This document shows positions 1 to 64,000 of a DNA stretch of 64,000 nucleotides, piece after piece. The stretch is from a virus. Taxonomy: Duplodnaviria > Heunggongvirae > Uroviricota > Caudoviricetes. The stretch is from IMG/VR virus record IMGVR_UViG_3300012983_000030; one strand, written 5' to 3'. Made by a program: the position numbers and the translations under genes. Positions within the stretch are counted from its first letter, which is position 1; the number at the start of each line of letters is the position of its first letter. The notes beneath the pieces were generated by a model that worked only from the letters and a program-made list of their open reading frames with translations, was not told the DNA's origin and did not search any database.

Positions 1-639
1 ATCTTCTTTGTAAGCAGGAATTAAATATTGAACATATTCTTCTGGTAATTTAGAATTAAAAATTACATATGATTCTGTTAAAGTATTTCCTTCAGGTGTA
101 TATGAAATTGTTTCTATATCTGTCGTTTTAGTGAATATTGGTTTCCAACCAGATGCTAATCCATTGGTAGCATACATTTCATGTTCACCAAATTCATATA
201 ATATTTCACCTTTTGGTTTAATAACATCAATATATTCCCCACCTTGGATATTTGTTAAATCATTTGATAATAATTCATTTATTTTTGAAGAAGAATACGT
301 AGATGATGTAGAAACCACATCATCATTTATCATATCTTCTAAATCTGTATCATCAGTAATAATATATGTAATATTATCATTATAAGTACCAAGAGCTTCA
401 TATTCTGCTAAAGTACCTTTCCATAAAGTAGGATTTACATAATTACTAGCCAATACAGTTTTATCTAATACTGTATTTGTAAGTTGTCCATCTTCAGATA
501 AGGATAAGCCTTCACCTGTTGTAATTTTATTTTGTTTTGCATCAACTGCTGTTTTAATGGCTTTTTGAGATGGTATTAAGTAATCTGAATTTTCACTAAA
601 AGTACTATCTGTACTTAAATTTAAGTATTTTGTTGCCAT
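1..639 (-). CDS. tail fiber protein, N-terminal part (partial CDS; the C-terminus lies beyond the window start)
   Basis: Reverse-strand ATG at 639-637 with an AGGAA Shine-Dalgarno site upstream. The N-terminus MATKYLNLSTDSTFSENSDYLIPSQKAIK is paralogous to the N-terminus of the 32648-33790 fiber. The reading frame is open to position 1; the ORF track omits it because it is truncated. Confidence 0.6.
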   Translation of the reverse strand, partial: MATKYLNLSTDSTFSENSDYLIPSQKAIKTAVDAKQNKITTGEGLSLSEDGQLTNTVLDKTVLASNYVNPTLWKGTLAEYEALGTYNDNITYIITDDTDLEDMINDDVVSTSSTYSSSKINELLSNDLTNIQGGEYIDVIKPKGEILYEFGEHEMYATNGLASGWKPIFTKTTDIETISYTPEGNTLTESYVIFNSKLPEEYVQYLIPAYKED

Positions 640-744
640 AGCAAGAAATTCCTGGTAAATATAACTATTTAAAACTATTCCTAATACTATAGAACCAAGA
701 TTTATAAATGACAAGAAATACTTATAGATTTTGGTATTTAATTA

Positions 745-778
745 AAAAGAGAGACATATAAAAAATGTCTCTCTCTTA
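745..778. terminator. bidirectional rho-independent terminator hairpin
   Basis: Perfect inverted repeat AGAGAGACAT / ATGTCTCTCT flanked by an A-run and a T-run. It lies downstream of the minus-strand gene 920-2284. Confidence 0.55.
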
Positions 779-919
779 TTAGACCTGGACTAAACCTCAA
801 AATAGTCTTTAAAGAGGCAGGCCTAGTTAATCATTAAGCACTTTATTATGTCTATACAGCAATAAAATTGTGTTCCGACCGAATACCGAATTTGAAGTGT
901 CTTAATGATCCCCCTCAAA

Positions 920-2284
920 CTATTTCGTCTTAGTTTGAGTATCTTGTTTATTAGAAGTATTTTTAATCAATTTTTTAATTAAATTATTTCCAATATCTGA
1001 TTGATTAAATGCTTCTAACATTCCAGCTAATTCAGTACCACCGTTTGCTGAAAATAAATCGGTTATTTTATTAATACCAGAAGAAATTCCATCATTTGAA
1101 TTAGCAATTACTTTTAAGTTAGCCTGTGTTAAAGCTTTTGCTTGTTCAATTCCAATTTTTTCATTAGCTTCTACTTGACGAATAGTAATCAAATATTGTT
1201 GATATTGTTCGTTTTCACCAACTTCTTTTGCCAATGTAGTTTGAGCTGTTACTGATGCTAATTGTAATTGTTTTTCTGCTTCGGCTTTTGCTTCACCTTC
1301 TAATTTAATACCTTCTGCATTTTTAGTTTGAGTAACTAGCTTAGCTTCTGCTTCTAATTCAATTTTAGTTTTTTCAGCTTGAGCATTTGTTTCGATTATG
1401 ATTTTTTCTGCTTCAACTTCTAAACGTTTAGTTTCTTTTTTAATTTCAGCATCACGTACTTGTTGTACTTGAATTACTTCCATTTCTTTTTCTTTAGTAA
1501 TTTTAGCTTGCTCTTTAATAGCTTGTTGAGCTTTTTCATGAGCGAGTCCAACTTCTTTAGTTACTTCAGCTTGTTTTTTTCCAACCTCACGCTTAGAATC
1601 TTCATTTTTTAATGCAACTTCTTGTTTAGCAAGAATCTCTGCTTCTGTGGCCAATTTTTGGTTATTAGCGACTGCAATACGAGATGTTTTTTCTACTTCT
1701 GATTGTTTGATTGCCATTGTATCAGCAATAACTGTTGAACCACCAGAATCTCTTACATCCATTAATTCAATGTTCTTTACTGTTTTAACACCCCATTCTT
1801 TAAGTTGTTCTTTTACTGCTTCTGTAAATTTATCACCGTATTGGTCACGTTCATCCATGATGGTTTTTAATTCAGATTTGGCAAGAATTGTACGAATACA
1901 ACCTCTAACAATAGCTAGTAATTGTTCTCTTAAAATAGATTGAGAAGATACTTTTTGAGAAGCAACTGCTGGATTATCAATCGTAAAGAATGAAGTAACA
2001 TCTACCTGAAATGGAATACGATCTTTATCATATGCTTCATAATTTACAATATCAATATTAAAAATTTCAGTTGATAATTCTTTTACATTAACACCTAATT
2101 TTGGTAACCATTCTGGCCAAGCATAATAAACATTACCATCTGCTTGGTCCATACCACGTAAGTATGTTTTATTATTTTGTTGAATTACATGTACATAATT
2201 TAATGGTACTACTGTTCGTAAAGATATAATCCAAGCTATTAAAAAAACGCCTAAAGTAAATAAAATTGTTAAAAAAGCTATCAT
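920..2284 (-). CDS. SPFH/band-7 (flotillin/YqiK-like) membrane protein with a long coiled-coil tail
   Basis: N-terminal transmembrane helix, a central SPFH-like segment, then about 250 aa of highly charged E/K/A/Q-rich heptad-like sequence, as in flotillin or YqiK. Confidence 0.55.
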   Translation of the reverse strand: MIAFLTILFTLGVFLIAWIISLRTVVPLNYVHVIQQNNKTYLRGMDQADGNVYYAWPEWLPKLGVNVKELSTEIFNIDIVNYEAYDKDRIPFQVDVTSFFTIDNPAVASQKVSSQSILREQLLAIVRGCIRTILAKSELKTIMDERDQYGDKFTEAVKEQLKEWGVKTVKNIELMDVRDSGGSTVIADTMAIKQSEVEKTSRIAVANNQKLATEAEILAKQEVALKNEDSKREVGKKQAEVTKEVGLAHEKAQQAIKEQAKITKEKEMEVIQVQQVRDAEIKKETKRLEVEAEKIIIETNAQAEKTKIELEAEAKLVTQTKNAEGIKLEGEAKAEAEKQLQLASVTAQTTLAKEVGENEQYQQYLITIRQVEANEKIGIEQAKALTQANLKVIANSNDGISSGINKITDLFSANGGTELAGMLEAFNQSDIGNNLIKKLIKNTSNKQDTQTKTK

Positions 2285-2336
2285 TTGTCTATTCTCCTTT
2301 TGTTAAAATGATATCTTTTATATATTATAAGTTTTT

Positions 2337-2395
2337 TTAAAAGTAAAACAAAAAAAAAGGCAGTACCCAATAGATACTGCCTATAATTTTTTTTA
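2337..2395. terminator. rho-independent terminator downstream of the tail sheath gene
   Basis: Hairpin AGGCAGTA...ACTGCCT flanked by an A-run and a T-run. Confidence 0.5.
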
Positions 2396-2405
2396 TTTAA
2401 TTTAA

Positions 2406-4400
2406 TTATGCGCCAAGAGTTTCTACAGAAACTGTAGTATCTGCACCCATAACTGTAGTATTCAAAAGAATAACTTCAGCTGTATATGTAGGCCATAAGT
2501 AAATATCAATAACTAATTGATTATTTGCAATTACTTGTGGAGTATTATTTGACTCATCGCAGACAACTTGGAATTTTTGAATACCTTCTGCAGAAAGGAT
2601 TGTATTCAAGAAGCTATTGAATTGCAATGTAATTTGCATACGTGTATATGCTGTATTATTTTCAAATAAATGATATCTAGCAGCATCACGTAATACAGTT
2701 TCAATATAAATAACTGTTCTTGCTACGTTAATTCTATCTAAAGCAGATGGTTTAGCTTGTAATGTTCTTTGACCCCAGTTAACATAACCAGCACCTGGAT
2801 TACGAATAATACAGTTGATTTGGTTATCTGTATATAATGTGCCACCTTGAACATTATCATAATATTGAGTTAAACCAGTAGGTGATACAGCAGCTGCGGC
2901 TAATACACCACGATTTAAACCAGCAGGAGCAACCCAAGGCTCATATGCACCCATAATTTTAGCAACATATGCAGAAGGACACATTACGAAATTTGCACGA
3001 CCTTGAACTGAGTCATATGTTTTAACCCAAGGTGAACTTAATGCACCACGATAAGTATTAAAACCTTGAAGGTTCTTTCTCCAATCGATAGCATTTTCCA
3101 TAGAAGTTTCTGTCATTGGAACATCAAATAAACAGAAACAGTCACGACGGTGTTCGGCAATTTCTAACATTTTAGATTGATATGCAACATTACCTTTATT
3201 TACATAACCACTATTCATAAGTAATGAAACATTAACTTGTGAACGGTCACGGAATAATTCCCATGCATTACATAAATCAACATATTTTTTAGCTGCATCT
3301 GTCCAAATACCAGATTGACCATTTTCTAAAGCAATGTTTTCACCAAATGTTGGAACAACTGCTGCGTCTGGATCAATATCTAAGAAATTGTTATTTACAA
3401 ATACTTGAATATAATTAGAAGTACCATTTACAACGTCTTCTAAAAACATTGAATTACCATAATTATCTTGTGCATGATATAATGTACAATATTCAAATGT
3501 TTCAAGAGTTTGCATTACACGACCAATTTTTTCTTTAACTACAATACTAAATGTAGTTTCGTTTGTTTCTGGATAACGACCAACTCTTGCATTTGAATCT
3601 ACAACAGATTCGATTGCACCATCAACAAAATAAGAAATAGTTCCTTGAGTACGATCTTCATTTACTGAAAAATCATATACTGTAAATGTGCCATTCAAAG
3701 CACTTTCTTTTTCTACTGGATCAGTAACTTTCATTCTAGAAACAGCAATTTTAGAATTTTCTTCTAATCCATCTACAACTTCATAAGGAACAGTAACAGT
3801 AACTAAAGTTCTTGGTGTTTCACCAGATTCAACTTCAAGTTTAGTAGGAGCTAAAACGGCATAAGCTCTGTTTTCATTAATTGTACTATCAGCAATAGAA
3901 ATAAATAATTTTCTATTATTTGGATCAGTAGCTGTAACAATAAACGCTGATTCAAAATCTTCTGGTTCAAATAAACCTGAAGCTGAACCAGAGTCACGTG
4001 AATTTTCAGCAGCTGTTATTTCTTCATACCAGTAACCAGCATTTGTAGGTCTTGGTTTATCAGCTGTGTTTACTAAAACAGTAGCTGCGGCCCATACTGC
4101 ATCATTTTCACGATTTTCTGGTAAATCATCTGGATCACCAACTGGAACAACACGTACAAATTGATGTTCTGCAATAGATTCTGAAGCAACTGCTAATGAA
4201 TAACCAGCGTAACCATAACGAGAACTTAATGTACCAAAACGATCAATAAAACCTTGTAATGATGATAATAAAGTTGGTTTAAATACTGGACCATATTCTG
4301 CTTCACCAACATAAGCACATGCAGTAGTAGCATTATCTGCAACTACTCCACTAAGGTCTCTAATGCTTGGGTAAACGCCCGGAAATTTGTAGCTTGCCAT
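2406..4400 (-). CDS. contractile tail sheath protein (T4 gp18-like)
   Basis: Conserved C-terminal motifs shared with T4 gp18: PAGLNRG (T4 has PAGYNRG), FDRINV, and RVVCDxxNNTPxVI followed by a FYIQP-like segment. N-terminal FPGVY-type start. Shine-Dalgarno AAGGA. Confidence 0.85.
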   Translation of the reverse strand: MASYKFPGVYPSIRDLSGVVADNATTACAYVGEAEYGPVFKPTLLSSLQGFIDRFGTLSSRYGYAGYSLAVASESIAEHQFVRVVPVGDPDDLPENRENDAVWAAATVLVNTADKPRPTNAGYWYEEITAAENSRDSGSASGLFEPEDFESAFIVTATDPNNRKLFISIADSTINENRAYAVLAPTKLEVESGETPRTLVTVTVPYEVVDGLEENSKIAVSRMKVTDPVEKESALNGTFTVYDFSVNEDRTQGTISYFVDGAIESVVDSNARVGRYPETNETTFSIVVKEKIGRVMQTLETFEYCTLYHAQDNYGNSMFLEDVVNGTSNYIQVFVNNNFLDIDPDAAVVPTFGENIALENGQSGIWTDAAKKYVDLCNAWELFRDRSQVNVSLLMNSGYVNKGNVAYQSKMLEIAEHRRDCFCLFDVPMTETSMENAIDWRKNLQGFNTYRGALSSPWVKTYDSVQGRANFVMCPSAYVAKIMGAYEPWVAPAGLNRGVLAAAAVSPTGLTQYYDNVQGGTLYTDNQINCIIRNPGAGYVNWGQRTLQAKPSALDRINVARTVIYIETVLRDAARYHLFENNTAYTRMQITLQFNSFLNTILSAEGIQKFQVVCDESNNTPQVIANNQLVIDIYLWPTYTAEVILLNTTVMGADTTVSVETLGA

Positions 4401-4647
4401 TTCATTAATTCCTTATTTTTTAAGTTTAATATTAATATAATTCATAAATGTTAGAACTTTCAAACAGGTATAACGAATTGACAATTTAAATTATACCGAG
4501 TCTAAATTCTTCAATATTAAAGAACTCCATATAATCGAAATTGTTTATACTTATATATTTGGATGTAAATCTGGATTAGTTTTTTATTTATATATATTGT
4601 TAGAACGACTCTTCCATTTTATATTAATAATTACTGATATTATATAA

Positions 4648-5526
4648 TTATACTTCAAACATGCATTTTTCAGAAAATAATGCACCTAGATATTGATTTA
4701 ATTTTGGATAAGATTTAGCATTTCCAACTACATCATCAAATACACTTAACCAATCTTCATTTAACCAACTGTCAGATAAATCAAATTTTAAAGTAATTTT
4801 AACATCTTTTATTTTTCGTGGTGTATCTAATTCGGCATCTGGATATAAATTTTTATATACGCTTCTTTTGTGCAATACTTTCGGTGTCATATTAAATTGT
4901 AATATTTCCGGTTTATTAAGCATTTCTAAGAAGTTTTTCTTATTTATAATAATAGGAATATGAGATTCATAATCATAATGTGATTTACAATTTAATTCAT
5001 CTAACAATTCAATAGCATATTCAAATGCATATTGCCATCTAGAACGTTTTTCATTAACTTTATATTTTTCTACTTCATCTTCTAATGTACCTAAACATAC
5101 ATTTAAACTTTTTTTCCAATTATATATTGGATTTAAAGCAAAAAAATCATCATTCATTAAAATGAAATTATCAGAAATGTCTTTACATTCACAAGCTGCT
5201 CTGTAATTTATAATAGAATTTTTCCATTTATCTTGATTTTGATTAGTAGGTAAATAATTTACATTCTTTACCCATGTAGGTTTATATCCAACTAACCAAA
5301 TGTTTCTAAAATTGCAAAATTTAGCAACAGAACGTAGAGAAATTTTTAAATCTTGATTTCGTTCACTTCTTTTTAAGATATATACTAAATCGTATTGCTT
5401 ATCTTCTGGTAAAACTTTAGAAGGATCTATTGCTTTTTTTGGAGGTATTTTAATAGAAGTCCAAGAATGCGTATTTACATTTAGACGTCTAATACCTGGA
5501 ATTAAAGGCTTAGCTACACCCCCCAT
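4648..5526 (-). CDS. Stealth-family hexose-1-phosphoryl transferase (conserved regions CR2-CR4 present)
   Basis: LKISLRSVAKF...IWLVG..P.W matches Stealth CR2; MNDDFF matches CR3; SHIPIIINK matches CR4. Confidence 0.55.
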   Translation of the reverse strand: MGGVAKPLIPGIRRLNVNTHSWTSIKIPPKKAIDPSKVLPEDKQYDLVYILKRSERNQDLKISLRSVAKFCNFRNIWLVGYKPTWVKNVNYLPTNQNQDKWKNSIINYRAACECKDISDNFILMNDDFFALNPIYNWKKSLNVCLGTLEDEVEKYKVNEKRSRWQYAFEYAIELLDELNCKSHYDYESHIPIIINKKNFLEMLNKPEILQFNMTPKVLHKRSVYKNLYPDAELDTPRKIKDVKITLKFDLSDSWLNEDWLSVFDDVVGNAKSYPKLNQYLGALFSEKCMFEV

Positions 5527-5545
5527 TTTAATTTTTAATCCTTAT

Positions 5546-5935
5546 TTATTTTTTAGTTAATTCTTGAGCTAATTTTTTAGCAGATACTTCTAAAGGATAC
5601 ATTATTCCACCATTAGCTTTTAAGAAATTATAAATTTTAGTTTCTAATTCAGCTTCAGTATTATTTTCTTCTACAGGATATTTACCTTTTAAAATTCCAT
5701 GTATTCTAGAGTAAATACGTTGTGCAACTTCACGCTTGGCTTCATCTGATAATTCAGAAACGATTGCTGAATGATATTCACAAATATCAATTAAAAAATC
5801 TTCGATTTCTTCAAAAGAATCTGCATTAATAATTATACTAGATTCAATATAGTTTAATTTTTTATTAATACTATTTGCAATCTTAGCATATGGATTTAAT
5901 GCTTCTGTAAATAACGTTCTTGTTTTAGACATCAT
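5546..5935 (-). CDS. hypothetical protein
   Basis: ORF with coding-like composition, in an operon with its neighbours. Confidence 0.4.
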   Translation of the reverse strand: MMSKTRTLFTEALNPYAKIANSINKKLNYIESSIIINADSFEEIEDFLIDICEYHSAIVSELSDEAKREVAQRIYSRIHGILKGKYPVEENNTEAELETKIYNFLKANGGIMYPLEVSAKKLAQELTKK

Positions 5936-6771
5936 GCTACAATCTTTTTCTTAGGGTTTCTTCCACCAAAAATAGAATGAGAAGTATTCCAACCTATTTC
6001 TTTTTCTCCATTATATTCAAGAGCTCTTAAGTATTGAATAACTTTATATAATTGTTCTTTAGCCGCAATCGAATATACATTATCCATAATATTTTCAATG
6101 CTAGAAATATCAGAATCTATGTCATCTTTAAATTCATTTTTACGATCATTGATAGGATCATCTGTTGCAATAATAGCATTTTCTAATCTATCAAATTTAG
6201 CATCAGATATTGTAAAGATTTTACGTAATTCAATAAGATAGTTATCAACTTCTTGTGGAGTTAATTCATCTTCTGCATATCTAAAGATGTCTTCTACTAA
6301 TTCATATTGTTTATCTGTTAATCCAAATTCTTCAGCAATAACTTGTTCTATTTTCCAAGTGTCATATAATCTTTGATCTTGAACAGCTTCTTTTAATTCA
6401 GTAACTGATTCTGAGATATCTTTTCCTGATTTAGCTTCCTCTGTACCTTTATCAAAGTCTTCTTTTATATTAGGTAATTGAGAAATCTTTTCAGTTAATT
6501 GTGCAATGTGTTTTATTTCTTCATTACGGATATCTGTTAGAGTATCATGAAACATATCTACAATCCATGGTTCACATTTATCTTCTAATGAAAGAATTTG
6601 GGTATATTCAACTTCAGCTGAAGATTCACTAGCTAATGCTTTAATAATAGCTTGTGCATATAATTCAGTAGCCGGAGTATCTTTTACAGCATTTTCTAAA
6701 GGATTAACTTCAGCTTCCTTTAATTTAACTGATTCTGTAAGAATTGGTTTCTGTTTTGGAATACATCTCAT
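5932..6771 (-). CDS. hypothetical acidic protein
   Basis: 279-aa ORF, D/E-rich; its start overlaps the stop of the downstream gene. Confidence 0.4.
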   Translation of the reverse strand: MRCIPKQKPILTESVKLKEAEVNPLENAVKDTPATELYAQAIIKALASESSAEVEYTQILSLEDKCEPWIVDMFHDTLTDIRNEEIKHIAQLTEKISQLPNIKEDFDKGTEEAKSGKDISESVTELKEAVQDQRLYDTWKIEQVIAEEFGLTDKQYELVEDIFRYAEDELTPQEVDNYLIELRKIFTISDAKFDRLENAIIATDDPINDRKNEFKDDIDSDISSIENIMDNVYSIAAKEQLYKVIQYLRALEYNGEKEIGWNTSHSIFGGRNPKKKIVA

Positions 6772-6786
6772 AATTATTCTCCAAAA

Positions 6787-7482
6787 CTATTTTGCTACAG
6801 GAAAATCTTCACTCTTGCTATCAATTTTATAAGTATCATCATCTAATTTTAACTTTAAGTTTTGTACAACTAAAGTTTTAGGTAATTTATCTTTTTCAAT
6901 TTGAGATACTTTATAGCAATTATTTTTGTTATCATCATATAATTGATCAACATGGATGCCTTCAGAACCATCACCAATTTCAGCTTTTAACTTATTAAGT
7001 ACATCTGAAACATTAATACGTGTATCGGGAATAAAATCTAAAGGACCAGCATAATCACCAGCTTCTTTTAAATATTGCTCACATGATTTGCCATTAAGTA
7101 CTTTTTCAACTAATTTAGCAAATTTAGATTCACCAAAATGACAACATTTTTCTTCCGGTGTTTTTATAATTTCTACAGAGGTTGCTTCTTCTGGTTCAGA
7201 AATATCAACTAAATCGTCCATCATTTCTTTTGCTTTATCCATCAAATCTTCACCAGAAATTTCTTCTTTGTTAAATTCAGTATCATTTGACATTTCAGCA
7301 GTATTTACTAAATTTTCTTTATCTGTAATTTCGCCTTGTGCAAATTCACCTGGCACTACATTTGCCATACCCATGTTTTCAAAAGAAGGTACAACATTAT
7401 CATTAATCATTTCTGCTGAACTATCTACACCTTCTTGCAATTTATCTTTTGCGATGTTAAGTAAACGCTCTCTTAAGCTCAT
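6787..7482 (-). CDS. hypothetical acidic protein
   Basis: 231-aa ORF, D/E-rich. Confidence 0.4.
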   Translation of the reverse strand: MSLRERLLNIAKDKLQEGVDSSAEMINDNVVPSFENMGMANVVPGEFAQGEITDKENLVNTAEMSNDTEFNKEEISGEDLMDKAKEMMDDLVDISEPEEATSVEIIKTPEEKCCHFGESKFAKLVEKVLNGKSCEQYLKEAGDYAGPLDFIPDTRINVSDVLNKLKAEIGDGSEGIHVDQLYDDNKNNCYKVSQIEKDKLPKTLVVQNLKLKLDDDTYKIDSKSEDFPVAK

Positions 7483-7574
7483 GTCAATATCCTCTGTAAT
7501 AAGATCTTATTTTAAATTGTACAATATTATGATATTAAGAATCATTTTATAATTAGAACTTTTGTGTTTTATAA

Positions 7575-7859
7575 TTATTTATTTTGATTAACTTTAACAA
7601 AACCTGGACACAATGTAACAATTTTACCTGTTTTTGATTTGGCATACATTGCGCAACACGGTTTATTGTTTTTAATCCAATTTTCTACTAAAACTATATG
7701 AAAATGATTATGACAATTATGAGATTCTGCAAAATATCTACAAGAGCAAGATCTTGGATTTAATGATACTTTATGTTCTTCTATCAAATATCCTTGAATT
7801 TTTTCTTTCACAATATAAATAGGTTGATCATTTTCAATAGATTCTTCGATTAAATACAT
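7575..7859 (-). CDS. small Cys/His-rich (zinc-binding-like) protein
   Basis: CSC...CHNHFH...CC...C pattern in 94 aa. Confidence 0.35.
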   Translation of the reverse strand: MYLIEESIENDQPIYIVKEKIQGYLIEEHKVSLNPRSCSCRYFAESHNCHNHFHIVLVENWIKNNKPCCAMYAKSKTGKIVTLCPGFVKVNQNK

Positions 7860-7892
7860 TGCTTTCCTTTATTTGATGTTAAATATAATTCA

Positions 7893-7935
7893 TAGAACTA
7901 ATAAAAAGAGCCCCAAATTAGGAGCTCTTCTTTAG
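7893..7935. terminator. rho-independent terminator (reads on the minus strand after gene 7955-9256)
   Basis: Hairpin AAGAGCCCC / GGAGCTCTT with a T-run on the reverse strand. Confidence 0.5.
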
Positions 7936-7954
7936 TTTTTTTCAATACTTGAAA

Positions 7955-9256
7955 TTAAGCGAAAAAGCGTTTAGAGAAACGTTTTTCTTCTTTAGTTTCA
8001 GCAATGAAATTATCGCAATCTACAGATTCTTTGAAAGCTGCAACGAATTTACCGTATTTACCATCAAAGCAACGTACGCATTCTTTTAATGATTTATTAT
8101 CGAATGTAGCAACGATTTTAGCAATTACACCTTCAGCTAAACCACGAGCAGCTAAAACATTAACCATTCTTACATAATCAGCACCTGATTTTGCAGATTC
8201 TTCGAATCTCTTTAATACACGTTCAGCACATTCTGCAACTGAACAAGATTCAGCAGCAAATGCAGGTTGTTCATTCATATGAGCGCGTAACATTTCATAA
8301 GAAACAGGCTTATCAGCTGAACCATCTGGATTAGCACCCATGAAGTTAGCATAGAACGGATCACCTGTCATGTCATACAAGTCAGCAGCACACCAAGCAG
8401 CGTCTGTACCGTCTTGTTCACATTTATCTAACCATTTTTCAGGAGCAACTTCATAGTTATCTTCGAAATCAGCAACACCAAAATCAAATTCTTCCATTAC
8501 AGGAGCAGCTTCTACATCAAAACCGTCCATAGCTTCAGCAGAATCAAATTCGTTTTCTAAGAAAAGAATACCAGAGTTAGCTTCTTTATTGAAAGCGCCG
8601 ATAACTTTACCAGATTCTGATAATGCAATTTCACGTGCACCAGGTTGTAAAGAACCTTTCATTTCAGAAACGCGAGCAGCAAATTTAGCATAATCTGTCA
8701 TAGATTCACGCATAACTCTGTCAGCTTTAATTACAGACATATGAATTGGAGCTTCGTCAGATTCATCAACTAAGATAGATTCACAAGCCAAAACTCTTTC
8801 TGGATTAATACGGTGTGTACTGAATTTAGCAAATTTGGCTTCTACAGATTCTTTTTGTTCAACGTCAAGTTCAGCAACTTCAACTTCTTCGTTGTCGTCA
8901 TCGGCAAGACTGTCAATAACGTCTTCAACTTCTTCACCGCCCATAACAGCGTCTAAAGCTGGCTTTTCAACGAAGTTAACGTCAGACAACTCATCAGAAG
9001 AAATAACTACGTCTGCAATTTTAGCAGCTAAATCAGCATCAGAAATAACTACAACAGCAGCTTGACCTTGAATAGCCATATCACCTTCAGGAGTAGCACC
9101 GATTTCAGCAACATCACCTTTTTCAAATTCTACATCCATTTCTTCTGTTTCTAAAATTAATTTCTTAGATACAATCCAATTTTTAGATTCTTTTGCAGAT
9201 TCACGTAAAGCTTCACGAGCAACACGAGCTGCCAATCTATTTAAATATTTACTCAT
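7955..9256 (-). CDS. strongly acidic protein, possibly a scaffold or head-core protein (function unknown)
   Basis: 433 aa, very D/E-rich. Codon usage looks like that of a highly expressed gene. Shine-Dalgarno present. Confidence 0.4.
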   Translation of the reverse strand: MSKYLNRLAARVAREALRESAKESKNWIVSKKLILETEEMDVEFEKGDVAEIGATPEGDMAIQGQAAVVVISDADLAAKIADVVISSDELSDVNFVEKPALDAVMGGEEVEDVIDSLADDDNEEVEVAELDVEQKESVEAKFAKFSTHRINPERVLACESILVDESDEAPIHMSVIKADRVMRESMTDYAKFAARVSEMKGSLQPGAREIALSESGKVIGAFNKEANSGILFLENEFDSAEAMDGFDVEAAPVMEEFDFGVADFEDNYEVAPEKWLDKCEQDGTDAAWCAADLYDMTGDPFYANFMGANPDGSADKPVSYEMLRAHMNEQPAFAAESCSVAECAERVLKRFEESAKSGADYVRMVNVLAARGLAEGVIAKIVATFDNKSLKECVRCFDGKYGKFVAAFKESVDCDNFIAETKEEKRFSKRFFA

Positions 9257-9466
9257 TTATAAAATCACCTTATTTAATATAAAAAATTAATTAACAAATC
9301 TAAAACTAGGACATATGAAAAAAATTAATAAAAACTAGAAATTATTATGCTATATAGAACAACTATTTATTTATTTTTTCTTTAATATTCTTATTTTTAA
9401 TATTATTGAATTAAAATTTGATAATATTGTTATTCTATTAAGTAATAATAGAAAAGGAGTTAATAT

Positions 9467-10504
9467 ATGTCATATGCAATGGATATGTTAAGATGGTGGA
9501 TTAATAAAGATCCATTTACTGAACGTGAATTACAACTTTTAAAAAGAGATAGAAGTACAGATCTTAAAGTATATAACGATTCAGAAGAATATCGTAAAAT
9601 AGTTACAGATAACTTTATAAAGTATATTTCATATGGTAATATTTCCAGTGAAACACATAATGTTACGTTTGGTGATTCAGCTACAGAATTAATCCAACGT
9701 TTATTTAAGCATTATCATGCTGATAATGATAATACATTAGTAGTATACTCAAATAATGAGCATCATAGTGCAAAGAATTGTGTAGATAAATGTAAACATA
9801 CTTTAGAAGTATCATATGATGAAGAAATTCTTTTATGTAAAGTAGATAGAATTGTTAATGAAGCAAAGAAATTTAAAAGTACACTTATTTATATTATAGG
9901 TACTCAAATTTCAAATGGTTTAATTTCACCACAAGACTTTTTTATAAAACTGAGAAAAGAATTAGATAAAAATAACATAGACTATACATTAATTTTAGAT
10001 GATGTACATGGTATGTTATTTGTTCCAAGAGATTATTCTTTATTTGACTATGTTATCTATACTTGTCATGCTTGGGTATTAAATTATGACGCAGGCGTAT
10101 TGATAAGTAATAGAAAAAAGAAAAAATTTGGATATGAAATTGCTAACTGGGCTACTGATTATATGGAAAATATGAATATCTTATTTAAAAGATGGGATAA
10201 AATTCATACTTTCAAAGCAGTTATGATGAATTTCTTTGTAAAATATTTAGTTAATCCAAAAGTAAAACTACCATTATTTGGGTCTGATCAAATATTTGCA
10301 CCTTATTTAATTAATGATGAACATTTAATTGATGAAAAACTTGCAGATGTATTAGAAGATTATCACATTAGATGTGAAGGAGTAGATAGTCCACAAATTT
10401 ATTTTAGATTTAGAATTTCTGAAATTATAATGTATACAGAAGAAGATTTACAAAAACTTGAAAAAGGATTTAAGATTTTAGATAGTATTTTATTAGAAGA
10501 ATAA
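9467..10504 (+). CDS. hypothetical protein
   Basis: 345-aa ORF with Shine-Dalgarno AAAGGAG. Confidence 0.45.
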   Translation: MSYAMDMLRWWINKDPFTERELQLLKRDRSTDLKVYNDSEEYRKIVTDNFIKYISYGNISSETHNVTFGDSATELIQRLFKHYHADNDNTLVVYSNNEHHSAKNCVDKCKHTLEVSYDEEILLCKVDRIVNEAKKFKSTLIYIIGTQISNGLISPQDFFIKLRKELDKNNIDYTLILDDVHGMLFVPRDYSLFDYVIYTCHAWVLNYDAGVLISNRKKKKFGYEIANWATDYMENMNILFKRWDKIHTFKAVMMNFFVKYLVNPKVKLPLFGSDQIFAPYLINDEHLIDEKLADVLEDYHIRCEGVDSPQIYFRFRISEIIMYTEEDLQKLEKGFKILDSILLEE

Positions 10505-10530
10505 AGGCTCTTAAAAAGAGCCTTCTTTTT
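10503..10530. terminator. bidirectional terminator between convergent genes
   Basis: Hairpin GGCTCTTAAAAAGAGCC followed by a T-run. Confidence 0.55.
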
Positions 10531-11494
10531 AACTAATTACTATTCTACTTACTCTGTCTTCTCGTTCAACATGTATATTCATTCTAATCATTTCAATATA
10601 ATGCTGTGGTAAAGGAGCATCTGTTAAGCAACCCCAGACATTTACATTAAATGCTGTACCATAAATATAACCTTCACCTTTTAATTTATCTTTTGAAGTA
10701 GGATATCTATTTATATTAGGAATTCCAAATACTGTAAATATCTGATTTTCTGCACCATTTATTGTAGGTGAAGAATATTTATGCCAAATTTGAGCATCTG
10801 CACAACGTAAAATAAATTTATCTCTAATATATTGTGCTTCATCTCTAGTTTTACATAATACAACAGCAGTATAGGTACCTGTAATGGCTTTTGCTTTATA
10901 TACTGAAGGAACTTTTTTACCAGTAGGTCTTAAATCGTCTGCAGAAAAAAGTCTTGGATAAATTTTTAGATTTTTTTCTCTTTGCTTTATTACTTCACCA
11001 TTAATAGCTATTTCAAAAGATAGACCGGCTTCTCTATGAATTTTAAAAATTTGAGCTTCTGTTCCACGTAAATGGTCATCAGTTGCTATAATTACGGTAT
11101 CCCCTTCTTCCCATGTATCTTCGTTAATAGGAATATCAAAATACCATTGTTTATAACGATTTCCTGTACCCCAAAAAGCAGTTTCAATATCATTTTGTAA
11201 ATAAGCCAGTAATGGATAATTGACATCTACATTTTTTTCTTTATTTATATTTTTACGTAATAAATAAGTATCAAATATTTCTTCTGTTGTTAATTCATCT
11301 ACTTGAAAAACTCTAGACTCATCCCATAACCAATTTTCATCATCGGTTACAACATCATTTTGATCTCCACCTTTTTTACGTGGGTCTGCAATACGCATTT
11401 GATTCAATAATACACTTCCAATAGCTAAATCTATTTCATTTAAACTACTGTGAAATCTACTATTTGTTGGTATTTTTAAATCTATTGTTGGCAT
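10529..11494 (-). CDS. hypothetical protein (possibly structural)
   Basis: 321-aa ORF; no motif I can recognise. Confidence 0.4.
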   Translation of the reverse strand: MPTIDLKIPTNSRFHSSLNEIDLAIGSVLLNQMRIADPRKKGGDQNDVVTDDENWLWDESRVFQVDELTTEEIFDTYLLRKNINKEKNVDVNYPLLAYLQNDIETAFWGTGNRYKQWYFDIPINEDTWEEGDTVIIATDDHLRGTEAQIFKIHREAGLSFEIAINGEVIKQREKNLKIYPRLFSADDLRPTGKKVPSVYKAKAITGTYTAVVLCKTRDEAQYIRDKFILRCADAQIWHKYSSPTINGAENQIFTVFGIPNINRYPTSKDKLKGEGYIYGTAFNVNVWGCLTDAPLPQHYIEMIRMNIHVEREDRVSRIVIS

Positions 11495-11531
11495 AATTCA
11501 CTCACTCTTAATAAACATAAGTAATAGAACT

Positions 11532-12221
11532 TTACTTGTTATATTTATTGAGTATTTTATCTATTAAGGCCCATCGTTCTTCTTTTTTTACTTTTTTACA
11601 TAAATTTGTATCGTGTGATCTATAATAGTATAAAACTTTATGAATACTTGCTATTGGCATTTGCTTTAATATTTGTAAATGAAAATCAAAATCTTCACAC
11701 ATTTTTAAGGATTCATCAATAGCACAAGTTTTTAATAACGTTTGTCTAAACATCATTCCACCTGCATAACCGGTACCCGCTAATTTTTTATTGTTAACAA
11801 TGTCAGCAAAATCCCAAATTTCAGGTCTAGTAATATGTTGAGAAGTATTTCCAAATCTTTTTAATTCACAACATACTGCGCCAATCATTTCATTATTTTC
11901 TAAAAATTCTAATTCTTCTTTAATTAAATCTTTATGAAAAATATCATCACTACCTAATCTAACAATATACTTACCTTTAGCCAATGAAAATGCTTTGTTT
12001 ACAGATTTATTCATACCGAGATTTTTTTCATTTTTATATAATTTGATTTTATTTGATAACTTTGTAATATTATCATAATTTATATTTGGAGACGCATCAT
12101 TAATACAAATTATTTCAATATTTTGATATGATTGTCGTAATAAAGATTTTAAGCATTCATTTAAATAATTAAGTTTTATTTCATATAAAGTTAAAATTAT
12201 TGATACTAAAGGTTTTTGCAT
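11532..12221 (-). CDS. family 2 glycosyltransferase
   Basis: N-terminal GT-A signature: VSIILTLYE...CL.S...Q....EIICINDAS. Confidence 0.6.
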   Translation of the reverse strand: MQKPLVSIILTLYEIKLNYLNECLKSLLRQSYQNIEIICINDASPNINYDNITKLSNKIKLYKNEKNLGMNKSVNKAFSLAKGKYIVRLGSDDIFHKDLIKEELEFLENNEMIGAVCCELKRFGNTSQHITRPEIWDFADIVNNKKLAGTGYAGGMMFRQTLLKTCAIDESLKMCEDFDFHLQILKQMPIASIHKVLYYYRSHDTNLCKKVKKEERWALIDKILNKYNK

Positions 12222-12223
12222 AT

Positions 12224-12826
12224 TTATTCTTCTTCGATTAAATCGTAATTAGATAATGACCCAGGACGTCTCATATAATGATAATATATATTATTGTCAG
12301 GACATTCAAATATATTTTTAGTATGATTATAAATCCATCTTTTAAATGTACTATCTTCTCCTGCTTCTCTTTTTCCAGGAAATTTTAAATTATATTTATT
12401 AAGAAATTCTCTTTTTATAATAGAAGGAATTATACAACCGTATTCATTTTTACCGTGTTTATTATCTTTATCAATTACTCTAATTCCACGAATTAAATCA
12501 TATTGATTTGCATAACTATATAATTCTTCAAAGTATTTTATATCAACATAATCATCACTATCTATAAAGCCAATATATTCACCTTTAGCTCGTGACATTC
12601 CATAATTTCGTGCAATACCAGCACCTTCATTTCTTTTTGATAATATTTTTATTCTAATATCTTTTAATTGATAGTCTTGTAAAATTTTAAGTGAATTATC
12701 TGTTGAACCGTCATTAACACAAATAATTTCAATTTCTTTTAGTGTTTGATTTATTGCGGAATCTAAACATCTAGCTAAATATTTTTCACTATTGTAAACT
12801 GGAATTATAATAGAAACTTTTATCAA
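12224..12826 (-). CDS. family 2 glycosyltransferase
   Basis: Canonical GT2 N-terminus: SIIIPVYN...CLDS..NQT...EIICVNDGSTDNS, with a DSDD motif further on. Confidence 0.7.
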   Translation of the reverse strand: MIKVSIIIPVYNSEKYLARCLDSAINQTLKEIEIICVNDGSTDNSLKILQDYQLKDIRIKILSKRNEGAGIARNYGMSRAKGEYIGFIDSDDYVDIKYFEELYSYANQYDLIRGIRVIDKDNKHGKNEYGCIIPSIIKREFLNKYNLKFPGKREAGEDSTFKRWIYNHTKNIFECPDNNIYYHYMRRPGSLSNYDLIEEE

Positions 12827-13299
12827 TGTATAAATCCTTGTTTTTGTAAATAATCTATAAATTCAATTAAATGAGAACACATTCCAGGTAAATTGTATGG
12901 ATTATTTGGAGCGCGATCTGTTTTTCGATGATAATTTGGAAATCTTGCTCCTGTTCCAGCTCCCGCAGTACGATTTGCTTTATCAAAACGAAATCTATAA
13001 TTTGGACAGCTACATCTTACTAAAATTTCATGTTTAGATAGACTAGGTTTAGGTTGAAAGCCTTTAATTATTTCTTCTTCCGTTAAACCATCTGTTCTTT
13101 TTACACCTTTGAATGAAACAATACACGAATAACTACTTGGTTTACTAGAAGAGCTTACATCAGCATAAAAAGTAATAGTACTAACACCTTCATCATATCT
13201 TAAATCTAAATGATTTATTCTAGCAGATTGTGTTAAATTATTTATAGATTTAGGTGCTACGTTTTTAGTACCTTTATATAAAGCTCTATATACTGGCAT
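12823..13299 (-). CDS. SWIM zinc-finger-like protein
   Basis: CxC...CxH pattern (CSCPNY...CSH). It sits next to the VRR-NUC and helicase genes, as in known phage modules. Confidence 0.4.
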   Translation of the reverse strand: MPVYRALYKGTKNVAPKSINNLTQSARINHLDLRYDEGVSTITFYADVSSSSKPSSYSCIVSFKGVKRTDGLTEEEIIKGFQPKPSLSKHEILVRCSCPNYRFRFDKANRTAGAGTGARFPNYHRKTDRAPNNPYNLPGMCSHLIEFIDYLQKQGFIH

Positions 13300-13300
13300 T

Positions 13301-13753
13301 TTATTCTTCTTTTGGTGAATTTAAATTTAAGTTTTGTAAAATCCAATTAGTACATTCTTCTAGTGTTCTCCATTCTAAAACTTCATACCCCATAGAAGTA
13401 AGTAAATTACACATTGCTTCCTGATCTGTAGATTTTTTTCCTTTTTTCCATTTAAATTCTACAAATGTACATTTTCCACGGTTTAAAATAATTAAATCAG
13501 GTTGACCTGTTGCTGCACCCATTTTTTGCATATGTGTTTTATAAATAGCTTTGAATTTAATATCACGAATAAAAGACATTCCATTGAAAACATCTGTACA
13601 AAAACAAAGCATATTATGAGCACGTAATTTAGCAACGCATGCTTTTTGTAAATCGTGTTCAGAAGAAATTTCTTCAGTTTTTGTTGCTATTTTTGGTATA
13701 TTTCCAGATAAACTTCTTTTTCTTTTTATAGTCATATTACTTGTACCGTACAT
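13301..13753 (-). CDS. VRR-NUC domain nuclease
   Basis: GQPDLIIL...EFKWKKGK motif typical of VRR-NUC domains. Confidence 0.55.
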   Translation of the reverse strand: MYGTSNMTIKRKRSLSGNIPKIATKTEEISSEHDLQKACVAKLRAHNMLCFCTDVFNGMSFIRDIKFKAIYKTHMQKMGAATGQPDLIILNRGKCTFVEFKWKKGKKSTDQEAMCNLLTSMGYEVLEWRTLEECTNWILQNLNLNSPKEE

Positions 13754-13763
13754 TACAACCTCA

Positions 13764-14126
13764 TTAATTTAAAGATGCTTTAAAATCTAATACTGTACAA
13801 GCCAATACTGCAATTACTAATTTAGTCTGATCCCAGATTTGTACTGCATTAGATAATGTTAATTTATCAGCATTTTCTGCAGTAATTTGTAATTTTTCCA
13901 TATACTTCTGTAATTCAACACATAATGCTTCTAGTTCTGGTTTACCTACATAAATTTGTTTTTCTACTAAATATTTATGTAAAGTAAAACCTTCTTGTAA
14001 AATAGTATTTAATAACATTACAGAATCTTCTGTTGTAATTACTTTACCTTCTTCCGATACATATTTGTCTGAATAAGTATCAATGTCATTTAATATTTTT
14101 TCAGATAATTGACAGGCTTTTTCCAT
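13764..14126 (-). CDS. hypothetical protein
   Basis: 120-aa ORF. Confidence 0.4.
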   Translation of the reverse strand: MEKACQLSEKILNDIDTYSDKYVSEEGKVITTEDSVMLLNTILQEGFTLHKYLVEKQIYVGKPELEALCVELQKYMEKLQITAENADKLTLSNAVQIWDQTKLVIAVLACTVLDFKASLN

Positions 14127-14127
14127 G

Positions 14128-14406
14128 TTATTTCCCTTCTTTTGCTAAAGCGATTTTAATTGTTTCATTTAATTTTTTTGTTTTACCAAATTCCAATAAT
14201 GCCATTCCTATAAATAAGCATTGCTCTGCATCTAGTATAATTTCATTCATGTTTTTTATTTCAACTATAGACAGACATTTATCATTACCGTTAGGTTTTA
14301 CTTGAAGTACTACATCTTGTAATTTTAGATCTTTAAAATGAATAAATTGATTTTCAATATTTATATCTTTTTGATTTTTATTCTTTTTTCTAAAAAATCC
14401 AAACAT
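14128..14406 (-). CDS. hypothetical protein
   Basis: 92-aa ORF. Confidence 0.35.
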   Translation of the reverse strand: MFGFFRKKNKNQKDINIENQFIHFKDLKLQDVVLQVKPNGNDKCLSIVEIKNMNEIILDAEQCLFIGMALLEFGKTKKLNETIKIALAKEGK

Positions 14407-14491
14407 TTTAGCTCCTTTTGTTATATTTAATAATTAGAACAATCTTTATTAATATATTCTATAAACAATATGAAAATATAAAGGAAAAAAT

Positions 14492-16054
14492 ATGCCTATT
14501 TACAATACAAATACTTTTTGGAATTATATTGCTAATGAACCTTTGCTAGTAATGAAAAAATGTAAAGATTTATTGACACGTACTGATTATAATTTTGATA
14601 CAAAAATGGACGAAATATCTAAATACTATACTATTGTATCAAAAATTGAATTAGATGACGGAATACATGAAGTATTACGTTTTCCATCTGGATTATTAAA
14701 ATACATGCGTGAAAAAGCAGGTATTCCAGTAGAAGATAAAAATCGTAATTATGTTACGTATACAAAACAAGATATTTTGAAATATGCAGATATTGTAAAA
14801 GAAATTAATCCTCATTTTGAAATTAGAGAATATCAAATAAAAGCAGTTTTAGCTTCTCTTGATAAATTCGCAAGTTTAATTACAGCTGGAACAGGCTCAG
14901 GTAAAACTTCAATAATGTCTTTATTGTGTAAAGTTTTAGAAAAAGATAAAATATTGATATTAAATAATAATAATTTTATTTTACAACAAATATATGAAAG
15001 ATTGTTATCCTTTGGTATTGAAGATATCAGTTGGAATCCAAGCAAAGATCCAGATTATAGTAAGCGTATTGTTATTTTAAATACTTCTTCTTCAGACAGT
15101 CGCTTAAACAAACAAGATGTAAACTATTTAGAGTACTTAAAAAAAGTAAATGTAGTAATTTGGGATGAAGCTCATGGAGTACAAGCTCTTACTTATTTTG
15201 AGCCATTGTTTTATACAGATATTGAAAATTTGAAACATATAATAGGATACACTGCGACTCCTTTTAGAAAATATAAAGGACCTTATAGTGATCCTCAAGA
15301 TTTTAGATTGATTTCAATTTTAGGAGAACCTGTTTTTAGTTATGATTTAAAAAATAGTATTGAAGACGGTAATGTTGCACAACCTTATGCTTATTTTATA
15401 AATTTTCCGAATAAAGCCAGTAATTTACCAGCACAATTTAAAGATAATTATTATATGCAATATCGTTCAGGTATTACTTATAACAAAGCAAGAAATAAAG
15501 CAGGTTTAGAAATGCTTAAGTTTTTAAATAAAAATGGTATTAAAACAATGGCCTCTTTTAATAATATTAAACCTGGACAAAATCTATTAAAAGCATTAAA
15601 AGAAGAAGGTATAGATAGCTTATTTATTTGTGGTGGTGAAACAGTTTATGAATGGGTATATAATAAAAAAGGCAAATTAGTATTAGAAACTAGAAGTGGA
15701 AATGTAGATACAATAAAAGAAGCATTGAGAGATAAGTATAATATAATTATTAGCTCAAAAGTATTTGATGCCGGTGTAGATATTGATATCTTTCAGGCGG
15801 TTGTATTATTTTCTGCTGGAAAAACTCCAATCGCAGGTTTACAAAGAGTTGGTCGAGCTAGTCGTAAAAAGGTAAATGGAATTAATGTAGCACTAGCTAT
15901 CGATTTCAAAGATGTTAACGGTTTTCAAGTATTACATTCGCATTATCAACAAAGAAAACAATTAATGGTAGATTCTGGGGTAATCATTTTAGATAATGTG
16001 TATGCTTTTATGGATTTAGTTACTAAGATTAAAGAATCAAAAGAAGAAAGTTAA
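14492..16054 (+). CDS. SF2 DEAH-type helicase
   Basis: Walker A ITAGTGSGKT, DEAH-type motif WDEAHG, and a C-terminal helicase domain with the QRVGRASR motif. Confidence 0.7.
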   Translation: MPIYNTNTFWNYIANEPLLVMKKCKDLLTRTDYNFDTKMDEISKYYTIVSKIELDDGIHEVLRFPSGLLKYMREKAGIPVEDKNRNYVTYTKQDILKYADIVKEINPHFEIREYQIKAVLASLDKFASLITAGTGSGKTSIMSLLCKVLEKDKILILNNNNFILQQIYERLLSFGIEDISWNPSKDPDYSKRIVILNTSSSDSRLNKQDVNYLEYLKKVNVVIWDEAHGVQALTYFEPLFYTDIENLKHIIGYTATPFRKYKGPYSDPQDFRLISILGEPVFSYDLKNSIEDGNVAQPYAYFINFPNKASNLPAQFKDNYYMQYRSGITYNKARNKAGLEMLKFLNKNGIKTMASFNNIKPGQNLLKALKEEGIDSLFICGGETVYEWVYNKKGKLVLETRSGNVDTIKEALRDKYNIIISSKVFDAGVDIDIFQAVVLFSAGKTPIAGLQRVGRASRKKVNGINVALAIDFKDVNGFQVLHSHYQQRKQLMVDSGVIILDNVYAFMDLVTKIKESKEES

Positions 16055-16117
16055 CTATATGGAAAAATAACAAAAGTAGAATAGACACATCCGTTTATTC
16101 TAAATATCAAATAAAAA

Positions 16118-17566
16118 TTGCAATACAAAGAGGAAAAGATGCTAGAAAAAGAAATAGATGTTGAAGATCAATCATTTAATGACGAATTTGGATTAGAAGC
16201 TCAAAAAAGATTTATATCTTTGCTTATCTTTGATGAATCTTGGGCATTAATGAATGGATTTGATATTATTCGTCCTGAATATTTTGAAAATCGTGTATTA
16301 AATCGTATATGCAAATGGATACATTCATATTATGAAAAAAATAAAGCCATTCCAACAAAACTTGTTTTAATGCAAGAAGCTCAAGATTTCTTAAACGAAG
16401 CTAATGTTTCTTCTTCTACAAAAGAATATTTTATATATAAAGACGCGATAGATACAATATATTGCACAGAAGGTGGTATTGCAGAATTAGAGTTTTTTAA
16501 AGAAAAAGCAGTAGCGTTTGTAAGACAAATGCGTTGGAAAAAAGCACTTGAAAATGCAGGTAAAGCTTTGAAAATAAGCAATTTTGAAGATGCTATTGCC
16601 AAATTCAAAGAAGTTTTAGCGGTTGGAATTGAAAATGATTTAGGTTTAGATTTTGATACCATGGATGAAGATGTGTTTCTTCATGATTTGGGTGAAAATT
16701 ATGATACTCAAAATATGATTAAAACTGGAATACCTGATTGGGACAAAGCATTAGGTGGAGGTTTTGTTAGAGATAACTTACATATTGTTGGTGCTCCTCC
16801 AGGGGGCGGTAAAAGTAGGACAATGGCATTTTTGGCTACACAAGCTATTAAAGACCTAAAAAAAGTTATTTTTATTTCTTTGGAATTAAGTAAATTAGAA
16901 ACAATGGCTAATATCAAAGCATGCGCAACTGGTATTTCAACAAATGATTTACTTAAAATTGAAAATAGAGAAATATATAAAACTAAAGTAGCTACTTTTA
17001 AAAATACATTTGGTCCTAATTTAATGGTACAATTTTATAAGCCCGCTACTGTAACAGCAGATACTATTTATAATTATATTCAAAAAGTAATACAGTATAA
17101 AAAAGAAAAATTAGGTATTGATTGGAAACCAGATGTAATCTTTTTAGATTATCTTGATAAATTACTTCCTACTCAAAAATTAAAAGGAAGTTTATATGAA
17201 GATATTGGTGGTGTTGCGGACGATTGTAAAAATTTAGCTATTACTTTTCATTGTCCTGTTGTAACCGGTTCACAACTTGGTAAATTTACTTGGAATGTAA
17301 AAGGAAATGAAGTTGTAAACTTAGATAGCTTGGCTGAAAGTAGTAGAAAAGCTCATTTAGCACATAGTATTACAACAATTAACGTAAATCCAGGTGAAAA
17401 AGCACAAGGTAAAGCTAGATTATTTATGGCTAAATCAAGATCTGGTTCTCCAGGCAAAACTATATTCATTGAGCAAAATTTAGGTAAGTGTTTATTAACA
17501 CAAGTACCTGAATGGGACCCAGTTACTTTACAAGGTACAGATACTTATACTGTAAAAGGTGCATAA
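16118..17566 (+). CDS. DnaB-like replicative helicase
   Basis: Walker A HIVGAPPGGGKSRTMAFL and Walker B VIFLDYLD. The true start may be the ATG at 16139, which has an AAGAGGA site upstream. Confidence 0.65.
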   Translation: MQYKEEKMLEKEIDVEDQSFNDEFGLEAQKRFISLLIFDESWALMNGFDIIRPEYFENRVLNRICKWIHSYYEKNKAIPTKLVLMQEAQDFLNEANVSSSTKEYFIYKDAIDTIYCTEGGIAELEFFKEKAVAFVRQMRWKKALENAGKALKISNFEDAIAKFKEVLAVGIENDLGLDFDTMDEDVFLHDLGENYDTQNMIKTGIPDWDKALGGGFVRDNLHIVGAPPGGGKSRTMAFLATQAIKDLKKVIFISLELSKLETMANIKACATGISTNDLLKIENREIYKTKVATFKNTFGPNLMVQFYKPATVTADTIYNYIQKVIQYKKEKLGIDWKPDVIFLDYLDKLLPTQKLKGSLYEDIGGVADDCKNLAITFHCPVVTGSQLGKFTWNVKGNEVVNLDSLAESSRKAHLAHSITTINVNPGEKAQGKARLFMAKSRSGSPGKTIFIEQNLGKCLLTQVPEWDPVTLQGTDTYTVKGA

Positions 17567-17567
17567 A

Positions 17568-17596
17568 AAAGCGGGATTATTCCCGCTTCCTTTTTA
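17568..17596 (+). terminator. rho-independent terminator
   Basis: Hairpin AGCGGGATTATTCCCGCT followed by a T-run. Confidence 0.6.
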
Positions 17597-17753
17597 CTTT
17601 AACTGTTCAGAGGCTTGGATACTAGAACTTTTCCACTTATTTCATTAGGTCTGAGTTCAGAGGCGTAAAATTACCTTGATAAATAGAACTTTTTGTTTTA
17701 CTCATTTAAAAAATCTTATATATTTGTATTATAATTAACAAAAGGATTAAAAA

Positions 17754-18221
17754 ATGTATCGTTTACTTTATTATAATAATAGAGATAATCGAAATGATTT
17801 TGCAATAATATATCATATATTGCTTAATTGTACGAAAAATAATGAAGAAATGCAATTTGATGATTTTTATTGGATTATCAATAAAGCAAATTATTGGCAT
17901 TCATGTAAGTATTATAAGTCAGTATTATCTTATGATTTTTTAGTATGGATAGATGAAATTCCATTGTGTTTAGATAATTTTGAACAAAATTGGTCAGCTA
18001 AATATAAAATTGGTAGAAACGGCAAAATAATTAAAAATAAAGCTAGACAAATAATAATAGGACATGAAAATTGGAAATATACAGATTATTTATCTAAGGC
18101 CACTCTTACTGAATTAAATTCAGCAATAAGAGCATGGAAAATATATGGAAAATATTTTGTTAGAATAAACAGTATTATATATTCTATAAAGCAAAAAATA
18201 AGGAGTAAAGATAAATGTTAA
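17754..18221 (+). CDS. hypothetical protein
   Basis: 155-aa ORF. Confidence 0.4.
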   Translation: MYRLLYYNNRDNRNDFAIIYHILLNCTKNNEEMQFDDFYWIINKANYWHSCKYYKSVLSYDFLVWIDEIPLCLDNFEQNWSAKYKIGRNGKIIKNKARQIIIGHENWKYTDYLSKATLTELNSAIRAWKIYGKYFVRINSIIYSIKQKIRSKDKC

Positions 18222-18550
18222 TGCTTAAAGATTTTTTTAACAAGTTATTTGGATATGATAAAATAATTGAAGAAAACAATGCTTTTAATGTAAAAGAATC
18301 AATCGTTTTAGATCATATTACAACAGCTTTGTTTAGTAAAAATACTTCTATGGATGTTATAAAAAATCTTTGTGAATTAATTGTTCAACTAAATACACCA
18401 GTTGTAGATATTTGGTTAGAAGATTGGCGATTGGGAAAAGAATTAGAAAAAAATTATGAAAAACGTTTAAATGTAGTTTGTCCAATATTAGTAAAAGAAT
18501 TAAAAAAATTAGAACGTTTGAAAGAAAAAGAAGATGCTGAATTGGATTAA
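18215..18550 (+). CDS. hypothetical protein
   Basis: 111-aa ORF; its start overlaps the stop of the upstream gene. Confidence 0.4.
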   Translation: MLMLKDFFNKLFGYDKIIEENNAFNVKESIVLDHITTALFSKNTSMDVIKNLCELIVQLNTPVVDIWLEDWRLGKELEKNYEKRLNVVCPILVKELKKLERLKEKEDAELD

Positions 18551-18782
18551 AAAAATCATAAGAAGACTTAAAAAAGATAATTATACTGAAAATCTTTGGT
18601 ATGATTTATATTATTATACATTAAAACCTCAAATTATTTCATTATTAGAATTACGTGAAAATACTTGGGATAAACAAAGAGTAGACAGAATAATTAATAC
18701 TCTATGTTATATAAATTTGGATGAATTTTCAAAAGATTATGACTTAAAAGAGCATATTCGAGAAATTAGAGAAAAGGATTAA
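18534..18782 (+). CDS. hypothetical protein
   Basis: 82-aa ORF. Confidence 0.35.
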   Translation: MLNWIKKIIRRLKKDNYTENLWYDLYYYTLKPQIISLLELRENTWDKQRVDRIINTLCYINLDEFSKDYDLKEHIREIREKD

Positions 18783-18785
18783 TAA

Positions 18786-19946
18786 ATGACACAAGTTGTA
18801 AACGAAGAACAATTAGATTATTGTGATGTATTAATTAAACCAAAACGCTCTACATTAAATTCAAGAAAAGAGCCGAATGTATATAGAAATTATACATTTA
18901 AATGGTCTAATAGAACAGTAGAAGGAAATGGATTAACTGTAGCTAATATGGCAACTACTGGTACATTTGAAATGGCAAAAATTTTTCAATATAATAAAAT
19001 GTTCTGTTGTTTACAAAAGCATTATTCTTTTGATAGGCTTTATGAATTTTTTACTGAAAATAATCTTTCTGCCAAAACTTTTGATGGACACATTTGTGGA
19101 AATGATTATATCTTTTTATCAACTGGCGTAAATACTGAAGACATAAGTAAGACAAAACGTGTTTTAGATACGGGTCTTTGTAAAAATTTATGTATTGATA
19201 TTGCTAATGGTTATATTCCAAAACTTTTAGAAACAGTAAGTTTATTTAGAAAGGAATATCCAGATATTGTTATAATGGTTGGCAATGTTGTAACCGGAGA
19301 TATGGTCCAAGATTTAATATTAGCCGGAGCAGACTTGATTAAGTGCGGGATTGGACCGGGCGCTAACTGTGTTACTAGAAAGCAAACCGGTGTTGGACGT
19401 CCACAATTATCTACAGTACTAGATTGTGCAGAAGCAGCTCATGCTGTAGGAGGATATATCTGCGCTGATGGTGGAATTACTTGTTATGGTGATATAGCAA
19501 AAGCTTATGGAGCAGGTGCTGATTTTGTAATGGTTGGATCGTTAGTCGCAGGTGCAGATGAAGCAGAAGGTGATATAATTGAAAAATGTTATCGTACTAA
19601 TGAATATACATTTTCATATGAGCCTATAGATGAAGCAAATACAACAGACTGTTTTCCAGAAAAACCAATGTTTAGTATAAAACAATTTAAACTTGCATAT
19701 GGAATGTCATCTAAATATGCACAAGATAAACATTGGAATGGTATGGCTAATTACAGAACATCCGAAGGTATTGTTACATTAAAAGAATATACTGGTCCTG
19801 TACAAAATATTATTGATGATTATTTAGGCTCATTAAGAAGTACCATGACTTATATAAATTGTACAAAATTAAAGGATTTTCCAAAAGTAACTACTTTTTA
19901 TAAAGTTAGCAGAATTTTAAATAATGATGGAAAGGGTATTTTATGA
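18786..19946 (+). CDS. guaC: GMP reductase / IMP dehydrogenase-family oxidoreductase (GuaC-like)
   Basis: Catalytic-loop signature GIGPGANCVTRKQTGVGRPQ. The flanking TIM-barrel motifs (IDIANGY, ADLIKCG) match GMP reductase. Confidence 0.65.
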   Translation: MTQVVNEEQLDYCDVLIKPKRSTLNSRKEPNVYRNYTFKWSNRTVEGNGLTVANMATTGTFEMAKIFQYNKMFCCLQKHYSFDRLYEFFTENNLSAKTFDGHICGNDYIFLSTGVNTEDISKTKRVLDTGLCKNLCIDIANGYIPKLLETVSLFRKEYPDIVIMVGNVVTGDMVQDLILAGADLIKCGIGPGANCVTRKQTGVGRPQLSTVLDCAEAAHAVGGYICADGGITCYGDIAKAYGAGADFVMVGSLVAGADEAEGDIIEKCYRTNEYTFSYEPIDEANTTDCFPEKPMFSIKQFKLAYGMSSKYAQDKHWNGMANYRTSEGIVTLKEYTGPVQNIIDDYLGSLRSTMTYINCTKLKDFPKVTTFYKVSRILNNDGKGIL

Positions 19947-20100
19947 AAAAAATCTTTGTGTATTGTTTAAATTCTGTTTTACGTGCAATAATTATCTGTG
20001 TATGTATAATAAGTATAACAAAGTGTGTGGCAGAAACTGAACCTAAAACTGTAACACATGTTTATAAAGGAGTATGCCATGATTCAGGAGCTATAAAATG
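19944..20100 (+). CDS. small putative secreted or membrane protein
   Basis: 52-aa ORF with a hydrophobic N-terminus. ATGA overlaps at both ends link it to the neighbouring genes. Confidence 0.25.
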
Positions 20101-20460
20101 ACACCTAAACAAAATCGTACTATTTATAGAGTAATAAATACATTTGGTGAAAAAAATCAAACAATGCAAGCAATTGAAGAGTTAATGGAATTGCAAAAAG
20201 CTTTGTTTGAAAATATACATCGCGGAACTGATAATATTGAAAATATTATAGAAGAAGTTGCAGATGTAGAAATTATGCTACATCAAATAAAACAAATTTA
20301 TAATATAGATCAAGAAAAAATTGAAAATATAAAAGATTATAAATTAGAAAGACTTGATCATACTATAGATAAGTATATCACTAAGAATGGAAAAATAAAT
20401 ACTGCTGAAACTAAAGCAACTGAAGTTCATATAGATAGAAATACATCAAATGGTCGATAA
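20098..20460 (+). CDS. MazG-like nucleotide pyrophosphohydrolase
   Basis: Small all-alpha MazG-like pattern: EELMELQKAL...EEVADVEIML. Confidence 0.5.
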   Translation: MTPKQNRTIYRVINTFGEKNQTMQAIEELMELQKALFENIHRGTDNIENIIEEVADVEIMLHQIKQIYNIDQEKIENIKDYKLERLDHTIDKYITKNGKINTAETKATEVHIDRNTSNGR

Positions 20461-20476
20461 TAAAGGAGAAAATATA

Positions 20477-20653
20477 ATGTTTGTAATTAAAAATACAAAA
20501 TATTCATATAATGCTTATTTAAATGAAAAAGGTGAATGGAAAGGATTATTATCTGCTAAAACTTTTAGTACTAGAGAAGAAGCTGAAGCAAATTTACCTG
20601 AAAATGGCGAAATAATTGCTTGGAATGAAGTAGTTGGTTTAAAAAATAAATAA
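20477..20653 (+). CDS. hypothetical small protein
   Basis: Shine-Dalgarno AAAGGAG seven nt upstream of the ATG at 20477. The ORF track started it at 20450. Confidence 0.35.
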   Translation: MFVIKNTKYSYNAYLNEKGEWKGLLSAKTFSTREEAEANLPENGEIIAWNEVVGLKNK

Positions 20654-21158
20654 AAATTTAATTAGAAATAATAATTTTTAATATTCTATATAAAAGATAA
20701 TTTTTTGTTTTACATTATATAATATTTTTAGTATAGTGTAAAAAGTTGTAGAACATAGTGAATAGGAATAATATTAAAATAACAATTCTGTTATATTAAA
20801 TACATTGACTCTACTTGGACTTCCATCTGTATTAACAGGTCTCCATGGAAGTGGATTATCATGAGCTGAACATCCTGTTGGGGTATGAGTCATAACTGCA
20901 ATTTGTGATGCAGTCCATTTAAACATGCTTGTATCATGCCACTCAATATTTGATTGTTTGACCACATTCTAAGATTGGTATAGGTAAAGATATTTCTTTT
21001 GTTTTATGGGTAATAATCACCGTATGACGACGATGTTATGAAGTTTCAAATTACAGTAGTATAATATAACACTGGCAGTCTTAAATTTCTTAGTCAGGAC
21101 CTGGTCTTAATTAGATTATTTTTACTTAAATAATCTATAAAAGAAATTTATATACTGT

Positions 21159-21233
21159 AGCGAGGTAGAGCAGTGGTAGCTCACAAGGCTCATAACCTTG
21201 GGGTCGGAGGTTCAATTCCTTCCCTCGCAACCA
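21159..21233 (+). tRNA. tRNA-Met(CAT): tRNA-Met/Ile2 (anticodon CAT)
   Basis: Cloverleaf traced by hand: D-arm TAGAGCAGTGGTAGCTC, anticodon loop CTCATAA, T-loop TTCAATT, CCA encoded. There is an A1:A72 mismatch. Confidence 0.6.
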
Positions 21234-21490
21234 AAATAATAAAATTTATACTTCTTTAAGCACGTACAGCAATTTTAACAAAAATCAAACTTTTACTTTG
21301 ATCAATAGTGCTTAGTCGAAGAAATAAAGACAAATCCAATTATCTATTCTAGATTAAATAATTGGCGGTAATCCTTGCCGCACAAGGAAGTTTGCATAGA
21401 ACTTTTCTATGTAGGTAGTATAAAGGATGCCTGATCTGCAGTCAAAGTTTTTGAGGTTAAATATACCCTTAAACACCTTTATTTTTTTTT

Positions 21491-21575
21491 GGAGGGTTCG
21501 CATAATGGTATTGCAGCGGTCTTGAAAACCGCCGACCGAAAGGTTGTGAGAGTTCGAGTCCCTCACCCTCCGCCA
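21491..21575 (+). tRNA. tRNA-Ser(TGA): tRNA-Ser (anticodon TGA), type II
   Basis: Acceptor GGAGGGT/ACCCTCC, anticodon arm GCGGT-CTTGAAA-ACCGC, long variable arm, CCA encoded. Confidence 0.6.
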
Positions 21576-21582
21576 AAAATTT

Positions 21583-21658
21583 GGTCCGTTGGGAAAACAG
21601 TTAATCCGCCTCCCTGTCACGGAGGAGATAATCGGGGCAGCACCGATACGGATCGCCA
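21583..21658 (+). tRNA. tRNA-Asp(GTC): tRNA-Asp (anticodon GTC)
   Basis: Anticodon arm CCTCC-CTGTCAC-GGAGG, T-arm ATCGG...CCGAT, acceptor pairs, CCA encoded. Confidence 0.55.
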
Positions 21659-21664
21659 ATTTTT

Positions 21665-21749
21665 GGATTCGTGGCGAAATGGGTAAATACAAGGGATTTA
21701 AAATTCCTTGGTCATCATGACTTTATGAGTTCAACTCTTATCGAATCCA
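21665..21749 (+). tRNA. tRNA-Leu(TAA): tRNA-Leu (anticodon TAA), type II
   Basis: Acceptor GGATTCG/CGAATCC, anticodon loop TTTAAAA, variable-arm hairpin GTCATCATGAC. Confidence 0.55.
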
Positions 21750-21821
21750 CTAAAAAACTAGTACAAATCTAATATAATCGCCATTTTAATAGTTCTGTAC
21801 AGTAAATAAAGGAGTATTAAA

Positions 21822-22754
21822 ATGAAAATAAATGAAGATCTTATAAATAAAGCTTTGGAAGTAGCAACATCTCAAAAAGAATTTTATAGAATAATTGGTT
21901 ATAAAAATGGAAATGTTGGAAGTAATACAGATAAACGCTATAAAAAATTTTTGTTAGATACAAAAAATATTAATATAATTGAATACTTTTTAGAAAAACA
22001 AAAATTGTTAAATAAAAGTATAAATCAAGAAGAAAAAATATGTAAAAATTGTGGAAAAATATTTGTTGGTAAATATTCAAAAAATTGTTCTGGAGAATTT
22101 TGTTGTTTAAAATGCAGTAGAATATATGTTGCCAATTTAAATAAAACAGAAAAAAGAGAAAAAATACGTTTAGGATTGAAAAGACATTATGATAAATTAA
22201 TTGATTTTATACCAAAATATCAATCTAAAATTAAACCTTTTTATAAAAAATGTATTATTTGTGGTAAAGAATTTAAAACAATAAAAGCTAAAACAAAAAC
22301 ATGTAGTCATAGTTGTGCTTCAAAATTGGCATATAAAGTTTCAAAAGAAAAATATCAAGATTGGAAATTTATACAAGGAGGTTTTAGAGAAAAATCTTCA
22401 AGAGGTAAACAAGGTTGGTATAAAAATATTTTTTGTAATTCTCAATGGGAATTGGCTTTTGTAATATATTGTTTAGATCATAATATAAAAATAGAAAGAA
22501 ATAAAGAAAACTTTATATATTTTTATAAAAATAAACAACATTTATTTTATCCTGATTTTATTGTTAATGGAAAATTAGTTGAAATAAAAAATTATTGGCG
22601 TGAAATAAATGATATTAAAATAAATGCAGTTAAACAAATAAAAGATATAGATATTTTATATACAAAAGAGTTAGAATATGTTTTTGATTATATCTTAAAT
22701 AAATATGGAAAAGATAAAAGACATATTTATGAATTATATGAAAAAACATTATAG
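21822..22754 (+). CDS. zinc-finger protein, probably a homing-endonuclease-like gene embedded in the tRNA array
   Basis: Several CxxC pairs. The N-terminal region resembles that of the HNH gene at 34849. Its position between tRNAs is typical of mobile endonucleases. Confidence 0.4.
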   Translation: MKINEDLINKALEVATSQKEFYRIIGYKNGNVGSNTDKRYKKFLLDTKNINIIEYFLEKQKLLNKSINQEEKICKNCGKIFVGKYSKNCSGEFCCLKCSRIYVANLNKTEKREKIRLGLKRHYDKLIDFIPKYQSKIKPFYKKCIICGKEFKTIKAKTKTCSHSCASKLAYKVSKEKYQDWKFIQGGFREKSSRGKQGWYKNIFCNSQWELAFVIYCLDHNIKIERNKENFIYFYKNKQHLFYPDFIVNGKLVEIKNYWREINDIKINAVKQIKDIDILYTKELEYVFDYILNKYGKDKRHIYELYEKTL

Positions 22755-22866
22755 ATTGGGTTCTATTGTCTAATAACTAAGGCATCAGGTTTTTTATGAA
22801 GTAATTAAATAAGGTTCGATTCCTTTACTGTCTATTCAGTCTAATGGTTAGTTTACTTCATTTATT

Positions 22867-22939
22867 ACACTCATAGGCTAATTGGACAAACCCAAAGTCT
22901 TCTAAACTTTTATTACAGGTTCGAGTCCTGTTGAGTGTG
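22867..22939 (+). tRNA. tRNA-Arg(TCT): tRNA-Arg (anticodon TCT)
   Basis: Acceptor ACACTCA/TGAGTGT, anticodon arm AAAGT-CTTCTAA-ACTTT, T-arm ACAGG-TTCGAGT-CCTGT. Confidence 0.55.
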
Positions 22940-23228
22940 CTAGCATTTTATTCCCAGTGCGAGGGATTAAGATTAATTGAGTAAATCTAACACACGAATG
23001 ATAGAGGCAACCACCGAAAGAGCTAATAGGAATTTTCTTAGGTAAGTCGTGATATCCGAAAGATTTATTGTCCTAACTCTGCCTAACGCTGATTCGCACC
23101 TTGTACATAAAGTATCAATTAATCGTTTATATAGGATGTCATATTTCGTAAGAATATGAGGGTCAGGATTAAGTTCACAAAAGAGATAAAGTAGATGTTA
23201 ACCTCTACCTATCCTATATTTTTTAGTT

Positions 23229-23304
23229 GGGGGTATAGCTCAGCTGGGAGAGCACCTGCTTTGCAAGCAGGGGGTCAGGAGTTCGAACCTCCTTACCTCC
23301 ACCA
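23229..23304 (+). tRNA. tRNA-Ala(TGC): tRNA-Ala (anticodon TGC)
   Basis: Matches the GGGGGTATAGCTCAGCTGGGAGAGC consensus, G3:U70 pair, anticodon loop TTTGCAA, CCA encoded. Confidence 0.8.
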
Positions 23305-23311
23305 TTTTATA

Positions 23312-23438
23312 AGAGGAGCTCTACTATGTCAAATTAGTATTTCTGCAGAAAGAAAGTTTGATTAAGAAGACGGGAAGTAGAGGGAAATTCTAATATCTGC
23401 AGGCATTAGTTGTGTGTGGTTCGACTCCACCTCCTCTA
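23312..23438 (+). ncRNA. tRNA-like gene of about 127 nt: perfect acceptor halves and a canonical T-arm, but about 50 extra nt inside
   Basis: 5' AGAGGAG pairs with 3' CTCCTCT; T-arm GTGGTTCGACTCCAC; a CTGCAG...CTGCAG segment lies between them. Too long for any standard tRNA. Confidence 0.35.
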
Positions 23439-23452
23439 GCCGTTTTTTTTTT

Positions 23453-23544
23453 GGAATCATGGGTGAGTGGCTGAAACCAGCAGTTTGCTAAACTGTCGTT
23501 CCTTTTATAAGGGACCGAAGGTTCGAATCCTTCTGATTCCGCCA
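23453..23544 (+). tRNA. tRNA-Ser(GCT): tRNA-Ser (anticodon GCT), type II
   Basis: Acceptor GGAATCA/TGATTCC, anticodon loop TTGCTAA, long variable arm, T-arm GAAGGTTCGAATCCTTC, CCA encoded. Confidence 0.6.
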
Positions 23545-23555
23545 AAATTAATAAT

Positions 23556-23630
23556 GCGACTATAGTACAACGGTTAGTACGAAGCCTTGCCAAGGCCTAG
23601 ATACGAGTTCGATTCTCGTTAGTCGCTCCA
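23556..23630 (+). tRNA. tRNA-Gly(GCC): tRNA-Gly (anticodon GCC)
   Basis: Acceptor GCGACTA/TAGTCGC, anticodon arm AAGCC-TTGCCAA-GGCCT, T-arm ACGAG-TTCGATT-CTCGT, CCA encoded. Confidence 0.7.
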
Positions 23631-23643
23631 TTTTTTTTTTTCA

Positions 23644-23735
23644 TGGGGGTCGGTAAAACTATCCTTACAGATGCTAGCTATAGTTTGGACGTTTACATAG
23701 GTTGCGCAATGACACCGATATAGCTACCCCCGCCA
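23644..23735 (+). ncRNA. non-canonical tRNA-like RNA of about 92 nt (GGGGGT...ACCCCCGCCA ends, internal 8-bp stem, no TTCGA T-loop)
   Basis: Closing helix GGGGGT/ACCCCC with a CCA-like 3' end; inner stem TAGCTATA/TATAGCTA. It ends 2 nt before tRNA-Glu. Confidence 0.3.
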
Positions 23736-23737
23736 AT

Positions 23738-23814
23738 GGTCCCGTCGTCTAGCGGCCTAGGACATCTCCCTTTCACGGAGAAGATCACGAGTTCGAATCT
23801 CGTCGGGATCACCA
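23738..23814 (+). tRNA. tRNA-Glu(TTC): tRNA-Glu (anticodon TTC)
   Basis: Acceptor GGTCCCG/CGGGATC, anticodon arm TCTCC-CTTTCAC-GGAGA, CCA encoded. Confidence 0.65.
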
Positions 23815-23867
23815 GTTTACTATATACTTTGTTCTAAAAGGTAGATAAATCTTCTAGGACATTAAGT

Positions 23868-24386
23868 ATGCGAATATATACTGATGCGAGTACCAGAAAA
23901 AATATATCTGGAATAGCTTTTGTCGTAACAAATGCTAAAGATGAAGTACTCTGTAGAAAGGGAGTAATCGTAGAAGAATCTGATAATAATTCTGCAGAAT
24001 TACGTGCGATTTTATTTGCATTAGCTTATACTAAAAGTACAAAAGAGCATACTACAATATTTACTGATTCTACTTATGCTATAAATGCTATACGAAATGG
24101 TTACTATAGACCAAATGAAAAGAAGATAGTAGAAGAAATTCATAAAAATATGAAAGAACGTAAATGTCATTTAATGTGGATTAAAGGGCATTGTCAAGAT
24201 GGTACTATTCTTTTATATTATAATAAACAAGCGGATAAATGTGCAAAAGAAGTAAGAAAAGCTTATGAAAATGAATTACTTCTTCAAAAAAAGAAAAATA
24301 TTCAATTACTTAGAGATCAATATAGAAAAAAATCTAAGAAAAATAAAAAACAGAAATTTATTACAAAAAATAATTCAAGAGAATAG
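23868..24386 (+). CDS. rnhA: ribonuclease H
   Basis: RNase H-fold catalytic motifs: IYTDAS...AELRAILFAL...TDSTYAIN...GHCQDGT..N.QADKCA. Confidence 0.65.
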   Translation: MRIYTDASTRKNISGIAFVVTNAKDEVLCRKGVIVEESDNNSAELRAILFALAYTKSTKEHTTIFTDSTYAINAIRNGYYRPNEKKIVEEIHKNMKERKCHLMWIKGHCQDGTILLYYNKQADKCAKEVRKAYENELLLQKKKNIQLLRDQYRKKSKKNKKQKFITKNNSRE

Positions 24387-24407
24387 TTCTTATATAAGTA
24401 ATTTTAA

Positions 24408-24481
24408 GCCGAATTAGTTAAATGGTATAACAGTTGACTTGTAATCATCTATTGGAAGTTCGATTCTTTCATTCGGCACCA
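24408..24481 (+). tRNA. tRNA-Thr(TGT): tRNA-Thr (anticodon TGT)
   Basis: Acceptor GCCGAAT/ATTCGGC, D-stem GTTA/TAAC, anticodon loop CTTGTAA, CCA encoded. Confidence 0.6.
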
Positions 24482-24486
24482 TTTAT

Positions 24487-24563
24487 TGGTCGGTAGCTCA
24501 GGTGGTTAGAGCACAGCTCTGATAAAGCTGGGGTCGCAAGTTCGAGTCTCGCTCGGCCAACCA
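24487..24563 (+). tRNA. tRNA-Ile(GAT): tRNA-Ile (anticodon GAT)
   Basis: D-arm TAGCTCAGGTGGTTAGAGC, anticodon arm CAGCT-CTGATAA-AGCTG, CCA encoded. Confidence 0.7.
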
Positions 24564-24574
24564 TTTTAGTTTAT

Positions 24575-24649
24575 TGGGATGTAGCACAGTGGTAGTGCAA
24601 TCGGCTGTTAACCGATTGGTCGGGGGTTCGAATCCCTCCATCCCAGCCA
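24575..24649 (+). tRNA. tRNA-Asn(GTT): tRNA-Asn (anticodon GTT)
   Basis: Acceptor TGGGATG/CATCCCA, anticodon arm ATCGG-CTGTTAA-CCGAT, CCA encoded. Confidence 0.7.
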
Positions 24650-24672
24650 AATTTTAAAAGGAGTGTTATATA

Positions 24673-24858
24673 ATGGCGATAGAAAAGAAAAAGAAATCTT
24701 TTGAAGAAATAATGTTTGCAAAACGCTGGGCAAAGAGAATGAAATTAATGCCAAGTTTTCATTTATTAAAAAGTACAGTAGGTAAAGCTCCGGCTTGTAA
24801 TACAAATACTACTAAAAAAGAAGTAACATTACAAGTGGCTAGTAAAAAGAAAAAATAA
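24673..24858 (+). CDS. small basic protein (hypothetical)
   Basis: Shine-Dalgarno AAAGGAG seven nt upstream; 61 aa, Lys-rich; a terminator follows. Confidence 0.35.
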   Translation: MAIEKKKKSFEEIMFAKRWAKRMKLMPSFHLLKSTVGKAPACNTNTTKKEVTLQVASKKKK

Positions 24859-24898
24859 TCAAATTTTTGTTTTACTTTTAAAAAATTTAGTATATATT

Positions 24899-24933
24899 AA
24901 AAGTGTTCTTAAAAAATATAGGAACACTTTTTT
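24899..24933 (+). terminator. rho-independent terminator
   Basis: Hairpin AAGTGTTC...GAACACTT followed by a T-run. Confidence 0.55.
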
Positions 24934-24951
24934 AAAATTATTATTTAAGAA

Positions 24952-25038
24952 GGGCTTGTGGCGGAACAGGTAGACGCTGCAGACTTAAAATCTGTTGTCC
25001 GCAAGGACGTGCCGGTTCGATTCCGGCCTAGCCCACCA
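24952..25038 (+). tRNA. tRNA-Leu(TAA): tRNA-Leu (anticodon TAA), type II; second copy
   Basis: Anticodon arm GCAGA-CTTAAAA-TCTGT, variable-arm hairpin GTCCGCAAGGAC, T-arm CCGGTTCGATTCCGG, CCA encoded. Confidence 0.6.
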
Positions 25039-25056
25039 TTTAATGAAAGATGCTAA

Positions 25057-25296
25057 ATGCAAAAATGTAAAATACGATTACAAAATGATATAGAATGGGA
25101 AGAATATGAAAATGAACAAAATGTTCATCCTATGATATTAGTACAATCGTGGGTAGAAAAGCATCCTGAATGGTATGCAAAAAGTGTAGTTTTAGATGGT
25201 GATAGAGTATTATTTGTGGAAGTTTTAGATGAAGATATAATTCGTACTTTTCAAGTTACAGTGACATTTTCATTTAAAACGGTTGAAATAAGTTAA
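25057..25296 (+). CDS. hypothetical protein
   Basis: 79-aa ORF with a weak Shine-Dalgarno site. Confidence 0.3.
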   Translation: MQKCKIRLQNDIEWEEYENEQNVHPMILVQSWVEKHPEWYAKSVVLDGDRVLFVEVLDEDIIRTFQVTVTFSFKTVEIS

Positions 25297-25303
25297 TCTT
25301 ATG

Positions 25304-25419
25304 CGAGAAGTAGCTCAGTCTGGTAGAGCACGTATTTGTATTTAGTCCTAAATACGTACAGCATTATATTTTTTTGCTTGGTAAGCACGTGGTCATTGGT
25401 TCGAATCCAATCTTCTCGC
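25304..25419 (+). ncRNA. tRNA-like gene with a canonical 5' half and T-arm but an extra internal segment of about 42 nt
   Basis: 5' CGAGAAG-TA-GCTCAGTCTGGTAGAGC, T-arm ATTGGTTCGAATCCAAT, acceptor 3' CTTCTCG. The insert holds a 7-bp hairpin (CGTATTT/AAATACG) and a T-run. AGCACGT recurs on both sides of the insert. Confidence 0.4.
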
Positions 25420-25442
25420 ACTTTTTTAGAAAGGAAACATTA

Positions 25443-25700
25443 ATGAAATTATCTAAATCTGAAATTGAAAGAAAAGTAAAAGAAATATTAAGTGAAGTTT
25501 TAGTAGCACCTAAAGAATCAATTACTTTAAATGCAAATTTGGCACATGATTTAGGAGCAGATAGTTTAGATAATGTTGAAATAGTAATGTATTTAGAAGA
25601 AGAATTTGGGTATATTATTCCAGATGCGGTTACAGAAAAATTAGAAACAGTAGAAGATATTATTAATTATATAGAAGAAAGAGAAAAAAATGAAGTCTAA
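25443..25700 (+). CDS. acpP: acyl carrier protein
   Basis: Classic phosphopantetheine-attachment motif LGADSLDNVEIVMYLEEEFG. Shine-Dalgarno AAAGGAAA. The upstream part of the listed ORF (from 25374) overlaps a tRNA-like gene and is not coding. Confidence 0.7.
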   Translation: MKLSKSEIERKVKEILSEVLVAPKESITLNANLAHDLGADSLDNVEIVMYLEEEFGYIIPDAVTEKLETVEDIINYIEEREKNEV

Positions 25701-25891
25701 AAAAAATGACAATAACAGTTAAAATTCCAAAACCAAGGGATTTTAATTTAATAAATGCTCAAATAAAAGGATTGTTAAGAACAAAAGTAATTAGAAATAA
25801 AAAGAAAGACGTAAAAAAATATAATTGGAAAAAAGATATGTCTTATTATTTAAGTATTTTAACAATAAAGTATTTTAATAATAAGACATAT

Positions 25892-25968
25892 GCCTGATTA
25901 GCTCAGTCTGGTAGAGCATCTCGTTTACACCGAGAGGGTCGGCAGTTCGAACCTGTCATCAGGTACCA
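25892..25968 (+). tRNA. tRNA-Val(TAC): tRNA-Val (anticodon TAC)
   Basis: D-arm TAGCTCAGTCTGGTAGAGC, anticodon arm TCTCG-TTTACAC-CGAGA, CCA encoded. Confidence 0.7.
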
Positions 25969-26108
25969 TTTTTAATTTTAACTTCTTGTGGTGTAAGCGA
26001 TAGGTTTAATAATACTATAGCTCTTTTATTAAATCCTAACGGTAGTAGCTTAATTCCCACTAAGGTTTAGGTACAAGTGCAAGTCTTGTCAAGAAGAACA
26101 TTTTTTAT

Positions 26109-26188
26109 GGGGTGTTAAATCTGGTTCTAGAACAGATTGCTTAGGATGTAGGTCCAAGATAACGTGTGAAAATCATGTGGCCCCGCCA
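26109..26188 (+). ncRNA. non-canonical tRNA-like or structured RNA of about 80 nt (GGGGTGT...GGCCCCGCCA)
   Basis: Terminal helix with a CCA-like end followed by a T-run; internal palindromic hairpin AATCTGGTTCTAGAACAGATT; no canonical T-loop. Confidence 0.25.
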
Positions 26189-26277
26189 TTTTTTATAATA
26201 TTAAATATAATATTGTTTTACTTTCTAAATAATGTATATTAAATAATAAAAGTTGAAATTATTTAGAAAGGTTTAAA

Positions 26278-26445
26278 ATGACATATCAATATTATTCCAG
26301 AAAAGAATTACAAGAAATTTATAATACATCACAAAAGACAGAAAATCTCACATTTTCAACGTTTTATATTAGAGTACATCAATTAAATTGGTCTATTGAA
26401 AAAGCATTAACTTATTATGTAAAACCATTAAAAAGGAGAAAATAG
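26278..26445 (+). CDS. small hypothetical protein
   Basis: 55-aa ORF whose stop abuts the start of the next gene. Confidence 0.25.
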   Translation: MTYQYYSRKELQEIYNTSQKTENLTFSTFYIRVHQLNWSIEKALTYYVKPLKRRK

Positions 26446-26622
26446 ATGGCAAACTCTAGACAAGAATATAACTATGAGATTTTAAAAGTTCTGAAAGAAA
26501 ATATTAAAAAATATCCAGATTATAGATTTATCCAATTACTTTGGGCATTAAATATTATCGATGGCTCAGACAAGTTTTATGAAGAATCGAAAGAAACTTT
26601 AGATTATATAAAAGATAAATAA
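26446..26622 (+). CDS. small hypothetical protein
   Basis: Shine-Dalgarno AAAGGAG upstream; 58 aa. Confidence 0.3.
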   Translation: MANSRQEYNYEILKVLKENIKKYPDYRFIQLLWALNIIDGSDKFYEESKETLDYIKDK

Positions 26623-26700
26623 AAAATATTATTCCTGTTTTACTTTTTTATAAATTCATAGTATATAAAAAGTATTCTATAAATAAAAAAGGAGAAATTT

Positions 26701-28266
26701 ATGAATACTTATATTGATGTTTTAGGTTTAGATAAAAATCACACTGAAATTAAACCAGCTCGTGTAAAGACAAATAGTTTTATCAAAGCTCAAACTAATA
26801 AAACGTTTACTGAAAACGGGGCTTTGACTAATGCTTCTTCTTTATCTAAAATTGTTGATTGGTTTTTTCATGGAGCTGCTCTTCGTAAAGCTGAAGAAAA
26901 ACGTATTTTAAATTTATTCACAGATGCATTTAAAGAGAATCCTACTAGTGCTTTACGTATTTTATTTTATATTCGTGATATTCGCGGTGGACAAGGCGAA
27001 CGTCGTACTTTTAGAATTTGTTTGCAATGGCTTGGAAATTATGAAGCAGAATGGTTATCAAAAAATCTATCATTGATTTTTGAATATGGTAGATGGGATG
27101 ATTACTTTGTATTATTTGATACTAAAATTGCTAATACAGTAATTGATTTCATTGGAAGCCAACTTGAAAAAGATTTGAAACATCATGTTAATAATGAAAT
27201 AAGTAATCTTTCGTTGTTAGCAAAATGGATGCCTTCTGAAGCAAGTGTTAAGTATGAAACAAAAAAATATTATAATGCTTTACTTAAAACTGGTAAATTT
27301 GGTACAAAACGTAATTATCGTAAAGCAATCAGTATTTTAAGAAAAGACTTAGATATTGTTGAAAGAAAATTATCTGCTAAAGAATACTCTAATATTGATT
27401 ATGAAAAATTACCTTCATATGCAATGTTAAAATATTCTAAGCCTCGTGTTTATAATGGTATGGAAGGTAGCTTTTTAAGAAATGATAAAAAGCGTTTTTC
27501 TGAATACTTAGATAAAGTAAATAAAGGTGAAACAAAAATAAACGCTAAGACTTTATATCCATACGATTTAGCACGTGAATATACTGATAATCTTTATTGG
27601 AAGTGTACTTATAAAAAATCTGAGTTAAATGCTACTATTGAAGCTCAATGGAAAGCATTACCAGATTATGTTCCAGAAATAAACGGATTAGTAGTATGTG
27701 ATACTTCTGGTTCAATGAATGGTTTGCCTATGGCAGTAGCTATGTCTTTAGCAGTTTATATTGCAGAAAGAAATAAATCTGAAATTTGGAAAAATTATGT
27801 AATACCATTTTCATCTTCAGCTAAATTTATGGAAGTATCTGGTGAAACACTTCTTGAAAAATTAATATCAATATATACTGGTGATTGTAGTAATACAAAT
27901 TTACAAGCAGTATTTGATTTAATTTTAAATAGAGCTAAGGCAGCAAATGTATTGGCAGAAGACATGCCAAAACAATTGTTGATTATAAGTGATATGGAAT
28001 TTGATTCTACTTCATTTGGATATACAAATTATGAAAAAATTAAACATAAGTATAAAGAGAGTGGATATGTTTTACCAAAATTAGTTTGGTGGAATGTAGA
28101 CAGTAGAAATACACAAACTCCAGTTACTATTGATGATAAAAATAATTTGTTATTGTCTGGATCATCTCCTTCTTGCTTAAAAGTAGCTTTATCTGGAGAG
28201 TTTGATATAGTTGAAACAATAAATAAAATTATTGAACAAGAACGATATAGTTGTATAAATTATTAA
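26701..28266 (+). CDS. DUF2828-like protein with a C-terminal von Willebrand A (MIDAS) domain
   Basis: MIDAS motif VVCDTSGSMNG; N-terminal region ILFYIRDIRGGQGERR; 521 aa. Confidence 0.5.
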   Translation: MNTYIDVLGLDKNHTEIKPARVKTNSFIKAQTNKTFTENGALTNASSLSKIVDWFFHGAALRKAEEKRILNLFTDAFKENPTSALRILFYIRDIRGGQGERRTFRICLQWLGNYEAEWLSKNLSLIFEYGRWDDYFVLFDTKIANTVIDFIGSQLEKDLKHHVNNEISNLSLLAKWMPSEASVKYETKKYYNALLKTGKFGTKRNYRKAISILRKDLDIVERKLSAKEYSNIDYEKLPSYAMLKYSKPRVYNGMEGSFLRNDKKRFSEYLDKVNKGETKINAKTLYPYDLAREYTDNLYWKCTYKKSELNATIEAQWKALPDYVPEINGLVVCDTSGSMNGLPMAVAMSLAVYIAERNKSEIWKNYVIPFSSSAKFMEVSGETLLEKLISIYTGDCSNTNLQAVFDLILNRAKAANVLAEDMPKQLLIISDMEFDSTSFGYTNYEKIKHKYKESGYVLPKLVWWNVDSRNTQTPVTIDDKNNLLLSGSSPSCLKVALSGEFDIVETINKIIEQERYSCINY

Positions 28267-28288
28267 GTTCTAATAAAAAGTTTAGAGT

Positions 28289-28462
28289 CACCAAAAAACA
28301 TACAGCAGACACTATATGAAAAATATTTGTATTTAACATAGGTCGGTATTGTTTAGATAGTTAAGATTTGTTCTGATTATCAATGAGTGACAATACGAGA
28401 TGAGGACCCGGATGCGTTTTTTGTTAAGCGTGACTCTAAAGCGGGTCCTCATTTATTTTAAA
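28289..28462 (+). ncRNA. structured non-coding element with nested inverted repeats, including a GC-rich hairpin with T-run
   Basis: Outer inverted repeat TTTAGAGTCAC...GTGACTCTAAA (11 bp, 130 nt apart); inner GATGAGGACCCG...CGGGTCCTCAT followed by TTTATTTT. Confidence 0.3.
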
Positions 28463-28473
28463 AGGAATATAAA

Positions 28474-29025
28474 TTGAAAAAGTATAAAACAAAAATAAAA
28501 AATTTAAAAAATACAATAAATAATACTTCAAAAGAACTTGCCTGGAATGTAGACATAGCTTTTGCTGAAATGTTATATCCAGTTATTAAACAGTTTAAGA
28601 AAGATGCATTAAAACACATTGATTTTTCACAATATGGTATGTATAAATATGAAAAAATATTATGTAAATATTTAAAAAATAAAAAAGTGTATGAATATTT
28701 TCATAATAAAGGTAAAACTAGATTTGAAAATAAACTCAATGAATTAGAAGATTGTTTGAATGATATTTGTATAGAAGATACTAAAGAACACAGAACAAAA
28801 TGGAATTTAAAAGAATTATTAGAAGTAAAATATAATCATATTCCTATTAAAAAACCAAATGTTGGATTATTATATCGTATGGAAATCAAGCCAGAATATA
28901 AAGAAAATGATATAAAAAATACAAAAATAATACAATATAATGCAAAGATACTTAAAAAATGCTATAAATGGCGAAAAAAATGCTTATATTGGTTTATTGA
29001 TAATTTACATATTTTATGGTGGTAA
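28474..29025 (+). CDS. hypothetical protein
   Basis: 183-aa ORF. Confidence 0.4.
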   Translation: MKKYKTKIKNLKNTINNTSKELAWNVDIAFAEMLYPVIKQFKKDALKHIDFSQYGMYKYEKILCKYLKNKKVYEYFHNKGKTRFENKLNELEDCLNDICIEDTKEHRTKWNLKELLEVKYNHIPIKKPNVGLLYRMEIKPEYKENDIKNTKIIQYNAKILKKCYKWRKKCLYWFIDNLHILWW

Positions 29026-29028
29026 AAA

Positions 29029-29313
29029 ATGGATATTGTTACCTTAATGAAGTTACATAAAACTACTTTTAAAAATAAAGAATTATTAGATACAACTAAT
29101 GAATGCGCATGCTGTTCTTGTAATCATTTTTTAAAAACTTCAGACATTAAAGAATGGACAGATAATGCTTTAACTGCAATATGTCCATTATGTGGAGTAG
29201 ATGCTATAATTCCTATAACTGTTGAAAATCCTATAACTGAAGATGATTTGGAAAAATTATATAAATATTATTTTACTAATTTAGAAAAAGAATTTAAAAA
29301 TAATAAAAAATAA
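29029..29313 (+). CDS. hypothetical Cys-rich protein
   Basis: CACCSC...CPLC pattern. Confidence 0.4.
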   Translation: MDIVTLMKLHKTTFKNKELLDTTNECACCSCNHFLKTSDIKEWTDNALTAICPLCGVDAIIPITVENPITEDDLEKLYKYYFTNLEKEFKNNKK

Positions 29314-29510
29314 CAGTTCTATAAAACATGATGAATATTTTAGTGACATATTTTTACCCTTATTATCAACAACCTATAAACGGTTGATGGGTAGTTATTA
29401 CTTAAAATATTATCATAAGTAGGAAGTGCCCATCAAAAGAAATTTTGTGGGTATTTTTTTATTTTTGTGTTTTACATTTATTATTTTAGGTATTATATTT
29501 ATATTGTTTT

Positions 29511-29587
29511 CGGAATGTAGCTCAGCCTGGTAGAGCGCTAGTTTTGGGTACTAGATGTCGTGAGTTCAAGTCTCGCCATTCCGACCA
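29511..29587 (+). tRNA. tRNA-Pro(TGG): tRNA-Pro (anticodon TGG)
   Basis: Acceptor CGGAATG/CATTCCG, anticodon arm CTAGT-TTTGGGT-ACTAG, CCA encoded. Confidence 0.7.
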
Positions 29588-29592
29588 TTTAA

Positions 29593-29678
29593 GGGTGAGT
29601 CGCATAGAGGCTTATTGCAGCGGACTGTAAATCCGCCGTCTTCGGACATCGGTGGTTCAAATCCATCCTCACCCACCA
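29593..29678 (+). tRNA. tRNA-Tyr(GTA): tRNA-Tyr (anticodon GTA), type II
   Basis: Acceptor GGGTGAG/CTCACCC, anticodon arm GCGGA-CTGTAAA-TCCGC, long variable arm, CCA encoded. Confidence 0.7.
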
Positions 29679-29682
29679 TTAT

Positions 29683-29756
29683 TGGAGGATCGTCTAAAGG
29701 TAGGACAACGCACTTTGACTGCGTTAATATTGGTTCGATTCCAGTTCCTCCAGCCA
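29683..29756 (+). tRNA. tRNA-Gln(TTG): tRNA-Gln (anticodon TTG)
   Basis: Acceptor TGGAGGA/TCCTCCA, anticodon arm ACGCA-CTTTGAC-TGCGT, CCA encoded. Confidence 0.65.
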
Positions 29757-29776
29757 TTTTTTAATAAAGGGGGTTA

Positions 29777-30812
29777 TATGCGAACAGTAGGCACGTCTGT
29801 ATATGGATTAATTTGTCCAATTTTTAAAGAAGGTGATGATTTATGCCAAAAAATTTGTGATACACTTTTAAATAGTGAATTAGAAATAAATGATAGAGAT
29901 ATTTTAGGTATTACAGAATCTGTGGTCGCTAGAACTGAAGGAAATTATGTTACTGTCGATGAAGTAGCAGAATCAGTTAAAAAGTTATTTAATAATCCAA
30001 TAGATATTTTAGTATATAATCCGATTTATTCTCGTAATAGATTCGCAATGATTTTAAAAGGCATTGCAAGAGCAGTTACAGGAACTGTCTATATAACAAT
30101 GCTTAATATTGATGAAGTTGGTAATGTATTACAAAATCACCCTTTTACTGGTTTGAATTATGATGAATATTATAAATCAATTGTTGAAGCAGAAGGTAAA
30201 AAGTGTTATATTATATATCAAAATGAATCAGTAGGTTATTTTGATAATGTAATAGATTGTCAAATACATCAAAATACATTCGATGTAACATTAAAAGACA
30301 TTTGTTCAGATAAATGCGAATATGGACTTTATGGTTCAAATAAAGCAACAGAAGAAAAATTAAAGTTATTTCCATCTAAAAAATTTGCTCAAGAACTTAT
30401 TAGTAATATTCAAATTACTATTTATGGCAAAGTCGGTAAGAAAATTGAAGTAATGGTATATGGGGATGGTTGTTTTAAAGACCCTGTTGGTGGAATATGG
30501 GAATTAGCAGACCCTGTTGTAAGTCCTGCTTATACAGATGGATTAAATGGAACTCCTAATGAGTTGAAACTCAAATATTTAGCAGATAATGATTATAAAG
30601 ATTTGAGTGGAGACGAATTAACAAATGCTATTAAACAAAGCATTAAAACAAAAGATAAAAATCTTGTTGGCAACATGGCATCACAAGGAACAACACCGAG
30701 AAGATTAACAGATTTATTAGGTTCTTTAATGGATTTAACATCTGGAAGTGGTGATAAAGGTACACCTGTTGTTTATGTCAAAGGTTATTTTGATAATTTG
30801 AGTACTTATTAA
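29777..30812 (+). CDS. CofE-like (F420-0:gamma-glutamyl ligase family) amino-acid ligase-like protein
   Basis: ILGITESVVARTEGNYV resembles the CofE active-site strand. Shine-Dalgarno AAGGGGG. The start was moved from 29652 because the upstream part overlaps tRNAs. Confidence 0.45.
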
Positions 30813-30822
30813 GGAGGTCTTA

Positions 30823-31026
30823 ATGAAATTAAAGTATATAATACTTTTTATTTTGATTATTTTATTGTTAATGGCTTGTTCTCATGAAAATACTTCTTTA
30901 GATTTAGATAAAGAATTACGTTGTCAAGGTTATATTCGCACTGATTATACTGAAGAAGAAATTTTAAATGAATATTCAAATGTACATGAATGCATACAAT
31001 ATAATAAAAAATTTTATTGCTATTAA
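30823..31026 (+). CDS. small lipoprotein
   Basis: Signal peptide followed by a lipobox (LLLMAC); 67 aa. Confidence 0.4.
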   Translation: MKLKYIILFILIILLLMACSHENTSLDLDKELRCQGYIRTDYTEEEILNEYSNVHECIQYNKKFYCY

Positions 31027-31072
31027 TTTTCTGCTTTTAATTTAATGTAAAATTTGATATATAAATAAATAT

Positions 31073-31150
31073 GCGTCGGTAGCTCAGCCCGGTTAGAGCT
31101 GTCCGCTCATAACGGATAGGTCGTTGGTTCGAATCCAGCCCGACGCACCA
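31073..31150 (+). tRNA. tRNA-Met(CAT): tRNA-Met/Ile2 (anticodon CAT); second CAT tRNA
   Basis: Acceptor GCGTCGG/CCGACGC, D-arm TAGCTCAGCCCGGTTAGAGC, anticodon loop CTCATAA, CCA encoded. Confidence 0.65.
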
Positions 31151-31151
31151 A

Positions 31152-32330
31152 TTATAATAAATTTAAATTAACAATACAAAGTACTAGCTTTTCATTTGTT
31201 TCAACACTACTCTCTAAAGCCCTAGCTAGTACTTTTTTATTTATATCATACCATTTCTTTTTTCTTGCAATTCCTGGAATAGATGATAATACTAATTTAT
31301 CACCTCTTTGTATTTTTCCAATTACTCTTACTAATACCCGTCCAGACAATGCAATTTTACAAGGATTTTCATAATCATTATTACTATTTAAGATAAAACC
31401 AGGTTGACTTGAAATTACTGCAATAGGATCTGAAGAAGCAATGGATATTTCACTATTTTTGCCTATTTTGACTAAAGTTCCAGCAGGATAATTTTTATCT
31501 GCTTCATAAATTTCTGCTAAATCTGCATATTGGGCATATAATGCTGTACCTTTAATAATACTAGAAAAAGTTTTAACGCCTGCTATTGTCTCATCACCAG
31601 TCTTATGAACAACGGCACTGTCATTAGCTTTTCCTGCAAGAGAAGTTGCCCAATTACTCCAATCCATTTGAGATTGATTGATTTGACCATTAGCAACAAT
31701 TACAAAAAATCTTGCTCTTAAGTTATCACCTTGTACTTTAGCTCCACTTTTATGAATGCCATTTTCTGCTGAAGCGTTAGTCATTTGTTGACGAGCAGTG
31801 GAATATCCTGAAGCAGCTCTATCTGAAAATTCACCATTGGTACCAGCTCCATTCGTACCTGTATTGACAATTACACCTCCAACAGTAGTAGATGTTGCAG
31901 GAACATATCCAGCATTCCCTGCTGTTCCTCCAGCATTAACAATAGCAAGATGGTGAGTATGATCCGGTAAACTTTCTTTATATATTTTTCCTAATTCACT
32001 ATCAGATTTAGCTTGTGTAAGATAACTACCGTCTTTTATTGTTGGTACTTTAAATTTTTTATTAGTCGAATCTACTGCAAATTTATTTGTTTGACCATAT
32101 GTATTTAGGTCAGTGGTATATTCGGCATAAGTACAAGTAAGTAATTTTCCAGTTAATAAATAATTATTAAACAGCTCAGAAAATTGAGCTTCTTGATATT
32201 CTGATCCATCACAAGGTAAACAACCAGAAGGAATATAAGAAGAATTACAAATTACTTTAACAATCTGTCCTATAATTTGTATACCATCTGATGTTCCAAA
32301 TATTTTTTTAGTACCTAAATAAACACCCAT
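31152..32330 (-). CDS. tail fiber / receptor-binding protein
   Basis: Gly/Thr/Asn-rich repeats and a VHKTGDETIAGVKTF-type fiber motif. It lies next to another fiber gene. Confidence 0.55.
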   Translation of the reverse strand: MGVYLGTKKIFGTSDGIQIIGQIVKVICNSSYIPSGCLPCDGSEYQEAQFSELFNNYLLTGKLLTCTYAEYTTDLNTYGQTNKFAVDSTNKKFKVPTIKDGSYLTQAKSDSELGKIYKESLPDHTHHLAIVNAGGTAGNAGYVPATSTTVGGVIVNTGTNGAGTNGEFSDRAASGYSTARQQMTNASAENGIHKSGAKVQGDNLRARFFVIVANGQINQSQMDWSNWATSLAGKANDSAVVHKTGDETIAGVKTFSSIIKGTALYAQYADLAEIYEADKNYPAGTLVKIGKNSEISIASSDPIAVISSQPGFILNSNNDYENPCKIALSGRVLVRVIGKIQRGDKLVLSSIPGIARKKKWYDINKKVLARALESSVETNEKLVLCIVNLNLL

Positions 32331-32332
32331 AA

Positions 32333-32638
32333 TTATTCTTCCAGTTTACGAATTTCTTCTCTCCAAGCTTTACGTGTAGCCTTTTTGATTTCCCATTCTT
32401 CTTCAGTATATTCACCGTCTAAATATTTTTGTCCCCAGTAATCTGCCTCTTTTAACAAATATTTTAATTCTAAAATTCTATTTTTCTTTGCTTCTTCTTC
32501 AGTTGGTTTTGGGGTTTGTATAATTTCATAATATGTATCACAATCTTTAAATTCAGCATGGTTTGCATTACACCAAATAGCATATTTAGCATATTCTTCA
32601 TCAGTTAATTTATCTTTGTATAATTTTTTACCTATCAT
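32333..32638 (-). CDS. hypothetical protein (possibly a fiber assembly factor)
   Basis: 101-aa ORF lying between the two fiber genes. Confidence 0.35.
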   Translation of the reverse strand: MIGKKLYKDKLTDEEYAKYAIWCNANHAEFKDCDTYYEIIQTPKPTEEEAKKNRILELKYLLKEADYWGQKYLDGEYTEEEWEIKKATRKAWREEIRKLEE

Positions 32639-32647
32639 TTCTTTATC

Positions 32648-33790
32648 CTAATAACCGCATGCATACCAATGTACAGGACCACCGTCAGTACCTGAACCAC
32701 TTAGACCATGAATATAAAGAGTTACTTTTGAAGTAGTAACAAAAGTTACTCCTGCATTATTAGCTGTATTACCAACAGTCACTCTCATTTCGTTTGCTTC
32801 ACCGTTTGTTACTTCCAAATTACAAATAAAAGTAGGTTTTTGAGTAAATGCTTTCAAAAACGTTAAAGTATTAGTAGTTCCTCTATACCAAGCTGCTGTT
32901 ACACCGCCTTGTTCAATCCAACCATCAGACCAAACTCTATACCAGTTATTACCAGATTTATAGTTTTGTGTAATAACAGCGACTCTATTTGCGGTAGCAG
33001 AAGAAGTAGTAGTAGCTTTAGCAGTACATTTTGGGAAAGACATATTTACTCCACCTGCTGTATCTACCCAAAGATTTAATTGAGCATACTGCATAGTACC
33101 ATTAATACTTCTACCATGATTTATTCCAAATCTACTAGTACCATCTGTTAGCCAATAACCTTCTACTTTACCATAACGCTGACCTTTATTATCATAAAAA
33201 GTCATACCACTATAAGCAGCAGAGGTAGGCGTTGTCATATGATCTGTAAAATGAGTAGCATAATGAGAAATAGTATCTGCATTTGTTTTAATTACTAATT
33301 TGCCTGTCATGGTATCACCAGCTTTTGCTACTTTAGTATTATTTTCAGTTTTAGTAGCAAATTTGGCGTCAGCTTCTATAATGTTATACTTGGCATTTAA
33401 AAGATAATCTATTTCAGCTTGAGTATATGTATTGACTATTAATGATTCTGCTTCGTCTGTAATACTATATAAAGTATTATCATCTTTAGTAGTTAAAGCA
33501 TCATATTCTGCTCTAGTTCCTACCCAATTTTTTATAATTAAGTTTTTATTTGTTTCTACTGTACCAATTGTTTGGTATTGACTGTTTGTATCTTTTTTGA
33601 TACTATTTACATTAAATTTTGGAATATTATTTAAATCAGTATATTCATTAGTAGTAGCAACTTTACTTAATGAAGAAATGTCTGCTTTTTTATCGATAGC
33701 AGACTTTACGGCTTTTTGAGAAGGAATTATATAATCAGAATTAGCACTAAAAGAAGAATCAGTGTCTAAATTTAAATATTTAGTAGTCAT
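32648..33790 (-). CDS. tail fiber protein
   Basis: N-terminus MTTKYLNLDTDSSFSANSDYIIPSQKAVKSAID, paralogous to the partial fiber gene at 1-639. Confidence 0.6.
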   Translation of the reverse strand: MTTKYLNLDTDSSFSANSDYIIPSQKAVKSAIDKKADISSLSKVATTNEYTDLNNIPKFNVNSIKKDTNSQYQTIGTVETNKNLIIKNWVGTRAEYDALTTKDDNTLYSITDEAESLIVNTYTQAEIDYLLNAKYNIIEADAKFATKTENNTKVAKAGDTMTGKLVIKTNADTISHYATHFTDHMTTPTSAAYSGMTFYDNKGQRYGKVEGYWLTDGTSRFGINHGRSINGTMQYAQLNLWVDTAGGVNMSFPKCTAKATTTSSATANRVAVITQNYKSGNNWYRVWSDGWIEQGGVTAAWYRGTTNTLTFLKAFTQKPTFICNLEVTNGEANEMRVTVGNTANNAGVTFVTTSKVTLYIHGLSGSGTDGGPVHWYACGY

Positions 33791-33915
33791 AACATTAAAT
33801 AATCTCTATATTGAAACTTAATATATTATATATGATATATGAACGATTTAATTTAGTTTTTTGTTTTACTACACAAATATAATAGTATAATATAATTGAA
33901 AATAAGGAGTTTGTC

Positions 33916-34308
33916 ATGACACGAATTAATTTAATATCAACAAAAGAATTATCTGATCAACATTTATTAGCAGAATATAGAGAATTACCTCGTGTAATTA
34001 AAGGTGATTTTAATATTAATAATGCTCCAATAAAATATTGTCTCGGTAAAGGACATATAAAATGGGCAAAGTTACATAGTGCTTATTTAATTCTTAGATA
34101 TGATTTAATTTGTCAAGAAATGAGATATAGAGGTTTTACAGTTAATTATCCTTCGAAAGATTTAATTAAAGAATGGGATGGTGGACACATGTATTTTCCT
34201 TCAAAAGAAGATATAGAAGTAAGCAAAAGACGTTTAATAGAAAAATATAAATTAAAACCTAAATGGTATAAATGGACAAATAGAGAAAAACCAAAATATT
34301 TTTCATAA
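33916..34308 (+). CDS. denV: pyrimidine-dimer DNA glycosylase (T4 endonuclease V / DenV-like)
   Basis: N-terminus [27 protein letters not shown] closely matches T4 endonuclease V ([27 protein letters not shown]), including the catalytic N-terminal Thr and the Glu. Confidence 0.85.
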   Translation: [130 protein letters not shown]

Positions 34309-34492
34309 ATTGTGATTTTTTGCTTTACTTTAAATTTTTATATGTTATTATATTTTTTATCGACTATGATTGGTTAAATAAAGGTTCTAAATAATATGAT
34401 GAAAAGTACGATTAAACATTTTTGGCATTGTTTTTACTTCGCTAGAGGCGATGCCGTTTAATTATACCTTTTTGTCGGTATTATTTGGTTTG

Positions 34493-34525
34493 AGCCTCTG
34501 AGATTTTTCAGAGGCTTTATTTTTT
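34493..34525 (+). terminator. rho-independent terminator
   Basis: Hairpin AGCCTCTGA...TCAGAGGCT followed by a T-run. Confidence 0.6.
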
Positions 34526-34601
34526 GGTTAAGTAGCTCAGTTGGTAGAGCAGGAGACTGAAAATCTTCGTGTCGGCGGTTCGATCCCGTCCTTGACCACC
34601 A
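34526..34601 (+). tRNA. tRNA-Phe(GAA): tRNA-Phe (anticodon GAA)
   Basis: D-arm TAGCTCAGTTGGTAGAGC, anticodon loop CTGAAAA, T-arm GGCGGTTCGATCCCGTC, CCA encoded. Confidence 0.7.
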
Positions 34602-34603
34602 TT

Positions 34604-34677
34604 GCACTGTTGGCAGAGAAGTTATGCATCGGTCTGCAAAACCGACAAGAGAGGTGCAATTCCTCTACAGTGCTCCA
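34604..34677 (+). tRNA. tRNA-Cys(GCA): tRNA-Cys (anticodon GCA)
   Basis: Acceptor GCACTGT/ACAGTGC, anticodon arm TCGGT-CTGCAAA-ACCGA, CCA encoded. Confidence 0.65.
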
Positions 34678-34678
34678 T

Positions 34679-34753
34679 GCGATTGTAGTATAATGGTTAT
34701 TATTCCGGTCTTCCAAACTGAGGATGTGAGTTCGATTCTCACCAGTTGCTCCA
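34679..34753 (+). tRNA. tRNA, isotype uncertain (loop CTTCCAA gives anticodon TCC = Gly, or CCA if read with an 8-nt loop)
   Basis: Acceptor GCGATTG/CAGTTGC with G-U pairs, T-arm GTGAGTTCGATTCTCAC, CCA encoded. The anticodon stem is weak. Confidence 0.45.
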
Positions 34754-34755
34754 AT

Positions 34756-34829
34756 AGGGGTTTAGTTTAATGGTAAAACCTTACTCTCCAAAAGTAAAGA
34801 TGATAGTTCGATTCTGTCAACCCTTGCCA
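34756..34829 (+). tRNA. tRNA-Trp(CCA): tRNA-Trp (anticodon CCA)
   Basis: Anticodon arm TTACT-CTCCAAA-AGTAA, T-arm GATAGTTCGATTCTGTC, CCA encoded. Confidence 0.6.
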
Positions 34830-34848
34830 TAAAATAAAGGAATATAAT

Positions 34849-35328
34849 ATGAAAAGAATAAGTAAAATATTAAGTATAAGTCATCAAGAATTGCAAGATA
34901 TAATTGATGTTTCAAATTCATTATCAGATATTTTAGTTAAATTAGGATACAGTCCAAATGGTGGAACAAATTATGTAACTTTAAAGAATAGATTATATAA
35001 TGAAAATTTTGATTTAAAAAAATTATTAGAAAAGCGTAAAAATAATTATAGAAATATTAAATTAAAAAATGCTGAAGAAGTTTTTATACAAAATTCCATG
35101 TATGCAAGACATAATTTAAAAAGAAGAATATTAAAAGATAATTTAATACTATATAAATGTGCTATTTGTGGGCAAGAACCTATTTGGAATGGAAAAGAAT
35201 TAGTATTAGTTTTAGATCACATAAATGGAATAAATAATGATAATAGATTAGAAAATTTAAGATTTTTATGTCCAAATTGTAATGCTCAACAAGATACTTT
35301 TGCGGCTAAAAATAAAAATAAACATTAA
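34849..35328 (+). CDS. HNH homing endonuclease
   Basis: HNH motif LVLDHINGINNDNRLENLRFLCPNCNAQ and an N-terminal DNA-binding region. It lies inside the tRNA array. Confidence 0.75.
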   Translation: MKRISKILSISHQELQDIIDVSNSLSDILVKLGYSPNGGTNYVTLKNRLYNENFDLKKLLEKRKNNYRNIKLKNAEEVFIQNSMYARHNLKRRILKDNLILYKCAICGQEPIWNGKELVLVLDHINGINNDNRLENLRFLCPNCNAQQDTFAAKNKNKH

Positions 35329-35393
35329 CTTTATATTATTTTTGTCATTTCTACGAATAGAAGTATATATCAGTATATATCTGGTCTATTCTT

Positions 35394-35469
35394 GTGTTCG
35401 TAGCTTAATTGGTAAAGCGCTAGATTGTGGTTCTGGAGGATATGGGTTCAAGTCCCATCGATCACCCCA
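35394..35469 (+). tRNA. tRNA-His(GTG): tRNA-His (anticodon GTG)
   Basis: D-arm TAGCTTAATTGGTAAAGC, anticodon arm CTAGA-TTGTGGT-TCTGG, T-arm TGGGTTCAAGTCCCA, CCA encoded. Confidence 0.6.
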
Positions 35470-35477
35470 ATTATTAT

Positions 35478-35550
35478 ATACCCGTGAGTCAAGTGAAGCA
35501 TACGGTTTCCATCATCGTAAGAGTAGGACATCTTCCTGCCGGGTATGCCA
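35478..35550 (+). ncRNA. tRNA-sized (73 nt) non-canonical tRNA-like gene
   Basis: Perfect acceptor ATACCCG/CGGGTAT plus GCCA. The anticodon-like arm ACGGT-TTCCATC-ATCGT has a CCA triplet with T at position 37. The T-arm GTAGG-ACATCTT-CCTGC lacks the TTCGA consensus, and the D-arm is unclear. Confidence 0.3.
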
Positions 35551-35551
35551 C

Positions 35552-35626
35552 AGAGGTATAGTTCAGTAGTAGAACATTGATCCCCAAAACCAAATGTCGG
35601 GAGTTCGAATCTCTCTGCCTCTGCCA
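35552..35626 (+). tRNA. tRNA, isotype uncertain (anticodon loop CCCCAAA)
   Basis: Acceptor AGAGGTA/TGCCTCT, D-arm TAGTTCAGTAGTAGAAC, T-arm GGGAGTTCGAATCTCTC, CCA encoded. The anticodon stem has one mismatch and position 33 is C. Confidence 0.45.
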
Positions 35627-35710
35627 TTTTTTATCCTGTTAATGCAGAATCTGTTTTACATTTATAATAGAATATATTATAATTATTATAATATATAGAA
35701 AGGAACAGAT

Positions 35711-36370
35711 ATGTCTGTAACTCATTATGATATTTTAGGAATTAATAAAAATGCTACTTTAAATGAAATTAAAGCGGCTTATAAATCTTTAGCCAAAAAA
35801 TATCATCCTGACATTAATCCAAATACAAGCGATTTATTTAAACAAATAAATGAAGCTTATTCTGTTTTATCTGATTCTGTCAAAAGACATGAATATGATA
35901 GTTTACTTTCTAATGATGATTTAGATATTGAAGATTTAACCGACGATGATTTAGATGCAATAATTTCAAAATTAGAAGAACTTAGAAAAGAAATCTACAA
36001 TAAAGAAAAACAAAAAACAAAATCTAGTTATAAAAAACCAAAACAAGTAACAGAATCTATATTTGATATAGTTAATAATTTTTCTAGTTATAAATTTACA
36101 AAAGGATGCTCACTTTTATGGAATAAAAAAGTAAGTACATTATTTGGAGCATGGTTAATTTTTATATTAGGTACTTTTTATATAACTATAGCAAAGGTTT
36201 TTTGGTTTTTAGCTCCAAAAAATACTAATAAATTCATTTGTAACTGGATTACAGAATTAAAAATTCTTTGTTATCAAGATAAATTGATTAGCACTTTATC
36301 TTGGACTGTCTTTCTATTTATATTGTGGTTTATGAAATTGATATCTAAAATTTTAATGCCTTTTAAATAA
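35711..36370 (+). CDS. DnaJ (J-domain) protein with a C-terminal transmembrane region
   Basis: J-domain: [29 protein letters not shown]; two C-terminal hydrophobic helices. Confidence 0.65.
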
Positions 36371-36439
36371 ATTTTGTTTTACATTTTTCATATTATCATT
36401 AAAAATATATTTAATGTAAATTTTTTAGGAAAAAATGTA

Positions 36440-36631
36440 ATGTATATAATTTATTATAGTGTTCTTGCAATTATAGGATTATGTATCGCGATTGCTGTCT
36501 ATACCAATAAAAAATATAATTTTTTGTGTAAAATTGGTTTTCATGATTGGGAATGGGTAGTAGACGAAAAATATAAATATCCAGGAGCAAGACAAATATG
36601 TAAAAATTGTAAAAAAATGAGGGAATATTGA
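36440..36631 (+). CDS. small membrane protein (hypothetical)
   Basis: Internal start MYIIYYSVLAIIGLCIAIAV carries a transmembrane helix followed by CxxC. The first part of the listed ORF is unlikely to be coding. Confidence 0.3.
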   Translation: MYIIYYSVLAIIGLCIAIAVYTNKKYNFLCKIGFHDWEWVVDEKYKYPGARQICKNCKKMREY

Positions 36632-36831
36632 TGTTTAAGATTTTCAGTAAGCAAAAAGTAAAACTACAAGAAATCAAAAAAGAAGAAATTCAATTAAAAG
36701 AGCAGACAGATGCTCTATCTAAAGTAGATGAAAAATATAGTTTGTTATATGAAAAAGCAAATAAAATGTTTACTGAAAAGAATTTTGAAGGAAATTCAGC
36801 TGAACAGTTTTATTCATTATTTATTCAATAA
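36628..36831 (+). CDS. hypothetical protein
   Basis: 67-aa ORF; its start overlaps the stop of the upstream gene. Confidence 0.35.
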   Translation: MMFKIFSKQKVKLQEIKKEEIQLKEQTDALSKVDEKYSLLYEKANKMFTEKNFEGNSAEQFYSLFIQ

Positions 36832-36940
36832 AATTTAATATTATGTCATTTAAGAGAGATGTTAAAAAGCATCTCTTTTTTTGTTTTACTTTTAAAATAT
36901 CAAGTAATATATAAATAATATAAATATTAGGAGCAAACAG

Positions 36941-37315
36941 ATGAATTGTAATTGGACAAAACAGCAAAATATTTGGTATTTAGAAGATAACAATCATTTT
37001 TATAAGATAAATTTTACATATTTTCATCCATATGGTATGATTAGTTTAAAGATAATTGATAAAAGCAATATAAAAATTTCATATACTTTTGATTGGTTTA
37101 AGTCAACTAATAAAATAACTTTAATAAAATTTGATAAAACGAAGCCGGATGATTTAGTAGATATAATAGCTAGAGAATCATTAACGGCAATAGATACTTT
37201 AGATACTTTTAGATTAGCTATTAAATACGCTGAATTATCTAATGAAATACTAGATTCAAATGTATATGAAGACTTTTTAGAGGCAATACAATGGGCTTGT
37301 ACGGATCTAAATTAA
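36941..37315 (+). CDS. hypothetical protein (paralog of 37291-37638)
   Basis: C-terminal motif LDSNVYEDFLEAIQW matches LDPDVYEDFCNYEV in the next gene. Shine-Dalgarno AGGAG. Confidence 0.4.
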   Translation: MNCNWTKQQNIWYLEDNNHFYKINFTYFHPYGMISLKIIDKSNIKISYTFDWFKSTNKITLIKFDKTKPDDLVDIIARESLTAIDTLDTFRLAIKYAELSNEILDSNVYEDFLEAIQWACTDLN

Positions 37316-37638
37316 ATTGGACAGTAACTGAAGATTTTAGTCATTATTCTTATAGAGATCCTAATAAAAATCTTGTATATTTCATTGATTCTATTTGTGT
37401 TGCAGGATTATTACAAAATAAAACTTTAACTATACTCAATGAAAATAATAATGCTTTAGTATATTTTATGTATGAAGAAGTAGCTAACTTATATACAGTT
37501 AAATATCATTATAAAGAAAGAACTGAAGTTGTATCAGATATTTCAGATTTAATGGTAGCATTATGTACAGTTAGTCAATATTTAAACGATACATTAGATC
37601 CTGATGTATATGAAGATTTTTGTAATTATGAAGTATGA
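37291..37638 (+). CDS. hypothetical protein (paralog of 36941-37315)
   Basis: 115-aa ORF sharing its C-terminal motif with the preceding gene. Confidence 0.4.
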   Translation: MGLYGSKLNWTVTEDFSHYSYRDPNKNLVYFIDSICVAGLLQNKTLTILNENNNALVYFMYEEVANLYTVKYHYKERTEVVSDISDLMVALCTVSQYLNDTLDPDVYEDFCNYEV

Positions 37639-37820
37639 CAAGACTGTTGTTTTGCTTGTATTATTTTTTCTACAGCTTTCTTTTCATAATATTTTCTTTT
37701 ATTCTCTAATATTTTTTGATATTTATCTTCAGAACCTTCTCTAGATTGATTACAAAATTCATTTAATTGTTGTGCTTCATATCTATAATCAGCATATTCT
37801 TCATAACCATTTGTAGACAT
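37626..37820 (-). CDS. small hypothetical protein (the only minus-strand gene in this block)
   Basis: 64-aa ORF with AAAGGA on the reverse strand. Confidence 0.35.
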   Translation of the reverse strand: MSTNGYEEYADYRYEAQQLNEFCNQSREGSEDKYQKILENKRKYYEKKAVEKIIQAKQQSCHTS

Positions 37821-37954
37821 TAAAAATTCCTTTTATTATATTTTTACCATATTATAGAATTTATACTAATTGCATTTTCTAATATGATTTTTTGCTTTAC
37901 AAATCATTTATTTTTATTAAAATAATATAATAACATAATTTATAAGAGGCTTTT

Positions 37955-38341
37955 ATGAAGTTTTCACTATTAGATCAACAAATTAGACGTTGTATAATTG
38001 CAGATTTAATTTCTGTAATACCTTTATATAATGTAAAAAATATAAATGAAAACACAACTTTTCAAATAAATTGGAATTCCTTTTATCTAAAAATAAAAAG
38101 CTTGGATATGACATATTATAATCAAGTTATGCAGATATTAAACAAAATACAAGCCGAATTAGATGTATTTAGGTGTATTCGTCCAGAAATTACTAAAAAG
38201 AATAAAGGAATATACGCTGAATTAAAAAAGAATTTATCAAACGAACAAATCATTACATTAATGAAATTATATAAATACAGTTTAGAATATGTAAAAAGTG
38301 CTTTACCTACTAAAATCAACATAAAATCAGAGATTCTATAA
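37955..38341 (+). CDS. hypothetical protein
   Basis: 128-aa ORF. Confidence 0.4.
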   Translation: MKFSLLDQQIRRCIIADLISVIPLYNVKNINENTTFQINWNSFYLKIKSLDMTYYNQVMQILNKIQAELDVFRCIRPEITKKNKGIYAELKKNLSNEQIITLMKLYKYSLEYVKSALPTKINIKSEIL

Positions 38342-38387
38342 ATAAAGTTTACAGATACTATTTTGTTAATTTTTAACTTTATTTATT

Positions 38388-38873
38388 ATGTCAAAAAAGA
38401 ATCAAAATGTATTACAGGGAACATTATTTCCTGAATACGAGGTCAAACAACCAAAAAAGACCCAGAAAAGACCAAGTGCTGTCAAAAGATTACAAGCAGA
38501 AAAGGCAAAGCTTGAAGAGAAAGTAAGACAGTTAAAGAAAGAAAATGCGAAACTTAAACTAAAAGCAGAAGCTTTCGATGAACTTATTGCTTCATCTAGT
38601 CTCTTTACCACAACTGTGATTGCCAAAAGCTTTGGTTGGTCAGCAATTAGACTGAATCAGTACCTAAATCAAAAGCGAGTACAGTATCAGCAAGGTGAAG
38701 TATGGGTACTTTATGCTAAGTATGCAAATGAAGGGTATACAAGAATTTGCTGGTATGATTATGCCACCGATTCAAAAGGAAAACCTTTGTCTAGAGCGCA
38801 TACTTATTGGACAAGTAAAGGATTACTGTTTATACGACAGCTCCTTAAAGAAGATGGTCTATTAAAAGACTAA
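38388..38873 (+). CDS. KilA-C/antirepressor-like DNA-binding protein (tentative)
   Basis: Basic coiled-coil N-terminus followed by a C-terminal W/Y-rich domain like the C-terminal parts of phage antirepressors. GC content and codon usage differ from the neighbours. Confidence 0.35.
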   Translation: MSKKNQNVLQGTLFPEYEVKQPKKTQKRPSAVKRLQAEKAKLEEKVRQLKKENAKLKLKAEAFDELIASSSLFTTTVIAKSFGWSAIRLNQYLNQKRVQYQQGEVWVLYAKYANEGYTRICWYDYATDSKGKPLSRAHTYWTSKGLLFIRQLLKEDGLLKD

Positions 38874-38972
38874 AACTACAAAAAGCAGGTATTATTACAA
38901 TATCTGCTTTACTTTTTTATGTATTTTACATATAATATATAATGAAAAATAATAGTATAAGGGTAAAATACA

Positions 38973-39362
38973 ATGCAAATAAATAAATTATGCAGATTAG
39001 CAAGAGCTTCGTTAATAGAACATTTATATATACAATATCATTTTTATCAATTAAAATCTATTAAAAATTTTGACATAGGTTTTACAATAAGGTCTAAAAA
39101 GAACAAAATCGGTCCAAATACTGCAGAGGTAGTATTAGCCATTTGTTCGCATTGTCCTAATCAATCAGGAGAAATACTAAAAATCTTAAAAACCTACTTA
39201 GAAAAAACATTAGATATAAACTTTGCTTTTAAAAAAACAGAGGAAAAATTATCTGATAATATGTCATTAACACCTATAAGTCATTCGGTGGAATATACAG
39301 CAGAAATCACTAAACAGGAATTAGAAAGTATATACAATACAGTTACCACTTTGGAGAATTAA
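38973..39362 (+). CDS. hypothetical protein
   Basis: 129-aa ORF. Confidence 0.4.
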   Translation: MQINKLCRLARASLIEHLYIQYHFYQLKSIKNFDIGFTIRSKKNKIGPNTAEVVLAICSHCPNQSGEILKILKTYLEKTLDINFAFKKTEEKLSDNMSLTPISHSVEYTAEITKQELESIYNTVTTLEN

Positions 39363-39364
39363 TA

Positions 39365-39820
39365 ATGTATCCTATAAAAAACATTAAAAAATATCTTTTG
39401 AATTTTATAAACGATAGAATATATAAATATATACTATATAATTCTGTATACGCTGAAATTATTACAAAAAGAAATGAATATAGAATATCTATAAATGTTT
39501 TAGATACTACATTAGGTATATGGAATAAAAAGACTCAAAAAGCAATAGAAACTGACTTTAATACTATATGTAGTAAAATAACCGATACTTTTTCTATAGA
39601 GTTTGAAAATACTATAACTGAATCATACATAGAAGACTTAGGAAATGTAAAAACTCATATTAATGAAATAAAAGTGCATACTAGATTATCTAAACCCTTA
39701 TCTAGAAAAGAATTTAAATTATTACCCGTTTTATCTAAAATAAATAAAAACATAGACTTAAAAGAATATAGATATATGTATTGGACACCTTTATTAGAAA
39801 GGACACAATCATGGATATAA
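39365..39820 (+). CDS. hypothetical protein
   Basis: 151-aa ORF. Confidence 0.4.
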   Translation: MYPIKNIKKYLLNFINDRIYKYILYNSVYAEIITKRNEYRISINVLDTTLGIWNKKTQKAIETDFNTICSKITDTFSIEFENTITESYIEDLGNVKTHINEIKVHTRLSKPLSRKEFKLLPVLSKINKNIDLKEYRYMYWTPLLERTQSWI

Positions 39821-40389
39821 ATAAACTATCAAACGCACTACGTAGAAGATTAGCTATATCAGTATACTTAGAAAATGAGTGTATTGATGCTTTACCTACA
39901 GATAGAGATACAAATAACATAAATATATCTTTCTGGATACATAAGACAAGAAGAGATAATAAACGACCCGTATATAAATTAGGAATACATTTAGAATTAC
40001 CTAGACATCATGAGTATTTTAGTCCAGCAAATAAAAACACGTGTGAAAAAATAAAAAATATTTTATATAAGAAATTAAAACAAGAATATAAAATACAATT
40101 AGATATAAACAATGCAGTAATACTAAATACAAGTACACTATTTCACGATAAAATAATATACAGTATTTATACTAAGTCATTTACATATAATAAAATAAAA
40201 CAACTATATACATATCTAAAACTAATACGTGAAACAGATAAACATAATGAAAGCATGCAAGCTAAATATGATCGCTTAACTACACTAGAATTATACGAAG
40301 TAATAGCAACAATAATGCCAAACAGCAATAATATCACTAATGAAGATACTAATGCTATTCTAACGGGATTAGATAACTACTTTGCATAA
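39811..40389 (+). CDS. hypothetical protein
   Basis: Start at ATG 39811 with AAAGGA upstream. The ORF track began it at 39781. Confidence 0.4.
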   Translation: MDINKLSNALRRRLAISVYLENECIDALPTDRDTNNINISFWIHKTRRDNKRPVYKLGIHLELPRHHEYFSPANKNTCEKIKNILYKKLKQEYKIQLDINNAVILNTSTLFHDKIIYSIYTKSFTYNKIKQLYTYLKLIRETDKHNESMQAKYDRLTTLELYEVIATIMPNSNNITNEDTNAILTGLDNYFA

Positions 40390-40989
40390 TAGGATATACT
40401 ACTAGTACTTTCTTACTGACTATTGCTGTGTATATACATACTTACTGACTTTTGCTACAATATTTATGACACTTTACTTACTACGGCTATATATACATCT
40501 TGTTGTCTGCTTTTGACATCTTCTTCTTATTTTTCTGCTGACCTTCTTACGACTTTTCTATTTTCTTTCTAACTTTTCTCTCTTCTGTTTACTGCTGTTT
40601 ACTGACACCTCCTACTGGGTTTTGACTGGCTGCCCTGGTCCCTATATGTAAAGGGCCCGCCCCCGGGGGTCCCCTGGCTGGGTATGGGTCTTTTTAGGTC
40701 CTTATATGTAGGAATCCATATAATTGCTGTAGGAGTCTGTCTTATATTCTGGTTATAAATTATATATGATTTAGGAATCTGTATTCCTGTGGTCAAAAAA
40801 AGTATGTTTATGTGAGTGTTTCGGAATTAGGTAATCGGTAGTCTAATAGTCTACAAATATTCAGCCTGATTATACAGTCTAATTGTTTATGTATAATCTA
40901 AACCTGTAAATGACAAAAACTAAAGTGAAAGGTAAACATGATGTAAATGAAAAAAATATTTTCTCTGTTATTATAAAACTGTCTCGTTG

Positions 40990-41034
40990 TAAATAAACAA
41001 CCTATTTCTTACTAGAGGTAGGTTGTTTTTATTT
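40990..41034 (+). terminator. terminator hairpin fused to a conserved 20-mer (repeat copy 1)
   Basis: Stem AACAACCTA / TAGGTTGTT and a T-run, followed by ACGTAAAGGCCAAC. Confidence 0.45.
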
Positions 41035-41160
41035 TATACCTATACGTAAAGGCCAACTTAATTATGCAGTCTAATTTATTTAGTATATTCTATAATCATA
41101 AAATATAGGCACAGCTGAAAAGTGTATTTGTATTTTATATTACACATGATTTTTCTCAAG

Positions 41161-41215
41161 ATAACCTATACTAAATAAGTGTAGGTTATTTTTTTATTCG
41201 CACGTAAAGGCCAGC
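41161..41215 (+). terminator. terminator hairpin fused to a conserved 20-mer (repeat copy 2)
   Basis: Stem ATAACCTA / TAGGTTAT and a T-run, followed by ACGTAAAGGCCAGC. Confidence 0.45.
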
Positions 41216-41254
41216 CTAATTGTACAACTTAATATAATTGATATATAATAAAGG

Positions 41255-41289
41255 TATAATAAGAAAACAATAAGTTTAATCTTATTATA
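41255..41289 (+). repeat. stem-loop repeat 1 (stem TATAATAAG/CTTATTATA, loop AAAACAATAAGTTTAAT)
   Basis: Read directly from the sequence; the loop sequence is conserved across all three copies. Confidence 0.6.
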
Positions 41290-41374
41290 GATAAAAAAAT
41301 TATAATAAAGTGTTTTAATGTTCAACTTAATTATAATATATGATCAACTTAATAAATATATATTATAATAAAAC

Positions 41375-41409
41375 TATAATAAAGAAACATTAAGTTTAAC
41401 TTTATTATA
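41375..41409 (+). repeat. stem-loop repeat 2 (stem TATAATAAAG/CTTTATTATA, loop AAACATTAAGTTTAA)
   Basis: Read directly from the sequence; the stem covaries with the loop unchanged. Confidence 0.6.
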
Positions 41410-41500
41410 AAATATAAAAACTTCAAAAAATAAATAAATTAAATGACCAGCCTAATAAAAATAATTGATCAACAAAATATTTATAATATATAATAAAATT

Positions 41501-41533
41501 ATAAATAAAAAACAATACGTTTAATTTATTTAT
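41501..41533 (+). repeat. stem-loop repeat 3 (stem ATAAATAAA/TTTATTTAT, loop AAACAATACGTTTAA)
   Basis: Read directly from the sequence; the stem covaries with the loop unchanged. Confidence 0.6.
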
Positions 41534-41692
41534 AAATACGAATCCTCACCAACCTAAATTATACTATACACCAACCGAATTTATATACCATAATACAACT
41601 ACATATTGAGTATAAAATATGTGGTTATACTATAGTATATATTCGGACAATATACTATAGAATTGTAAACCTAACTTTAAAGGAGATAAATC

Positions 41693-42034
41693 ATGACAAA
41701 AGCAAAATCATTACAAGAAGTTAAACAATTACGTGAAGCAAACAAACCGGCATTGTTTAATATGGCAGTTGCATTAGATGTAGTTAAAACAACTGCTCCA
41801 AAGACTAAAGGGACTGGTGTATTGTCAACCTTTAGTACAGATTTGATTAACTTGTTTAAAGAAGCTGGAGCACAACTTGCAGTCAATCAAGTAGTTGCAG
41901 CATTCAAAGCAAATGATATAGAAGTGACTTCAAAACAAGTTGCAGATAGATGTTGGTTGCTTGCTAAGAAAGGTATCTTAGAGAAAGGCGACGCTAAAGG
42001 TACTTATGTATATAAGAGCGACGCTCAAGCATAG
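41693..42034 (+). CDS. hypothetical protein, first gene downstream of the control region
   Basis: Strong Shine-Dalgarno AAGGAG. The 113-aa product is rich in A/K/V. Confidence 0.5.
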   Translation: MTKAKSLQEVKQLREANKPALFNMAVALDVVKTTAPKTKGTGVLSTFSTDLINLFKEAGAQLAVNQVVAAFKANDIEVTSKQVADRCWLLAKKGILEKGDAKGTYVYKSDAQA

Positions 42035-42217
42035 CCACCCCCCTACCGCCCCCCTATTAAAAGCGACGCTTGTTATATAAGAGTGCCGCTCATTTTTTAT
42101 TGAAAGGAGTATTGCTATGAAAGAATTACCAAGCATCGCTATTGCATTGGTTGTAGTTAAACCTGGTAGTAGCAACACAACAACAATGATTATCGCAGAC
42201 GAAAGGATAGACATATA

Positions 42218-42403
42218 ATGAAAAAAGTTTTAGAAATATTATCAATAAGTGTAGCAAGCGTCGTATTTACATTAGTATTTATGCTTTGTTTACTAACACC
42301 TGAAAAAACTAAATATAATACATATACTGATCCATATAAATACTGGACAAGCGACGCTTACTTGTGTGAAAACTTTGATTATTGTGAAAGGAGTCAACAA
42401 TGA
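42218..42403 (+). CDS. small membrane protein
   Basis: 61 aa with one transmembrane helix; Shine-Dalgarno GAAAGGA. Confidence 0.4.
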   Translation: MKKVLEILSISVASVVFTLVFMLCLLTPEKTKYNTYTDPYKYWTSDAYLCENFDYCERSQQ

Positions 42404-42639
42404 ACGAGTTTATTTCAATAAGTGTATTAGAATTAAAAGTAGCGCATCCTGATACATATCAACTTACTTATAAGCATACTACTTGTGTAGATGTTAATAA
42501 AAGAATGGTTGAATCATTCCAAACGATTAAAGATCCTTTTAACAAAAAAATATATGTTTTGTTAACAATGACTTCCGGTAAAGAGTATGTCATTGATGAA
42601 GAATCTGAAACATTACTTAGAAGGGAGATTGAACAATGA
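42400..42639 (+). CDS. hypothetical protein
   Basis: 79-aa ORF; its start overlaps the stop of the upstream gene; Shine-Dalgarno GAAAGGAG. Confidence 0.4.
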   Translation: MNEFISISVLELKVAHPDTYQLTYKHTTCVDVNKRMVESFQTIKDPFNKKIYVLLTMTSGKEYVIDEESETLLRREIEQ

Positions 42640-42848
42640 GTATTGTAAATAAAACAGATAGAGATTGGAATTACACATTATTTGTGCAAACAGTCAATAC
42701 ATTAAAATCTTCACAAGGATTTTATTCAAGATTAGCGGCGCAACTTGCTGAAATGTCTGAAGAAGAAAAAGAGCAACTTAAAGAACAGTTGGCTAATCAA
42801 CCTAAGTTTAATGACACATTAGATGTTGTTATGTTTTTAGAAGGTTAA
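42636..42848 (+). CDS. hypothetical protein
   Basis: 70-aa ORF; its start overlaps the stop of the upstream gene. Confidence 0.4.
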   Translation: MSIVNKTDRDWNYTLFVQTVNTLKSSQGFYSRLAAQLAEMSEEEKEQLKEQLANQPKFNDTLDVVMFLEG

Positions 42849-42862
42849 CAAAGGAGGTTATC

Positions 42863-43270
42863 ATGACAGTTAAACGTTATAATGAACTCAAAGAGATTTG
42901 TAGAACACAAAAGTTTGAAGGTATTGAGTATGTGTTTGGTGATAAACAGTTTAAGGAATACCTTGAACGAAACGGTTATACAGAAGCAGACATTGAGTCT
43001 GGTTTACTTGTAGGTGATGGTTGCGGTGGAATCGGAACTAAAGAAGCCTTCGCTAAACGTCACGAATTTTATGAACAAATAGATGAAAGGATTAAAGCTG
43101 AATGCAAACCAGAAGATATTTTTGAATCAGAATGGTGGAATCATGAATGTGGTTTAACTTATAGTTATTCTACACCACTTCATCTTACACAACATTACTT
43201 CCCAGACTTTAAACCATCTGCGAAGTTATTGAATAGATTACAAAAACGATTTAATGAGCTTAATTTTTAA
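42863..43270 (+). CDS. hypothetical protein
   Basis: 135-aa ORF; Shine-Dalgarno AAAGGAGG. Confidence 0.4.
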   Translation: MTVKRYNELKEICRTQKFEGIEYVFGDKQFKEYLERNGYTEADIESGLLVGDGCGGIGTKEAFAKRHEFYEQIDERIKAECKPEDIFESEWWNHECGLTYSYSTPLHLTQHYFPDFKPSAKLLNRLQKRFNELNF

Positions 43271-43280
43271 GGAGATACGT

Positions 43281-43547
43281 ATGAATAATACAAACGAATT
43301 ATTATATATGGTAAGACAAACACAACCAAGTGCTTGCTATGATAAAACTACTATTTACATATATACCAATGAGGAAGATGCAAATAGAGTTGCAAGACAA
43401 TTAAACAAAAAGTATGGTGCTAATTGTGAGTTTACTGAAGAGTATGACTTTATTGCTGAAAATGATGATGTGGATTATGATGAGATTCATTATTATGATG
43501 TAGAAGCAATAAGGTTAAACGAAAAGCTTGCACCATTTTATACTTGA
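43281..43547 (+). CDS. hypothetical protein
   Basis: Start at ATG 43281 with TAAGGAG upstream. The ORF track began it at 43254. Confidence 0.4.
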   Translation: MNNTNELLYMVRQTQPSACYDKTTIYIYTNEEDANRVARQLNKKYGANCEFTEEYDFIAENDDVDYDEIHYYDVEAIRLNEKLAPFYT

Positions 43548-43563
43548 TGAAAGGAGTTAAATC

Positions 43564-44079
43564 ATGACAAAAACAACTTATATTATTACTGACCCTTGCT
43601 ACATTATAGAAGATAATGTATGGAATGATATTTGTGGTCAATGTACTAGTGATGATTTTTATAATGGTAAATTTAATAAATTGGTTGCTGACCATCTTAC
43701 TAAAATTACTGGTCAACAAGCGTATGCTTCAGAAACAGGTTTTGGTGATTGGGACAATCAGTTATTTGTAAGTATACCAGAATTACTTAAGAACTCTGGT
43801 AATTTTTGTGCAGATTCTGGTATGGTCTGTGTTTGTAAACTAGATGCAGCATTATTTAGTAAGTATACACCAGAACAAATTAAGAAGTTTGGTGCAATCT
43901 TTGAAGTAGAAGGTGAATTAAAAGTAAACATTGATACTTCAAATAGTGATTGGACACAAATTACAATGTCTGATTCAGCTGGTCATACATTCAGTACACT
44001 TCCTGCAGATGTAATGTTTGAGGAAGATTATGATGAAGATGATGAGTCTGGCTACTTTGATGACCATGCAAATTGGTGA
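43564..44079 (+). CDS. hypothetical protein
   Basis: 171-aa ORF; Shine-Dalgarno AAAGGAG. Confidence 0.45.
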   Translation: MTKTTYIITDPCYIIEDNVWNDICGQCTSDDFYNGKFNKLVADHLTKITGQQAYASETGFGDWDNQLFVSIPELLKNSGNFCADSGMVCVCKLDAALFSKYTPEQIKKFGAIFEVEGELKVNIDTSNSDWTQITMSDSAGHTFSTLPADVMFEEDYDEDDESGYFDDHANW

Positions 44080-44161
44080 TGAAGGAGAGTAAATGTTGAA
44101 CGATACCAGCTGAATATGTATCTATTATATTATGTTTAACTTAATTGAAAGGAGATTTAAA

Positions 44162-44470
44162 ATGTTTCAAGCAGGTGATATTTTATGTAGCTCACACGGT
44201 TATAACTGTACTCTAGTAAGTTTTTATAGAGTATTAAGAGTAACAAAAGCAAGTGTAGTATTACAAGAATTAGAAAACAGATTTGATGAGCATGATGGCT
44301 ATGGTCAAGTAGGACATGTTGTACCAAGTCATGTTGAACGTGCAGATAAACCATTCATGAGAAGAATATTATATAATCAATATAGTAATGAGCATTATGT
44401 TGCTATTAGTAAATATGAATATGCTAGTAAATGGAATGGTAAACCTGTATATTATAACTCAATGGATTGA
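44162..44470 (+). CDS. hypothetical protein
   Basis: Start at ATG 44162 with GAAAGGAG upstream. The ORF track began it at 44132. Confidence 0.4.
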   Translation: MFQAGDILCSSHGYNCTLVSFYRVLRVTKASVVLQELENRFDEHDGYGQVGHVVPSHVERADKPFMRRILYNQYSNEHYVAISKYEYASKWNGKPVYYNSMD

Positions 44471-44481
44471 CGGAGGTAAAC

Positions 44482-44640
44482 AATGAAGGATGACGATGAT
44501 AATCCTATAATTGGTGTTATTCAGATAATCATAGTTATTTGGTTAATAACTCAAATAACCAGTATGGCAAGTGACATCAATCAAATAAAACATGATGTTG
44601 AAATATTAAAGTTAAGCCATTGTTATGCTGACGCTGATAC
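44482..44640 (+). CDS. small membrane protein
   Basis: About 52 aa with one transmembrane helix; Shine-Dalgarno GGAGG. Below the ORF-track size cutoff. Confidence 0.3.
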
Positions 44641-44655
44641 GAAAGGAGGTAAACA

Positions 44656-45069
44656 ATGACAATACCCTATGTAACGAGTGATCAACTTAAAAATGCTGCA
44701 GACTATCTTGCTTCTACTAAAGAACAAGGTGGTTGTTATCATTGGAAAGTTTGTAGTCAAGGTGATAAAGACATTGCTATTGTCCTAGGTTGGACAAATG
44801 GTTTTGATAAGGATGATCCTGCTAAAGATAAATATCAAGATGATACTTGGAGACTTGCTGTTAAAGTTGGTTATCAACCGTCTAATAGTATGATGCAATG
44901 TGATTACGATATAGATTTTAGTCTTCCATATAATCCTGATAATGGTGATGTATGTGATGATTGCGAATATTGTATATACGAAACCACTAACTTTGGAGCA
45001 CTTGCTAAAGACATAAACAGCAATGTAGATTGGGTAATCCAACATTGGAAGGAGTTAGGACATGACTAA
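44656..45069 (+). CDS. hypothetical protein
   Basis: 137-aa ORF; Shine-Dalgarno AAAGGAGG. Confidence 0.45.
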   Translation: MTIPYVTSDQLKNAADYLASTKEQGGCYHWKVCSQGDKDIAIVLGWTNGFDKDDPAKDKYQDDTWRLAVKVGYQPSNSMMQCDYDIDFSLPYNPDNGDVCDDCEYCIYETTNFGALAKDINSNVDWVIQHWKELGHD

Positions 45070-45253
45070 AAAAGTATGGGTCTTATGCTACGAAGATAAT
45101 TTTGGTCAAATAGATTTGAATAATCTTTTTGGTGGTTATGATACAAAGGAACAAGCTGACGCAGCACTTAAAGAAATTACTGATAGGTTTGGTCCACAAG
45201 GCTTTGTAGTAAGACAAGTAGATTATAAACTAATTGAAGCAACCTGTGTTTGA
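45062..45253 (+). CDS. hypothetical protein
   Basis: 63-aa ORF; its start overlaps the stop of the upstream gene. Confidence 0.4.
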   Translation: MTKKVWVLCYEDNFGQIDLNNLFGGYDTKEQADAALKEITDRFGPQGFVVRQVDYKLIEATCV

Positions 45254-45265
45254 AAGGAGTAAGTA

Positions 45266-45418
45266 ATGCACAAAAGGATTAAGCGAAAATTAAAAAGAAT
45301 AGCTGATGCTTTAAAGAAAGCTTTTTTACAAAAGAAATATATAAATGAATTTCAATATAAACCACAAGAACAAATGGAATATGTTTACATACCATTAAAT
45401 ACTAAAAGAAAGGAGTAA
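45266..45418 (+). CDS. small basic protein
   Basis: About 50 aa; Shine-Dalgarno AAAGGAG. Below the ORF-track size cutoff. Confidence 0.3.
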   Translation: MHKRIKRKLKRIADALKKAFLQKKYINEFQYKPQEQMEYVYIPLNTKRKE

Positions 45419-45422
45419 TCTA

Positions 45423-45644
45423 ATGGCTAAGATATATAAAGAATATAAATGTATACCTGTTGTTGATGGATGTGGTGACAGTTGGTCAGCTCATCTTGAA
45501 TGGCAATATAACGGTGACATTGGTCTAAATGAAGATATGATTGAATCAGAACATGACATGGAAGTTGTGCAAGAAGGTACAGTCTATAATTTTAGACATG
45601 TTACAATGCGAAGTGGCAACGAACATTTTCTATTAAAGGAGTAG
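45423..45644 (+). CDS. hypothetical protein
   Basis: 73-aa ORF; Shine-Dalgarno AAAGGAG. Confidence 0.4.
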   Translation: MAKIYKEYKCIPVVDGCGDSWSAHLEWQYNGDIGLNEDMIESEHDMEVVQEGTVYNFRHVTMRSGNEHFLLKE

Positions 45645-45647
45645 AGT

Positions 45648-45989
45648 ATGAAAACATTAAATGATGTACAAATAATAATAACTGAAGATGGAGTCTCATA
45701 TAATTATAAAGGAGTACTCTTTACTAAAGAACAGTTTGAAGAACAATTTCTTCCTAAGTCTAAAAAGTTTGTGCTAATCTATACAGACTATGGTGATACA
45801 TGCGATGGTTTGGCTAGAGTATCTGGTGTATTCAATACATTCAGAGAAGCACAAATTGAAATGGATAGAGATGTTGAACAATATAAAGTAGATTGTCCTT
45901 ATATTGAAGAAGCATCTGATGATAACTATTTTGTATTAGGCGATACATTCGGTGGTTGTCAATGGCAAATCTTAGAAGTGGAGTTGTAA
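45648..45989 (+). CDS. hypothetical protein
   Basis: 113-aa ORF; Shine-Dalgarno AAGGAG. Confidence 0.4.
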   Translation: MKTLNDVQIIITEDGVSYNYKGVLFTKEQFEEQFLPKSKKFVLIYTDYGDTCDGLARVSGVFNTFREAQIEMDRDVEQYKVDCPYIEEASDDNYFVLGDTFGGCQWQILEVEL

Positions 45990-46415
45990 ATGAATAAAAC
46001 AATTTATATCCTAGCCTCTCGTTATGAGTATGATGAATGGTATGTTATCTATGCTACTTACGAAACCCTTACTGAGGCTGAAAAAAATTGGAAGAAGGAA
46101 CTTAAATCTTTCTTTAAGTATGGTCCTGATGACTGTACTTCTTTTATTTTGGCTAAGTGTGAATTGTCTGAAGAACAATTTGATAGACTCCAAGACCACA
46201 TCAAACAGTGTGATGACGATGACATGCACATTTATGATGAAGAGTTTACTACCTTCATGCGAGAAATCTTCTATGACCATGGAGATAAAATCCATTGGGA
46301 AGACTGTGATGGTGTCTTAGAAATCTATGAAAAAGCTGAAGACAAAGGTGAAGACCCTAACGATGATAAGGTCTTTACTAAATACTTTAACCAATACTTT
46401 AAACGTAATTATTAA
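45990..46415 (+). CDS. hypothetical acidic protein
   Basis: 141-aa ORF; its start overlaps the stop of the upstream gene. Confidence 0.4.
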   Translation: MNKTIYILASRYEYDEWYVIYATYETLTEAEKNWKKELKSFFKYGPDDCTSFILAKCELSEEQFDRLQDHIKQCDDDDMHIYDEEFTTFMREIFYDHGDKIHWEDCDGVLEIYEKAEDKGEDPNDDKVFTKYFNQYFKRNY

Positions 46416-46428
46416 GAAAGGAATACAT

Positions 46429-46608
46429 ATGACTGATTTATATTATACAGTTGAAGACGAAGATGGTAATTCTTGGGATGAGGATAGCAAAGAAAAAGCT
46501 ATGACTCTAGCAAGACAACTTGAAGCTGAAGGTCATCGCTGTGTTCATGTCTTTGCTTGCAGAGATGATGAAGACGGTGAACCAGAAGTTGTTAAAACAA
46601 TTTATTAA
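46429..46608 (+). CDS. hypothetical protein
   Basis: Start at ATG 46429 with AAAGGAA upstream. The ORF track began it at 46327. Confidence 0.4.
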   Translation: MTDLYYTVEDEDGNSWDEDSKEKAMTLARQLEAEGHRCVHVFACRDDEDGEPEVVKTIY

Positions 46609-46622
46609 GAAAGGAAAATAAT

Positions 46623-46814
46623 ATGGCTTGTTATAAAATAACATTTAAAGAATCTTATGAATACATAAAATTTATTGAAACAGATGATAATGAAGATATC
46701 AATGAAATAATTAGAGACCCATTACAATGTCCAAGAGTAGTTGATATGACTAATGATGAATATCAAGAACTCAATGGAATATGTGTCAATGAGTATGAAG
46801 TAGAAGAAGTCTGA
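46623..46814 (+). CDS. hypothetical protein
   Basis: 63-aa ORF; Shine-Dalgarno AAAGGAA. Confidence 0.4.
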   Translation: MACYKITFKESYEYIKFIETDDNEDINEIIRDPLQCPRVVDMTNDEYQELNGICVNEYEVEEV

Positions 46815-46874
46815 CCTCTGTAAAAATTTGCAGAGGTTTATTTTTAACCTAACCACATTAAAGGAGAACAGATC

Positions 46875-47276
46875 ATGGCTAAAATATATGATGATGGAAA
46901 TCATGAGTTTGTAGGTATGGACCTATGTGTTTACTGCGGTGAATGTAAACAATTACTATTACAAACTGAATTTTTTAGAGCAGCAAATGGTGAAATGAAA
47001 CCAAGGAAAGGAGTAAGTAAATGCCAGTCAACTAGTCCTGAACCTTGTGATAAATGTAAACAAAAGTTTAAAGAAGATGGTGTTGTACCTATGATTGCGG
47101 CACGAAGAGGATTTAATGGTAAACTTGAATTTACTAATAAATTAGTCTTTGTTCGTAGAGAATCAATCCAAGGTGAACAGTTTATAAAAATGATGGAAGA
47201 GGTTGGTTTTCTTATCATGGAAGAAGATGAGTTTGATAGAACATTTATACAAAACAAAGCACATTTGAATGCTTAG
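46875..47276 (+). CDS. hypothetical zinc-ribbon-like protein
   Basis: CVYCGEC...CDKC pattern; Shine-Dalgarno AAGGAG. Confidence 0.45.
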   Translation: MAKIYDDGNHEFVGMDLCVYCGECKQLLLQTEFFRAANGEMKPRKGVSKCQSTSPEPCDKCKQKFKEDGVVPMIAARRGFNGKLEFTNKLVFVRRESIQGEQFIKMMEEVGFLIMEEDEFDRTFIQNKAHLNA

Positions 47277-47383
47277 TGTAAAAAAATGTGTATAACTCAA
47301 ATCGTTAACTACTTATTAGTAAATCCTATTTTATAATTCAACCTGATTTATGATTATTATAATTAGGGAAAGGAGTTTATATT

Positions 47384-47857
47384 ATGACTGAAAAGAAAAG
47401 ACCACCAAAACCAACGCTTGAGGAATTAAGGAAACTTATTGCTGAAGCAAATGAAAAACTTGGACGACAACACGGTCGTGCAGGTAAAGAAAATGAAACT
47501 GAGGAACAAGAGTACAAAAGACTTTATAACAATTGGAAGTCTAGAGAATCTCGTGACCGTAAAAAGAAATTGGAAAAACACCAAGAACGTTCATACCGTG
47601 AATTACTTGGGTTTAATGCTGATGAAGATGAGTATGGAATCAGACCTGTTGATGAACGCAGATATCGTGCATGCTTTAAGTCAGCACCAATTGGTAGCAT
47701 AGTGTATAGAGACTATGTAAAAAGAATGACTGGACTAAGTAAAAATCAAATATATATAATGCAACAAAGAACTGGTCTAGTACCTCATCCCGCTGTGACT
47801 AAAAAGGAAGCAGATGCAGATGAGAAAAGACGCTGGGAAACAGGAGACTACTTCTAA
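47384..47857 (+). CDS. hypothetical basic protein
   Basis: 157-aa ORF; Shine-Dalgarno AAAGGAG. Confidence 0.45.
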   Translation: MTEKKRPPKPTLEELRKLIAEANEKLGRQHGRAGKENETEEQEYKRLYNNWKSRESRDRKKKLEKHQERSYRELLGFNADEDEYGIRPVDERRYRACFKSAPIGSIVYRDYVKRMTGLSKNQIYIMQQRTGLVPHPAVTKKEADADEKRRWETGDYF

Positions 47858-48094
47858 ATACCAGCCGAATAAAAATAAATAACCAACTAAAAATATATAA
47901 TATATAATCCATTCAATAATCATGATGAAGAGTTTTATACTTGAATGTGTAAAATACTTTTCCTTGTGGTTAGGGAAACTACCTTAGCATGTAGTTAAAC
48001 TGCTTGTCCGAGTGGAGTGTGCTTTAATGAGCTCACCAAAAAATTAGAGCACACTCTTTATTTCTAAATGTATAAACCTAAAATGGAGGCAATT

Positions 48095-48382
48095 ATGACA
48101 AAAGAAGTAAAAGTACTTAACGAAAAGCAAGTTAAAGCTTTAGTTAAAGCATATGTTGAATACAAAAAAGCTGAGAACGCTTTTAAGAAACTTAAGGATG
48201 AATTATGTAAAGATATCATTGAAGGCAAACACGAAAGTGATGTCGGATATGTATTGAAAACAACCTCTAAAAGATCTAGCTTAGATAAGACTAGATTGTT
48301 TGAGGATCATCCTGAGATCAACGAAGAAGAGTACCTAACTGAGAAGGAAGTTACTACTATCACAATACAAAACTTAAGATAA
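48095..48382 (+). CDS. hypothetical protein
   Basis: Start at ATG 48095 with a GGAGG site upstream. The ORF track began it at 48068. Confidence 0.4.
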   Translation: MTKEVKVLNEKQVKALVKAYVEYKKAENAFKKLKDELCKDIIEGKHESDVGYVLKTTSKRSSLDKTRLFEDHPEINEEEYLTEKEVTTITIQNLR

Positions 48383-48397
48383 ACAAAGGAGAGTAGT

Positions 48398-49372
48398 ATG
48401 AAAACATTCAAGCAATGGGTTGACGGGCTAAGTGAAGCAGCTCGTGACTATATTGAAAAGCGCTGTAGTGATTGGGCTGACTTTACGACAGAAGATTATT
48501 ATCGTAAAATAGACCCGAATGATACAGAGTTTTTAAGAAAATTAATTAGAGAAGCATATGGATATAATAAAGCTGATAAGTTATTATTAGCAACTTCCAT
48601 GCTGTTATTACAAAAAACTGATCCTAACTCTAAAGAAATGTTTAACACCCTCTTACAAAATAACAGTGACTATGATAATACATTATGTGCTGTTATAGGT
48701 AGAGATGCTTACAGAGAATGGTATAGAAAAAAATATGGTCAAAGACTAAGTAAGAGTATAGATTATATATTGCTTATGACTGATGACTTTGATAATATAG
48801 ATTTCAGTGAATATGATAACGGCAATTTAACTGCTGACCCAGAATACTTTGATATTTTTGGTGAAGAGTATATGCTAAACTTTCTTAAGGAAAATCCAAG
48901 ACTATTTAAGCCAACACAATTAGCTATCGATGACGAGCGCTTTGATAAGTTATTCTTTGGTGAAAACGGTTGGACCGAAGCACAAAAGAAACAAGTCATT
49001 GGTAATTATACCGGTGATGTATGGCAAATGGATGACTTCTTAGAAAGAATAGTAGCTGTAGATAAATCTTATCTTAAATATGTTTATAATATTATTTATA
49101 GAGATGCTGCAGCAGCTGCTAAATTGTATACTGCTAAGAAAGATAACTATGATGTAAATACAACCACAGTTCAACAGAGATTCAGATATTCGAAAGAATT
49201 GAGGAAACTCTTTATGATTGCAGGTTGTTGTGCAAGAGAGTCTTTACCTAAAACAAAAGCAGGTACAATTGGTGACATATCAGCATTGGTTAAGTTATAT
49301 AATTTTGACTTTAACTCAATATTTGATTGTCTATATCCAGAATTAATGGAACAACAAGTAATTATTGAATAA
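48398..49372 (+). CDS. hypothetical protein
   Basis: 324-aa ORF; Shine-Dalgarno AAAGGAG. Confidence 0.45.
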   Translation: MKTFKQWVDGLSEAARDYIEKRCSDWADFTTEDYYRKIDPNDTEFLRKLIREAYGYNKADKLLLATSMLLLQKTDPNSKEMFNTLLQNNSDYDNTLCAVIGRDAYREWYRKKYGQRLSKSIDYILLMTDDFDNIDFSEYDNGNLTADPEYFDIFGEEYMLNFLKENPRLFKPTQLAIDDERFDKLFFGENGWTEAQKKQVIGNYTGDVWQMDDFLERIVAVDKSYLKYVYNIIYRDAAAAAKLYTAKKDNYDVNTTTVQQRFRYSKELRKLFMIAGCCARESLPKTKAGTIGDISALVKLYNFDFNSIFDCLYPELMEQQVIIE

Positions 49373-49474
49373 CTTGTCCAACTAAATAGAAGGATATGCC
49401 AACCTAATAAAAAAGGTGTATCCTTCTTATACTTTAATTAAAAACCTTAACCACATATAGAAAGGAAATTTAAC

Positions 49475-50704
49475 ATGTCTAAAATTCAAGATAAATTTTT
49501 AATGCCAGAATTCACAATTGATACAATCGTTGATGAAAAAGGTAATGAGACACCAGGTATTAAACGTATGTATGATATTGCATTAGCTATCAATGACAGT
49601 ATTATGCAATGGGGTGCTCCTGGTGTTGGTAAGTCACAAGCAGTTCAACAATGGAATGCTGAAAAAGTAATTGAATATCAGAAAAGAATAGCAGCAGGTG
49701 AAAAGGTAAAACCTTGGAATCCAGATGTTTGTGATGTACGTTTAAGTATGAAAGAACCTGTTGACTTAGTTGGTGTACCAATTCCTACTAAGAATGAAAA
49801 AGGTGAAATGTGTACTGTATGGGCTACTCCTAGTATGTGGCCAAAAGATAATGGTGAGTTCGAAGGTGGTGTAATTCACTTAGATGAAATGAACCAAGGT
49901 CAAGCAGCAATTCTTAATGCAGCTTTCCAACTTATTCAAGACCGAGCTCTAGGAGAATACAAAGTACCTGAAGGTTACATTATCATTGGTTCATCTAATA
50001 CTTCAGCTTATAATAATACAGTAACTGAGTTTAGTGTTCCATTGTCTAACAGATTTAGTCACTTTAATATTAAAGCAGACTTTAATTCTTGGTTAAACTA
50101 TAGAATGAATAATGGAGGTAACCTGGATGTCATGACCTTCTTAAAGACACAAGGCTCCAATATGTTATTCGATAGTGAAACAATGAAACAGAGAGTTGGT
50201 GACTTAGCAGATGCTATGTATACTGATATTGTTGTAACACCAAGGTCATGGGAAGTAATTGAGAAATTACTGAACTTGCCAGTAGGTAATCCATCAACTG
50301 GTGGATTTAGTTTGGATGAGAAACAAAGATATGCAACCGGTCGTTTAGGATTGGCTTTGGCATCAAGATTATTCTTGTACTTGAAGGATAAAGAAAAATA
50401 TCAGGATTGGAGAGAAATTCTTATTGATGGAAAAGACTTCCGTGATGAGAATACTGAACAATTCTGGGCAGTACAGATGGCATGTATGTCTACTATCATT
50501 AATGAAAATGATGATAAGAAATGTCGTGATTATGTATTGAACTTTATCAATGCAACAAGACATCTTAAATCTAAAGCATATCAAGTAATTAATATTACTC
50601 AGTTAGTAAGAACTAAACGATTACTTGGTGCACTCCATATCTTCAATCCAATGAAAGATTGTCCAGATATGGTAATGCTGGCATCCGTATCACTTAAAAA
50701 CTAA
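49475..50704 (+). CDS. MoxR-like AAA+ ATPase
   Basis: Walker A GAPGVGKS, Walker B VIHLDEMN, sensor-like SSNTS. It has a partner protein carrying a vWA domain. Confidence 0.6.
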   Translation: MSKIQDKFLMPEFTIDTIVDEKGNETPGIKRMYDIALAINDSIMQWGAPGVGKSQAVQQWNAEKVIEYQKRIAAGEKVKPWNPDVCDVRLSMKEPVDLVGVPIPTKNEKGEMCTVWATPSMWPKDNGEFEGGVIHLDEMNQGQAAILNAAFQLIQDRALGEYKVPEGYIIIGSSNTSAYNNTVTEFSVPLSNRFSHFNIKADFNSWLNYRMNNGGNLDVMTFLKTQGSNMLFDSETMKQRVGDLADAMYTDIVVTPRSWEVIEKLLNLPVGNPSTGGFSLDEKQRYATGRLGLALASRLFLYLKDKEKYQDWREILIDGKDFRDENTEQFWAVQMACMSTIINENDDKKCRDYVLNFINATRHLKSKAYQVINITQLVRTKRLLGALHIFNPMKDCPDMVMLASVSLKN

Positions 50705-50782
50705 GAGTTGATACTAAGTAAAAAGGGACTGAGTTAAGGCTTGGTCCCTTACTAACCTAACCACAAACAGAAAGGAAACACA

Positions 50783-51289
50783 ATGACTTATGTAGTTAAA
50801 CAAGATAAAGCATACATAAAGTTTGATAGATTTGTAAGAGGAATGTCTATCGTAACTACAATGGAACCAGTTGTAAATATAATAGTAGCAACTGAGTTTG
50901 AAACAGAAAATTCAGCAAAATCAATACTTAAAGAAGCAGACTCTTGTGGATTTGATATTACTAAATGTGTAATTCATGATAGAGATGAAATAGATAAACA
51001 AGACCAAGAAAGAGCAAAAGCTGAAGCGCTTGCTATACAAAAGGAAGCCTGGGAGAATACATCAGAAAAAAGAAAGCGTGAAATGCTTAGAGCAATCCTA
51101 GATAATAATGGTCAAGAAGCTGTAGATAAGTTTCTAAAAGAAGTTGGTGATACTTCAGGTATTCAACCTGCTGAACCAGCTGAGAACGATAACTTATCCA
51201 TCCTAGATAAAGTATATCAAAATATGGAGAAACTTTTAGGTAGACCATTAACTGAGTCTGAAAAAGAAGATTTAACTAAAGGAGTTTAA
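50783..51289 (+). CDS. hypothetical protein lying between the ATPase and the vWA gene
   Basis: 168-aa ORF; Shine-Dalgarno AAAGGAA. Confidence 0.4.
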   Translation: MTYVVKQDKAYIKFDRFVRGMSIVTTMEPVVNIIVATEFETENSAKSILKEADSCGFDITKCVIHDRDEIDKQDQERAKAEALAIQKEAWENTSEKRKREMLRAILDNNGQEAVDKFLKEVGDTSGIQPAEPAENDNLSILDKVYQNMEKLLGRPLTESEKEDLTKGV

Positions 51290-51290
51290 T

Positions 51291-52646
51291 ATGGAAACAG
51301 ATGTAAAAGATTTATGGGAAAGAGCAATGATTGATTTAGTATTAGATTTTCCTATATATGCAAATCTTATTACTAGAATCGGTTGTAAAATAGTTGAGAC
51401 TCCCACAGATAGTATTGCTTGGACTGATGGTAAAGCTATCTATATAAATGCAACAACTGTTAAGAAATGGAATGAAGATCCTATTATAACTGGTGATTCA
51501 GGAAAACAATATAACAGAACAATTGGTAAAAAAGAAATGATGTTTCTTCTTTGTCATGAGTTAATGCATCTTATTGGTTTAACATTCGATAGAGGAACTG
51601 CTCTTGGTATATCAAATGTACATGAAACAAATGAAGAAGAAAGAGCAAAACAAATCCTTTGGAATAAAGCTACTGACTATGAAATTAATGCGATATTACA
51701 TACAAATGAAAGTCGTGATGCTAATGGTCGAGTAACTAGAAATCCTGTAGGTAAGATGCCAGAAGTTGGTTTATACTCATCTGAATATAGAGACATGCCA
51801 GCTGAAAAGATTTATGAACAATTATATGAAGAATATCAAAAGAATCCTGAAGGCAATAAGCAATCATTCACATTTGATGGTGACCAAACTGGTAACTCAG
51901 CAGATGGTTTAGGATGTAGCTTAGACCAACACATGCCTATCCTAGATGATGCTACACGAAGTGAAGTAATCTCTAAGATGTCAGAAGTATTTGGTTCAAC
52001 ACAAAATGGTACTGGTGAGTCAGCTATTGACAGAATGTTAGAAAGAGCATTCAAACCACAACCATTTAACTGGAGACGTGCGCTAACTAAGTACATCAGA
52101 GGTTGGATGAAAGATAATTATACTTGGAATAAACCTTCACGTGCTGGTATAGCAAATGGTTTAATCTTACCTTCTTCTGGTCGTACACCTAAAATGCACA
52201 TTGGTGTATCAGTTGATACTTCAGGTTCGATTCATGATTCAGAATTACATACAATGATGGATCATCTATTTACTATCTTACAACAATTCAAAGACTTTCA
52301 AGTTGATGTTTGGTGCTGTGGTTCAGAAGTATATCCTGAAACATTCAGAACATATACTGGACAGAACAAGAAAGACTTAGTTAACTTTGAGTTTAAGTCT
52401 GATGGTGGTAACGATATGCGTAAGAATTTTGAGTTTATCAAAAACAAATATCGTGGTGATAAATTAGATTTATTCATCTGTATGTCTGACTTTTATGATC
52501 CACTTGATGGTGATACAACAACAGTAAGTCCTTGTAATTGTATTTGGTTAGTACTAGATCATCCTGACTTTGTACCACCAAAATTGATTAAAGCAGAAAC
52601 TTATCCGTTTGTTGTTGAAAAAAGTAAAAACGATAGCAGATACTAA
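51291..52646 (+). CDS. HExxH zinc-metallopeptidase-like plus von Willebrand A domain protein (DUF2201-like MoxR partner)
   Basis: HExxH motif (LLCHELMHLIGL) in the N-terminal half and a MIDAS motif (GVSVDTSGSIHDSE) in the C-terminal half. Its start overlaps the stop of the upstream gene. Confidence 0.55.
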   Translation: METDVKDLWERAMIDLVLDFPIYANLITRIGCKIVETPTDSIAWTDGKAIYINATTVKKWNEDPIITGDSGKQYNRTIGKKEMMFLLCHELMHLIGLTFDRGTALGISNVHETNEEERAKQILWNKATDYEINAILHTNESRDANGRVTRNPVGKMPEVGLYSSEYRDMPAEKIYEQLYEEYQKNPEGNKQSFTFDGDQTGNSADGLGCSLDQHMPILDDATRSEVISKMSEVFGSTQNGTGESAIDRMLERAFKPQPFNWRRALTKYIRGWMKDNYTWNKPSRAGIANGLILPSSGRTPKMHIGVSVDTSGSIHDSELHTMMDHLFTILQQFKDFQVDVWCCGSEVYPETFRTYTGQNKKDLVNFEFKSDGGNDMRKNFEFIKNKYRGDKLDLFICMSDFYDPLDGDTTTVSPCNCIWLVLDHPDFVPPKLIKAETYPFVVEKSKNDSRY

Positions 52647-52707
52647 TACTAATAATAAGGGTTATCTGAAATATGGTAACCCTTTAGTTTCATGAAGGAG
52701 AACAAAC

Positions 52708-53559
52708 ATGAGAAGTAAATTAGTACAATATATAAAGCAGTATATCGAATATGTTAAAAGCAGAACGGATATCGAAGATACAACTAAGTCTTTCTTTATA
52801 CGAGAAATTGAAAGTCATTTTAAGTACATACTACGTGATAGAGATCCAACGAAAGTTAATCATAGTGCAAAAAGATATTCCGACTTACCAGAATACATTT
52901 GGTATGTACCACCAAAAATTCTTTTTAACATTATGCATGCTGATGATCTTGAATACATTAGTGCTCGATTATGTGCAATAGAAGATATTGATAACCCAAC
53001 AGATACTGAAATGACTTTTTTAATACGTAATGGTGTAAACTTATCACATTTAGGATTATATACATTTATTTGGGGAAAGCAAAAAACATATGAAATGATA
53101 TTTAGATGTTTACAAAAATATGATTATATTGATCTATCACGACATTGTTATGGATGTAGTATCGATGATGTTATTGATTTTCTTGCAGCAATTCCTTCAA
53201 AATTTATTAATTCAATAAATGGTTTGGATTCAGTTTTTGGTATACGTATAGGTGATATCATTAAATATGAAGAATTTGATAAGTTATGTCAAAAAAATCC
53301 AATGTATTATAAAAAGATTGGTATGTTTATTACTGATAAACGAACAAATTTTTATAAACATATAATGAGAAGATTTAATCTTAGTGATACTTATATAACC
53401 TGTCTTGCAATTAAACAGTGTTGTGACAGACATACTGTGACTGCAACAGATGAAACTGTCTTAAAAGAATATGCTGGATTAATAAGACTTTATGATTATA
53501 ACGCTGATGCAATCATAGATAATATACTTGAGAGTAAGTTAAAGGAGAATGTAAAATGA
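52708..53559 (+). CDS. hypothetical protein
   Basis: 283-aa ORF; Shine-Dalgarno GAAGGAG. Confidence 0.4.
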   Translation: MRSKLVQYIKQYIEYVKSRTDIEDTTKSFFIREIESHFKYILRDRDPTKVNHSAKRYSDLPEYIWYVPPKILFNIMHADDLEYISARLCAIEDIDNPTDTEMTFLIRNGVNLSHLGLYTFIWGKQKTYEMIFRCLQKYDYIDLSRHCYGCSIDDVIDFLAAIPSKFINSINGLDSVFGIRIGDIIKYEEFDKLCQKNPMYYKKIGMFITDKRTNFYKHIMRRFNLSDTYITCLAIKQCCDRHTVTATDETVLKEYAGLIRLYDYNADAIIDNILESKLKENVK

Positions 53560-53912
53560 AAGGAGATGATTTAAGAAAGATGGCCTGTGTCTTACAAGTC
53601 ATTCCTAAAGAAATGTTCTGGGCATACGAATCTGTTCGTCAGTCTGGTATATTTAATATGAATGGATTTACTTGGCACATGGCTGAAACACGTGTTGATG
53701 AATGTTTTGAAATAATGAAACAAACATATTATCAATATATTATAAGAGGTAACATTGATTTAGATAAAGTCAATATGCCTCATCTGACTAAAGACCATGT
53801 AAGATTTATTCAAGAATGTTATAGTGTCTGTAAAGATGGTTATGGCATTCCAGATGATCTTATTGAAATTAAACAGAAAGTATATACTGAAACAACATAT
53901 ACTTTAAAGTAA
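53556..53912 (+). CDS. hypothetical protein
   Basis: 118-aa ORF; its start overlaps the stop of the upstream gene. Confidence 0.4.
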   Translation: MKGDDLRKMACVLQVIPKEMFWAYESVRQSGIFNMNGFTWHMAETRVDECFEIMKQTYYQYIIRGNIDLDKVNMPHLTKDHVRFIQECYSVCKDGYGIPDDLIEIKQKVYTETTYTLK

Positions 53913-53923
53913 AGGAGGTTAGT

Positions 53924-54148
53924 ATGTGTGATAGTACTACTAAAAGACCTGCACCTAGACCGCAATGCTTTATCATAACAGATGAAGATACAGGTGAAAT
54001 ACAGAGATTTGAATTTTTAGCAGAGGCTGAATCTAAATATAAAGAATTACGTAAAGAAAAACCTTTACATACTTTAAATTTAGTACGCTACTTTGCTAAT
54101 TATAAAATATCTAAAACAGAACATCAAGTAATTTACAGTACAATTTAA
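53924..54148 (+). CDS. hypothetical protein
   Basis: 74-aa ORF; Shine-Dalgarno AAGGAGG. Confidence 0.4.
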   Translation: MCDSTTKRPAPRPQCFIITDEDTGEIQRFEFLAEAESKYKELRKEKPLHTLNLVRYFANYKISKTEHQVIYSTI

Positions 54149-54158
54149 AGGAGGTAAT

Positions 54159-54389
54159 ATGTGGTGGGTAATAATGTTAGTATGTTTTATGTTAGATAGT
54201 AAACCAGATGGACATAAATATATGTGGATAGTTATAGCACTTGGATGTCTTACAACTTGTTTTGAAACAGTTATAAATAGTGCCCTAGAAAGGGAACGCA
54301 CTAAAATCCTTCAAGGGCTTACCACAAGTATTACAAGTTCATCTACTAAACTATCAAATTTAGTTGGTAATCCAACCATTAAAAAGTAG
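54159..54389 (+). CDS. small membrane protein
   Basis: Two transmembrane helices; Shine-Dalgarno AAGGAGG. Confidence 0.4.
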   Translation: MWWVIMLVCFMLDSKPDGHKYMWIVIALGCLTTCFETVINSALERERTKILQGLTTSITSSSTKLSNLVGNPTIKK

Positions 54390-54426
54390 ATTATAATAGT
54401 ATAACTTTATTAAAAAGGAGTAATAT

Positions 54427-54846
54427 ATGACTAATAATGAAATCTTAAACATACTTTTGGAAAGAGGTACTGATTCTGAATCAGCAACGCATTCAGTAAA
54501 TGCACTTAATACTAAAAAGTATTTACCAATGTGGAATAATGAAGAAGGCCTCTTTCCTCATGAGGAATTAGAAAAGTATATTCGTATGAATGAATGGACT
54601 AAAGAAGACTTTAACTATGATATGGAGCTTGTACTTAAAGATACTCTGCTTCCATTCGTATTAGATATCTTCTTTGAAGTTAAAGACTTCCGTTCAGACC
54701 ATAGAAATGAATTACTTTCAACACAAGAAGTATTCGCAAGGTTATATGGATACCCATATAATACTCAAGATGAGAAAGCATTTTGTGTATTCAAATGTGC
54801 TTTCCAAGAATACTTAAATGCATCAAGACTAAATCAAGGAGAATAA
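54427..54846 (+). CDS. hypothetical protein
   Basis: 139-aa ORF; Shine-Dalgarno AAAGGAG. Confidence 0.4.
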   Translation: MTNNEILNILLERGTDSESATHSVNALNTKKYLPMWNNEEGLFPHEELEKYIRMNEWTKEDFNYDMELVLKDTLLPFVLDIFFEVKDFRSDHRNELLSTQEVFARLYGYPYNTQDEKAFCVFKCAFQEYLNASRLNQGE

Positions 54847-54848
54847 AT

Positions 54849-55022
54849 ATGAATAAATATATGGTAGTAGCTAACTTAAAATCTAATGAAAACAATAACT
54901 TAGAGATTATTGACTTCGACTTATCTAAGGAAGAAGCATTAGAGAAATTAAAGAAACTACAAAACGATGAAGACGTTGAATCTTGTCTTATCGTATCTCA
55001 TGGTGAATTTATTTATGCATAG
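54849..55022 (+). CDS. hypothetical small protein
   Basis: Start at ATG 54849 with AAGGAG upstream. The ORF track began it at 54783, inside the upstream gene. Confidence 0.35.
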   Translation: MNKYMVVANLKSNENNNLEIIDFDLSKEEALEKLKKLQNDEDVESCLIVSHGEFIYA

Positions 55023-55030
55023 GAGGAATA

Positions 55031-55303
55031 ATGAGAAATACAGATGAACTTAAAAAAATCTTTCTTGAAGAGTTAACTAACTTATTTATTGAAAATAAAC
55101 AAACTGTCTTAACATTACCAAATTTAATGAAAGACAATAATGAACAAGCACGTGACGTGTATGAATCTTTACGAAAAAAAGGTAAAGATAAGTTAGATAA
55201 ACATAATGTAACTGATGAAGAAATGAAAATAATCCAAGCTAATCAAATGGCTTGGTCAGCAGAAGTTGTTGATATTATATTCAATAACCTGAATAGTAAT
55301 TAA
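55031..55303 (+). CDS. hypothetical protein
   Basis: 90-aa ORF; Shine-Dalgarno AGGAGG. Confidence 0.4.
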   Translation: MRNTDELKKIFLEELTNLFIENKQTVLTLPNLMKDNNEQARDVYESLRKKGKDKLDKHNVTDEEMKIIQANQMAWSAEVVDIIFNNLNSN

Positions 55304-55328
55304 CCTAACCAAAACAAGGAGATCCCTA

Positions 55329-55808
55329 ATGACAAGACAATGTATAGTTGATAAAGATGAATTACATACTCGTGTAATGGAATTATTTAAACGTAGATGT
55401 AAAGTATATCTTGGTATACCAGAAGTATCAGATAATCGTAAAGAATGGTCTACTGCTGTGCAGCGTGAATATAAAAATGCACACTCTACAGTATATCATC
55501 AAATGAGACGTGAGCTTAAAGATAAAGCAAATAACTTTTGGTTAAATCTAATTGATAATGGTAATATTAAGGCACTATTAGAAAAGCATGGACTAACTAT
55601 TCACTGTGGCGAAGTATGTTGTAAAGATGCTGGTGCTCTTATTATTGCTAAGTATATAACAGAAATAGTATTGCCTGAACTTGAAGAGCTTGGAATAACT
55701 GGAGTTAAAATGGCAAAGAGACCATCTGGATTAAAAAGAAGTATTCTTGACTTCACTAAAGCTGAGGTAGTACAAACAGCAGGTACTGCTGTTGAGAAGG
55801 AGGACTAA
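55329..55808 (+). CDS. hypothetical protein
   Basis: 159-aa ORF; Shine-Dalgarno AAGGAG. Confidence 0.4.
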   Translation: MTRQCIVDKDELHTRVMELFKRRCKVYLGIPEVSDNRKEWSTAVQREYKNAHSTVYHQMRRELKDKANNFWLNLIDNGNIKALLEKHGLTIHCGEVCCKDAGALIIAKYITEIVLPELEELGITGVKMAKRPSGLKRSILDFTKAEVVQTAGTAVEKED

Positions 55809-55976
55809 ATGAAATGGTATTTTATAAGAAAAGGAGTATTCTGTGCAAGAAATAAAGAATGTTTATTATTTAGATTAATAAAAGAAAATGACTTTGAAGT
55901 TCAAGGTCCTTTCAAAAATAAAGCTGAAGCAGAAAGAGCATGGAATCTATTTATGAGTCAACAAAAAAGTAGTTAA
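55809..55976 (+). CDS. small hypothetical protein
   Basis: 55 aa; Shine-Dalgarno GAAGGAGG. Below the ORF-track size cutoff. Confidence 0.3.
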   Translation: MKWYFIRKGVFCARNKECLLFRLIKENDFEVQGPFKNKAEAERAWNLFMSQQKSS

Positions 55977-56047
55977 GTAGAAACCTGCTTTACTTTCTGA
56001 TTTAATATGATATATTAATTTAACAATTTTTACAAAAGGAGTCTAAT

Positions 56048-56452
56048 ATGTTTAAAGTAGTACAAAAAAATAATGTCAATAAATTCGTTGAATTTAAAAC
56101 TAAAGAAGAAGCACAAGCTTTTCTTGCTAGTAAAGGACGTGCAGCTAACTTCTTTAGGATTGAAGAGGTAGTTACTGAACCTGCAGCAAATACAGAAGAA
56201 CGTGATTGGAAGAAATCAATTGACTGGTCAGATGCTGTACAAATTACACGTAATAATGTAAGACTTTTCTATAAAAAGATGGGATACATTAAAGTAATTA
56301 ATCCTGCAGGAAAAACTTTACACATTGGAAGAACCAGAAATATGGGTAAGGTATTTAGTAACTATGTTAATTGTAACAGATATAATCAGTCATATGATTT
56401 TAACTTAGATCGTGGTGACAGATTATTCTTTAAAGAAACAGAATCATTCTAA
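56048..56452 (+). CDS. hypothetical protein
   Basis: 134-aa ORF; Shine-Dalgarno AAAGGAG. Confidence 0.4.
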   Translation: MFKVVQKNNVNKFVEFKTKEEAQAFLASKGRAANFFRIEEVVTEPAANTEERDWKKSIDWSDAVQITRNNVRLFYKKMGYIKVINPAGKTLHIGRTRNMGKVFSNYVNCNRYNQSYDFNLDRGDRLFFKETESF

Positions 56453-56463
56453 GGAGGAATATA

Positions 56464-56742
56464 ATGACAAAAGTATCCCCAAATATTACACCTTTATCTC
56501 AAAATGCAATAACTGCAACTAGAAAGGATGTAGATCCCAAGGATATAGTAAATATAAAATATGTAGTAATTGCAGAGGAAAAACCTGAAATAAGGGGAAC
56601 ATCTAAACCAATGCGTTTACGAATGGGAGCAAAGACTTTAGAAGAAGCAGAACAAATGCTTGAACAAATTCAGTCAATGCCGGGTGGAAGTATGCTGTTT
56701 AATTTTAGAATAGAAAAATCACCTATCGAAACTAAAGAATAA
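56464..56742 (+). CDS. hypothetical protein
   Basis: 92-aa ORF; Shine-Dalgarno AAGGAGG. Confidence 0.4.
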   Translation: MTKVSPNITPLSQNAITATRKDVDPKDIVNIKYVVIAEEKPEIRGTSKPMRLRMGAKTLEEAEQMLEQIQSMPGGSMLFNFRIEKSPIETKE

Positions 56743-56807
56743 GTTTTAACTAATTGGGATGGGGCTATTGTTCCATCCCACAAATTTCTAAGAAAGGAGG
56801 TAAGACA

Positions 56808-57101
56808 ATGAGAGAGATCAATATCAATAAAACTTTATCAATATTTATCAATAGCTTAATTGGTATTGATAATTCGCGTTGTGCATTTACAAGTAGTATA
56901 ACTAAAGAAGTATGTATGCTTTATACAATATCGGATACAATAGCAGATAAAGTAAATCTTTTAAAGCTGAATGACCAACTTAAAAAACTTGGTATAAATA
57001 TAGCAAATAAAGGTGATCATGTAATTGTATTAAAATTAGAAGATATGAATAAAGTATTAACCTTATGCCGTATGCAAGGCAAAGCGGTATATCATAATTA
57101 A
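56808..57101 (+). CDS. hypothetical protein
   Basis: Start at ATG 56808 with AAAGGAGG upstream. The ORF track began it at 56754. Confidence 0.4.
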   Translation: MREININKTLSIFINSLIGIDNSRCAFTSSITKEVCMLYTISDTIADKVNLLKLNDQLKKLGINIANKGDHVIVLKLEDMNKVLTLCRMQGKAVYHN

Positions 57102-57124
57102 CCTAACCACGAAGGAGAATGGAC

Positions 57125-57937
57125 ATGTATATTGATTTACAAAAGACAGAAGATGTTTATTTAATATGTAATAAACTAAAATTAGATATCAAAACTTACG
57201 GTATGTTAGATATAAATAACGATTTATCAAATCATTATAAAACTAGTCTTATTTATCATAAAACAATAGTGTCAGATATACTACCAGATTGTACATCATT
57301 TAGTAGAAAAGATTATGACATCTTTAAATGCAAAAGAGCTAAATTATACTATACACAAACTGATTTATGTGATTTTAAGACTTCTCAATGGGAAAATAGT
57401 GATAAAAAGAATAAATTATTATTTGCAATTTCTAGTATAACTGGTGTAAAAATATTTAACATGCATACTAAAACCGCAGAAGGTATGAATTTATATGAAT
57501 TTAAACACATAGAATATTTAAAGCGTAAACCACAAATATTTGTGTTATTATCAGATAGTTTAGAATATCTCAATGATAATCAATCAAAGCCTTCAATATT
57601 ACAAGTAGATAAATTAAAACTGTTTAATAATATTTATAGACCTAGTATAGAGGCAACTTTAAATAGTATTGGATTAGATCGCAGTTATGATGATATTGCA
57701 TTGAAGGAAGACGCAGTAACTCTTAGAGTAGGACTATCAAAATCTTTAAGAAGAGAAATATTATTAAAGATGAAAGATCATTTACCAATGATCTTAGAAG
57801 AAGTTACTGATAATAAATTTAATAAGACATTAACTGAAATAAATGTTAATGTAGACAGACTTATTGATGATATTGCAAATTCTTTTGATATGTTATATAC
57901 AACATCATTAGATGTGGATACTAAAAATCTTTTGTAA
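57125..57937 (+). CDS. hypothetical protein
   Basis: Start at ATG 57125 with AAGGAG nine nt upstream. The ORF track began it at 57119. Confidence 0.4.
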   Translation: MYIDLQKTEDVYLICNKLKLDIKTYGMLDINNDLSNHYKTSLIYHKTIVSDILPDCTSFSRKDYDIFKCKRAKLYYTQTDLCDFKTSQWENSDKKNKLLFAISSITGVKIFNMHTKTAEGMNLYEFKHIEYLKRKPQIFVLLSDSLEYLNDNQSKPSILQVDKLKLFNNIYRPSIEATLNSIGLDRSYDDIALKEDAVTLRVGLSKSLRREILLKMKDHLPMILEEVTDNKFNKTLTEINVNVDRLIDDIANSFDMLYTTSLDVDTKNLL

Positions 57938-57948
57938 AGGAGGATACC

Positions 57949-58509
57949 ATGAGTTACGAAATATATAAATCTATTAAACAATTACCAGATAATAGTTTTA
58001 AAACAGTCTCGGCTTCCTCTAATTGTACTAATGCATTTGGAGGAAGAGACTTCTCTACTGGTAAGATTGACTTTTTCAGAGATAATTGGCCATATGCAAA
58101 TGCTGAAGAAACAAGAGCACTTTGGTTAATCTATTCTGCATACAATGGTGATAAATTTTATCCGGCTAATTGGAAAGCAGACCAAAGATTAGCTTATAGA
58201 TTTATGCAAGATAATGGATACGATGTAAGAGATATAATAGCTGACCATAATCTTTGGTTAGATAGAGCACGCGAATTCGTTAAATACAAACGTGACAATA
58301 AAAGAAATAATCCAAAGAAATATTACATTGTACAAATGGGTGGTCATTTTATAGAGCGTAGAACAAAGAACAGATGTTATCAATGCTGGCATAAAGAAAA
58401 TGCTAAAATCTTTCATACTTCATTGGAAGAATTAACTAGAATGTTTAGAGGATACGCTAGTTATAAACCAACCTTTGTGGAAGTAACAAAAGAAGGGGAA
58501 CCAGTATAA
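57949..58509 (+). CDS. hypothetical protein
   Basis: 186-aa ORF; Shine-Dalgarno AAGGAGG. Confidence 0.4.
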   Translation: MSYEIYKSIKQLPDNSFKTVSASSNCTNAFGGRDFSTGKIDFFRDNWPYANAEETRALWLIYSAYNGDKFYPANWKADQRLAYRFMQDNGYDVRDIIADHNLWLDRAREFVKYKRDNKRNNPKKYYIVQMGGHFIERRTKNRCYQCWHKENAKIFHTSLEELTRMFRGYASYKPTFVEVTKEGEPV

Positions 58510-59198
58510 TGAAAGTAACTAAAGTTAAAAAGACATGGTGGGTATTAAGTAAATACAAAGGCATGTCAGGTGGTGAAGCAGAATATAGTAAATATTTATC
58601 TATTACAAAGACTAGACCAGTAAGAGATGCTGAAGACTTACTATATTTCTTATCTGATGGGTATGAGGTAACTTTAACGGAAGAGGACATCCTAAATGAC
58701 CCCAGACTTAACATGCCTTTTCTTAAACCTGCTACTGTAGCGTCGGTAGTACGTGATATGTACTTTCCTAATGCAGAGGAATGTTTCATAAATAGTGATG
58801 AAGATTACTATCTTCTTACTGATGACCACGGTAAATTAATTCATTCAACAATAACTGTCTTCTTAAAAAGAGAACAAAGATTTGATTTAACTAAAAAAGA
58901 TAGAGCCAGAATTGATAAAAAAGAAGCATTGAAAACCAATCAGAAATTAGTAAAGACTTTTGCATTAGGTAGTATTGAAGAAGTACTTGCTAAGTATGGT
59001 ATGGAAATACGTTTTAATTCAGTTAGATTTAAAGATTCAAATACTCTTAAAAAGTTTGTAATACAAGCACTTGAACAAACGATTGTTAAAGAGTTAAATG
59101 ATCTCGGACTTGATGTTAAATTAAGTAAGCGCTTTCAAAAGCTAACTCCAAAATCAACATTAATTGAAATGGAAAAAATACTATTAAAACAGCAATAA
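58509..59198 (+). CDS. hypothetical protein
   Basis: 229-aa ORF; its start overlaps the stop of the upstream gene. Confidence 0.4.
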   Translation: MKVTKVKKTWWVLSKYKGMSGGEAEYSKYLSITKTRPVRDAEDLLYFLSDGYEVTLTEEDILNDPRLNMPFLKPATVASVVRDMYFPNAEECFINSDEDYYLLTDDHGKLIHSTITVFLKREQRFDLTKKDRARIDKKEALKTNQKLVKTFALGSIEEVLAKYGMEIRFNSVRFKDSNTLKKFVIQALEQTIVKELNDLGLDVKLSKRFQKLTPKSTLIEMEKILLKQQ

Positions 59199-59352
59199 TA
59201 TGCTTTACACAGAAAATAGTATATATTATTATAACTTGGTATAATCTATAGACTAAGGAGAACAGAAATGAAAAAATCTACTGCGATTAAAATTAAAATA
59301 ATCAAATCTAAAGGCATAAAAAGAAAGTAATTTAATTAAATTGGAGGTTATA

Positions 59353-60216
59353 ATGGATATAAAGAAACTAATTAATACACTAGGTCTTGCTTATCGAGGT
59401 GTAAATAAAACTAATAATACTGAATTTCTTAAAGGTATTACAGTTGCATGTGACCTCCAAAACAATGGTGAATGGATAAAGCATTGTATGAAACTTGATC
59501 CTCGTCACTGTAGTGAGTATTTAGTACTAAGTGAAGAAGATAAGTTATATGCAAATGGTAAACTACTGTTACAGTTTCCTGCTGATAAAATAACTTTACC
59601 TTTATTAGAAAGAGCTTTAAATGCAGAAGCTCCTCTTACACCAAGTATGGTTGCTACTAATAAAGTTTTAAAGAATATTATTACTAATGAATTGATTATT
59701 AAGAAAGCTAAGTTTTCGTCATATGACTATGATACTGGTTCTTCTTACGAATATTATCATTTCGATTGGTTAAAATTATGGAATAAAAAAGGTAAGTCAT
59801 TTTCTGAATTAACAGGAATAACAGATTTACCTGGTATATATAGAGCATTGAGTATGTGTCATATATTGGATACTAGACCTTCTATGCCTATTCCTACTAA
59901 AGTAACTTCTGCCTTATCTAAGTTACAGCTATCTGATGATTTCTTTTCAGTAATGGAAGAAGTAAGAGCCAGACGTGCTGTATATGAACATATAACTGAA
60001 GAATTTTATAAAAAGAGAAATAGTTTAGCTTGGTCTGTTAGAGATTCAATAAAAAGAGAATATATTCCAATATCTGATAATCCAGAAGAAGACGAATTAT
60101 TTATTGCAATGCTAAGAATGTCCGGTGGATTAAATAAATATATGGAAAATGGTATATGGAAAAGTAGTACTGCTTATGTAAAAGCATGTATATATGTGTT
60201 AACCCAACAAAGATAA
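59353..60216 (+). CDS. hypothetical protein
   Basis: Start at ATG 59353 with a GGAGG site upstream. The ORF track began it at 59341. Confidence 0.4.
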   Translation: MDIKKLINTLGLAYRGVNKTNNTEFLKGITVACDLQNNGEWIKHCMKLDPRHCSEYLVLSEEDKLYANGKLLLQFPADKITLPLLERALNAEAPLTPSMVATNKVLKNIITNELIIKKAKFSSYDYDTGSSYEYYHFDWLKLWNKKGKSFSELTGITDLPGIYRALSMCHILDTRPSMPIPTKVTSALSKLQLSDDFFSVMEEVRARRAVYEHITEEFYKKRNSLAWSVRDSIKREYIPISDNPEEDELFIAMLRMSGGLNKYMENGIWKSSTAYVKACIYVLTQQR

Positions 60217-60228
60217 AGGAGAAATGCT

Positions 60229-60363
60229 ATGTGGTATGTACATTTAAATGGTAGAGTTCTTCCAACGCCTTATCAACAATATCGTGATTGTATGGATGAG
60301 TGTGAAAGACTCAAAAGAACAATGGTTGCTGTAATAGTATACCCTGTATTAATTCAAGACTAG
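60229..60363 (+). CDS. small hypothetical protein
   Basis: 44 aa; Shine-Dalgarno AAAGGAG. Below the ORF-track size cutoff. Confidence 0.25.
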   Translation: MWYVHLNGRVLPTPYQQYRDCMDECERLKRTMVAVIVYPVLIQD

Positions 60364-60379
60364 ATGAAGGAGAACCACG

Positions 60380-60649
60380 ATGAGTGAAAATATTACACCT
60401 GAACAAATGCTAGCCTTACAAGTAGTACTTCAAAAGAAGCTGCGTCCTCTTGGTATATTTATAACTTATTCTCATTGTGGTTTTCCTCTGGTATGTTTAT
60501 CAGGTCCATGGAATCGACGTTTCCAAGACTTAATAACTACTTGTAAAAAATTAGACATTGATATAGATGTTATAGATGATAAACACTTCCAAATATATTC
60601 TGATAATATAGAAGCTGTTACCGGTTTATTGAATATTACTAAAATATAA
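60380..60649 (+). CDS. hypothetical protein
   Basis: 89-aa ORF; Shine-Dalgarno GAAGGAG. Confidence 0.4.
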   Translation: MSENITPEQMLALQVVLQKKLRPLGIFITYSHCGFPLVCLSGPWNRRFQDLITTCKKLDIDIDVIDDKHFQIYSDNIEAVTGLLNITKI

Positions 60650-60658
60650 GAGGTCTAA

Positions 60659-60970
60659 GTGTTTGATTTAAAAGAAATATCTGATTTAATATATAGAAAA
60701 TTATCAATTAGAGTAGGTGTAACATTACATTACACTACTGAAGGGGAAATGTATGTATTAAAGAAAGACATCTTACCTCATCCTTATCATGATAATTTAC
60801 ATAAGTCAATATATCAGTTAAATAATGAAATAAATAAGCTACATTTAGAAAAATTCTTTAATGATAATGATATTCCATATGCATTAGTAGATAACCCAAA
60901 GTATATATTTGTATTCTATTTGGCACCTAAAGATATGGAATTTCTTATTGGTTTACTGTTAATAAAATAA
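60659..60970 (+). CDS. hypothetical protein (GTG start)
   Basis: GTG start with AAGAGG upstream; 103 aa. Confidence 0.35.
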   Translation: MFDLKEISDLIYRKLSIRVGVTLHYTTEGEMYVLKKDILPHPYHDNLHKSIYQLNNEINKLHLEKFFNDNDIPYALVDNPKYIFVFYLAPKDMEFLIGLLLIK

Positions 60971-61092
60971 AAAAATGTTTTACAATATTTAAATATATGC
61001 TATAAATAAGATTGTCGTGAGGGTAATATATAGATAAAGACCATGATCATAGACTCCCTCCCCGATCCCCAAATCTATATATTACAAGGCAA

Positions 61093-61125
61093 GAGTAGGT
61101 TTTTAGTCCGCCTACTCTTTTTTTA
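61093..61125 (+). terminator. rho-independent terminator
   Basis: Hairpin AGAGTAGG...CCTACTCT followed by a T-run. Confidence 0.55.
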
Positions 61126-61209
61126 TGTTCTATATTTTGTTAAGGTAACGCGCCGTCTTAACCTAAGGTATCCTTAGAAAGGCGTACTTAAATAATAGGA
61201 TATAATAAA

Positions 61210-61599
61210 ATGCTTAATAAATTAATCGCTACAGGTACTGTATTAGAAGAAAACGAAGTTAAAATCGTTGCTTCTGTATATGTTGATCTTATGGAAGATG
61301 GTTCTGAATCTACAGAAGTTGGTGCTCACTATGTTACTCTTTCTTATGCAAATGGTAACGCTGAAGCTCAACCAATGGATGCTATGACATTTGCTGACAT
61401 TGCTGCAGCTGCTGGTGCAAAAGAAGAATCAGGTGCCGAAGAAGAATCTGCTGCTGCAGGTTTAGTTGTTCCTGGTTTCGAAGGTCATGCTGATGTTGAA
61501 TTAGCTGCTCCTTTCGCTGTTAGATATAGCAAAACTAAATCTTTCATGCGTGTTGACGGTACAGTTCAAGTTAATGTTGCTATGCGTTATGTATTCTAA
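61210..61599 (+). CDS. hypothetical protein whose codon usage suggests very high expression
   Basis: Codon usage is dominated by GCT, GGT, GAA and GTT, unlike the neighbouring genes. It is an isolated transcription unit between terminators. The product is 129 aa with an Ala/Glu-rich low-complexity centre. Confidence 0.5.
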   Translation: MLNKLIATGTVLEENEVKIVASVYVDLMEDGSESTEVGAHYVTLSYANGNAEAQPMDAMTFADIAAAAGAKEESGAEEESAAAGLVVPGFEGHADVELAAPFAVRYSKTKSFMRVDGTVQVNVAMRYVF

Positions 61600-61623
61600 T
61601 TAGAAAATTAGAGTATAAATTTA

Positions 61624-61660
61624 GGGTCTTGATTAACTTCTTGACCCTTTTTTATTCTCC
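61624..61660 (+). terminator. rho-independent terminator
   Basis: Hairpin AGGGTC...GACCCT followed by a T-run. Confidence 0.6.
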
Positions 61661-61819
61661 CTCACTCATTTTTTTACTTTTAGACAAGAAAAAATAGACA
61701 AAATTTCTAATTTCAATTATTTAATAAAATCAATGACTTATAAAAAATGAGGTGTTGTTTTGTATATAGGGAAAACACTACAAATGTCTTGTCCAAAAAT
61801 CAATTATAGACAAAAAAAA

Positions 61820-62050
61820 TTACCAGCCTCTTTCGATGTAATATGTCATTATATACATTCTTATTACTGATAATCTTTCTAATTTTAATGGTTTCCACTG
61901 TATACTTTGGCATTTAAGTATATGTTCACATTTCTTTTGTAATGCTTCTTCTGTACATTCTGCTATTTCAAACTTAATATAATGCTCAGAATTACTTATT
62001 TCATTTACACGGTCTCTATCTTCAAAACATTTTATAATATCTTTAGACAT
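61820..62050 (-). CDS. hypothetical protein
   Basis: 76-aa ORF on the minus strand. Confidence 0.3.
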   Translation of the reverse strand: MSKDIIKCFEDRDRVNEISNSEHYIKFEIAECTEEALQKKCEHILKCQSIQWKPLKLERLSVIRMYIMTYYIERGW

Positions 62051-63051
62051 AATATATCCCTACATTAATTTAATACATTTTATAGAATTTGAAAAAAAGT
62101 ATTTACAAATAAAAAAATATATGTTATATATAAATTGATTTGTCAGATTTAGTTAATCCTAGATTTTAGTCTTGGTTTAATCTAGTTTGAAATAAAAAAC
62201 ACACAGAATGAAATATAAGGCATTTTTGTATTTCATTTTTCCTTTTTGAAGACTAGATGTAGAAATATGTCTGGTCTTTTTTATTAAGACACACATAAAC
62301 AGCTAAAATTTGACCATACAGCTATCTAATTCTAATTTTCTAACTTAGGCTACTAGAAAAGTAGAAATATTGTCCTACGGTCAAAAAATGTATTTTTTTT
62401 TAATTTTCTGCTTTACTTTTATAAAAATATATATTATATTGAATAATGTAAATGATGAAAAAGTATTATTAATATACGTAAGCCTCAAATACGGTTGTGT
62501 TAAGTCAATGATAGCACCAGCATATGGCAAGCTTTCATCATTACAAAGGGTTATTATTTATCATTTTTTTGAATGTAAGTGCGGTTTGAAACTTCATCTA
62601 CATCGATGTATACTTGATATGTATTTCCCTCATCATCAGTAATTAAAAAAAACCAGGTGTCGTTCGAGCTTGGTTTTTTTATTTTTTTTTTGCTTTACAT
62701 TTAAATATTTATGTGTTAAATTAAATAACGTAATAATAAGAATGTTTCTTGTTCTTACATGTTGGTACATATTAAATATCTTGAGTACATTGAGTATTAA
62801 TATGTTTGACATGCTGAATATAAAGTCTATATATTATATTCAGTTTAAAAGTCACCTCCTTCAAGTTACGGTCTTATACTTTTGGACCGTACAAAAATAA
62901 AGGATATTCTGCTAGTATAGACCTAGTTGAACAGCTTATGACTTATAGTAATATTTTTTATCTTTACTATTACTTTTTATGAAGCTAAAAGAATATTACA
63001 AAAGTATAAATTCTTTTCATAGTTTGAAAAAAAAAAACAATGTTAGTCATT

Positions 63052-63092
63052 AGTTCCTCCTAGTTTTTCGACTTCTAGGAGGAATTTTTTTA
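63052..63092. terminator. bidirectional terminator
   Basis: Perfect stem TCCTCCTAG / CTAGGAGGA followed by a T-run. It abuts the stop of the minus-strand gene at 63090. Confidence 0.6.
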
Positions 63093-64000
63093 TTCATTAT
63101 ACCATACAAACTTTTTAGAGCCACATCCATGACATTCAAATAGCTTACCTTCATTTACCATTTGCTTATATTGTTGATATGCATATGGACTTCTATTAAT
63201 TCTTTGCATTTTATTATTAATAGTAATATAAAACTTATCTGGACCGGTATATCCTTCTAATTGAAATCCTGCTTCTTCATATCCTTTACCACTGAATAAA
63301 TTCCAATCACTAAAGCATAGTATATTATTCGGTTTATACGTATCAATAAAATATTTTAATAATTTGCTAGTACCACCTACTACTTTATTATTACTACTAA
63401 TACAACCGCGAACCCATTCATACTCATATTTATCTATGCTATTATAACTATATTGTCTAGCTTTATTAAAGGAAGCTATCTGTACTAATTCATTTTTATA
63501 GTATAATCCTAGCTTAATACTAGCACTTCTATATCCTTGTACGTGATATTTATTACAAAATTCTCTATAATCAGCAGTACTAACATCTCTTATTTCGCAT
63601 TTACGCGCATATATTTTTTCACCACGTATAATTCCTAATCTAGCAGCTATAATATCTTTAATAATTTCTTTTTGATTTTTCCACTGATCTTCCCATACTT
63701 GTATTAATTCTATACCTTCTTTATATGCAATTACATTCTTATTGAAGTGATAATTCTTTCCTCTATGGTTTATGCCATTACTAGCATGATAATAACAACC
63801 ATTGTACTCTACTGCTAAGTTTTTTTCTTTTACGTATATATCTAGTTCAAATCTATTATGATCTTTACCTATCACATACTTATTAGTACTAAAGCCTAAT
63901 GACTCTATATACTCTCTAATTTCTAATTCCCCTTTAGAAGAAAATAGTGTACCATTCTCACTTTTAGTTTGAAATGCTTTAAGATATCTTTCTTTCCACT
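63090..64000 (-). CDS. endonuclease-domain protein (DUF559/Vsr-like PD-(D/E)XK fold), partial; the N-terminus lies beyond the window end
   Basis: FELDIYVKEKNLAVEYNGCYYH motif. The reading frame has no stop between the listed GTG start at 63875 and position 64000, so the gene continues out of the window. Confidence 0.45.
   Translation of the reverse strand, partial: WKERYLKAFQTKSENGTLFSSKGELEIREYIESLGFSTNKYVIGKDHNRFELDIYVKEKNLAVEYNGCYYHASNGINHRGKNYHFNKNVIAYKEGIELIQVWEDQWKNQKEIIKDIIAARLGIIRGEKIYARKCEIRDVSTADYREFCNKYHVQGYRSASIKLGLYYKNELVQIASFNKARQYSYNSIDKYEYEWVRGCISSNNKVVGGTSKLLKYFIDTYKPNNILCFSDWNLFSGKGYEEAGFQLEGYTGPDKFYITINNKMQRINRSPYAYQQYKQMVNEGKLFECHGCGSKKFVWYNE

What the first reader, a model, noticed from the sequence alone, without database searches (positions are those of the whole stretch)
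4648..5526. Stealth-family hexose-1-phosphoryl transferase next to the tail sheath, with two GT2 glycosyltransferases at 11532-12826
Stealth conserved regions CR2, CR3 and CR4 are recognisable (SLRS...W, MNDDFF, HIP). Stealth enzymes make sugar-phosphate polymers, such as capsule in Neisseria and the GlcNAc-1-phosphotransferase in eukaryotes. Together with two GT-A family 2 enzymes, this gives the phage a glycan-building toolkit. That toolkit could decorate virion proteins, modify host teichoic acids to exclude superinfection, or modify DNA.
Basis: partly seen in the sequence, partly recalled or inferred. Interest (0 to 1): 0.6.

Follow-up and report, generated by a model that had tools for sequence, protein, structure and literature searches.

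The report
Compact phage Stealth-type sugar-phosphate transferase
The gene beside the tail sheath really does encode a stripped-down relative of the Stealth sugar-phosphate transferases; it belongs to a very large, unannotated phage family usually found among virion genes and often beside glycosyltransferases, but what it modifies is still unknown.

Summary
ORF 4648-5526 (-) lies next to the tail sheath gene, and two GT2 genes lie at 11532-12826.

Sequence evidence for Stealth membership is weak with a single sequence: Pfam Stealth_CR2 only, 26.9 bits, below the 39.4-bit cutoff. Deeper methods are decisive:
- Family profile against canonical bacterial Stealth: 99.7%, E=2e-24, with CR1-CR4 colinear.
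- The Mg-binding Asp-Asp, the catalytic His and the phosphate-binding Arg are near-invariant. The CR4 "C[LI]ND" motif is not conserved.

The protein is a soluble "mini-Stealth" with no spacer segments. The family has about 3,800 clusters at 50% identity. Every GenBank phage record found calls it "hypothetical".

Links to glycosyltransferases:
- GT2-miniStealth fusion proteins exist.
- The window's two GT2s match the two halves of a fused GT2-GT2 lying one gene from a mini-Stealth in a T4-like phage.
- Other family members sit beside GT4-type enzymes.
- Within this phage's own lineage the GT2 slot holds zero to three enzymes, while the mini-Stealth is constant.

My best reading is a late-expressed sugar-1-phosphate transferase that modifies virion proteins. 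Modification of the host envelope or of DNA is not excluded. I rate it a new variant of a known kind.

The parts
4648..5526 (-). Mini-Stealth gene, 292 aa. Predicted soluble nucleotide-sugar:acceptor sugar-1-phosphate transferase.
5392..5526 (-). N-terminal extension, residues 1-45, often starting 'MGG'. Specific to the sheath-adjacent clade and absent from most family members. Function unknown.
   Evidence: Alignment A1. pLDDT below 50 for residues 1-26. Most family members begin at profile position 41.
5374..5394 (-). CR1-like motif YDLVYIL, residues 45-51. D46 aligns with the invariant CR1 Asp of canonical Stealth.
   Evidence: D46 97%, V48 88%, Y49 90% conserved. Aligned to 'ID.V..WV' in the global hhalign.
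5122..5364 (-). CR2, residues 55-135. Contains D-L-K-I-S-L-R-S (59-66) and N125-D126-D127, which correspond to GNPT N406/D407/D408 (Mg and ribose binding).
   Evidence: Pfam stretch 55-135. Profile against GNPT 7s6n E=1e-5. D126 and D127 100%, R65 99% conserved. Residue roles from PMC9388126.
4849..4971 (-). CR3-like region, residues 186-226. H189-x-P191 corresponds to the GNPT His956 general base. R221 corresponds to GNPT Arg986 / CpsY Arg419. N226 is invariant.
   Evidence: H189 100%, P191 98%, R221 95%, N226 99% conserved. H and R aligned to the canonical invariant H and FR. Roles.
4651..4752 (-). CR4-like C-terminal region, residues 259-292. 'WLSVFD' stands in place of 'xxC[LI]ND', and the terminal 'F-x-x-K-C/S-x-[YF]-E' matches the canonical 'FP..S.FE'.
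   Evidence: hhalign alignments. 11 of 27 relatives give a weak PF17103 hit. S261 99%, E291 97% conserved, and position 263 variable.
12224..12826 (-). GT2a: soluble family-2 (GT-A) glycosyltransferase, 200 aa, TTG start, DSDD motif.
   Evidence: PF00535 E=6.5e-38. 59% identical to the N-terminal half of the fused GT2-GT2 of L004. No TM segment.
11532..12221 (-). GT2b: soluble family-2 glycosyltransferase, 229 aa, GSDD motif.
   Evidence: PF00535 E=2.8e-25. 50% identical over 227 aa to the C-terminal half of the fused GT2-GT2 of L004.
12823..13299 (-). p158: conserved gene forming the upstream border of the variable glyco-cassette slot.
   Evidence: Syntenic in L001, L026, L106, L028 and L032. 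PHROG 18980, unknown function.
10529..11494 (-). p321: conserved gene of unknown function forming the downstream border of the variable slot. Followed by a bidirectional terminator-like hairpin at 10503-10525.
   Evidence: Synteny. Terminator-like site. No family or PDB match. AF2 failed.
2406..4400 (-). Tail sheath gene. It lies immediately downstream of the mini-Stealth after a 247-nt gap with no terminator-like site. This adjacency is conserved in all syntenic relatives.

Best explanation
ORF 4648-5526 encodes a compact, soluble member of the Stealth superfamily. It keeps only the catalytic core (CR1-CR4) and has no spacer segments.

Inferred mechanism, by homology with GNPT and CpsY: the enzyme binds an NDP-sugar, most likely a UDP-hexose or UDP-HexNAc, through N125-D126-D127 and Mg2+. 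R221 holds the beta-phosphate. H189 deprotonates an acceptor hydroxyl, which attacks the beta-phosphate. The sugar-1-phosphate is transferred as a phosphodiester and a nucleoside monophosphate (UMP if the donor is UDP-linked) is released.

The gene appears to be transcribed with the tail sheath in a late structural operon. I propose that the acceptor is a cytoplasmic virion component, such as a capsid, tail or sheath-associated protein or a glycan already on it. The two soluble GT2 enzymes in the nearby variable cassette would then extend or prepare that glycan, giving an anionic, strain-variable virion glycan.

What is shown: fold, family relationship, conservation of catalytic residues, gene context, and fusions and co-occurrence with glycosyltransferases. 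What is inferred: the donor, phosphodiester transfer itself, and above all the acceptor.

My confidence in the enzyme class is about 0.85. My confidence that virion proteins are the acceptor is about 0.4; the figure given below is for the whole statement.
For: Family and fold:
- hhalign of the family against 11 canonical bacterial Stealth proteins gives 97.2%, E=4e-11. With 132 family representatives it gives 99.7%, E=1.9e-24 over 261 columns, with CR1-CR4 colinear.

Catalytic residues:
- D126 and D127 100%, H189 100%, R221 95%, D46 97% conserved. Their roles are taken from PMC9388126 and PMC10668966.

Cytoplasmic and late:
- No TM segment in the mini-Stealth, GT2a or GT2b.
- No terminator-like site between the upstream structural-operon genes, the mini-Stealth and the sheath.

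Links to glycosyltransferases:
- GT2-miniStealth fusions P0121, P0127 and P0129.
- The window's GT2a and GT2b match the two halves of a fused GT2-GT2 lying one gene upstream of a mini-Stealth, just downstream of Gp23, in a T4-like phage.
- A pyruvyltransferase + GT2 + GT2 + mini-Stealth cluster in L019.
- GT4, or GT4+CAP59, as the immediate neighbour in 7 of 32 non-redundant viral loci, alongside epimerase/dehydratase and FkbM methyltransferase genes.

Context among virion genes, in unrelated phages:
- Beside the sheath (window and 7 syntenic relatives).
- A few genes downstream of the Gp23 major capsid gene, after two small ORFs, the GT2 gene(s) and a 295-aa ORF.
- Between TerS and TerL, and upstream of TerS in Fionnbharth.
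- Between the major tail protein and the head-tail adaptor, with a glycosyltransferase beside the capsid gene, in Streptomyces phage TurkishDelight.
- After the portal and head genes in an SU10-like podovirus, and after TerL and portal.
- Beside a BppL-like fibre gene.

Precedents: virion glycosylation by phage-encoded glycosyltransferases in mycobacteriophages (cited), and Stealth proteins annotated in Megaviridae.
Against: - No direct evidence for any acceptor.
- Some family members lie in early or replication regions: Gordonia phage BrutonGaster between SSB/primase and endonuclease VII, and Microbacterium phage Cece after rIIA/rIIB. One lies beside nucleotide-metabolism genes.
- Canonical Stealth enzymes act on polysaccharides, not proteins (except GNPT, which acts on N-glycans).
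- The CR4 Asn (GNPT N1151, a Mg and phosphate ligand whose mutation lowers activity 200-fold) is not conserved. The family instead has its own invariant D241-x-K243. Active-site chemistry may therefore differ.
- GNPT Glu389 has no clear equivalent here; it may be N107.
- The GT2 slot is empty in L028 and L032, so cooperation with GT2s is not obligatory.
- The promoter scan was uninformative: fewer hits than in shuffled sequence.
Confidence: 0.4

Rival explanations
1. Host-envelope remodelling. The mini-Stealth, together with the GT2s and in relatives a pyruvyltransferase, acts at the cytoplasmic face on the host's undecaprenyl-linked polysaccharide precursors (capsule, O-antigen, teichoic-acid-like or secondary cell-wall polymer). 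It adds a sugar-phosphate branch. The host's own flippase then exports an altered surface glycan that blocks superinfection or stops progeny sticking to debris.
For: This is what canonical Stealth enzymes do. In 5 of the 11 plasmid loci I fetched, they sit beside glycosyltransferase genes (GT2 in three) within flippase- or EpsG-type EPS loci, e.g. GT2-GT2-Stealth-flippase in L013. A pyruvyltransferase (PF04230) accompanies the module in L001 and L019, as is typical of polysaccharide repeat-unit tailoring. GtrB-like PHROG hits for GT2a. A strain-variable cassette fits serotype-like diversification. The family also occurs in bacterial and CPR genomes.
Against: No priming phosphoglycosyltransferase, flippase or polymerase appears in any of the phage loci inspected. 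The gene is embedded in late virion operons of lytic-type large phages, which leaves little time to renew the envelope. Many members have no glycosyltransferase nearby.
Confidence: 0.25
2. DNA hypermodification. The enzymes decorate hydroxylated bases (5hmC, 5hmU or 5hoC) in phage DNA with sugar or sugar-phosphate to evade restriction.
For: Phage GT-A-fold (TarP/JGT-like) and GT-B enzymes do glycosylate DNA, and such clusters can lie near terminase and replication genes. In L019 the module lies within about 8 kb of genes encoding TK, NrdD, ThyX, a ThyA-like protein, dCMP deaminase, dNMP kinase and NUDIX. The BrutonGaster and Cece homologues lie in replication or early regions. Several members abut terminase genes.
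Against: No hydroxymethylase, ThyA-like gene or TK was found in the 64-kb window; this is not conclusive, because the genome is larger. Placement in a late operon beside the sheath is atypical for replication-coupled modification. Transfer of a sugar-phosphate to a nucleobase by a Stealth enzyme has no precedent in the papers read. Most neighbours are virion genes.
Confidence: 0.15
3. Same fold, different chemistry. The family has diverged into an ordinary retaining or inverting glycosyltransferase, or another nucleotide-dependent transferase, rather than a sugar-1-phosphate transferase.
For: CR4 C[LI]ND is lost, and the Asn equivalent to GNPT N1151 is variable. New invariant residues D241, K243 and N226 are absent from canonical Stealth. 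The Pfam CR2 score is below the gathering threshold and there is no CR1 or CR3 hit. The Stealth fold is a GT-A derivative.
Confidence: 0.1

Closest known systems
Bacterial Stealth capsule/EPS hexose-1-phosphate transferases (N. meningitidis CsaB/SacB and CsxA/XcbA; M. tuberculosis CpsY, PDB 8J2N)
   Different: About 240-aa core with no S1-S3 spacers or extra domains. CR1 runs directly into CR2. CR4 C[LI]ND is replaced by S-[TV]-x-D. Has its own invariant D241-x-K243 and N226. Encoded by phages within virion modules, with no export or polymerase genes. 15-19% identity.
Eukaryotic GlcNAc-1-phosphotransferase GNPTAB (PDB 7S05, 7S6N/7SJ2, 7DXI, 9BGG)
   Different: GNPT is a 1,256-aa membrane-anchored multidomain enzyme with Notch, DMAP and EF-hand inserts. 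N1151 and E389 are not conserved in the phage family. Donor and acceptor are unknown here.
Mycobacteriophage virion glycosylation systems (Che8, Corndog, Myrna; Freeman et al. 2023, as cited in PMC12619734 and PMC12363180)
   Same: Phage-encoded soluble glycosyltransferases that modify capsid and tail-tube subunits in the cytoplasm. Actinophage homologues of the mini-Stealth lie among capsid, tail and terminase genes.
   Different: In what I could read, those systems are described as glycosyltransferases only. No Stealth-type or phosphodiester component is reported, and I could not read the primary paper. No glycoprotein data exist for any phage that carries a mini-Stealth.
Giant-virus (Megaviridae) 'Stealth proteins' and virus-encoded glycosylation clusters
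   Same: Viral Stealth-fold proteins of about 280 aa are the next-best viral structural matches (E=2.5e-9 and 1.6e-7). They occur in viruses that build their own virion glycans.
   Different: Weaker match (TM 0.48-0.63) than to the two unnamed approximately 230-aa viral proteins (E=1e-16). Eukaryotic viruses. No functional data that I found.
Phage DNA glycosyltransferases (T4 alpha/beta-GT; 5mYOX- or ThyS-associated GT-A and GT-B enzymes)
   Same: Phage-encoded, soluble and NDP-sugar dependent. Some have a GT-A fold and occur as multi-enzyme cassettes.
   Different: Those enzymes transfer sugar, not sugar-phosphate. They cluster with base-hydroxylating enzymes, which were not found here. They carry different active-site motifs (R...DDD...EDY/F).

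Membership tests
Stealth (Sperisen et al. 2005; Pfam PF17101/PF11380/PF17102/PF17103) | CR2: the roughly 100-residue, most conserved region (ELRYSLRS ... NDD) | tested here: met
   PF11380 E=5.9e-6 but 26.9 bits, below the 39.4 gathering score. 27 of 27 relatives hit it, best 3.9e-9. Family profile against GNPT CR2 E=1e-5. hhalign 97-99.7%. It passes by profile methods and falls below threshold by Pfam's own cutoff.
Stealth | CR1 motif IDVVYTF or similar at the N-terminus of the core | tested here: inconclusive
   YDLVYIL is present. D46, V48 and Y49 are 88-97% conserved and align to canonical 'ID.V..WV' in the global hhalign. There is no PF17101 hit, and the canonical W-V-(D/N)-G-x-D-P-x-W continuation is absent, so CR1 runs directly into CR2.
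Stealth | CR3, about 50 residues, with the catalytic His (GNPT H956) and the strictly conserved Arg (GNPT R986 / CpsY R419) | tested here: met
   H189-x-P191 (100% and 98%) and R221 (95%) align to the canonical invariant H and F-R. In the shallower alignment the Arg register differed. There is no PF17102 hit. Roles.
Stealth | CR4 with the almost universal tetrapeptide CLND/CIND | tested here: not met
   The sequence here is SVFD. The family consensus is S-[TV]-x-D, and the Asn position is variable (S, T, D, N, Y or F). Only the Asp and the C-terminal 'F-P-x-K-S-x-Y-E' resemble canonical CR4. PF17103 hits are weak, in 11 of 27 relatives, best 0.0045.
Stealth | Stealth catalytic-domain fold, distinct from other GT-A-like folds | tested here: met
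Stealth | Metal- and donor-binding N-D-D at the end of CR2 (GNPT N406/D407/D408; CpsY N322/D324) | tested here: met
   N125 95%, D126 100%, D127 100% conserved. Aligned.
Stealth | Enzymatic transfer of hexose-1-phosphate with release of NMP | not testable with these tools
   Needs a biochemical assay. See the next steps.
Glycosyltransferase family 2 (GT-A), for ORFs 12224-12826 and 11532-12221 | PF00535 above the gathering score, with a DxD-type motif | tested here: met
   130.7 and 89.6 bits against a cutoff of 23.3. DSDD and GSDD are visible in the translations. Specific NCBIfam equivalogs all fall far below their cutoffs, so specificity is unknown.
Phage virion-glycosylation system (mycobacteriophage type) | Glycans demonstrably attached to capsid or tail subunits, and dependent on the phage enzymes | not testable with these tools
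   Only gene context is available.
Phage DNA sugar-hypermodification cluster | Co-located base-hydroxylating enzyme (ThyA-like hydroxymethylase or 5mYOX) with nucleotide-pool enzymes | tested here: not met
   None was found in the 64-kb window among the ORFs scanned or by tblastn with L019 seeds. The rest of the genome is unseen. L019 does have a ThyA-like gene about 8 kb away.

The most novel reading that the evidence does not exclude
The mini-Stealth family is a widespread, previously unrecognised phage system for phosphoglycosylation of virions. On this reading the enzyme primes structural proteins by attaching a sugar-1-phosphate directly to a protein hydroxyl or to a first sugar. That would explain why it persists alone in many phages and in syntenic relatives whose GT2 slot is empty. 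Interchangeable glycosyltransferase and pyruvyltransferase cassettes would then elaborate this primer into strain-specific anionic glycans. These glycans could alter adsorption, aggregation, or recognition by hosts or immune systems. This would be a new kind of post-translational modification for bacteriophage particles.
Probability: 0.2. Interest if true: 0.8.

Novelty: new variant of a known kind. Interest (0 to 1): 0.6.

Why it matters
Stealth enzymes are known from bacterial capsules and from the eukaryotic lysosomal-targeting enzyme. I found no report of them in bacteriophages. Yet this compact form makes up a family of about 3,800 clusters at 50% identity. It is present in myo-, sipho- and podoviruses from rumen and environmental metagenomes and in cultured actinophages, where every GenBank record calls it hypothetical.

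If it phosphoglycosylates virions, it adds a charged, acid-labile modification to the emerging topic of phage glycosylation. That matters for phage therapy (immune recognition), for phage-host specificity, and for annotating PHROG 7999.

At about 240 aa it is also the smallest natural Stealth catalytic core I saw. That makes it useful for mechanistic work and for chemoenzymatic synthesis of sugar-phosphate polymers.

The idea can be tested directly in tractable systems: Mycobacterium phage Fionnbharth gp6 and Streptomyces phage TurkishDelight gp22.

Tried and rejected
- Megablast of 10.5 kb against GenBank phages found no match.
- phmmer of the single protein against PDB found nothing, and NCBIfam found nothing. 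An alignment-based profile was needed.
- A homologue search seeded with the zebrafish GNPT CR2 fragment returned only short eukaryotic exon fragments and was wasted. Canonical full-length bacterial Stealth proteins were obtained instead from plasmid records.
- I tested whether the 321-aa gene after GT2b is homologous to the 295-aa gene between GT2-GT2 and the mini-Stealth in L004. It is not. The L004 protein has a weak phosphoribosyltransferase-like hit and a DxDG(V) HAD-like motif.
- My narrow GT2 HMM found GT2 genes near only the closest relatives. That first suggested no general link to glycosyltransferases. The Pfam scan of neighbours corrected this by showing GT4-type enzymes instead.
- The Waterfoul overexpression paper was no help, because its gp6 is the terminase. 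The Freeman 2023 paper is not in the library.
- I tried to identify p321 and p433 as capsid or scaffold proteins. PDB phmmer gave nothing meaningful. p433 is very acidic (net charge -44), so scaffold-like is only a guess.
- The sigma-70 promoter scan gave fewer sites than shuffled sequence and was uninformative.
Full report
**1. The observation**

The window is about 29% G+C. From roughly 14.4 kb down to its left end it carries a block of - strand genes. ORF 4648-5526 (-) encodes 292 aa.

The next gene downstream, 2406-4400 (-), is a tail sheath (PF17482 E=2.8e-11; PHROG 23 E=7e-68). The range 11532-12826 holds two family-2 glycosyltransferase ORFs of 200 and 229 aa (PF00535 E=6.5e-38 and 2.8e-25).

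**2. Is it a Stealth protein?**

Single-sequence evidence is thin:
- Only PF11380 (Stealth_CR2) matches, at E=5.9e-6 and 26.9 bits, below Pfam's gathering score of 39.4.
- Nothing matches CR1, CR3 or CR4 even at E up to 10.
- NCBIfam and phmmer against PDB are silent.
- PHROGs places it in family 7999, 'unknown function' (E=1.4e-44).

Deeper methods settle the question:
- A profile of 27 homologues (A1) hits the GNPT catalytic domain (7s6n, E=1e-5). All 27 hit CR2, and 11 hit CR4 weakly.
- I built a reference alignment of 11 annotated bacterial Stealth proteins from plasmid records (A2). hhalign of A1 against A2 gives 97.2%, E=4e-11.
- A broader alignment of 132 family representatives gives 99.7%, E=1.9e-24 over 261 columns, with CR1, CR2, CR3 and CR4 aligned in order.
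- The AF2 model is confident (pLDDT 88, pTM 0.84). Foldseek ranks 1-12 are all Stealth structures.

**3. Catalytic residues**

The GNPT and CpsY papers assign these roles:
- The second Asp of the N-D-D motif binds Mg2+.
- His956 is the general base.
- Arg986 (CpsY Arg419) holds the transferred beta-phosphate and is strictly conserved.
- Asn1151 in CR4 is a further Mg and phosphate ligand.

The equivalents here, measured over 132 diverse members, are N125 (95%), D126 (100%), D127 (100%), H189 (100%) and R221 (95%). R221 aligns to the canonical Arg in the deeper comparison.

Two features differ from canonical Stealth:
- The CR4 tetrapeptide C[LI]ND is S-[TV]-x-D, and the Asn position is variable.
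- The family has its own invariant residues: D241, K243, N226, S261 and E291.

The spacer segments between the CRs are missing. CR1 ('DLVYIL') runs straight into CR2. The typical member is about 240 aa. I therefore call it a compact, divergent Stealth subfamily, a 'mini-Stealth'. The mechanism is inferred by homology; the different CR4 leaves some room for altered chemistry.

**4. Size and distribution of the family**

- A full HMMER scan of 1.84 billion representatives finds 3,817 clusters at E up to 1e-3 and 2,410 at E up to 1e-10.
- In GenBank phages, tblastn finds it only in actinophages: Cluster K-type mycobacteriophages, and Gordonia, Streptomyces and Microbacterium phages. Identity is 22-31%, and it is always annotated 'hypothetical protein'.
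- IMG/VR contains at least 545 copies matching just two peptide patterns.
- In genome collections it occurs in Saccharibacteria and other CPR bacteria, Elusimicrobia and actinobacteria.
- The closest relatives (65% and 46% identity) are on contigs binned with MAGs: L107 is labelled water-buffalo rumen, and L106 is a Succinivibrionaceae bin. ENA sample labels for other relatives look to me like rumen data sets. This phage therefore probably comes from a rumen or gut community, but that is an inference.
- BFVD's best hits are two unnamed viral proteins of about 230 aa, followed by 'Stealth protein' entries from Megaviridae.
- Literature searches found no description of a phage Stealth enzyme.

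**5. Relation to the GT2 genes**

Evidence that the enzymes work together:
- Three proteins fuse an N-terminal GT2 domain to a C-terminal mini-Stealth: P0121, P0127 and P0129.
- In a T4-like phage of about 224 kb (L004), the gene order is Gp23, two small ORFs, a 542-aa GT2-GT2 fusion, a 295-aa protein, then the mini-Stealth. The window's GT2a and GT2b match the N- and C-terminal halves of that fusion, at 59% and 50% identity.
- A second cassette type, pyruvyltransferase + GT2 + GT2, accompanies the mini-Stealth both in a relative of this phage (L001) and in another T4-like phage (L019), at 50-57% identity between the two.
- Among the four nearest genes at 32 non-redundant IMG/VR loci, the commonest Pfam families are GT4-type glycosyltransferases. 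A GT4+CAP59 bifunctional enzyme, a nucleotide-sugar epimerase/dehydratase and an FkbM methyltransferase also appear.
- Canonical bacterial Stealth genes likewise sit beside GT2 genes.

Evidence against obligatory coupling:
- In this phage's lineage the backbone is conserved: helicase, p92, p120, VRR-NUC, p158, [slot], p321, p433, p94, p231, p279, p129, mini-Stealth, sheath.
- The slot contents vary. It holds GT2a+GT2b in the window and L026, GT2a alone in L106, pyruvyltransferase+GT2+GT2a in L001, and nothing in L028 and L032. The mini-Stealth is constant.
- Terminator-like hairpins follow p321 and p433. None lies between p94 and the end of the sheath gene (consensus matches only).

My reading is that the mini-Stealth is a core late gene and the glycosyltransferase cassette is a swappable accessory.

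**6. Where the gene sits in other phages**

Among virion genes:
- Beside the sheath (this lineage).
- A few genes downstream of the major capsid gene (L004/L005).
- Between TerS and TerL (L020/L021), and two genes upstream of TerS (Fionnbharth gp6).
- Between the major tail protein and the head-tail adaptor, with a 678-aa glycosyltransferase between the capsid and tail genes (TurkishDelight gp22).
- After the portal and head genes of an SU10-like podovirus, and after TerL and portal.
- After baseplate, fibre and endolysin genes, and beside a BppL-like fibre gene.

Exceptions:
- BrutonGaster gp105 lies among replication genes.
- Cece gp215 follows rIIA/rIIB.
- The L019 copy lies beside a nucleotide-metabolism block that includes a ThyA-like gene.

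**7. Mechanism and rivals**

All three enzymes lack hydrophobic segments. No flippase, polymerase or priming transferase appears in any phage locus I inspected. The acceptor is therefore met in the cytoplasm.

- **Best explanation (about 0.4).** The predominance of virion-module contexts across unrelated phage types makes virion proteins the best-supported acceptor. Precedents are the glycosylation of mycobacteriophage capsid and tail-tube proteins (cited) and giant-virus glycosylation machinery.
- **Host envelope (about 0.25).** Lipid-linked host envelope precursors are the classical Stealth substrate, so this rival remains strong.
- **DNA (about 0.15).** GT-A enzymes do glycosylate phage DNA, so DNA modification cannot be excluded. 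However, no base-hydroxylating enzyme was found in the window.
- **Different chemistry (about 0.1).** The fold may have been retained while the reaction changed. The altered CR4 keeps this open.

**8. Verdict**

The finding is real and the family assignment is right in substance. The protein is a new, compact, phage-borne variant of a known enzyme kind, and its target is unknown.

Interest is moderate to high. The family is very large and unannotated, it sits in tractable model phages, and it may point to phosphoglycosylation of phage particles.

Noticed in passing
window 21159-35626: 23 tRNA genes, all on the + strand, covering 18 amino-acid specificities (Met, Ser, Leu, Gly and Trp each occur twice; Lys and Asp are absent). 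They are interspersed with ORFs, including an HNH-like endonuclease (21822-22754) and a PHROG 850 'RNA-binding protein' (26701-28266).
   Followed up: partly
window 920-2284 (-): A 454-aa SPFH/Band 7 protein (PF01145 E=4e-13) with a strongly hydrophobic N-terminus (KD19 2.69 at residue 2). It lies directly downstream of the tail sheath, where a tail tube gene would be expected.
   Followed up: no
window 10529-13299 and loci L001, L026, L106, L028, L032: A hypervariable 'glyco-cassette' slot lies between conserved genes p158 and p321. It holds two GT2s, one GT2, pyruvyltransferase plus two GT2s, or nothing. The same cassette variants recur in unrelated T4-like phages (L004, L019), which suggests horizontal exchange.
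   Followed up: yes
window 9467-10504 (+): A 345-aa ORF on the opposite strand is inserted between p321 and p433. It is absent from the syntenic relative L001, where the gap is 118 nt. It is bounded by a bidirectional terminator-like hairpin at 10503-10525 and has no match in Pfam, PHROGs, NCBIfam or PDB.
   Followed up: partly
window 7955-9256 (-): The 433-aa protein is extremely acidic (net charge -44). It carries an insertion of about 87 residues (261-347) relative to L001, L029 and L032. It may be a scaffold or internal protein. p231 and p279 are also acidic (-23 and -24).
   Followed up: partly
window 5392-5526 (-), residues 1-45 of the mini-Stealth: The sheath-adjacent clade carries a disordered N-terminal extension that often begins 'MGG(I/V)(A/S)KP'. 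Most family members lack it. Its purpose is unknown; targeting or docking is a guess.
   Followed up: no
L004 9114-10001 (+): In the T4-like phage, the gene between GT2-GT2 and the mini-Stealth encodes a 295-aa protein. It has a weak phosphoribosyltransferase-like N-terminal half (PF00156 E=1e-4) and a 'DIDGVL' HAD-like motif. It may be a sugar-nucleotide or phosphatase accessory and is unrelated to the window's p321.
   Followed up: partly
window 29652-30812 (+): An F420-0:gamma-glutamyl ligase-like ORF (PF01996 E=1.6e-43). Its listed GTG start overlaps tRNA-Tyr and tRNA-Gln (29593-29756), so the true start is probably further downstream. This is an unusual enzyme for a phage.
   Followed up: no
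window 18786-19946 (+) and 51291-52646 (+): An IMPDH/GMP-reductase-family protein (PF00478 E=8e-54), and a DUF2201 metallopeptidase plus VWA-like protein (PF13203 and PF09967).
   Followed up: no
window 5932-6771 (-): The 279-aa protein gives weak sub-threshold NCBIfam hits to encapsulin ferritin-like cargo families (EncB family E=1e-4; TIGR04535 E=1.4e-3). This may be compositional.
   Followed up: no
L111, L112, L116, L117, L125 (Saccharibacteria MAGs) and L110, L114, L118: Mini-Stealth homologues occur on long contigs (120-480 kb) of CPR bacteria and Elusimicrobia. They may be chromosomal or prophage copies, and their neighbourhoods were not examined.
   Followed up: no
L044, L045, L054: Viral loci in which a pyruvyltransferase-like gene lies about 3-4 kb from a mini-Stealth, with no GT2 detected by my HMM.
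   Followed up: no

What the first reader, a model, noticed from the sequence alone, without database searches (positions are those of the whole stretch)
23312..23438. tRNA-like gene with perfect acceptor halves and T-arm, interrupted by about 50 nt
AGAGGAG at the 5' end pairs exactly with CTCCTCT at the 3' end, and a canonical T-arm (GTGGTTCGACTCCAC) lies just before the 3' half. Even so, the element is 127 nt, far longer than any standard tRNA. The extra segment contains CTGCAG...CTGCAG. Bacterial and phage tRNA introns are group I introns of 200 nt or more, so a 50-nt insertion is not a known intron class. It could be a small unreported intron, a tRNA with a mobile mini-insertion, or a tRNA-derived regulatory RNA.
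Basis: partly seen in the sequence, partly recalled or inferred. Interest (0 to 1): 0.65.

Follow-up and report, generated by a model that had tools for sequence, protein, structure and literature searches.

The report
tRNA-shaped non-decoding RNA in phage tRNA array
The 127-nt element is a real, conserved gene for a tRNA-shaped small RNA that has the two ends and T-arm of a tRNA but no anticodon loop, so it most likely is a tRNA mimic cut out of a phage tRNA array (like the long-mysterious RNAC of phage T4) rather than a tRNA interrupted by a new kind of intron.

Summary
The sequence features are real. AGAGGAG (23312-18) pairs with CTCCTCT (23431-37), the T-arm GTGG-TTCGACT-CCAC lies at 23416-30, and CTGCAG occurs twice. 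Under strict criteria, elements like this turn up in 2 of 500 shuffles.

The window is a T4-like gut/rumen phage with 23 tRNAs. Element 1 sits 7 nt after tRNA-Ala and 14 nt before tRNA-Ser. It is an optional cassette: absent from a close relative (L024), but 95-97% identical in two other lineages where coding DNA is only 77-85% identical.

It is not an interrupted tRNA:
- Neither ARAGORN nor Rfam calls it.
- It lacks U8, A14 and the D-loop GG.
- An 8-bp hairpin with a UGCA tetraloop occupies the anticodon-arm position.
- No single deletion restores a tRNA.

It is also not a member of the T4 RNAC family (covariance model: 2.9 bits) or of the YrlA/Y RNAs (no CGAA motif). It does share their design, and the same array encodes a Ro60-fold protein.

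The best reading is a tRNA-processed, non-decoding tRNA mimic of unknown target. A genuinely interrupted tRNA-Thr does exist 2 kb downstream, at 25304-25419.

The parts
23305..23311 (+). 5' spacer TTTTATA between the CCA end of tRNA-Ala and the element. It is part of the cassette missing in L024.
   Evidence: L024 reads ACCA-ATTTTTT-GGAATCA, whereas the window has ACCA-TTTTATA-[element]-GCCG-T10-GGAATCA.
23312..23318 (+). 5' acceptor-like strand AGAGGAG
   Evidence: 7/7 Watson-Crick pairs with 23431-23437. Invariant in all three variants.
23319..23325 (+). 5' strand CUCUACU of a 7-bp stem in the D-arm position
   Evidence: Pairs with AGUAGAG at 23376-23382 in the MFE and RNAalifold structures. 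One variant breaks the innermost pair (G71>U).
23326..23375 (+). 50-nt domain enclosed by that stem. It contains the first CTGCAG (23343-23348) and ends in GGGA (23372-23375), which resembles the 3' part of a D-loop.
   Evidence: Only 2 of 50 positions vary among the three variants (positions 24 and 26). The internal fold is AU-rich and weakly predicted.
23376..23382 (+). 3' strand AGUAGAG of the D-position stem
23390..23409 (+). Hairpin CUAAUAUC-UGCA-GGCAUUAG in the anticodon-arm position. It has an 8-bp stem and a tetraloop, holds the second CTGCAG (23397-23402), and has no 7-nt anticodon loop.
   Evidence: RNAalifold. Variant changes at positions 82, 92 and 93 keep or create pairs (A-U>G.U, U.G>U-A, A.C>A-U). 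It is the MFE in L011 and L025.
23416..23430 (+). T-arm: GTGG / TTCGACT / CCAC
   Evidence: Canonical T-loop with G53, T54, T55, C56, A58 and C61. Invariant in all variants.
23431..23438 (+). 3' acceptor-like strand CTCCTCT plus discriminator A. It is followed by GCC G T10 rather than CCA.
   Evidence: 16 of the 18 ordinary tRNAs scanned encode CCA; this element does not.
23439..23452 (+). 3' spacer GCCG + T10 up to tRNA-Ser (starts 23453). It belongs to the cassette absent in L024.
   Evidence: The scan found no terminator-like site here.
26701..28266 (+). Ro60-fold protein (DUF2828 + DUF7788/vWA) in the same tRNA array. It is a candidate protein partner only.
   Evidence: AF2 model with pLDDT 86. 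The only full-length Foldseek hits are Ro autoantigen 1yvr (E 1.7e-8), phage phiLo Ro60 9l5y and TROVE 9kop. There is no sequence-level link to TROVE.

Best explanation
Window 23312-23438 encodes a roughly 127-nt tRNA-shaped small RNA that cannot decode.

Anatomy (predicted from sequence and three near-identical variants; supported only by one-sided base changes): a four-way junction made of
- a 7-bp acceptor-like stem;
- a 7-bp stem in the D-arm position, enclosing a conserved 50-nt domain that ends in GGGA;
- an 8-bp hairpin with a UGCA tetraloop where the anticodon arm should be;
- a canonical T-arm stacked on the acceptor stem.

It is one optional cassette of the phage's tRNA array, lying 7 nt after tRNA-Ala and 14 nt before tRNA-Ser on the same strand.

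Inferred mechanism. The element is transcribed with the neighbouring tRNAs. RNase P releases its 5' end, using the acceptor/T-arm minihelix. RNase P cleavage of the downstream tRNA-Ser plus 3' trimming releases its 3' end, possibly followed by host CCA addition. It then persists as a stable tRNA mimic that occupies or recruits a tRNA-binding factor without entering decoding.

The most concrete candidate partner is the Ro60-fold protein encoded 3.3 kb downstream in the same array, which would make the element a Y-RNA-like tether. A decoy for a host tRNA-targeting enzyme is the alternative. Expression, processing and partner are all inferred, not shown.
For: The element is real and non-random: the strict scan finds 2 in the window against a mean of 0.006 in 500 shuffles.

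It is conserved over its whole length. It is 94.6% identical in L011-L017 and 96.9% in L025. Window and L025 share only 77-85% nucleotide identity in coding DNA, the adjacent spacer 23147-23214 is unalignable, and RNase H is 69% identical.

All 8 variable sites lie outside the acceptor stem and T-arm. Three of them keep or create pairs in hairpin 79-98.

It is not a decoding tRNA. ARAGORN and Rfam make no call, and it has no 7-nt anticodon loop, U8, A14 or D-loop GG.

It behaves as an array cassette, being precisely absent from L024 between tRNA-Ala and tRNA-Ser.

The same design recurs. T4 RNAC has a terminal stem, a long hairpin, a hairpin and a T-arm. L019:2221-2332 and L023:9835-9941 have fully different, mutually complementary stems. 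None of these long elements encodes CCA.

A Ro60-fold protein is encoded in the array. Phage and bacterial Ro60 genes are known to sit next to tRNA-mimicking Y RNAs (PMC4201824; PMC12135203; PMC7824862).
Against: There is no expression or processing data.

The fold as a whole is not more stable than shuffles (z = -1.5 to -1.8).

With only three near-identical variants there is no double compensatory change in any pair. Three variant changes break predicted pairs (positions 24, 71, 91).

Element 1 diverges faster than its flanking tRNAs between the window and L011 (7/128 versus about 1/390 differences).

The Y-RNA hallmark CGAA/GNCGAA is absent, and there is no Rfam Y_RNA or YrlA hit.

A close relative does without the element (L024), and the Ro60-like gene is present in relatives that lack it (L003, L020). 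So there is no co-occurrence signal.
Confidence: 0.55

Rival explanations
1. An interrupted tRNA. The two CUGCAG copies pair to form the anticodon stem, CUAAUAU (23390-96) is the anticodon loop, and positions 38-78 (23349-23389) are a short intervening sequence removed by an unknown non-group-I mechanism. This would parallel the interrupted tRNA-Thr at 25304-25419.
For: CUGCAG:CUGCAG gives 6 perfect pairs, and the loop has C32, U33 and A37. For the window variant this model is as stable as the hairpin model. The same array does contain a tRNA with a 42-nt insertion just 5' of its anticodon loop, and that tRNA also lacks CCA.
Against: The 'spliced' product is rejected by ARAGORN in all three variants, and no deletion gives a normal tRNA. 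The Rfam tRNA model gives no hit at E<=10, against 46.8 bits for element 2. U8, A14 and G18G19 are absent, the variable region would be 14 unstructured nt, and the T-stem has 4 bp. The anticodon would be AAU in the window but AGU in L011 and L025. The model is 3.5-4.5 kcal/mol worse in L011 and L025, and G91>A in L011 breaks the stem. The insert shares no motif with element 2's insert, such as its hairpin followed by CAGC.
Confidence: 0.08
2. A decaying tRNA relic: a duplicated tRNA gene that lost its D and anticodon arms and now persists only as a processing spacer or junk in a fast-rearranging tRNA array, with no function of its own.
For: It is dispensable, since L024 lacks it. The array holds other degenerate tRNA-like pieces, such as 35478-35550 and 23645-23735. 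It diverges faster than the flanking tRNAs between the window and L011. The fold z-score is not significant.
Against: It is 96.9% identical between genomes whose coding DNA is 77-85% identical and whose neighbouring spacer is unalignable. That includes the 50-nt domain, where only 2 of 50 sites vary. The acceptor stem and T-arm are intact in all copies. An analogous design is maintained independently in L019 and L023, with stems that differ in sequence but keep their complementarity.
Confidence: 0.17
3. A bona fide Y RNA, meaning a member of the Y/YrlA family that binds the phage Ro60-like protein through its terminal stem and tethers it to a host nuclease such as PNPase.
For: Its size of 127 nt falls within 80-130 nt, and it has a 5'-3' terminal stem plus a T-arm, like D. 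radiodurans Yrn1, whose tRNA-like part is unpermuted (PMC4201824). A Ro60-fold protein is encoded in the same array. Phage Ro60 with adjacent Yrl RNAs is documented.
Against: There is no CGAA/GNCGAAN0-1G motif and no Rfam Y_RNA or YrlA hit. The topology is not the permuted one of YrlA. The element lies 3.3 kb from the gene with many genes between, not adjacent to it. Relatives with the Ro60-like gene lack the element (L003, L020, L024). The window protein is only Ro60-like by fold, not by sequence.
Confidence: 0.12

Closest known systems
Phage T4 RNAC (species 1 RNA, rnaC), the 139-nt stable RNA of the T4 tRNA cluster
   Same: Both are encoded inside the tRNA array of a T4-type phage, on the tRNA strand, next to tRNAs. 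Both have a canonical T-arm directly followed by a strand that pairs with the 5' region, a long hairpin, and a second hairpin just before the T-arm. The lengths are similar, and RNAC's function is also unknown (PMC3014915, PMC12685909).
   Different: There is no sequence homology. The RNAC blocks CGGTTCGAGGA, TAGCGTCAACTA and CGTTCCGTACAA are absent from element 1. The RNAC covariance model scores 161 bits on T4 but only 2.9 bits on element 1, and that on the T-arm alone. The RNAC terminal stem carries two conserved U.U mismatches, whereas element 1's stem is perfect.
Bacterial and phage Y RNAs (YrlA, D. radiodurans Yrn1, phiLo Yrl1/Yrl2) that partner Ro60
   Same: These are ncRNAs of about 100 nt with a terminal stem and a tRNA-like module that includes a T-arm. 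They are encoded near a Ro60/TROVE gene, some are RNase P and CCA-adding substrates, and they do not decode. A Ro60-fold gene lies in the same array here.
   Different: Element 1 has no CGAA/GNCGAA motif and no Rfam hit. The YrlA tRNA-like domain is circularly permuted with a closed acceptor stem, while element 1 has free acceptor ends. Element 1 is not adjacent to the Ro60-like gene, and there is no co-occurrence across relatives.
Intron-containing tRNA genes (bacterial/phage group I introns; archaeal bulge-helix-bulge introns)
   Same: Both are tRNA-array elements longer than a tRNA with intact acceptor halves and a T-arm.
   Different: The extra sequence of about 50 nt is far below group I size, and there is no Rfam intron hit. 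Removing any single segment does not restore a cloverleaf with an anticodon loop. Element 2 at 25304-25419 does behave like an interrupted tRNA.
tRNA-like domain of tmRNA
   Same: In both, the acceptor stem is formed by the 5' and 3' ends, a T-arm is present, and the D and anticodon arms are replaced by other RNA.
   Different: ARAGORN makes no tmRNA call. There is no G3.U70, no encoded CCA and no tag reading frame, and at 127 nt it is far shorter than the roughly 350 nt of tmRNA.

Membership tests
Canonical tRNA (Rfam RF00005 / ARAGORN) | Scores above threshold with tRNA covariance or heuristic models | tested here: not met
   ARAGORN makes no call, with or without introns. RF00005 gives no hit at gathering or at E<=10. 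The best clan hit is tRNA-Sec at 13.7 bits on the 3' half only.
Canonical tRNA (Rfam RF00005 / ARAGORN) | 7-bp acceptor stem plus a T-arm with the T54-T55-C56-R57-A58 loop | tested here: met
   The T-stem has 4 rather than 5 Watson-Crick pairs.
Canonical tRNA (Rfam RF00005 / ARAGORN) | 5-bp anticodon stem with a 7-nt loop (U33, purine 37), and D-arm universals U8, A14 and G18G19 | tested here: not met
   An 8-bp hairpin with a 4-nt loop occupies the position. C8, T14 and no GG in the candidate D-loop.
Intron-containing tRNA | Removal of one contiguous segment restores a canonical cloverleaf with a consistent anticodon | tested here: not met
   The deletion scan gives only defective 'gc' loops. 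The 38-78 deletion product is not called, and the putative anticodon is AAU versus AGU among variants. Positive control: all four element 2 homologs give tRNA-Thr.
Group I intron in tRNA | Intron of 200 nt or more with the group I core (P3-P9) | tested here: not met
   Only about 50 extra nt are present, and there is no Rfam Intron_gpI hit.
T4 RNAC (species 1 RNA) family | Located in the tRNA array of a T4-type phage, with a T-arm plus terminal stem and two internal hairpins | tested here: met
   (Gp23 in relative L003).
T4 RNAC (species 1 RNA) family | Matches the family's sequence and structure profile (conserved blocks CGGTTCGAGGA, TAGCGTCAACTA, CGTTCCGTACAA) | tested here: not met
   Model R1, built from 5 diverse rnaC genes, scores 161 bits on T4 and 2.9 bits on the T-arm only of element 1 with filters off.
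Y RNA / YrlA | 80-130 nt with a 5'-3' terminal stem | tested here: met
   127 nt, with a 7-bp terminal stem coaxial with a further 7-bp stem. Criteria taken from PMC4201824.
Y RNA / YrlA | Conserved Ro60-binding motif (CGAA / GNCGAAN0-1G) in the stem or bulge | tested here: not met
   There is no CGAA anywhere in 23312-23439.
Y RNA / YrlA | Match to Rfam Y_RNA (RF00019) or YrlA (RF02553) | tested here: not met
   No hit at gathering or at E<=10.
Y RNA / YrlA | Encoded next to a Ro60/TROVE gene | tested here: inconclusive
   A Ro60-fold gene lies 3.3 kb downstream in the same array, but it is not adjacent. Relatives with the gene lack the element.
Y RNA / YrlA | Physically bound by Ro60 | not testable with these tools
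   This needs RIP, EMSA or co-purification.
tmRNA | tRNA-like domain plus a tag-peptide ORF, G3.U70 and CCA | tested here: not met
   ARAGORN makes no tmRNA call. The third pair is A3-U70, and no CCA is encoded.

The most novel reading that the evidence does not exclude
Element 1 and the interrupted tRNA-Thr 2 kb downstream are both substrates of an undescribed, non-group-I, probably protein-dependent RNA excision-ligation pathway in a bacterial virus. For element 1, this pathway would remove 23349-23389, just 5' of a CUAAUAU loop, and so produce a highly unusual tRNA with an A34 anticodon. Evidence does not exclude this. The CUGCAG:CUGCAG stem is perfect and is energetically equal to the hairpin model in the window variant. 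Both elements lack CCA, and both carry their extra sequence immediately 5' of the (putative) anticodon loop.
Probability: 0.07. Interest if true: 0.85.

Novelty: new variant of a known kind. Interest (0 to 1): 0.45.

Why it matters
T4's RNAC and RNAD have been known for about 50 years without a function. This work shows that unrelated T4-type phages of gut and rumen carry non-homologous RNAs built to the same plan: an acceptor stem and T-arm with a non-tRNA body. These RNAs sit as exchangeable cassettes in tRNA arrays and are conserved about as well as tRNAs.

That argues the design itself is selected, as a tRNA-processing handle plus a variable effector body. It also supplies natural presence/absence variants (window versus L024) for testing function.

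The co-resident Ro60-fold protein offers a testable partner. The surrounding array also holds an interrupted tRNA-Thr and several other uncalled tRNA-like RNAs, so standard tRNA annotation misses a layer of phage RNA biology here.

Tried and rejected
1. Canonical tRNA or tRNA with an intron. ARAGORN (with and without intron mode), Rfam at gathering and at E<=10, a single-deletion scan, and explicit removal of 38-78 all failed.

2. Homology to T4 RNAC. I built a covariance model from T4, IME523, KM16, KaAlpha and NM4.3. It found no match beyond the T-arm.

3. Y RNA/YrlA membership. There is no CGAA motif and no Rfam hit.

4. Relatives in public phage genomes and IMG/VR. blastn against 50,697 phage records hit only the flanking tRNAs. 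Three exact or degenerate pattern scans and one protein-guided scan of viral contigs found nothing. Relatives came only from ENA, Logan and JGI metagenome contigs.

5. Homology between element 1 and the L019/L023 elements. MAFFT aligns only the CTGCA motif and the T-arm, and the element 1 covariance model does not hit them. I treat them as a separate family of the same design.

6. A weak hit of the element 1 model at window 2561-2680 (22.9 bits). It lies inside the tail-sheath ORF on the other strand and has many broken pairs, so I rejected it as spurious.

7. A sequence-level link between the window's DUF2828 protein and TROVE. BLASTP, hhalign and two PDB profile searches were all negative. 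Only the fold search was positive.

8. Promoter or terminator signals specific to the element. None exceeded shuffle expectation.

9. RNA ligase, kinase or CCA-adding enzymes in the window. None were found among 28 ORFs scanned.

10. My first shuffle test was too permissive, so I replaced it with a strict one.

Full report
OBSERVATION

- AGAGGAG at 23312-23318 and its exact complement CTCCTCT at 23431-23437.
- A T-arm, GTGG/TTCGACT/CCAC, at 23416-23430, abutting the 3' strand.
- CTGCAG at 23343-48 and 23397-402.
- 127 nt in total, to discriminator A23438.

Two corrections apply. The T-stem has four Watson-Crick pairs, because the fifth would be U.C. No CCA is encoded; the 3' flank is GCC-G-T10.

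A loose scan that allowed G.U pairs is not rare by chance, averaging 1.4 hits per shuffled window. With the features actually present, the real window holds two such long elements. Five hundred dinucleotide shuffles average 0.006, and 2 of 500 have at least one.

CONTEXT

The window carries 23 ARAGORN tRNAs, all on the + strand between 21159 and 35626. Related contigs are 240-kb T4-type phages (Gp23, DnaB, RNase H, IMPDH) from gut and rumen metagenomes. Nothing close exists in deposited phage genomes or in IMG/VR.

The element lies 7 nt after tRNA-Ala (23229-23304) and 14 nt before tRNA-Ser (starting 23453).

IS IT A tRNA?

No. The evidence is:
- ARAGORN does not call it, even in intron mode.
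- Rfam's tRNA model gives no hit even at E<=10 in a 171-nt search. The same model gives 46.8 bits to a different long element at 25304-25419.
- It has C8, U14 and no GG in any candidate D-loop.
- A scan of all single deletions of 35-61 nt yields no normal tRNA. The only end-to-end calls have a defective six-nucleotide loop.

COMPARATIVE DATA

I reached relatives by walking from the adjacent RNase H gene and a homing-endonuclease-like ORF into ENA, Logan and JGI contigs.

The element is present at 94.6% identity in L011-L017 and at 96.9% in L025. It is precisely absent from L024, a 241-kb contig that is 92-96% identical overall. There, tRNA-Ala is followed by ATTTTTT and then tRNA-Ser. So the element is an optional cassette of the array, consisting of a spacer, the gene and a T-rich spacer.

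Window and L025 share only 77-85% nucleotide identity across coding DNA and 69% amino-acid identity in RNase H. The spacer 23147-23214 is unalignable, yet tRNA-Ala plus the element are 96-97% identical. That pattern fits purifying selection on the whole element, including the 'extra' 50 nt, where only 2 of 50 sites vary. The conserved block of roughly 650 nt is small enough that recent exchange cannot be fully excluded.

All eight variable sites (positions 24, 26, 71, 82, 91-93 and 100) lie outside the acceptor stem and T-arm.

STRUCTURE

RNAalifold on the three variants gives a four-way junction:
- an acceptor stem, 1-7/120-126;
- a 7-bp stem, 8-14/65-71, enclosing a 50-nt domain that ends in GGGA, like the 3' part of a D-loop;
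- an 8-bp hairpin, 79-86/91-98, with a UGCA tetraloop in the anticodon-arm position;
- the T-arm.

Changes at positions 82, 92 and 93 keep or create pairs in the hairpin. Changes at 24, 71 and 91 break predicted pairs. There is no double compensatory change, so support for the structure is modest.

In the window variant the two models are equal. Overall fold stability is not significantly better than shuffles (z about -1.5).

I tested this explicitly. Pairing the two CUGCAG copies and removing 38-78 leaves a CUAAUAU loop. The product is still not accepted as a tRNA. Its anticodon would be AAU in the window but AGU in L011 and L025. It would also have an unstructured 14-nt variable region and no D-arm universals. 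I give this reading about 8%.

A GENUINELY INTERRUPTED tRNA NEARBY

The element at 25304-25419 has a perfect D-arm, T-arm and acceptor stem, plus 42 extra nt (25334-25375). Four distinct homologs (window/L024, L003/L020, L041 and L023) show the following:
- compensatory changes at all 7 acceptor pairs and 3 T-stem pairs;
- a covarying internal hairpin followed by a conserved CAGC;
- a YU-GGU/UGU-AA loop, in which both anticodons read Thr;
- an anticodon stem that becomes a perfect or near-perfect 5 bp (CGU+GC/GCACG, ACG+GG/CCCGU, CGU+GC/GCACG, CG+AGG/CUUCG) only if the insertion between nucleotides 29 and 30 is removed.

ARAGORN's intron mode offers another reading, tRNA-Stop(UUA) with a 44-nt intron, but that reading does not carry over to the homologs.

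I found no published equivalent.

COMPARISON WITH KNOWN FAMILIES

T4 RNAC (species 1 RNA) sits in the T4 tRNA cluster. It ends in CCGGG-TTCGAAT-CCCGG followed by a strand that pairs with its 5' region, and it folds into a terminal stem, a long hairpin, a hairpin and a T-arm. That is the same plan as element 1. Its function is still unknown.

The family, however, has strongly conserved blocks that are absent here. A covariance model built from five diverse rnaC genes scores 161 bits on T4 but only 2.9 bits on the T-arm of element 1, with filters off. Element 1 therefore works like RNAC but is not a member of that family.

In relatives L019 and L023, just upstream of RNase H, there is another pair of elements (112 and 107 nt). 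They have a 7-bp acceptor stem, three internal hairpins whose sequences differ but remain complementary, a CUGCAA motif and a T-arm, and they lack CCA. The element 1 model does not hit them, and neither does Rfam. They form a second family of the same design.

Ro60 CONTEXT

The window's 521-aa DUF2828/DUF7788 protein (26701-28266) has no sequence-level link to TROVE. Its AlphaFold model (pLDDT 86) has only three full-length structural matches: Xenopus Ro (1yvr, E 1.7e-8), Ro60 of Thermus phage phiLo (9l5y) and a TROVE domain (9kop). Every other hit covers the vWA domain alone. Relative L018 carries a bona fide TROVE protein at the equivalent place.

Ro60 genes of bacteria and phages are known to lie next to Y RNAs that mimic tRNA. 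Element 1 meets the size and terminal-stem criteria and has a T-arm like Yrn1. It lacks the CGAA/GNCGAA motif, has no Rfam Y_RNA or YrlA hit, is not adjacent to the gene, and does not co-occur with it across relatives. The link is a lead, not a finding.

VERDICT

Element 1 is a real, conserved, accessory gene for a tRNA-shaped, non-decoding RNA. It is most likely excised from the tRNA precursor by tRNA-processing enzymes and acts as a tRNA mimic. It is not an interrupted tRNA. It is a new variant of a known kind (T4 RNAC-like or Y-RNA-like tRNA mimics).

The anatomy rests on secondary-structure prediction from three near-identical sequences, with the T4 and L019/L023 comparisons giving analogy only. 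Expression, processing, partner and function are inferred.

Noticed in passing
window 25304-25419 (insertion 25334-25375; anticodon GGT 25380-25382): This is a tRNA-Thr(GGU) gene interrupted between nucleotides 29 and 30 of the anticodon stem by a conserved 41-47 nt insertion (a hairpin, CAGC, then a U-rich tail), and it encodes no CCA. Four distinct homologs (L003/L020, L041, L023, L024) show compensatory changes in all 7 acceptor pairs. Removing the insertion gives a near-perfect 5-bp anticodon stem in each, and the anticodon stays Thr (GGU or UGU). It is too short for a group I intron, I found no published equivalent, and it is potentially more novel than the assigned finding.
   Followed up: yes
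window 26701-28266: This DUF2828/DUF7788 protein has a Ro60 (TROVE + vWA) fold by AlphaFold and Foldseek (1yvr, 9l5y, 9kop) but no detectable sequence similarity to TROVE. It sits inside the tRNA array. The family has more than 5,500 homologs in metagenomes.
   Followed up: yes
window 23645-23735; L003:5139-5230; L018:4940-5027; L024:2773-2871; L025:2776-2871: A 91-nt non-tRNA element lies between tRNA-Gly and tRNA-Glu. It has a 6-bp terminal stem (GGGGGU/ACCCCC) followed by an encoded GCCA, plus conserved GUCGGUAAAAC and CACCGAUAUAG blocks. It is 78-100% conserved across relatives and is not called by ARAGORN or Rfam. L003:5235-5372 and L018:4600-4760 look like paralogs.
   Followed up: partly
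window 22941-23146: A non-coding block of about 205 nt after tRNA-Arg is 96% identical to L025, against a 77-85% coding background. Its ends are complementary (GUGCGA...UCGCAC) and it contains three CGAA motifs. It may be another structured RNA.
   Followed up: no
L019:2221-2332 and L023:9835-9941: This is a second family of tRNA-shaped, anticodon-less, CCA-less RNAs directly upstream of RNase H. It has a 7-bp acceptor stem (GGCCGYG), three hairpins that differ in sequence but keep pairing, a single-stranded CUGCAA, and a T-arm. Fold z-scores are -3.2 and -3.8.
   Followed up: partly
window 35478-35550: A 73-nt element between tRNA-His and tRNA-Trp has a 7-bp acceptor stem plus GCCA, a 6-bp stem with the 7-nt loop UUCCAUC (anticodon CCA), and a non-canonical 5-nt T-loop. 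No tool calls it. It looks like a degenerate or atypical tRNA-Trp.
   Followed up: partly
L019:2046-2118 and L003:4963-5040: This conserved element has an 8-bp terminal stem (AGGCAGAU/AUCUGCCU), a D-arm-like CAGC...GCUG and a CCAGACUUUUAAUCUG anticodon-arm-like hairpin, but no T-arm. It looks like a T-armless tRNA.
   Followed up: no
window 21822-22754: A 310-aa ORF inside the tRNA array has homologs that carry NUMOD3, endonuclease and Vsr-like domains and occur in varied contexts. It is probably a homing endonuclease and may drive the cassette shuffling seen in these arrays.
   Followed up: no
window 26105-26200 (within gap 25969-26277): The sequence AUGGGGUG...GUGGCCCCGCCA followed by a U-run resembles the ends of the 23645-23735 element and lies about 500 nt upstream of the Ro60-like gene.
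   Followed up: no
window 21665-21750 and 22867-22940: Two otherwise ordinary tRNAs (Leu-UAA and Arg-UCU) lack an encoded CCA, whereas 16 of the 18 tRNAs scanned encode it. Every long non-canonical element also lacks it.
   Followed up: no
L003:11887-11974 and 11982-12075: ARAGORN calls a tRNA-Ser with anticodon ACU and a 94-nt tRNA-Ile(UAU) next to the Ro60-like gene of a relative. Both the anticodon and the length are unusual.
   Followed up: no

What the first reader, a model, noticed from the sequence alone, without database searches (positions are those of the whole stretch)
23644..23735. Non-canonical tRNA-like RNAs (GGGGGT...CCCCCGCCA) at three places in the array
The elements at 23644-23735, 26109-26188 and 35478-35550 have tRNA-like terminal helices and encoded CCA, and one is exactly 73 nt. 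All lack the conserved TTCGA T-loop and a regular D-arm. The first one has an 8-bp internal stem and ends 2 nt before tRNA-Glu, which suggests co-transcription and RNase P or RNase Z processing. They may be decoys, processing signals, or divergent tRNAs; the 35478 element, for example, has a CCA-anticodon arm.
Basis: seen in the sequence. Interest (0 to 1): 0.55.

Follow-up and report, generated by a model that had tools for sequence, protein, structure and literature searches.

The report
Novel tRNA-capped small RNAs in phage
The three elements are real but are three different things: two previously undescribed families of small structured RNAs with a tRNA-style end, found in the tRNA gene arrays of uncultured giant phages, and one very divergent tryptophan-type tRNA gene. 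Their function is not known.

Summary
All three elements exist at the stated coordinates and are far beyond chance. They do not share one motif and are not one family.

- **E1 (23645-23735)** has homologues in six other contigs. They fall into two paralogous forms, 89-91 nt and 133-136 nt.
- **E2 (26109-26188)** has eight distinct variants. All 23 pairs of a four-helix cloverleaf are kept, and 9 pairs show compensatory changes.
- **Shared features of E1 and E2:** each has a G1 start, a GC-rich terminal helix and an encoded RCCA tail (one E2 variant reads ACCG). Each sits 2-14 nt from neighbouring tRNAs.
- **Not tRNAs by any model:** neither is detected by Rfam (E<=10) or by ARAGORN in standard mode, and neither occurs in 50,697 deposited phage genomes.
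- **Self-complementary loops:** each carries an apical loop whose 6-8-nt self-complementary core changes sequence between lineages but stays self-complementary. This suggests loop-loop dimerisation.
- **E3 (35478-35550)** is a strict 73-nt cloverleaf with anticodon CCA, A1:U72 and G73 but degenerate D and T loops. It occurs only in close relatives.

Best reading: E1 and E2 are stable non-decoding RNAs matured by the tRNA-processing machinery, and E3 is a remodelled tRNA-Trp. Function is unknown. A link to the nearby DUF2828 protein is not supported.

The parts
23645..23735 (+). E1 (E1a subfamily), a 91-nt structured RNA. It lies 14 nt after tRNA-Gly(GCC) and 2 nt before tRNA-Glu.
   Evidence: Sequence. 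Homologues: L211, L228 and L236 (E1a); L008, L012 and L236 (E1b). Consensus folds. No Rfam or ARAGORN hit. No match in deposited phages.
23645..23650 (+). E1 terminal helix P1, 5' strand (GGGGGU). It pairs with 23726-23731 (ACCCCC).
   Evidence: All seven homologues keep Watson-Crick pairing: GGGGGU/ACCCCC, GGGAGU/ACUCCC and GGAGGU/ACCUCC. Two positions show compensatory change.
23651..23654 (+). E1 helix P2, 5' strand (CGGU). It pairs with 23714-23717 (ACCG).
   Evidence: CGGU/ACCG versus CUGU/ACAG in relatives, a compensatory change.
23673..23678 (+). Self-complementary hexamer GCUAGC in the 14-nt apical loop of E1.
   Evidence: At the aligned position, E1a has GCUAGC (window) or ACUAGU (L228, L211, L236). 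E1b has UCUAGA, CAGCUG or CCUAGG between the conserved flanks GAU and UAUGUAAAA.
23710..23725 (+). Invariant 3' motif of E1, UGACAC-N-GAUAUAG. It includes the 8-nt 3' bulge (23718-23725) between P2 and P1.
   Evidence: Identical in all seven E1a and E1b sequences apart from the covarying P2 base.
23732..23735 (+). E1 tail GCCA (discriminator plus encoded CCA).
   Evidence: The tail is RCCA in all seven homologues.
26109..26188 (+). E2, an 80-nt four-helix (cloverleaf-shaped) RNA. It lies 8 nt after the tRNA-like element E5 and is followed by a T-run.
   Evidence: Eight distinct variants were aligned (A2). All 23 pairs are 100% kept, and 9 pairs show changes on both sides. Covariance model R1 finds exactly one copy per related contig and none in the roughly 1.4 Mb of mostly unrelated viral contigs searched.
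26109..26113 (+). E2 terminal helix, 5' strand. It pairs with 26180-26184. A purine-purine pair G6/G71 follows, and then tail GCCA at 26185-26188.
   Evidence: GGGGU/GCCCC, GGGGC/GCCCC, GCCCU/AGGGC, GCCCU/GGGGC and GCCCC/GGGGC. Four of the 5 pairs are compensatory. Positions 6 and 71 covary G/G to A/A. The tail is RCCA in 7 of 8 variants and ACCG in L001.
26118..26138 (+). E2 hairpin H1: a 6-bp stem with a 9-nt loop that holds the self-complementary UUCUAGAA (26125-26132).
   Evidence: The stem covaries at 5 of its 6 pairs: AAUCUG/CAGAUU, UAUCUA/UAGAUA and UAGUAA/UUACUA in L220, where a seventh pair, U-A, follows. The loop core is UUCUAGAA, UCGCGA or GACGUC.
26140..26178 (+). Near-invariant E2 core: hairpin H2 (26140-26158), a linker, and hairpin H3 (26162-26178; 5-bp stem, 7-nt loop UGAAAAU).
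   Evidence: Only three positions vary among the eight variants. The two in stems keep pairing, U.G to U-A and G.U to A-U.
35478..35550 (+). E3, a 73-nt cloverleaf lying 8 nt after tRNA-His and 1 nt before tRNA-Trp(CCA). Acceptor stem 35478-35484 / 35540-35546. Anticodon arm 35502-35518, with CCA at 35509-35511. T-arm position 35523-35539, with loop ACAUCUU. G73 at 35547 and CCA at 35548-35550.
   Evidence: It passes the strict geometric cloverleaf filter, which gives 0 hits in shuffles. ARAGORN calls Trp(cca) only in relaxed mitochondrial mode. It is present at 94-99% identity in close relatives L245-L252, where both stem substitutions keep pairing. It is absent from the more distant relatives L011 and L012.
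21583..21658 (+). It is a 76-nt cloverleaf with anticodon GUC (Asp) and T-loop GGCAGCA.
   Evidence: Family members with other anticodons occur in other viral contigs.
25982..26100 (+). E5, a fifth element of about 119 nt. It is tRNA-like, with acceptor CUUCUUG/CAAGAAG, T-arm ACAAG-UGCAAGU-CUUGU and tail AACA. It lies directly upstream of E2.
   Evidence: A homologue in L012 shows compensatory changes.

Best explanation
The window is part of an uncultured, AT-rich phage whose longest matching contig is 239 kb. Its 14-kb tRNA array also carries several non-canonical genes.

E1 and E2 are two unrelated families of small, structured, non-decoding RNAs. Each is capped by a tRNA-style end:
- U at -1 and G at +1;
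- a 5-6-bp GC-rich helix stacked on a second helix;
- a purine discriminator and an encoded CCA.

Inferred mechanism. They are transcribed together with the flanking tRNAs. RNase P cuts at G1. RNase P cleavage of the downstream tRNA, or a nearby terminator, frees the 3' side. Exonucleases then trim back to the CCA end, which the CCA-adding enzyme can repair. This would yield stable RNAs of about 80-135 nt. The functional part is the body. In E2 this is the near-invariant H2-H3 core. In E1 it is the invariant UGACAC-N-GAUAUAG motif. Each also has an apical loop with a covarying self-complementary hexamer, which most simply specifies symmetric loop-loop (kissing) dimerisation.

E3 is a different object. 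It is a lineage-restricted tRNA-Trp-type gene with anticodon CCA, A1:U72 and G73, whose stems are intact but whose D and T loops have been replaced. It is therefore probably still handled as a tRNA (processed, perhaps charged), but with a non-standard elbow.

What is shown: the sequences, conservation, covariation, genomic format and absence from known families. What is inferred: expression, processing, dimerisation and any cellular role.
For: Real and non-random.

Conservation and covariation:
- E2: 23 of 23 pairs kept in 8 variants, 9 of them compensatory, against at most 2 in versions with the partner slid by 1-3 columns.
- E1: compensatory changes in P1 and P2 across 7 sequences.

tRNA-type gene format: U-1 in 23 of 29 array genes, including E1-E4; an encoded CCA; spacers of 1-14 nt. 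E1 homologues sit 2-5 nt from flanking tRNAs in L211, L228, L236 and L008. E2 follows a tRNA-Tyr-like gene by 4-5 nt in L006, L221 and L223.

Not decoding tRNAs: there is no Rfam tRNA, tmRNA or other hit at E<=10. ARAGORN in standard mode is negative. There is no sequence similarity to the array's own tRNAs.

Self-complementary loops: they are kept at aligned positions while the sequence changes (E2: UUCUAGAA, UCGCGA, GACGUC; E1a: GCUAGC, ACUAGU; E1b: UCUAGA, CAGCUG, CCUAGG). The joint chance is about 1e-5 to 1e-6.

E3: strict cloverleaf. Its Trp identity elements match PMC12135181. Substitutions among relatives keep the stems paired.
Against: - There are no expression data, so none of the RNA ends is mapped.
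- The acceptor-type stacks are shorter or interrupted compared with a tRNA. E2 has 5 bp, a G.G pair and 5 bp. E1 has 6 bp and 4-5 bp with an 8-nt bulge. RNase P recognition is therefore plausible but unproven.
- One E2 variant (L001) ends ACCG, and two E3 variants end ACUA instead of RCCA.
- Six-nucleotide palindromes are common in AT-rich sequence. They occur about once per tRNA in this window, and the self-duplex energies of individual loops are not exceptional. The dimer argument therefore rests on conservation of self-complementarity across few lineages and was noticed post hoc.
- In E1 the same apical loop could instead pair with the invariant 3' bulge (6-8 bp) as a pseudoknot.
- The sample is small and phylogenetically narrow: 8 E2 variants, 7 E1 sequences and near-identical E3 copies.
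Confidence: 0.6

Rival explanations
1. All three are functional decoding tRNAs with unusual bodies. E3 would read UGG (Trp). E2 would be a tRNA-Tyr whose hairpin H2 is an anticodon arm with loop AUGUAGR (U33, GUA, R37). E1 would have an unrecognised anticodon.
For: - E3 has full cloverleaf geometry, U33, anticodon CCA, A1:U72 and G73.
- E4, of the same kind, is the only Asp decoder in the array, so such bodies probably do decode.
- ARAGORN in relaxed mitochondrial mode draws E2 as Tyr(gta).
- E2 directly follows a tRNA-Tyr-like gene in L006, L221 and L223, just as E3 adjoins tRNA-Trp.
Against: - E1 has no candidate anticodon arm in any ARAGORN mode.
- For E2 the Tyr reading needs an A.C mismatch in the stem. 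The more stable fold is a 7-bp stem with a tetraloop.
- E2's acceptor helix is 5 bp, and its 'D arm' is a 6-bp stem with a palindromic loop.
- Every E2-bearing genome that could be checked also has another tRNA-Tyr gene.
- E3 has U37 and lacks the elbow nucleotides that ribosomes contact. The genome already has two other Trp(CCA) genes.
Confidence: 0.3
2. They are tRNA-end mimics that act as decoys or sponges. The targets would be host factors that attack or modify tRNAs during infection, such as anticodon nucleases, acceptor-end or CCA-modifying toxins, or phage or host tRNA-binding proteins.
For: - The tRNA-like acceptor end plus CCA is the most conserved architectural feature of E1 and E2.
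- The array shows other signs of diversification around tRNA recognition. There are three CCA-anticodon genes, one of them with C33. There are also elbow-remodelled tRNAs, namely E4 and the UUGCAAAAU T-loops in relatives.
- From my own recollection of the literature, phage tRNAs are known to counter tRNA-targeting defences.
Against: There is no direct evidence and no linked protein partner. Conserved internal cores and self-complementary loops are not obviously needed for a decoy of the acceptor end.
Confidence: 0.2
3. E2 (and perhaps E1) is a Y-RNA-like partner of the DUF2828/vWA protein encoded about 500 nt downstream (26701-28266). This would be analogous to Ro60/Rsr with YrlA.
For: E2 lies close to this gene in the window and in the close relatives L245-L252. 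YrlA RNAs are also tRNA-like (my own knowledge).
Against: - The Rfam YrlA and Y_RNA models give no hit on E1-E3.
- E2 occurs without a neighbouring DUF2828 gene in L006, L224 and L225. DUF2828 occurs without E2 in the 20 kb of L011.
- The protein has no detectable sequence match to solved Ro60 structures.
Confidence: 0.05
4. They are decaying tRNA pseudogenes, or merely spacers, processing punctuation or terminators with no function as RNAs.
For: - They lack the canonical loops.
- E2 is followed by a T-run in the window, and the scan flags a terminator-like hairpin at 26177-26189.
- E3 is confined to a narrow clade.
Against: - Stems are intact while loops differ, which is the opposite of neutral decay.
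- Compensatory changes occur in E1, E2 and E4.
- 37 of 40 consecutive positions in the E2 core are invariant across genomes whose DUF2828 proteins are 58% identical.
- The T-run after E2 is absent in L012, L006, L008 and L009.
Confidence: 0.07

Closest known systems
Phage T4 small stable RNAs RNAC and RNAD (species 1 and 2) in the T4 tRNA cluster
   Same: They are small non-decoding RNAs encoded directly next to tRNAs in a phage tRNA cluster. In T4, rnaD lies 1 nt after tRNA-Arg and rnaC 6 nt after rnaD. They have tRNA-like terminal pairing. Their function is still unknown (PMC3014915, PMC9697503).
   Different: There is no sequence or structural homology. T4 rnaC keeps a canonical GUUCGAAUC T arm, which E1 and E2 lack. 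T4 RNAs have no reported self-complementary loops. The phage lineage is different.
ROOL and GOLLD large ornate RNAs
   Same: They are phage or prophage non-coding RNAs of unknown function that are typically encoded near tRNA islands. They form homo-oligomers through kissing loops whose complementarity is conserved by covariation (PMC12286853).
   Different: They are 500-800 nt, against 80-135 nt here. No Rfam ROOL or GOLLD hit occurs in the window or in L012. Oligomerisation of E1 and E2 is only inferred.
Canonical tRNA (Rfam RF00005) and mitochondrial-type 'bizarre' tRNAs
   Same: E3 and E4 have a 7-bp acceptor stem, a 5-bp anticodon stem with a 7-nt loop and U33, a 5-bp T stem with a 7-nt loop, a discriminator and CCA. 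Like many mitochondrial tRNAs they lack the conserved D-loop and T-loop nucleotides. ARAGORN finds them only in mitochondrial mode.
   Different: They are encoded by a phage that infects bacteria and sit alongside 24 canonical tRNAs. E1 and E2 do not fit even the mitochondrial models convincingly.
Bacterial Y RNAs (YrlA) and the tRNA-like domain of tmRNA
   Same: They are non-decoding RNAs with a tRNA-like acceptor end, and they are processed by tRNA enzymes (my own knowledge).
   Different: Both retain a canonical T arm. E1-E3 give no Rfam YrlA or tmRNA hit, ARAGORN finds no tmRNA, there is no tag ORF, and there is no consistent link to a Ro-like protein.
HIV-1 DIS-type kissing-loop dimerisation hairpins
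   Same: A 6-nt self-complementary core sits in a 7-9-nt apical loop, flanked by an unpaired purine in two of the three E2 variants (G-UCGCGA-A, G-UUCUAGAA; L220 has U-GACGUC). The core differs between lineages but stays self-complementary.
   Different: This is a resemblance of sequence logic only, recalled from my own knowledge. The context is unrelated, and dimerisation was not tested here.

Membership tests
tRNA (Rfam RF00005 / ARAGORN standard) | Scores at or above the family threshold (29 bits) with the covariance model; detected by ARAGORN bacterial mode | tested here: not met
   E1, E2 and E3 give no tRNA hit even at E<=10 in a 16-kb search. ARAGORN in standard mode, and at an 80% threshold, is negative.
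tRNA (Rfam RF00005 / ARAGORN standard) | Cloverleaf geometry: 7-bp acceptor, 5-bp anticodon stem with 7-nt loop and U33, 5-bp T stem with 7-nt loop, N73-CCA | tested here: met
   This is met by E3, and by E4, under a strict filter that gives 0 hits in 40 shuffles. It is not met by E1 or E2. E2 has a 5-bp acceptor, a 6-bp 'D' stem and a 7-bp middle stem with a tetraloop.
tRNA (Rfam RF00005 / ARAGORN standard) | Conserved elbow nucleotides (G18-G19 in the D loop; U54-U55-C56-R57-A58 in the T loop) | tested here: not met
   The T-loop positions read ACAUCUU in E3 and UGAAAAU in E2. E1 has no T arm.
Bacterial tRNA-Trp (TrpRS substrate) | Anticodon CCA, discriminator G73, minor elements A1:U72 and G5:C68 (PMC12135181) | tested here: inconclusive
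   E3 has CCA, G73 and A1:U72 but C5-G68 or U5.G68. Two relatives have A73. Charging cannot be tested here.
tmRNA | tRNA-like domain with T arm plus an internal tag-peptide reading frame | tested here: not met
   ARAGORN finds no tmRNA. No hit from tRNA clan CL00001 or any other Rfam family falls on E1-E3.
Y RNA / YrlA with a Ro60-type partner | Match to RF02553/RF00019; consistent co-occurrence with a Ro/TROVE-type gene | tested here: not met
   There is no Rfam hit on E1-E3. E2 and the DUF2828 gene occur independently of each other in relatives.
T4-type tRNA-cluster small stable RNAs (RNAC/RNAD) | Encoded within a phage tRNA cluster, next to tRNAs, with terminal tRNA-like pairing | tested here: met
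T4-type tRNA-cluster small stable RNAs (RNAC/RNAD) | Sequence or structure homology to T4 rnaC or rnaD | tested here: not met
   Model R1 finds nothing in the T4 locus L212. E1, E2 and E3 have no blastn match in 50,697 phage records, which include T4.
T4-type tRNA-cluster small stable RNAs (RNAC/RNAD) | Accumulates as a stable processed RNA in infected cells | not testable with these tools
   No expression data are available.
ROOL / GOLLD | Match to the Rfam models; length of 500-800 nt | tested here: not met
   There are no hits in the window or in L012. The elements are 73-136 nt.
ROOL / GOLLD | Homo-oligomerisation through conserved intermolecular loop pairing | tested here: inconclusive
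   Self-complementary loop cores are conserved through sequence change. Assembly was not tested, and the energies of individual loops are unexceptional.

The most novel reading that the evidence does not exclude
E1 and E2 are the first small (about 80-135 nt) members of the class of phage 'tRNA-island' RNAs that self-assemble. A tRNA-style cap would give them biogenesis and stability through RNase P and the CCA enzymes. Covarying self-complementary loops would drive symmetric dimers or higher-order RNA-only assemblies. E1a has a second self-complementary site (UUGCGCAA, UUGCAA or UUAUAA), which could allow chains. These assemblies would present multiple tRNA-like ends, for example to titrate a tRNA-end-directed host defence or to organise tRNA metabolism during infection.
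Probability: 0.2. Interest if true: 0.8.

Novelty: new variant of a known kind. Interest (0 to 1): 0.6.

Why it matters
Phage tRNA islands have long been known to hold enigmatic non-coding RNAs. T4 RNAC and RNAD have had no known function for 50 years, and ROOL and GOLLD were recently shown to be self-assembling cages. None of these has an established function.

Here two new, compact, covariation-supported families sit in the same niche. Their design is simple and testable: a tRNA-type cap, an invariant core and a self-complementary loop. They are small enough for direct biochemistry and structure determination.

The same arrays also contain cloverleaf genes with intact stems but replaced elbow loops (E3, and the E4 family with several anticodons). 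If these decode, they challenge the assumption that bacterial translation needs the canonical D-loop/T-loop elbow. If they do not, they are candidates for tRNA mimicry in phage-host conflict.

In practical terms, standard annotation (ARAGORN, Rfam) misses at least five RNA genes in this 14-kb array.

Tried and rejected
- **Rfam:** all 4,227 families at gathering threshold and at E<=10 gave nothing on E1-E3. Nothing was found in the 1.2-kb non-coding stretch around E2 in L012.
- **ARAGORN:** the standard, lowered-threshold, intron and tmRNA modes were negative. Only the relaxed mitochondrial mode gave calls, for E2 and E3.
- **Alignment to the array's own tRNAs:** E1-E3 scored no better than shuffles. 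Only E4 resembles tRNA-Glu.
- **BLAST against deposited phages:** the region and each element alone gave only tRNA hits or nothing against 50,697 genomes.
- **Y-RNA / DUF2828 idea:** rejected on co-occurrence, and there is no sequence link to solved Ro60 structures. A literature search on DUF2828 was uninformative.
- **Unproductive collection scans:** a 14-specified-base E1 pattern saturated the IMG/VR scan with chance hits. An E3 pattern found nothing in IMG/VR. The E2 core found nothing in 185,579 species genomes.
- **Look-up of the window's own DnaJ protein:** it returned only 100%-identical contigs.
- **E1-E2 cross-pairing of the loops:** possible in L008 (both have UCUAGA) but not in the window or L012, so I dropped it.
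- **E2 as an intrinsic terminator:** the T-run is not conserved.
- **Pseudogene decay:** contradicted by intact, covarying stems.
- **MAFFT alignment of E1a and E1b ends:** it misregistered P1, so I counted pairs by script instead.
Full report
**Setting.** The window is AT-rich (about 29% GC) and phage-like. It encodes a tail sheath, tail fibre domains, helicases, an RNase H and an endonuclease V-type glycosylase. Identical proteins occur on contigs of up to 239 kb. Between 21.1 and 35.7 kb on the + strand lies a tRNA array. It has 23 ARAGORN tRNAs plus one Rfam-only tRNA-like gene with a large insertion. Nearly all of these genes encode their CCA, are preceded by U at -1 and are separated by 1-14 nt within sub-clusters. 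No canonical tRNA-Asp or tRNA-Lys was found.

**Observation.**
- E1 (23645-23735; G1 is one base after the stated start) reads GGGGGU...ACCCCC-GCCA and ends 2 nt before tRNA-Glu.
- E2 (26109-26188) reads GGGGU...GCCCC-GCCA.
- E3 (35478-35550, 73 nt) reads AUACCCG...CGGGUAU-GCCA.

None is found by ARAGORN in standard mode or by any of 4,227 Rfam families, even at E<=10. The GGGG...CCCCGCCA arrangement is not expected by chance (0 in 100 shuffles). A purely geometric cloverleaf filter recovers six tRNAs plus E3 and a further element, E4, with zero hits in 40 shuffles. The three share no sequence with each other or with the array's tRNAs. The common motif in the finding's title is therefore only partly accurate.

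**E2.**
- *Homologues.* A scan with its core sequence found homologues in IMG/VR and JGI/ENA metagenome contigs of 20-246 kb. Close relatives of the window's phage also carry it.
- *Structure.* Eight distinct variants align without difficulty (A2). On a four-helix structure every one of 184 cells is a standard pair. Nine of the 23 pairs show changes on both sides, whereas structures slid by 1-3 columns show at most two.
- *Terminal helix.* It flips wholesale (GGGGU/GCCCC, GGGGC/GCCCC, GCCCU/AGGGC, GCCCC/GGGGC). It is followed by a position where G/G covaries to A/A.
- *Hairpin H1.* Its 6-bp stem covaries at five of its six pairs and is largely rewritten in L220.
- *Hairpins H2 and H3.* In a 40-nt stretch only three positions vary, and the two in stems keep pairing. 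The DUF2828 proteins of the same genomes are only 58% identical.
- *Tail.* It is RCCA in seven of the eight variants and ACCG in one.
- *Specificity.* A covariance model finds exactly one copy per related contig. It finds none in the roughly 1.4 Mb of mostly unrelated viral contigs searched, in the T4 tRNA locus, or in E1.
- *Absence elsewhere.* E2 is absent from 50,697 deposited phage genomes. Its core is absent from 185,579 species-representative genomes.

**E1.**
- *Homologues.* Its invariant 3' motif (UGACAC-N-GAUAUAG...RCCA) led to homologues in IMG/VR contigs (L008, L012, L211). Two contigs binned into MAGs also carry it: L228, a 249-kb contig labelled 'Bacilli bacterium', and L236.
- *Two forms.* E1a is 89-91 nt (window, L228, L211, L236). 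E1b is 133-136 nt (L008, L012, L236). In L236 the two lie in tandem, 5 nt apart.
- *Shared features.* All seven sequences share P1 (GGGGGU/ACCCCC, GGGAGU/ACUCCC, GGAGGU/ACCUCC) and P2 (CGGU/ACCG or CUGU/ACAG). They also share an 8-nt 3' bulge and an RCCA tail, with compensatory changes in both helices.
- *Placement.* They sit 2-5 nt from flanking tRNAs.
It is perfect in the window and weaker elsewhere, so it remains an alternative pseudoknot.

**Self-complementary loops.**
- *E2, loop of H1.* It holds UUCUAGAA, UCGCGA or GACGUC in the three stem variants.
- *E1a, aligned apical-loop hexamer.* It is GCUAGC in the window and ACUAGU in three relatives, including the near-identical L228.
- *E1b, same position.* It holds UCUAGA, CAGCUG or CCUAGG between conserved flanks.
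- *Statistics.* By loop shuffles or by random draws from the window, the joint chance is about 1e-5 to 1e-6.
- *Caveats.* I noticed this post hoc. Six-nucleotide palindromes are common in this AT-rich sequence, and single-loop duplex energies are unexceptional. The argument therefore rests on persistence of self-complementarity through sequence turnover.
- *Reading.* The simplest interpretation is symmetric loop-loop dimerisation.

**E3.**
- *Distribution.* It has no homologue in IMG/VR or in deposited phages. It is missing from the more distant relatives L011 (tRNA-His, then 6 nt, then tRNA-Trp) and L012. It is present in all close relatives (L245-L252) at 94-99% identity.
- *Substitutions.* The two substitutions in stems keep pairing (C-G to U.G, and G.U to A-U). 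Two relatives have tail ACUA.
- *tRNA features.* It has perfect tRNA geometry, U33 and anticodon CCA. It also has A1:U72 and G73, which PMC12135181 lists, together with the anticodon, as identity elements of bacterial tRNA-Trp. It directly abuts a tRNA-Trp(CCA).
- *Departures.* Its T loop (ACAUCUU), its D region and U37 are non-canonical.
- *Interpretation.* Intact stems with replaced loops are the opposite of neutral decay. I read it as a remodelled tRNA-Trp-type gene whose decoding competence is open.

**Context that changes the picture.** The array holds at least two more unannotated RNAs.
- *E4 (21583-21658).* This is a strict cloverleaf with anticodon GUC and T loop GGCAGCA. Its family (UUGGUGAAACAG...GGGCAGCAC) recurs in other viral contigs with anticodons UAC, UAU and UUG.
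- *E5 (25982-26100).* This is a roughly 119-nt tRNA-like RNA just upstream of E2, conserved in L012 with compensatory changes.
- *Relatives.* They carry further oddities: a 64-nt D-armless cloverleaf, tRNAs with UUGCAAAAU T loops, and a 94-nt element with a 17-nt loop.

Non-canonical tRNA-shaped RNAs are therefore a feature of this phage clade.

**Mechanism.**
- *Shown:* sequence, conservation, covariation, gene format and absence from known families.
- *Inferred from established knowledge of bacterial tRNA maturation:* RNase P prefers U-1/G+1 and a stacked acceptor/T-type helix with RCCA, and 3' exonucleases and the CCA-adding enzyme maintain CCA ends. On this basis E1 and E2 are co-transcribed with tRNAs and matured by this machinery into stable RNAs. 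Their conserved bodies carry the function.
- *Dimerisation:* inferred from the loops.
- *Cellular role:* unknown. A decoy role for tRNA-end-binding factors and an RNA-only assembly role are the two candidates I consider most plausible.

**Rejected link.** The DUF2828/DUF7788 protein is encoded about 500 nt downstream of E2, which suggested a Ro/Y-RNA-like pair. However, E2 occurs without that gene nearby in L006, L224 and L225, and the gene occurs without E2 in L011. No Y-RNA model matches.

**Comparison with known systems.** The closest known things are the T4 tRNA-cluster RNAs RNAC and RNAD, which share the genomic niche and tRNA-like ends and whose function is still unknown. ROOL and GOLLD are also close: phage RNAs near tRNA islands that self-assemble via conserved kissing loops. 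E1 and E2 are homologous to none of these and fail the Rfam models. E3 and E4 resemble mitochondrial-type tRNAs in lacking elbow nucleotides.

**Verdict.** The finding is real. It breaks down into two new small-RNA families plus a divergent tRNA. It is partly wrong in treating the three as one class and E1 and E2 as tRNAs.

Noticed in passing
window 21583-21658 (E4); L001 18454-18527; L254, L255, L256, L265, L266: This is an unannotated 76-nt strict cloverleaf with anticodon GUC. It is the only Asp decoder in the array. Its D loop reads UUGGGAAAACAG and its T loop GGCAGCA. The same scaffold (UUGGUGAAACAG...GGGCAGCAC) occurs in other viral contigs with anticodons UAC, UAU and UUG, and with compensatory T-stem changes. 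It looks like a family of elbow-remodelled phage tRNAs.
   Followed up: partly
window 25982-26100 (E5); L012 about 4335-4452: This is a roughly 119-nt tRNA-like RNA between tRNA-Val and E2. It has a 7-bp acceptor (CUUCUUG/CAAGAAG), a T-arm ACAAG-UGCAAGU-CUUGU, a long middle hairpin and tail AACA rather than CCA. Its large loop contains CUAUAGCUC, which also occurs in the 17-nt loop of a 94-nt tRNA-like element in relatives (L012 4455-4548, L008 5695-5787, L009 2200-2293).
   Followed up: partly
window 25304-25419: This is a 116-nt tRNA-like gene found by Rfam (46.8 bits) but not by standard ARAGORN. It has canonical acceptor, D and T arms and a 44-nt insertion in the anticodon loop. ARAGORN's intron mode reads anticodon UUA. 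The insertion is too short for a group I intron. The gene is conserved at 97-100% in close relatives.
   Followed up: partly
window 35552-35626 (tRNA-Trp2): This tRNA has C instead of the universal U at position 33 and an A.C mismatch in the anticodon stem. Relatives L249 and L250 have U33. Together with Trp1 (34756-34829) and E3, the phage has three CCA-anticodon genes.
   Followed up: partly
window 26701-28266: A 521-aa DUF2828 + DUF7788 protein is encoded inside the tRNA array. Homologues at about 40% identity occur in 711 deposited phage genomes of many tRNA-rich groups (Bacillus, Listeria, Staphylococcus, Mycobacterium, Campylobacter, Vibrio and Synechococcus phages). No function is known.
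   Followed up: partly
window 34849-35328 and 35394-35469: The HNH endonuclease gene between tRNA-Trp1 and tRNA-His is absent from the close relatives L245-L252. In those relatives the adjacent tRNA-His is only about 77-80% identical, while the neighbouring genes are 94-99% identical. This suggests a homing-type replacement of the tRNA-His gene.
   Followed up: no
L012 3690-4950: About 1.2 kb around E2 in this relative has no tRNA and no Rfam match. I did not check it for ORFs. It shares conserved blocks upstream of E2 with L008 and L009 (for example GAGUGGAUAAAGGGUAAAAACUGGUGACA). It is possibly a larger uncharacterised RNA region.
   Followed up: no
L002 1544-1607 (= L012 2432-2495); L008 3483-3557; L001 12203-12276 and 14478-14551; L006 4941-5026: Relatives carry further non-canonical tRNA genes. 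These include a 64-nt D-armless cloverleaf with a CAU anticodon, Thr and Gly tRNAs with T loop UUGCAAAAU, and a Tyr(GUA) tRNA with T loop GUAGUGC that directly precedes E2.
   Followed up: no
L001 17597-18460: The 5' half of a tRNA (GGGCGAUUAGCUCAGUUGGUUAGAGCA...) lies directly downstream of E2. It is interrupted by an ORF of about 280 aa that is related (30% identity) to window ORF 21822-22754. This is probably an intron or mobile insertion in a tRNA gene.
   Followed up: no
window 23705-23712 (E1a); the aligned site in L236 and L211: E1a has a second self-complementary site just 5' of the invariant UGACAC motif. It reads UUGCGCAA in the window and L228, UUGCAA in L236 and UUAUAA in L211.
   Followed up: no
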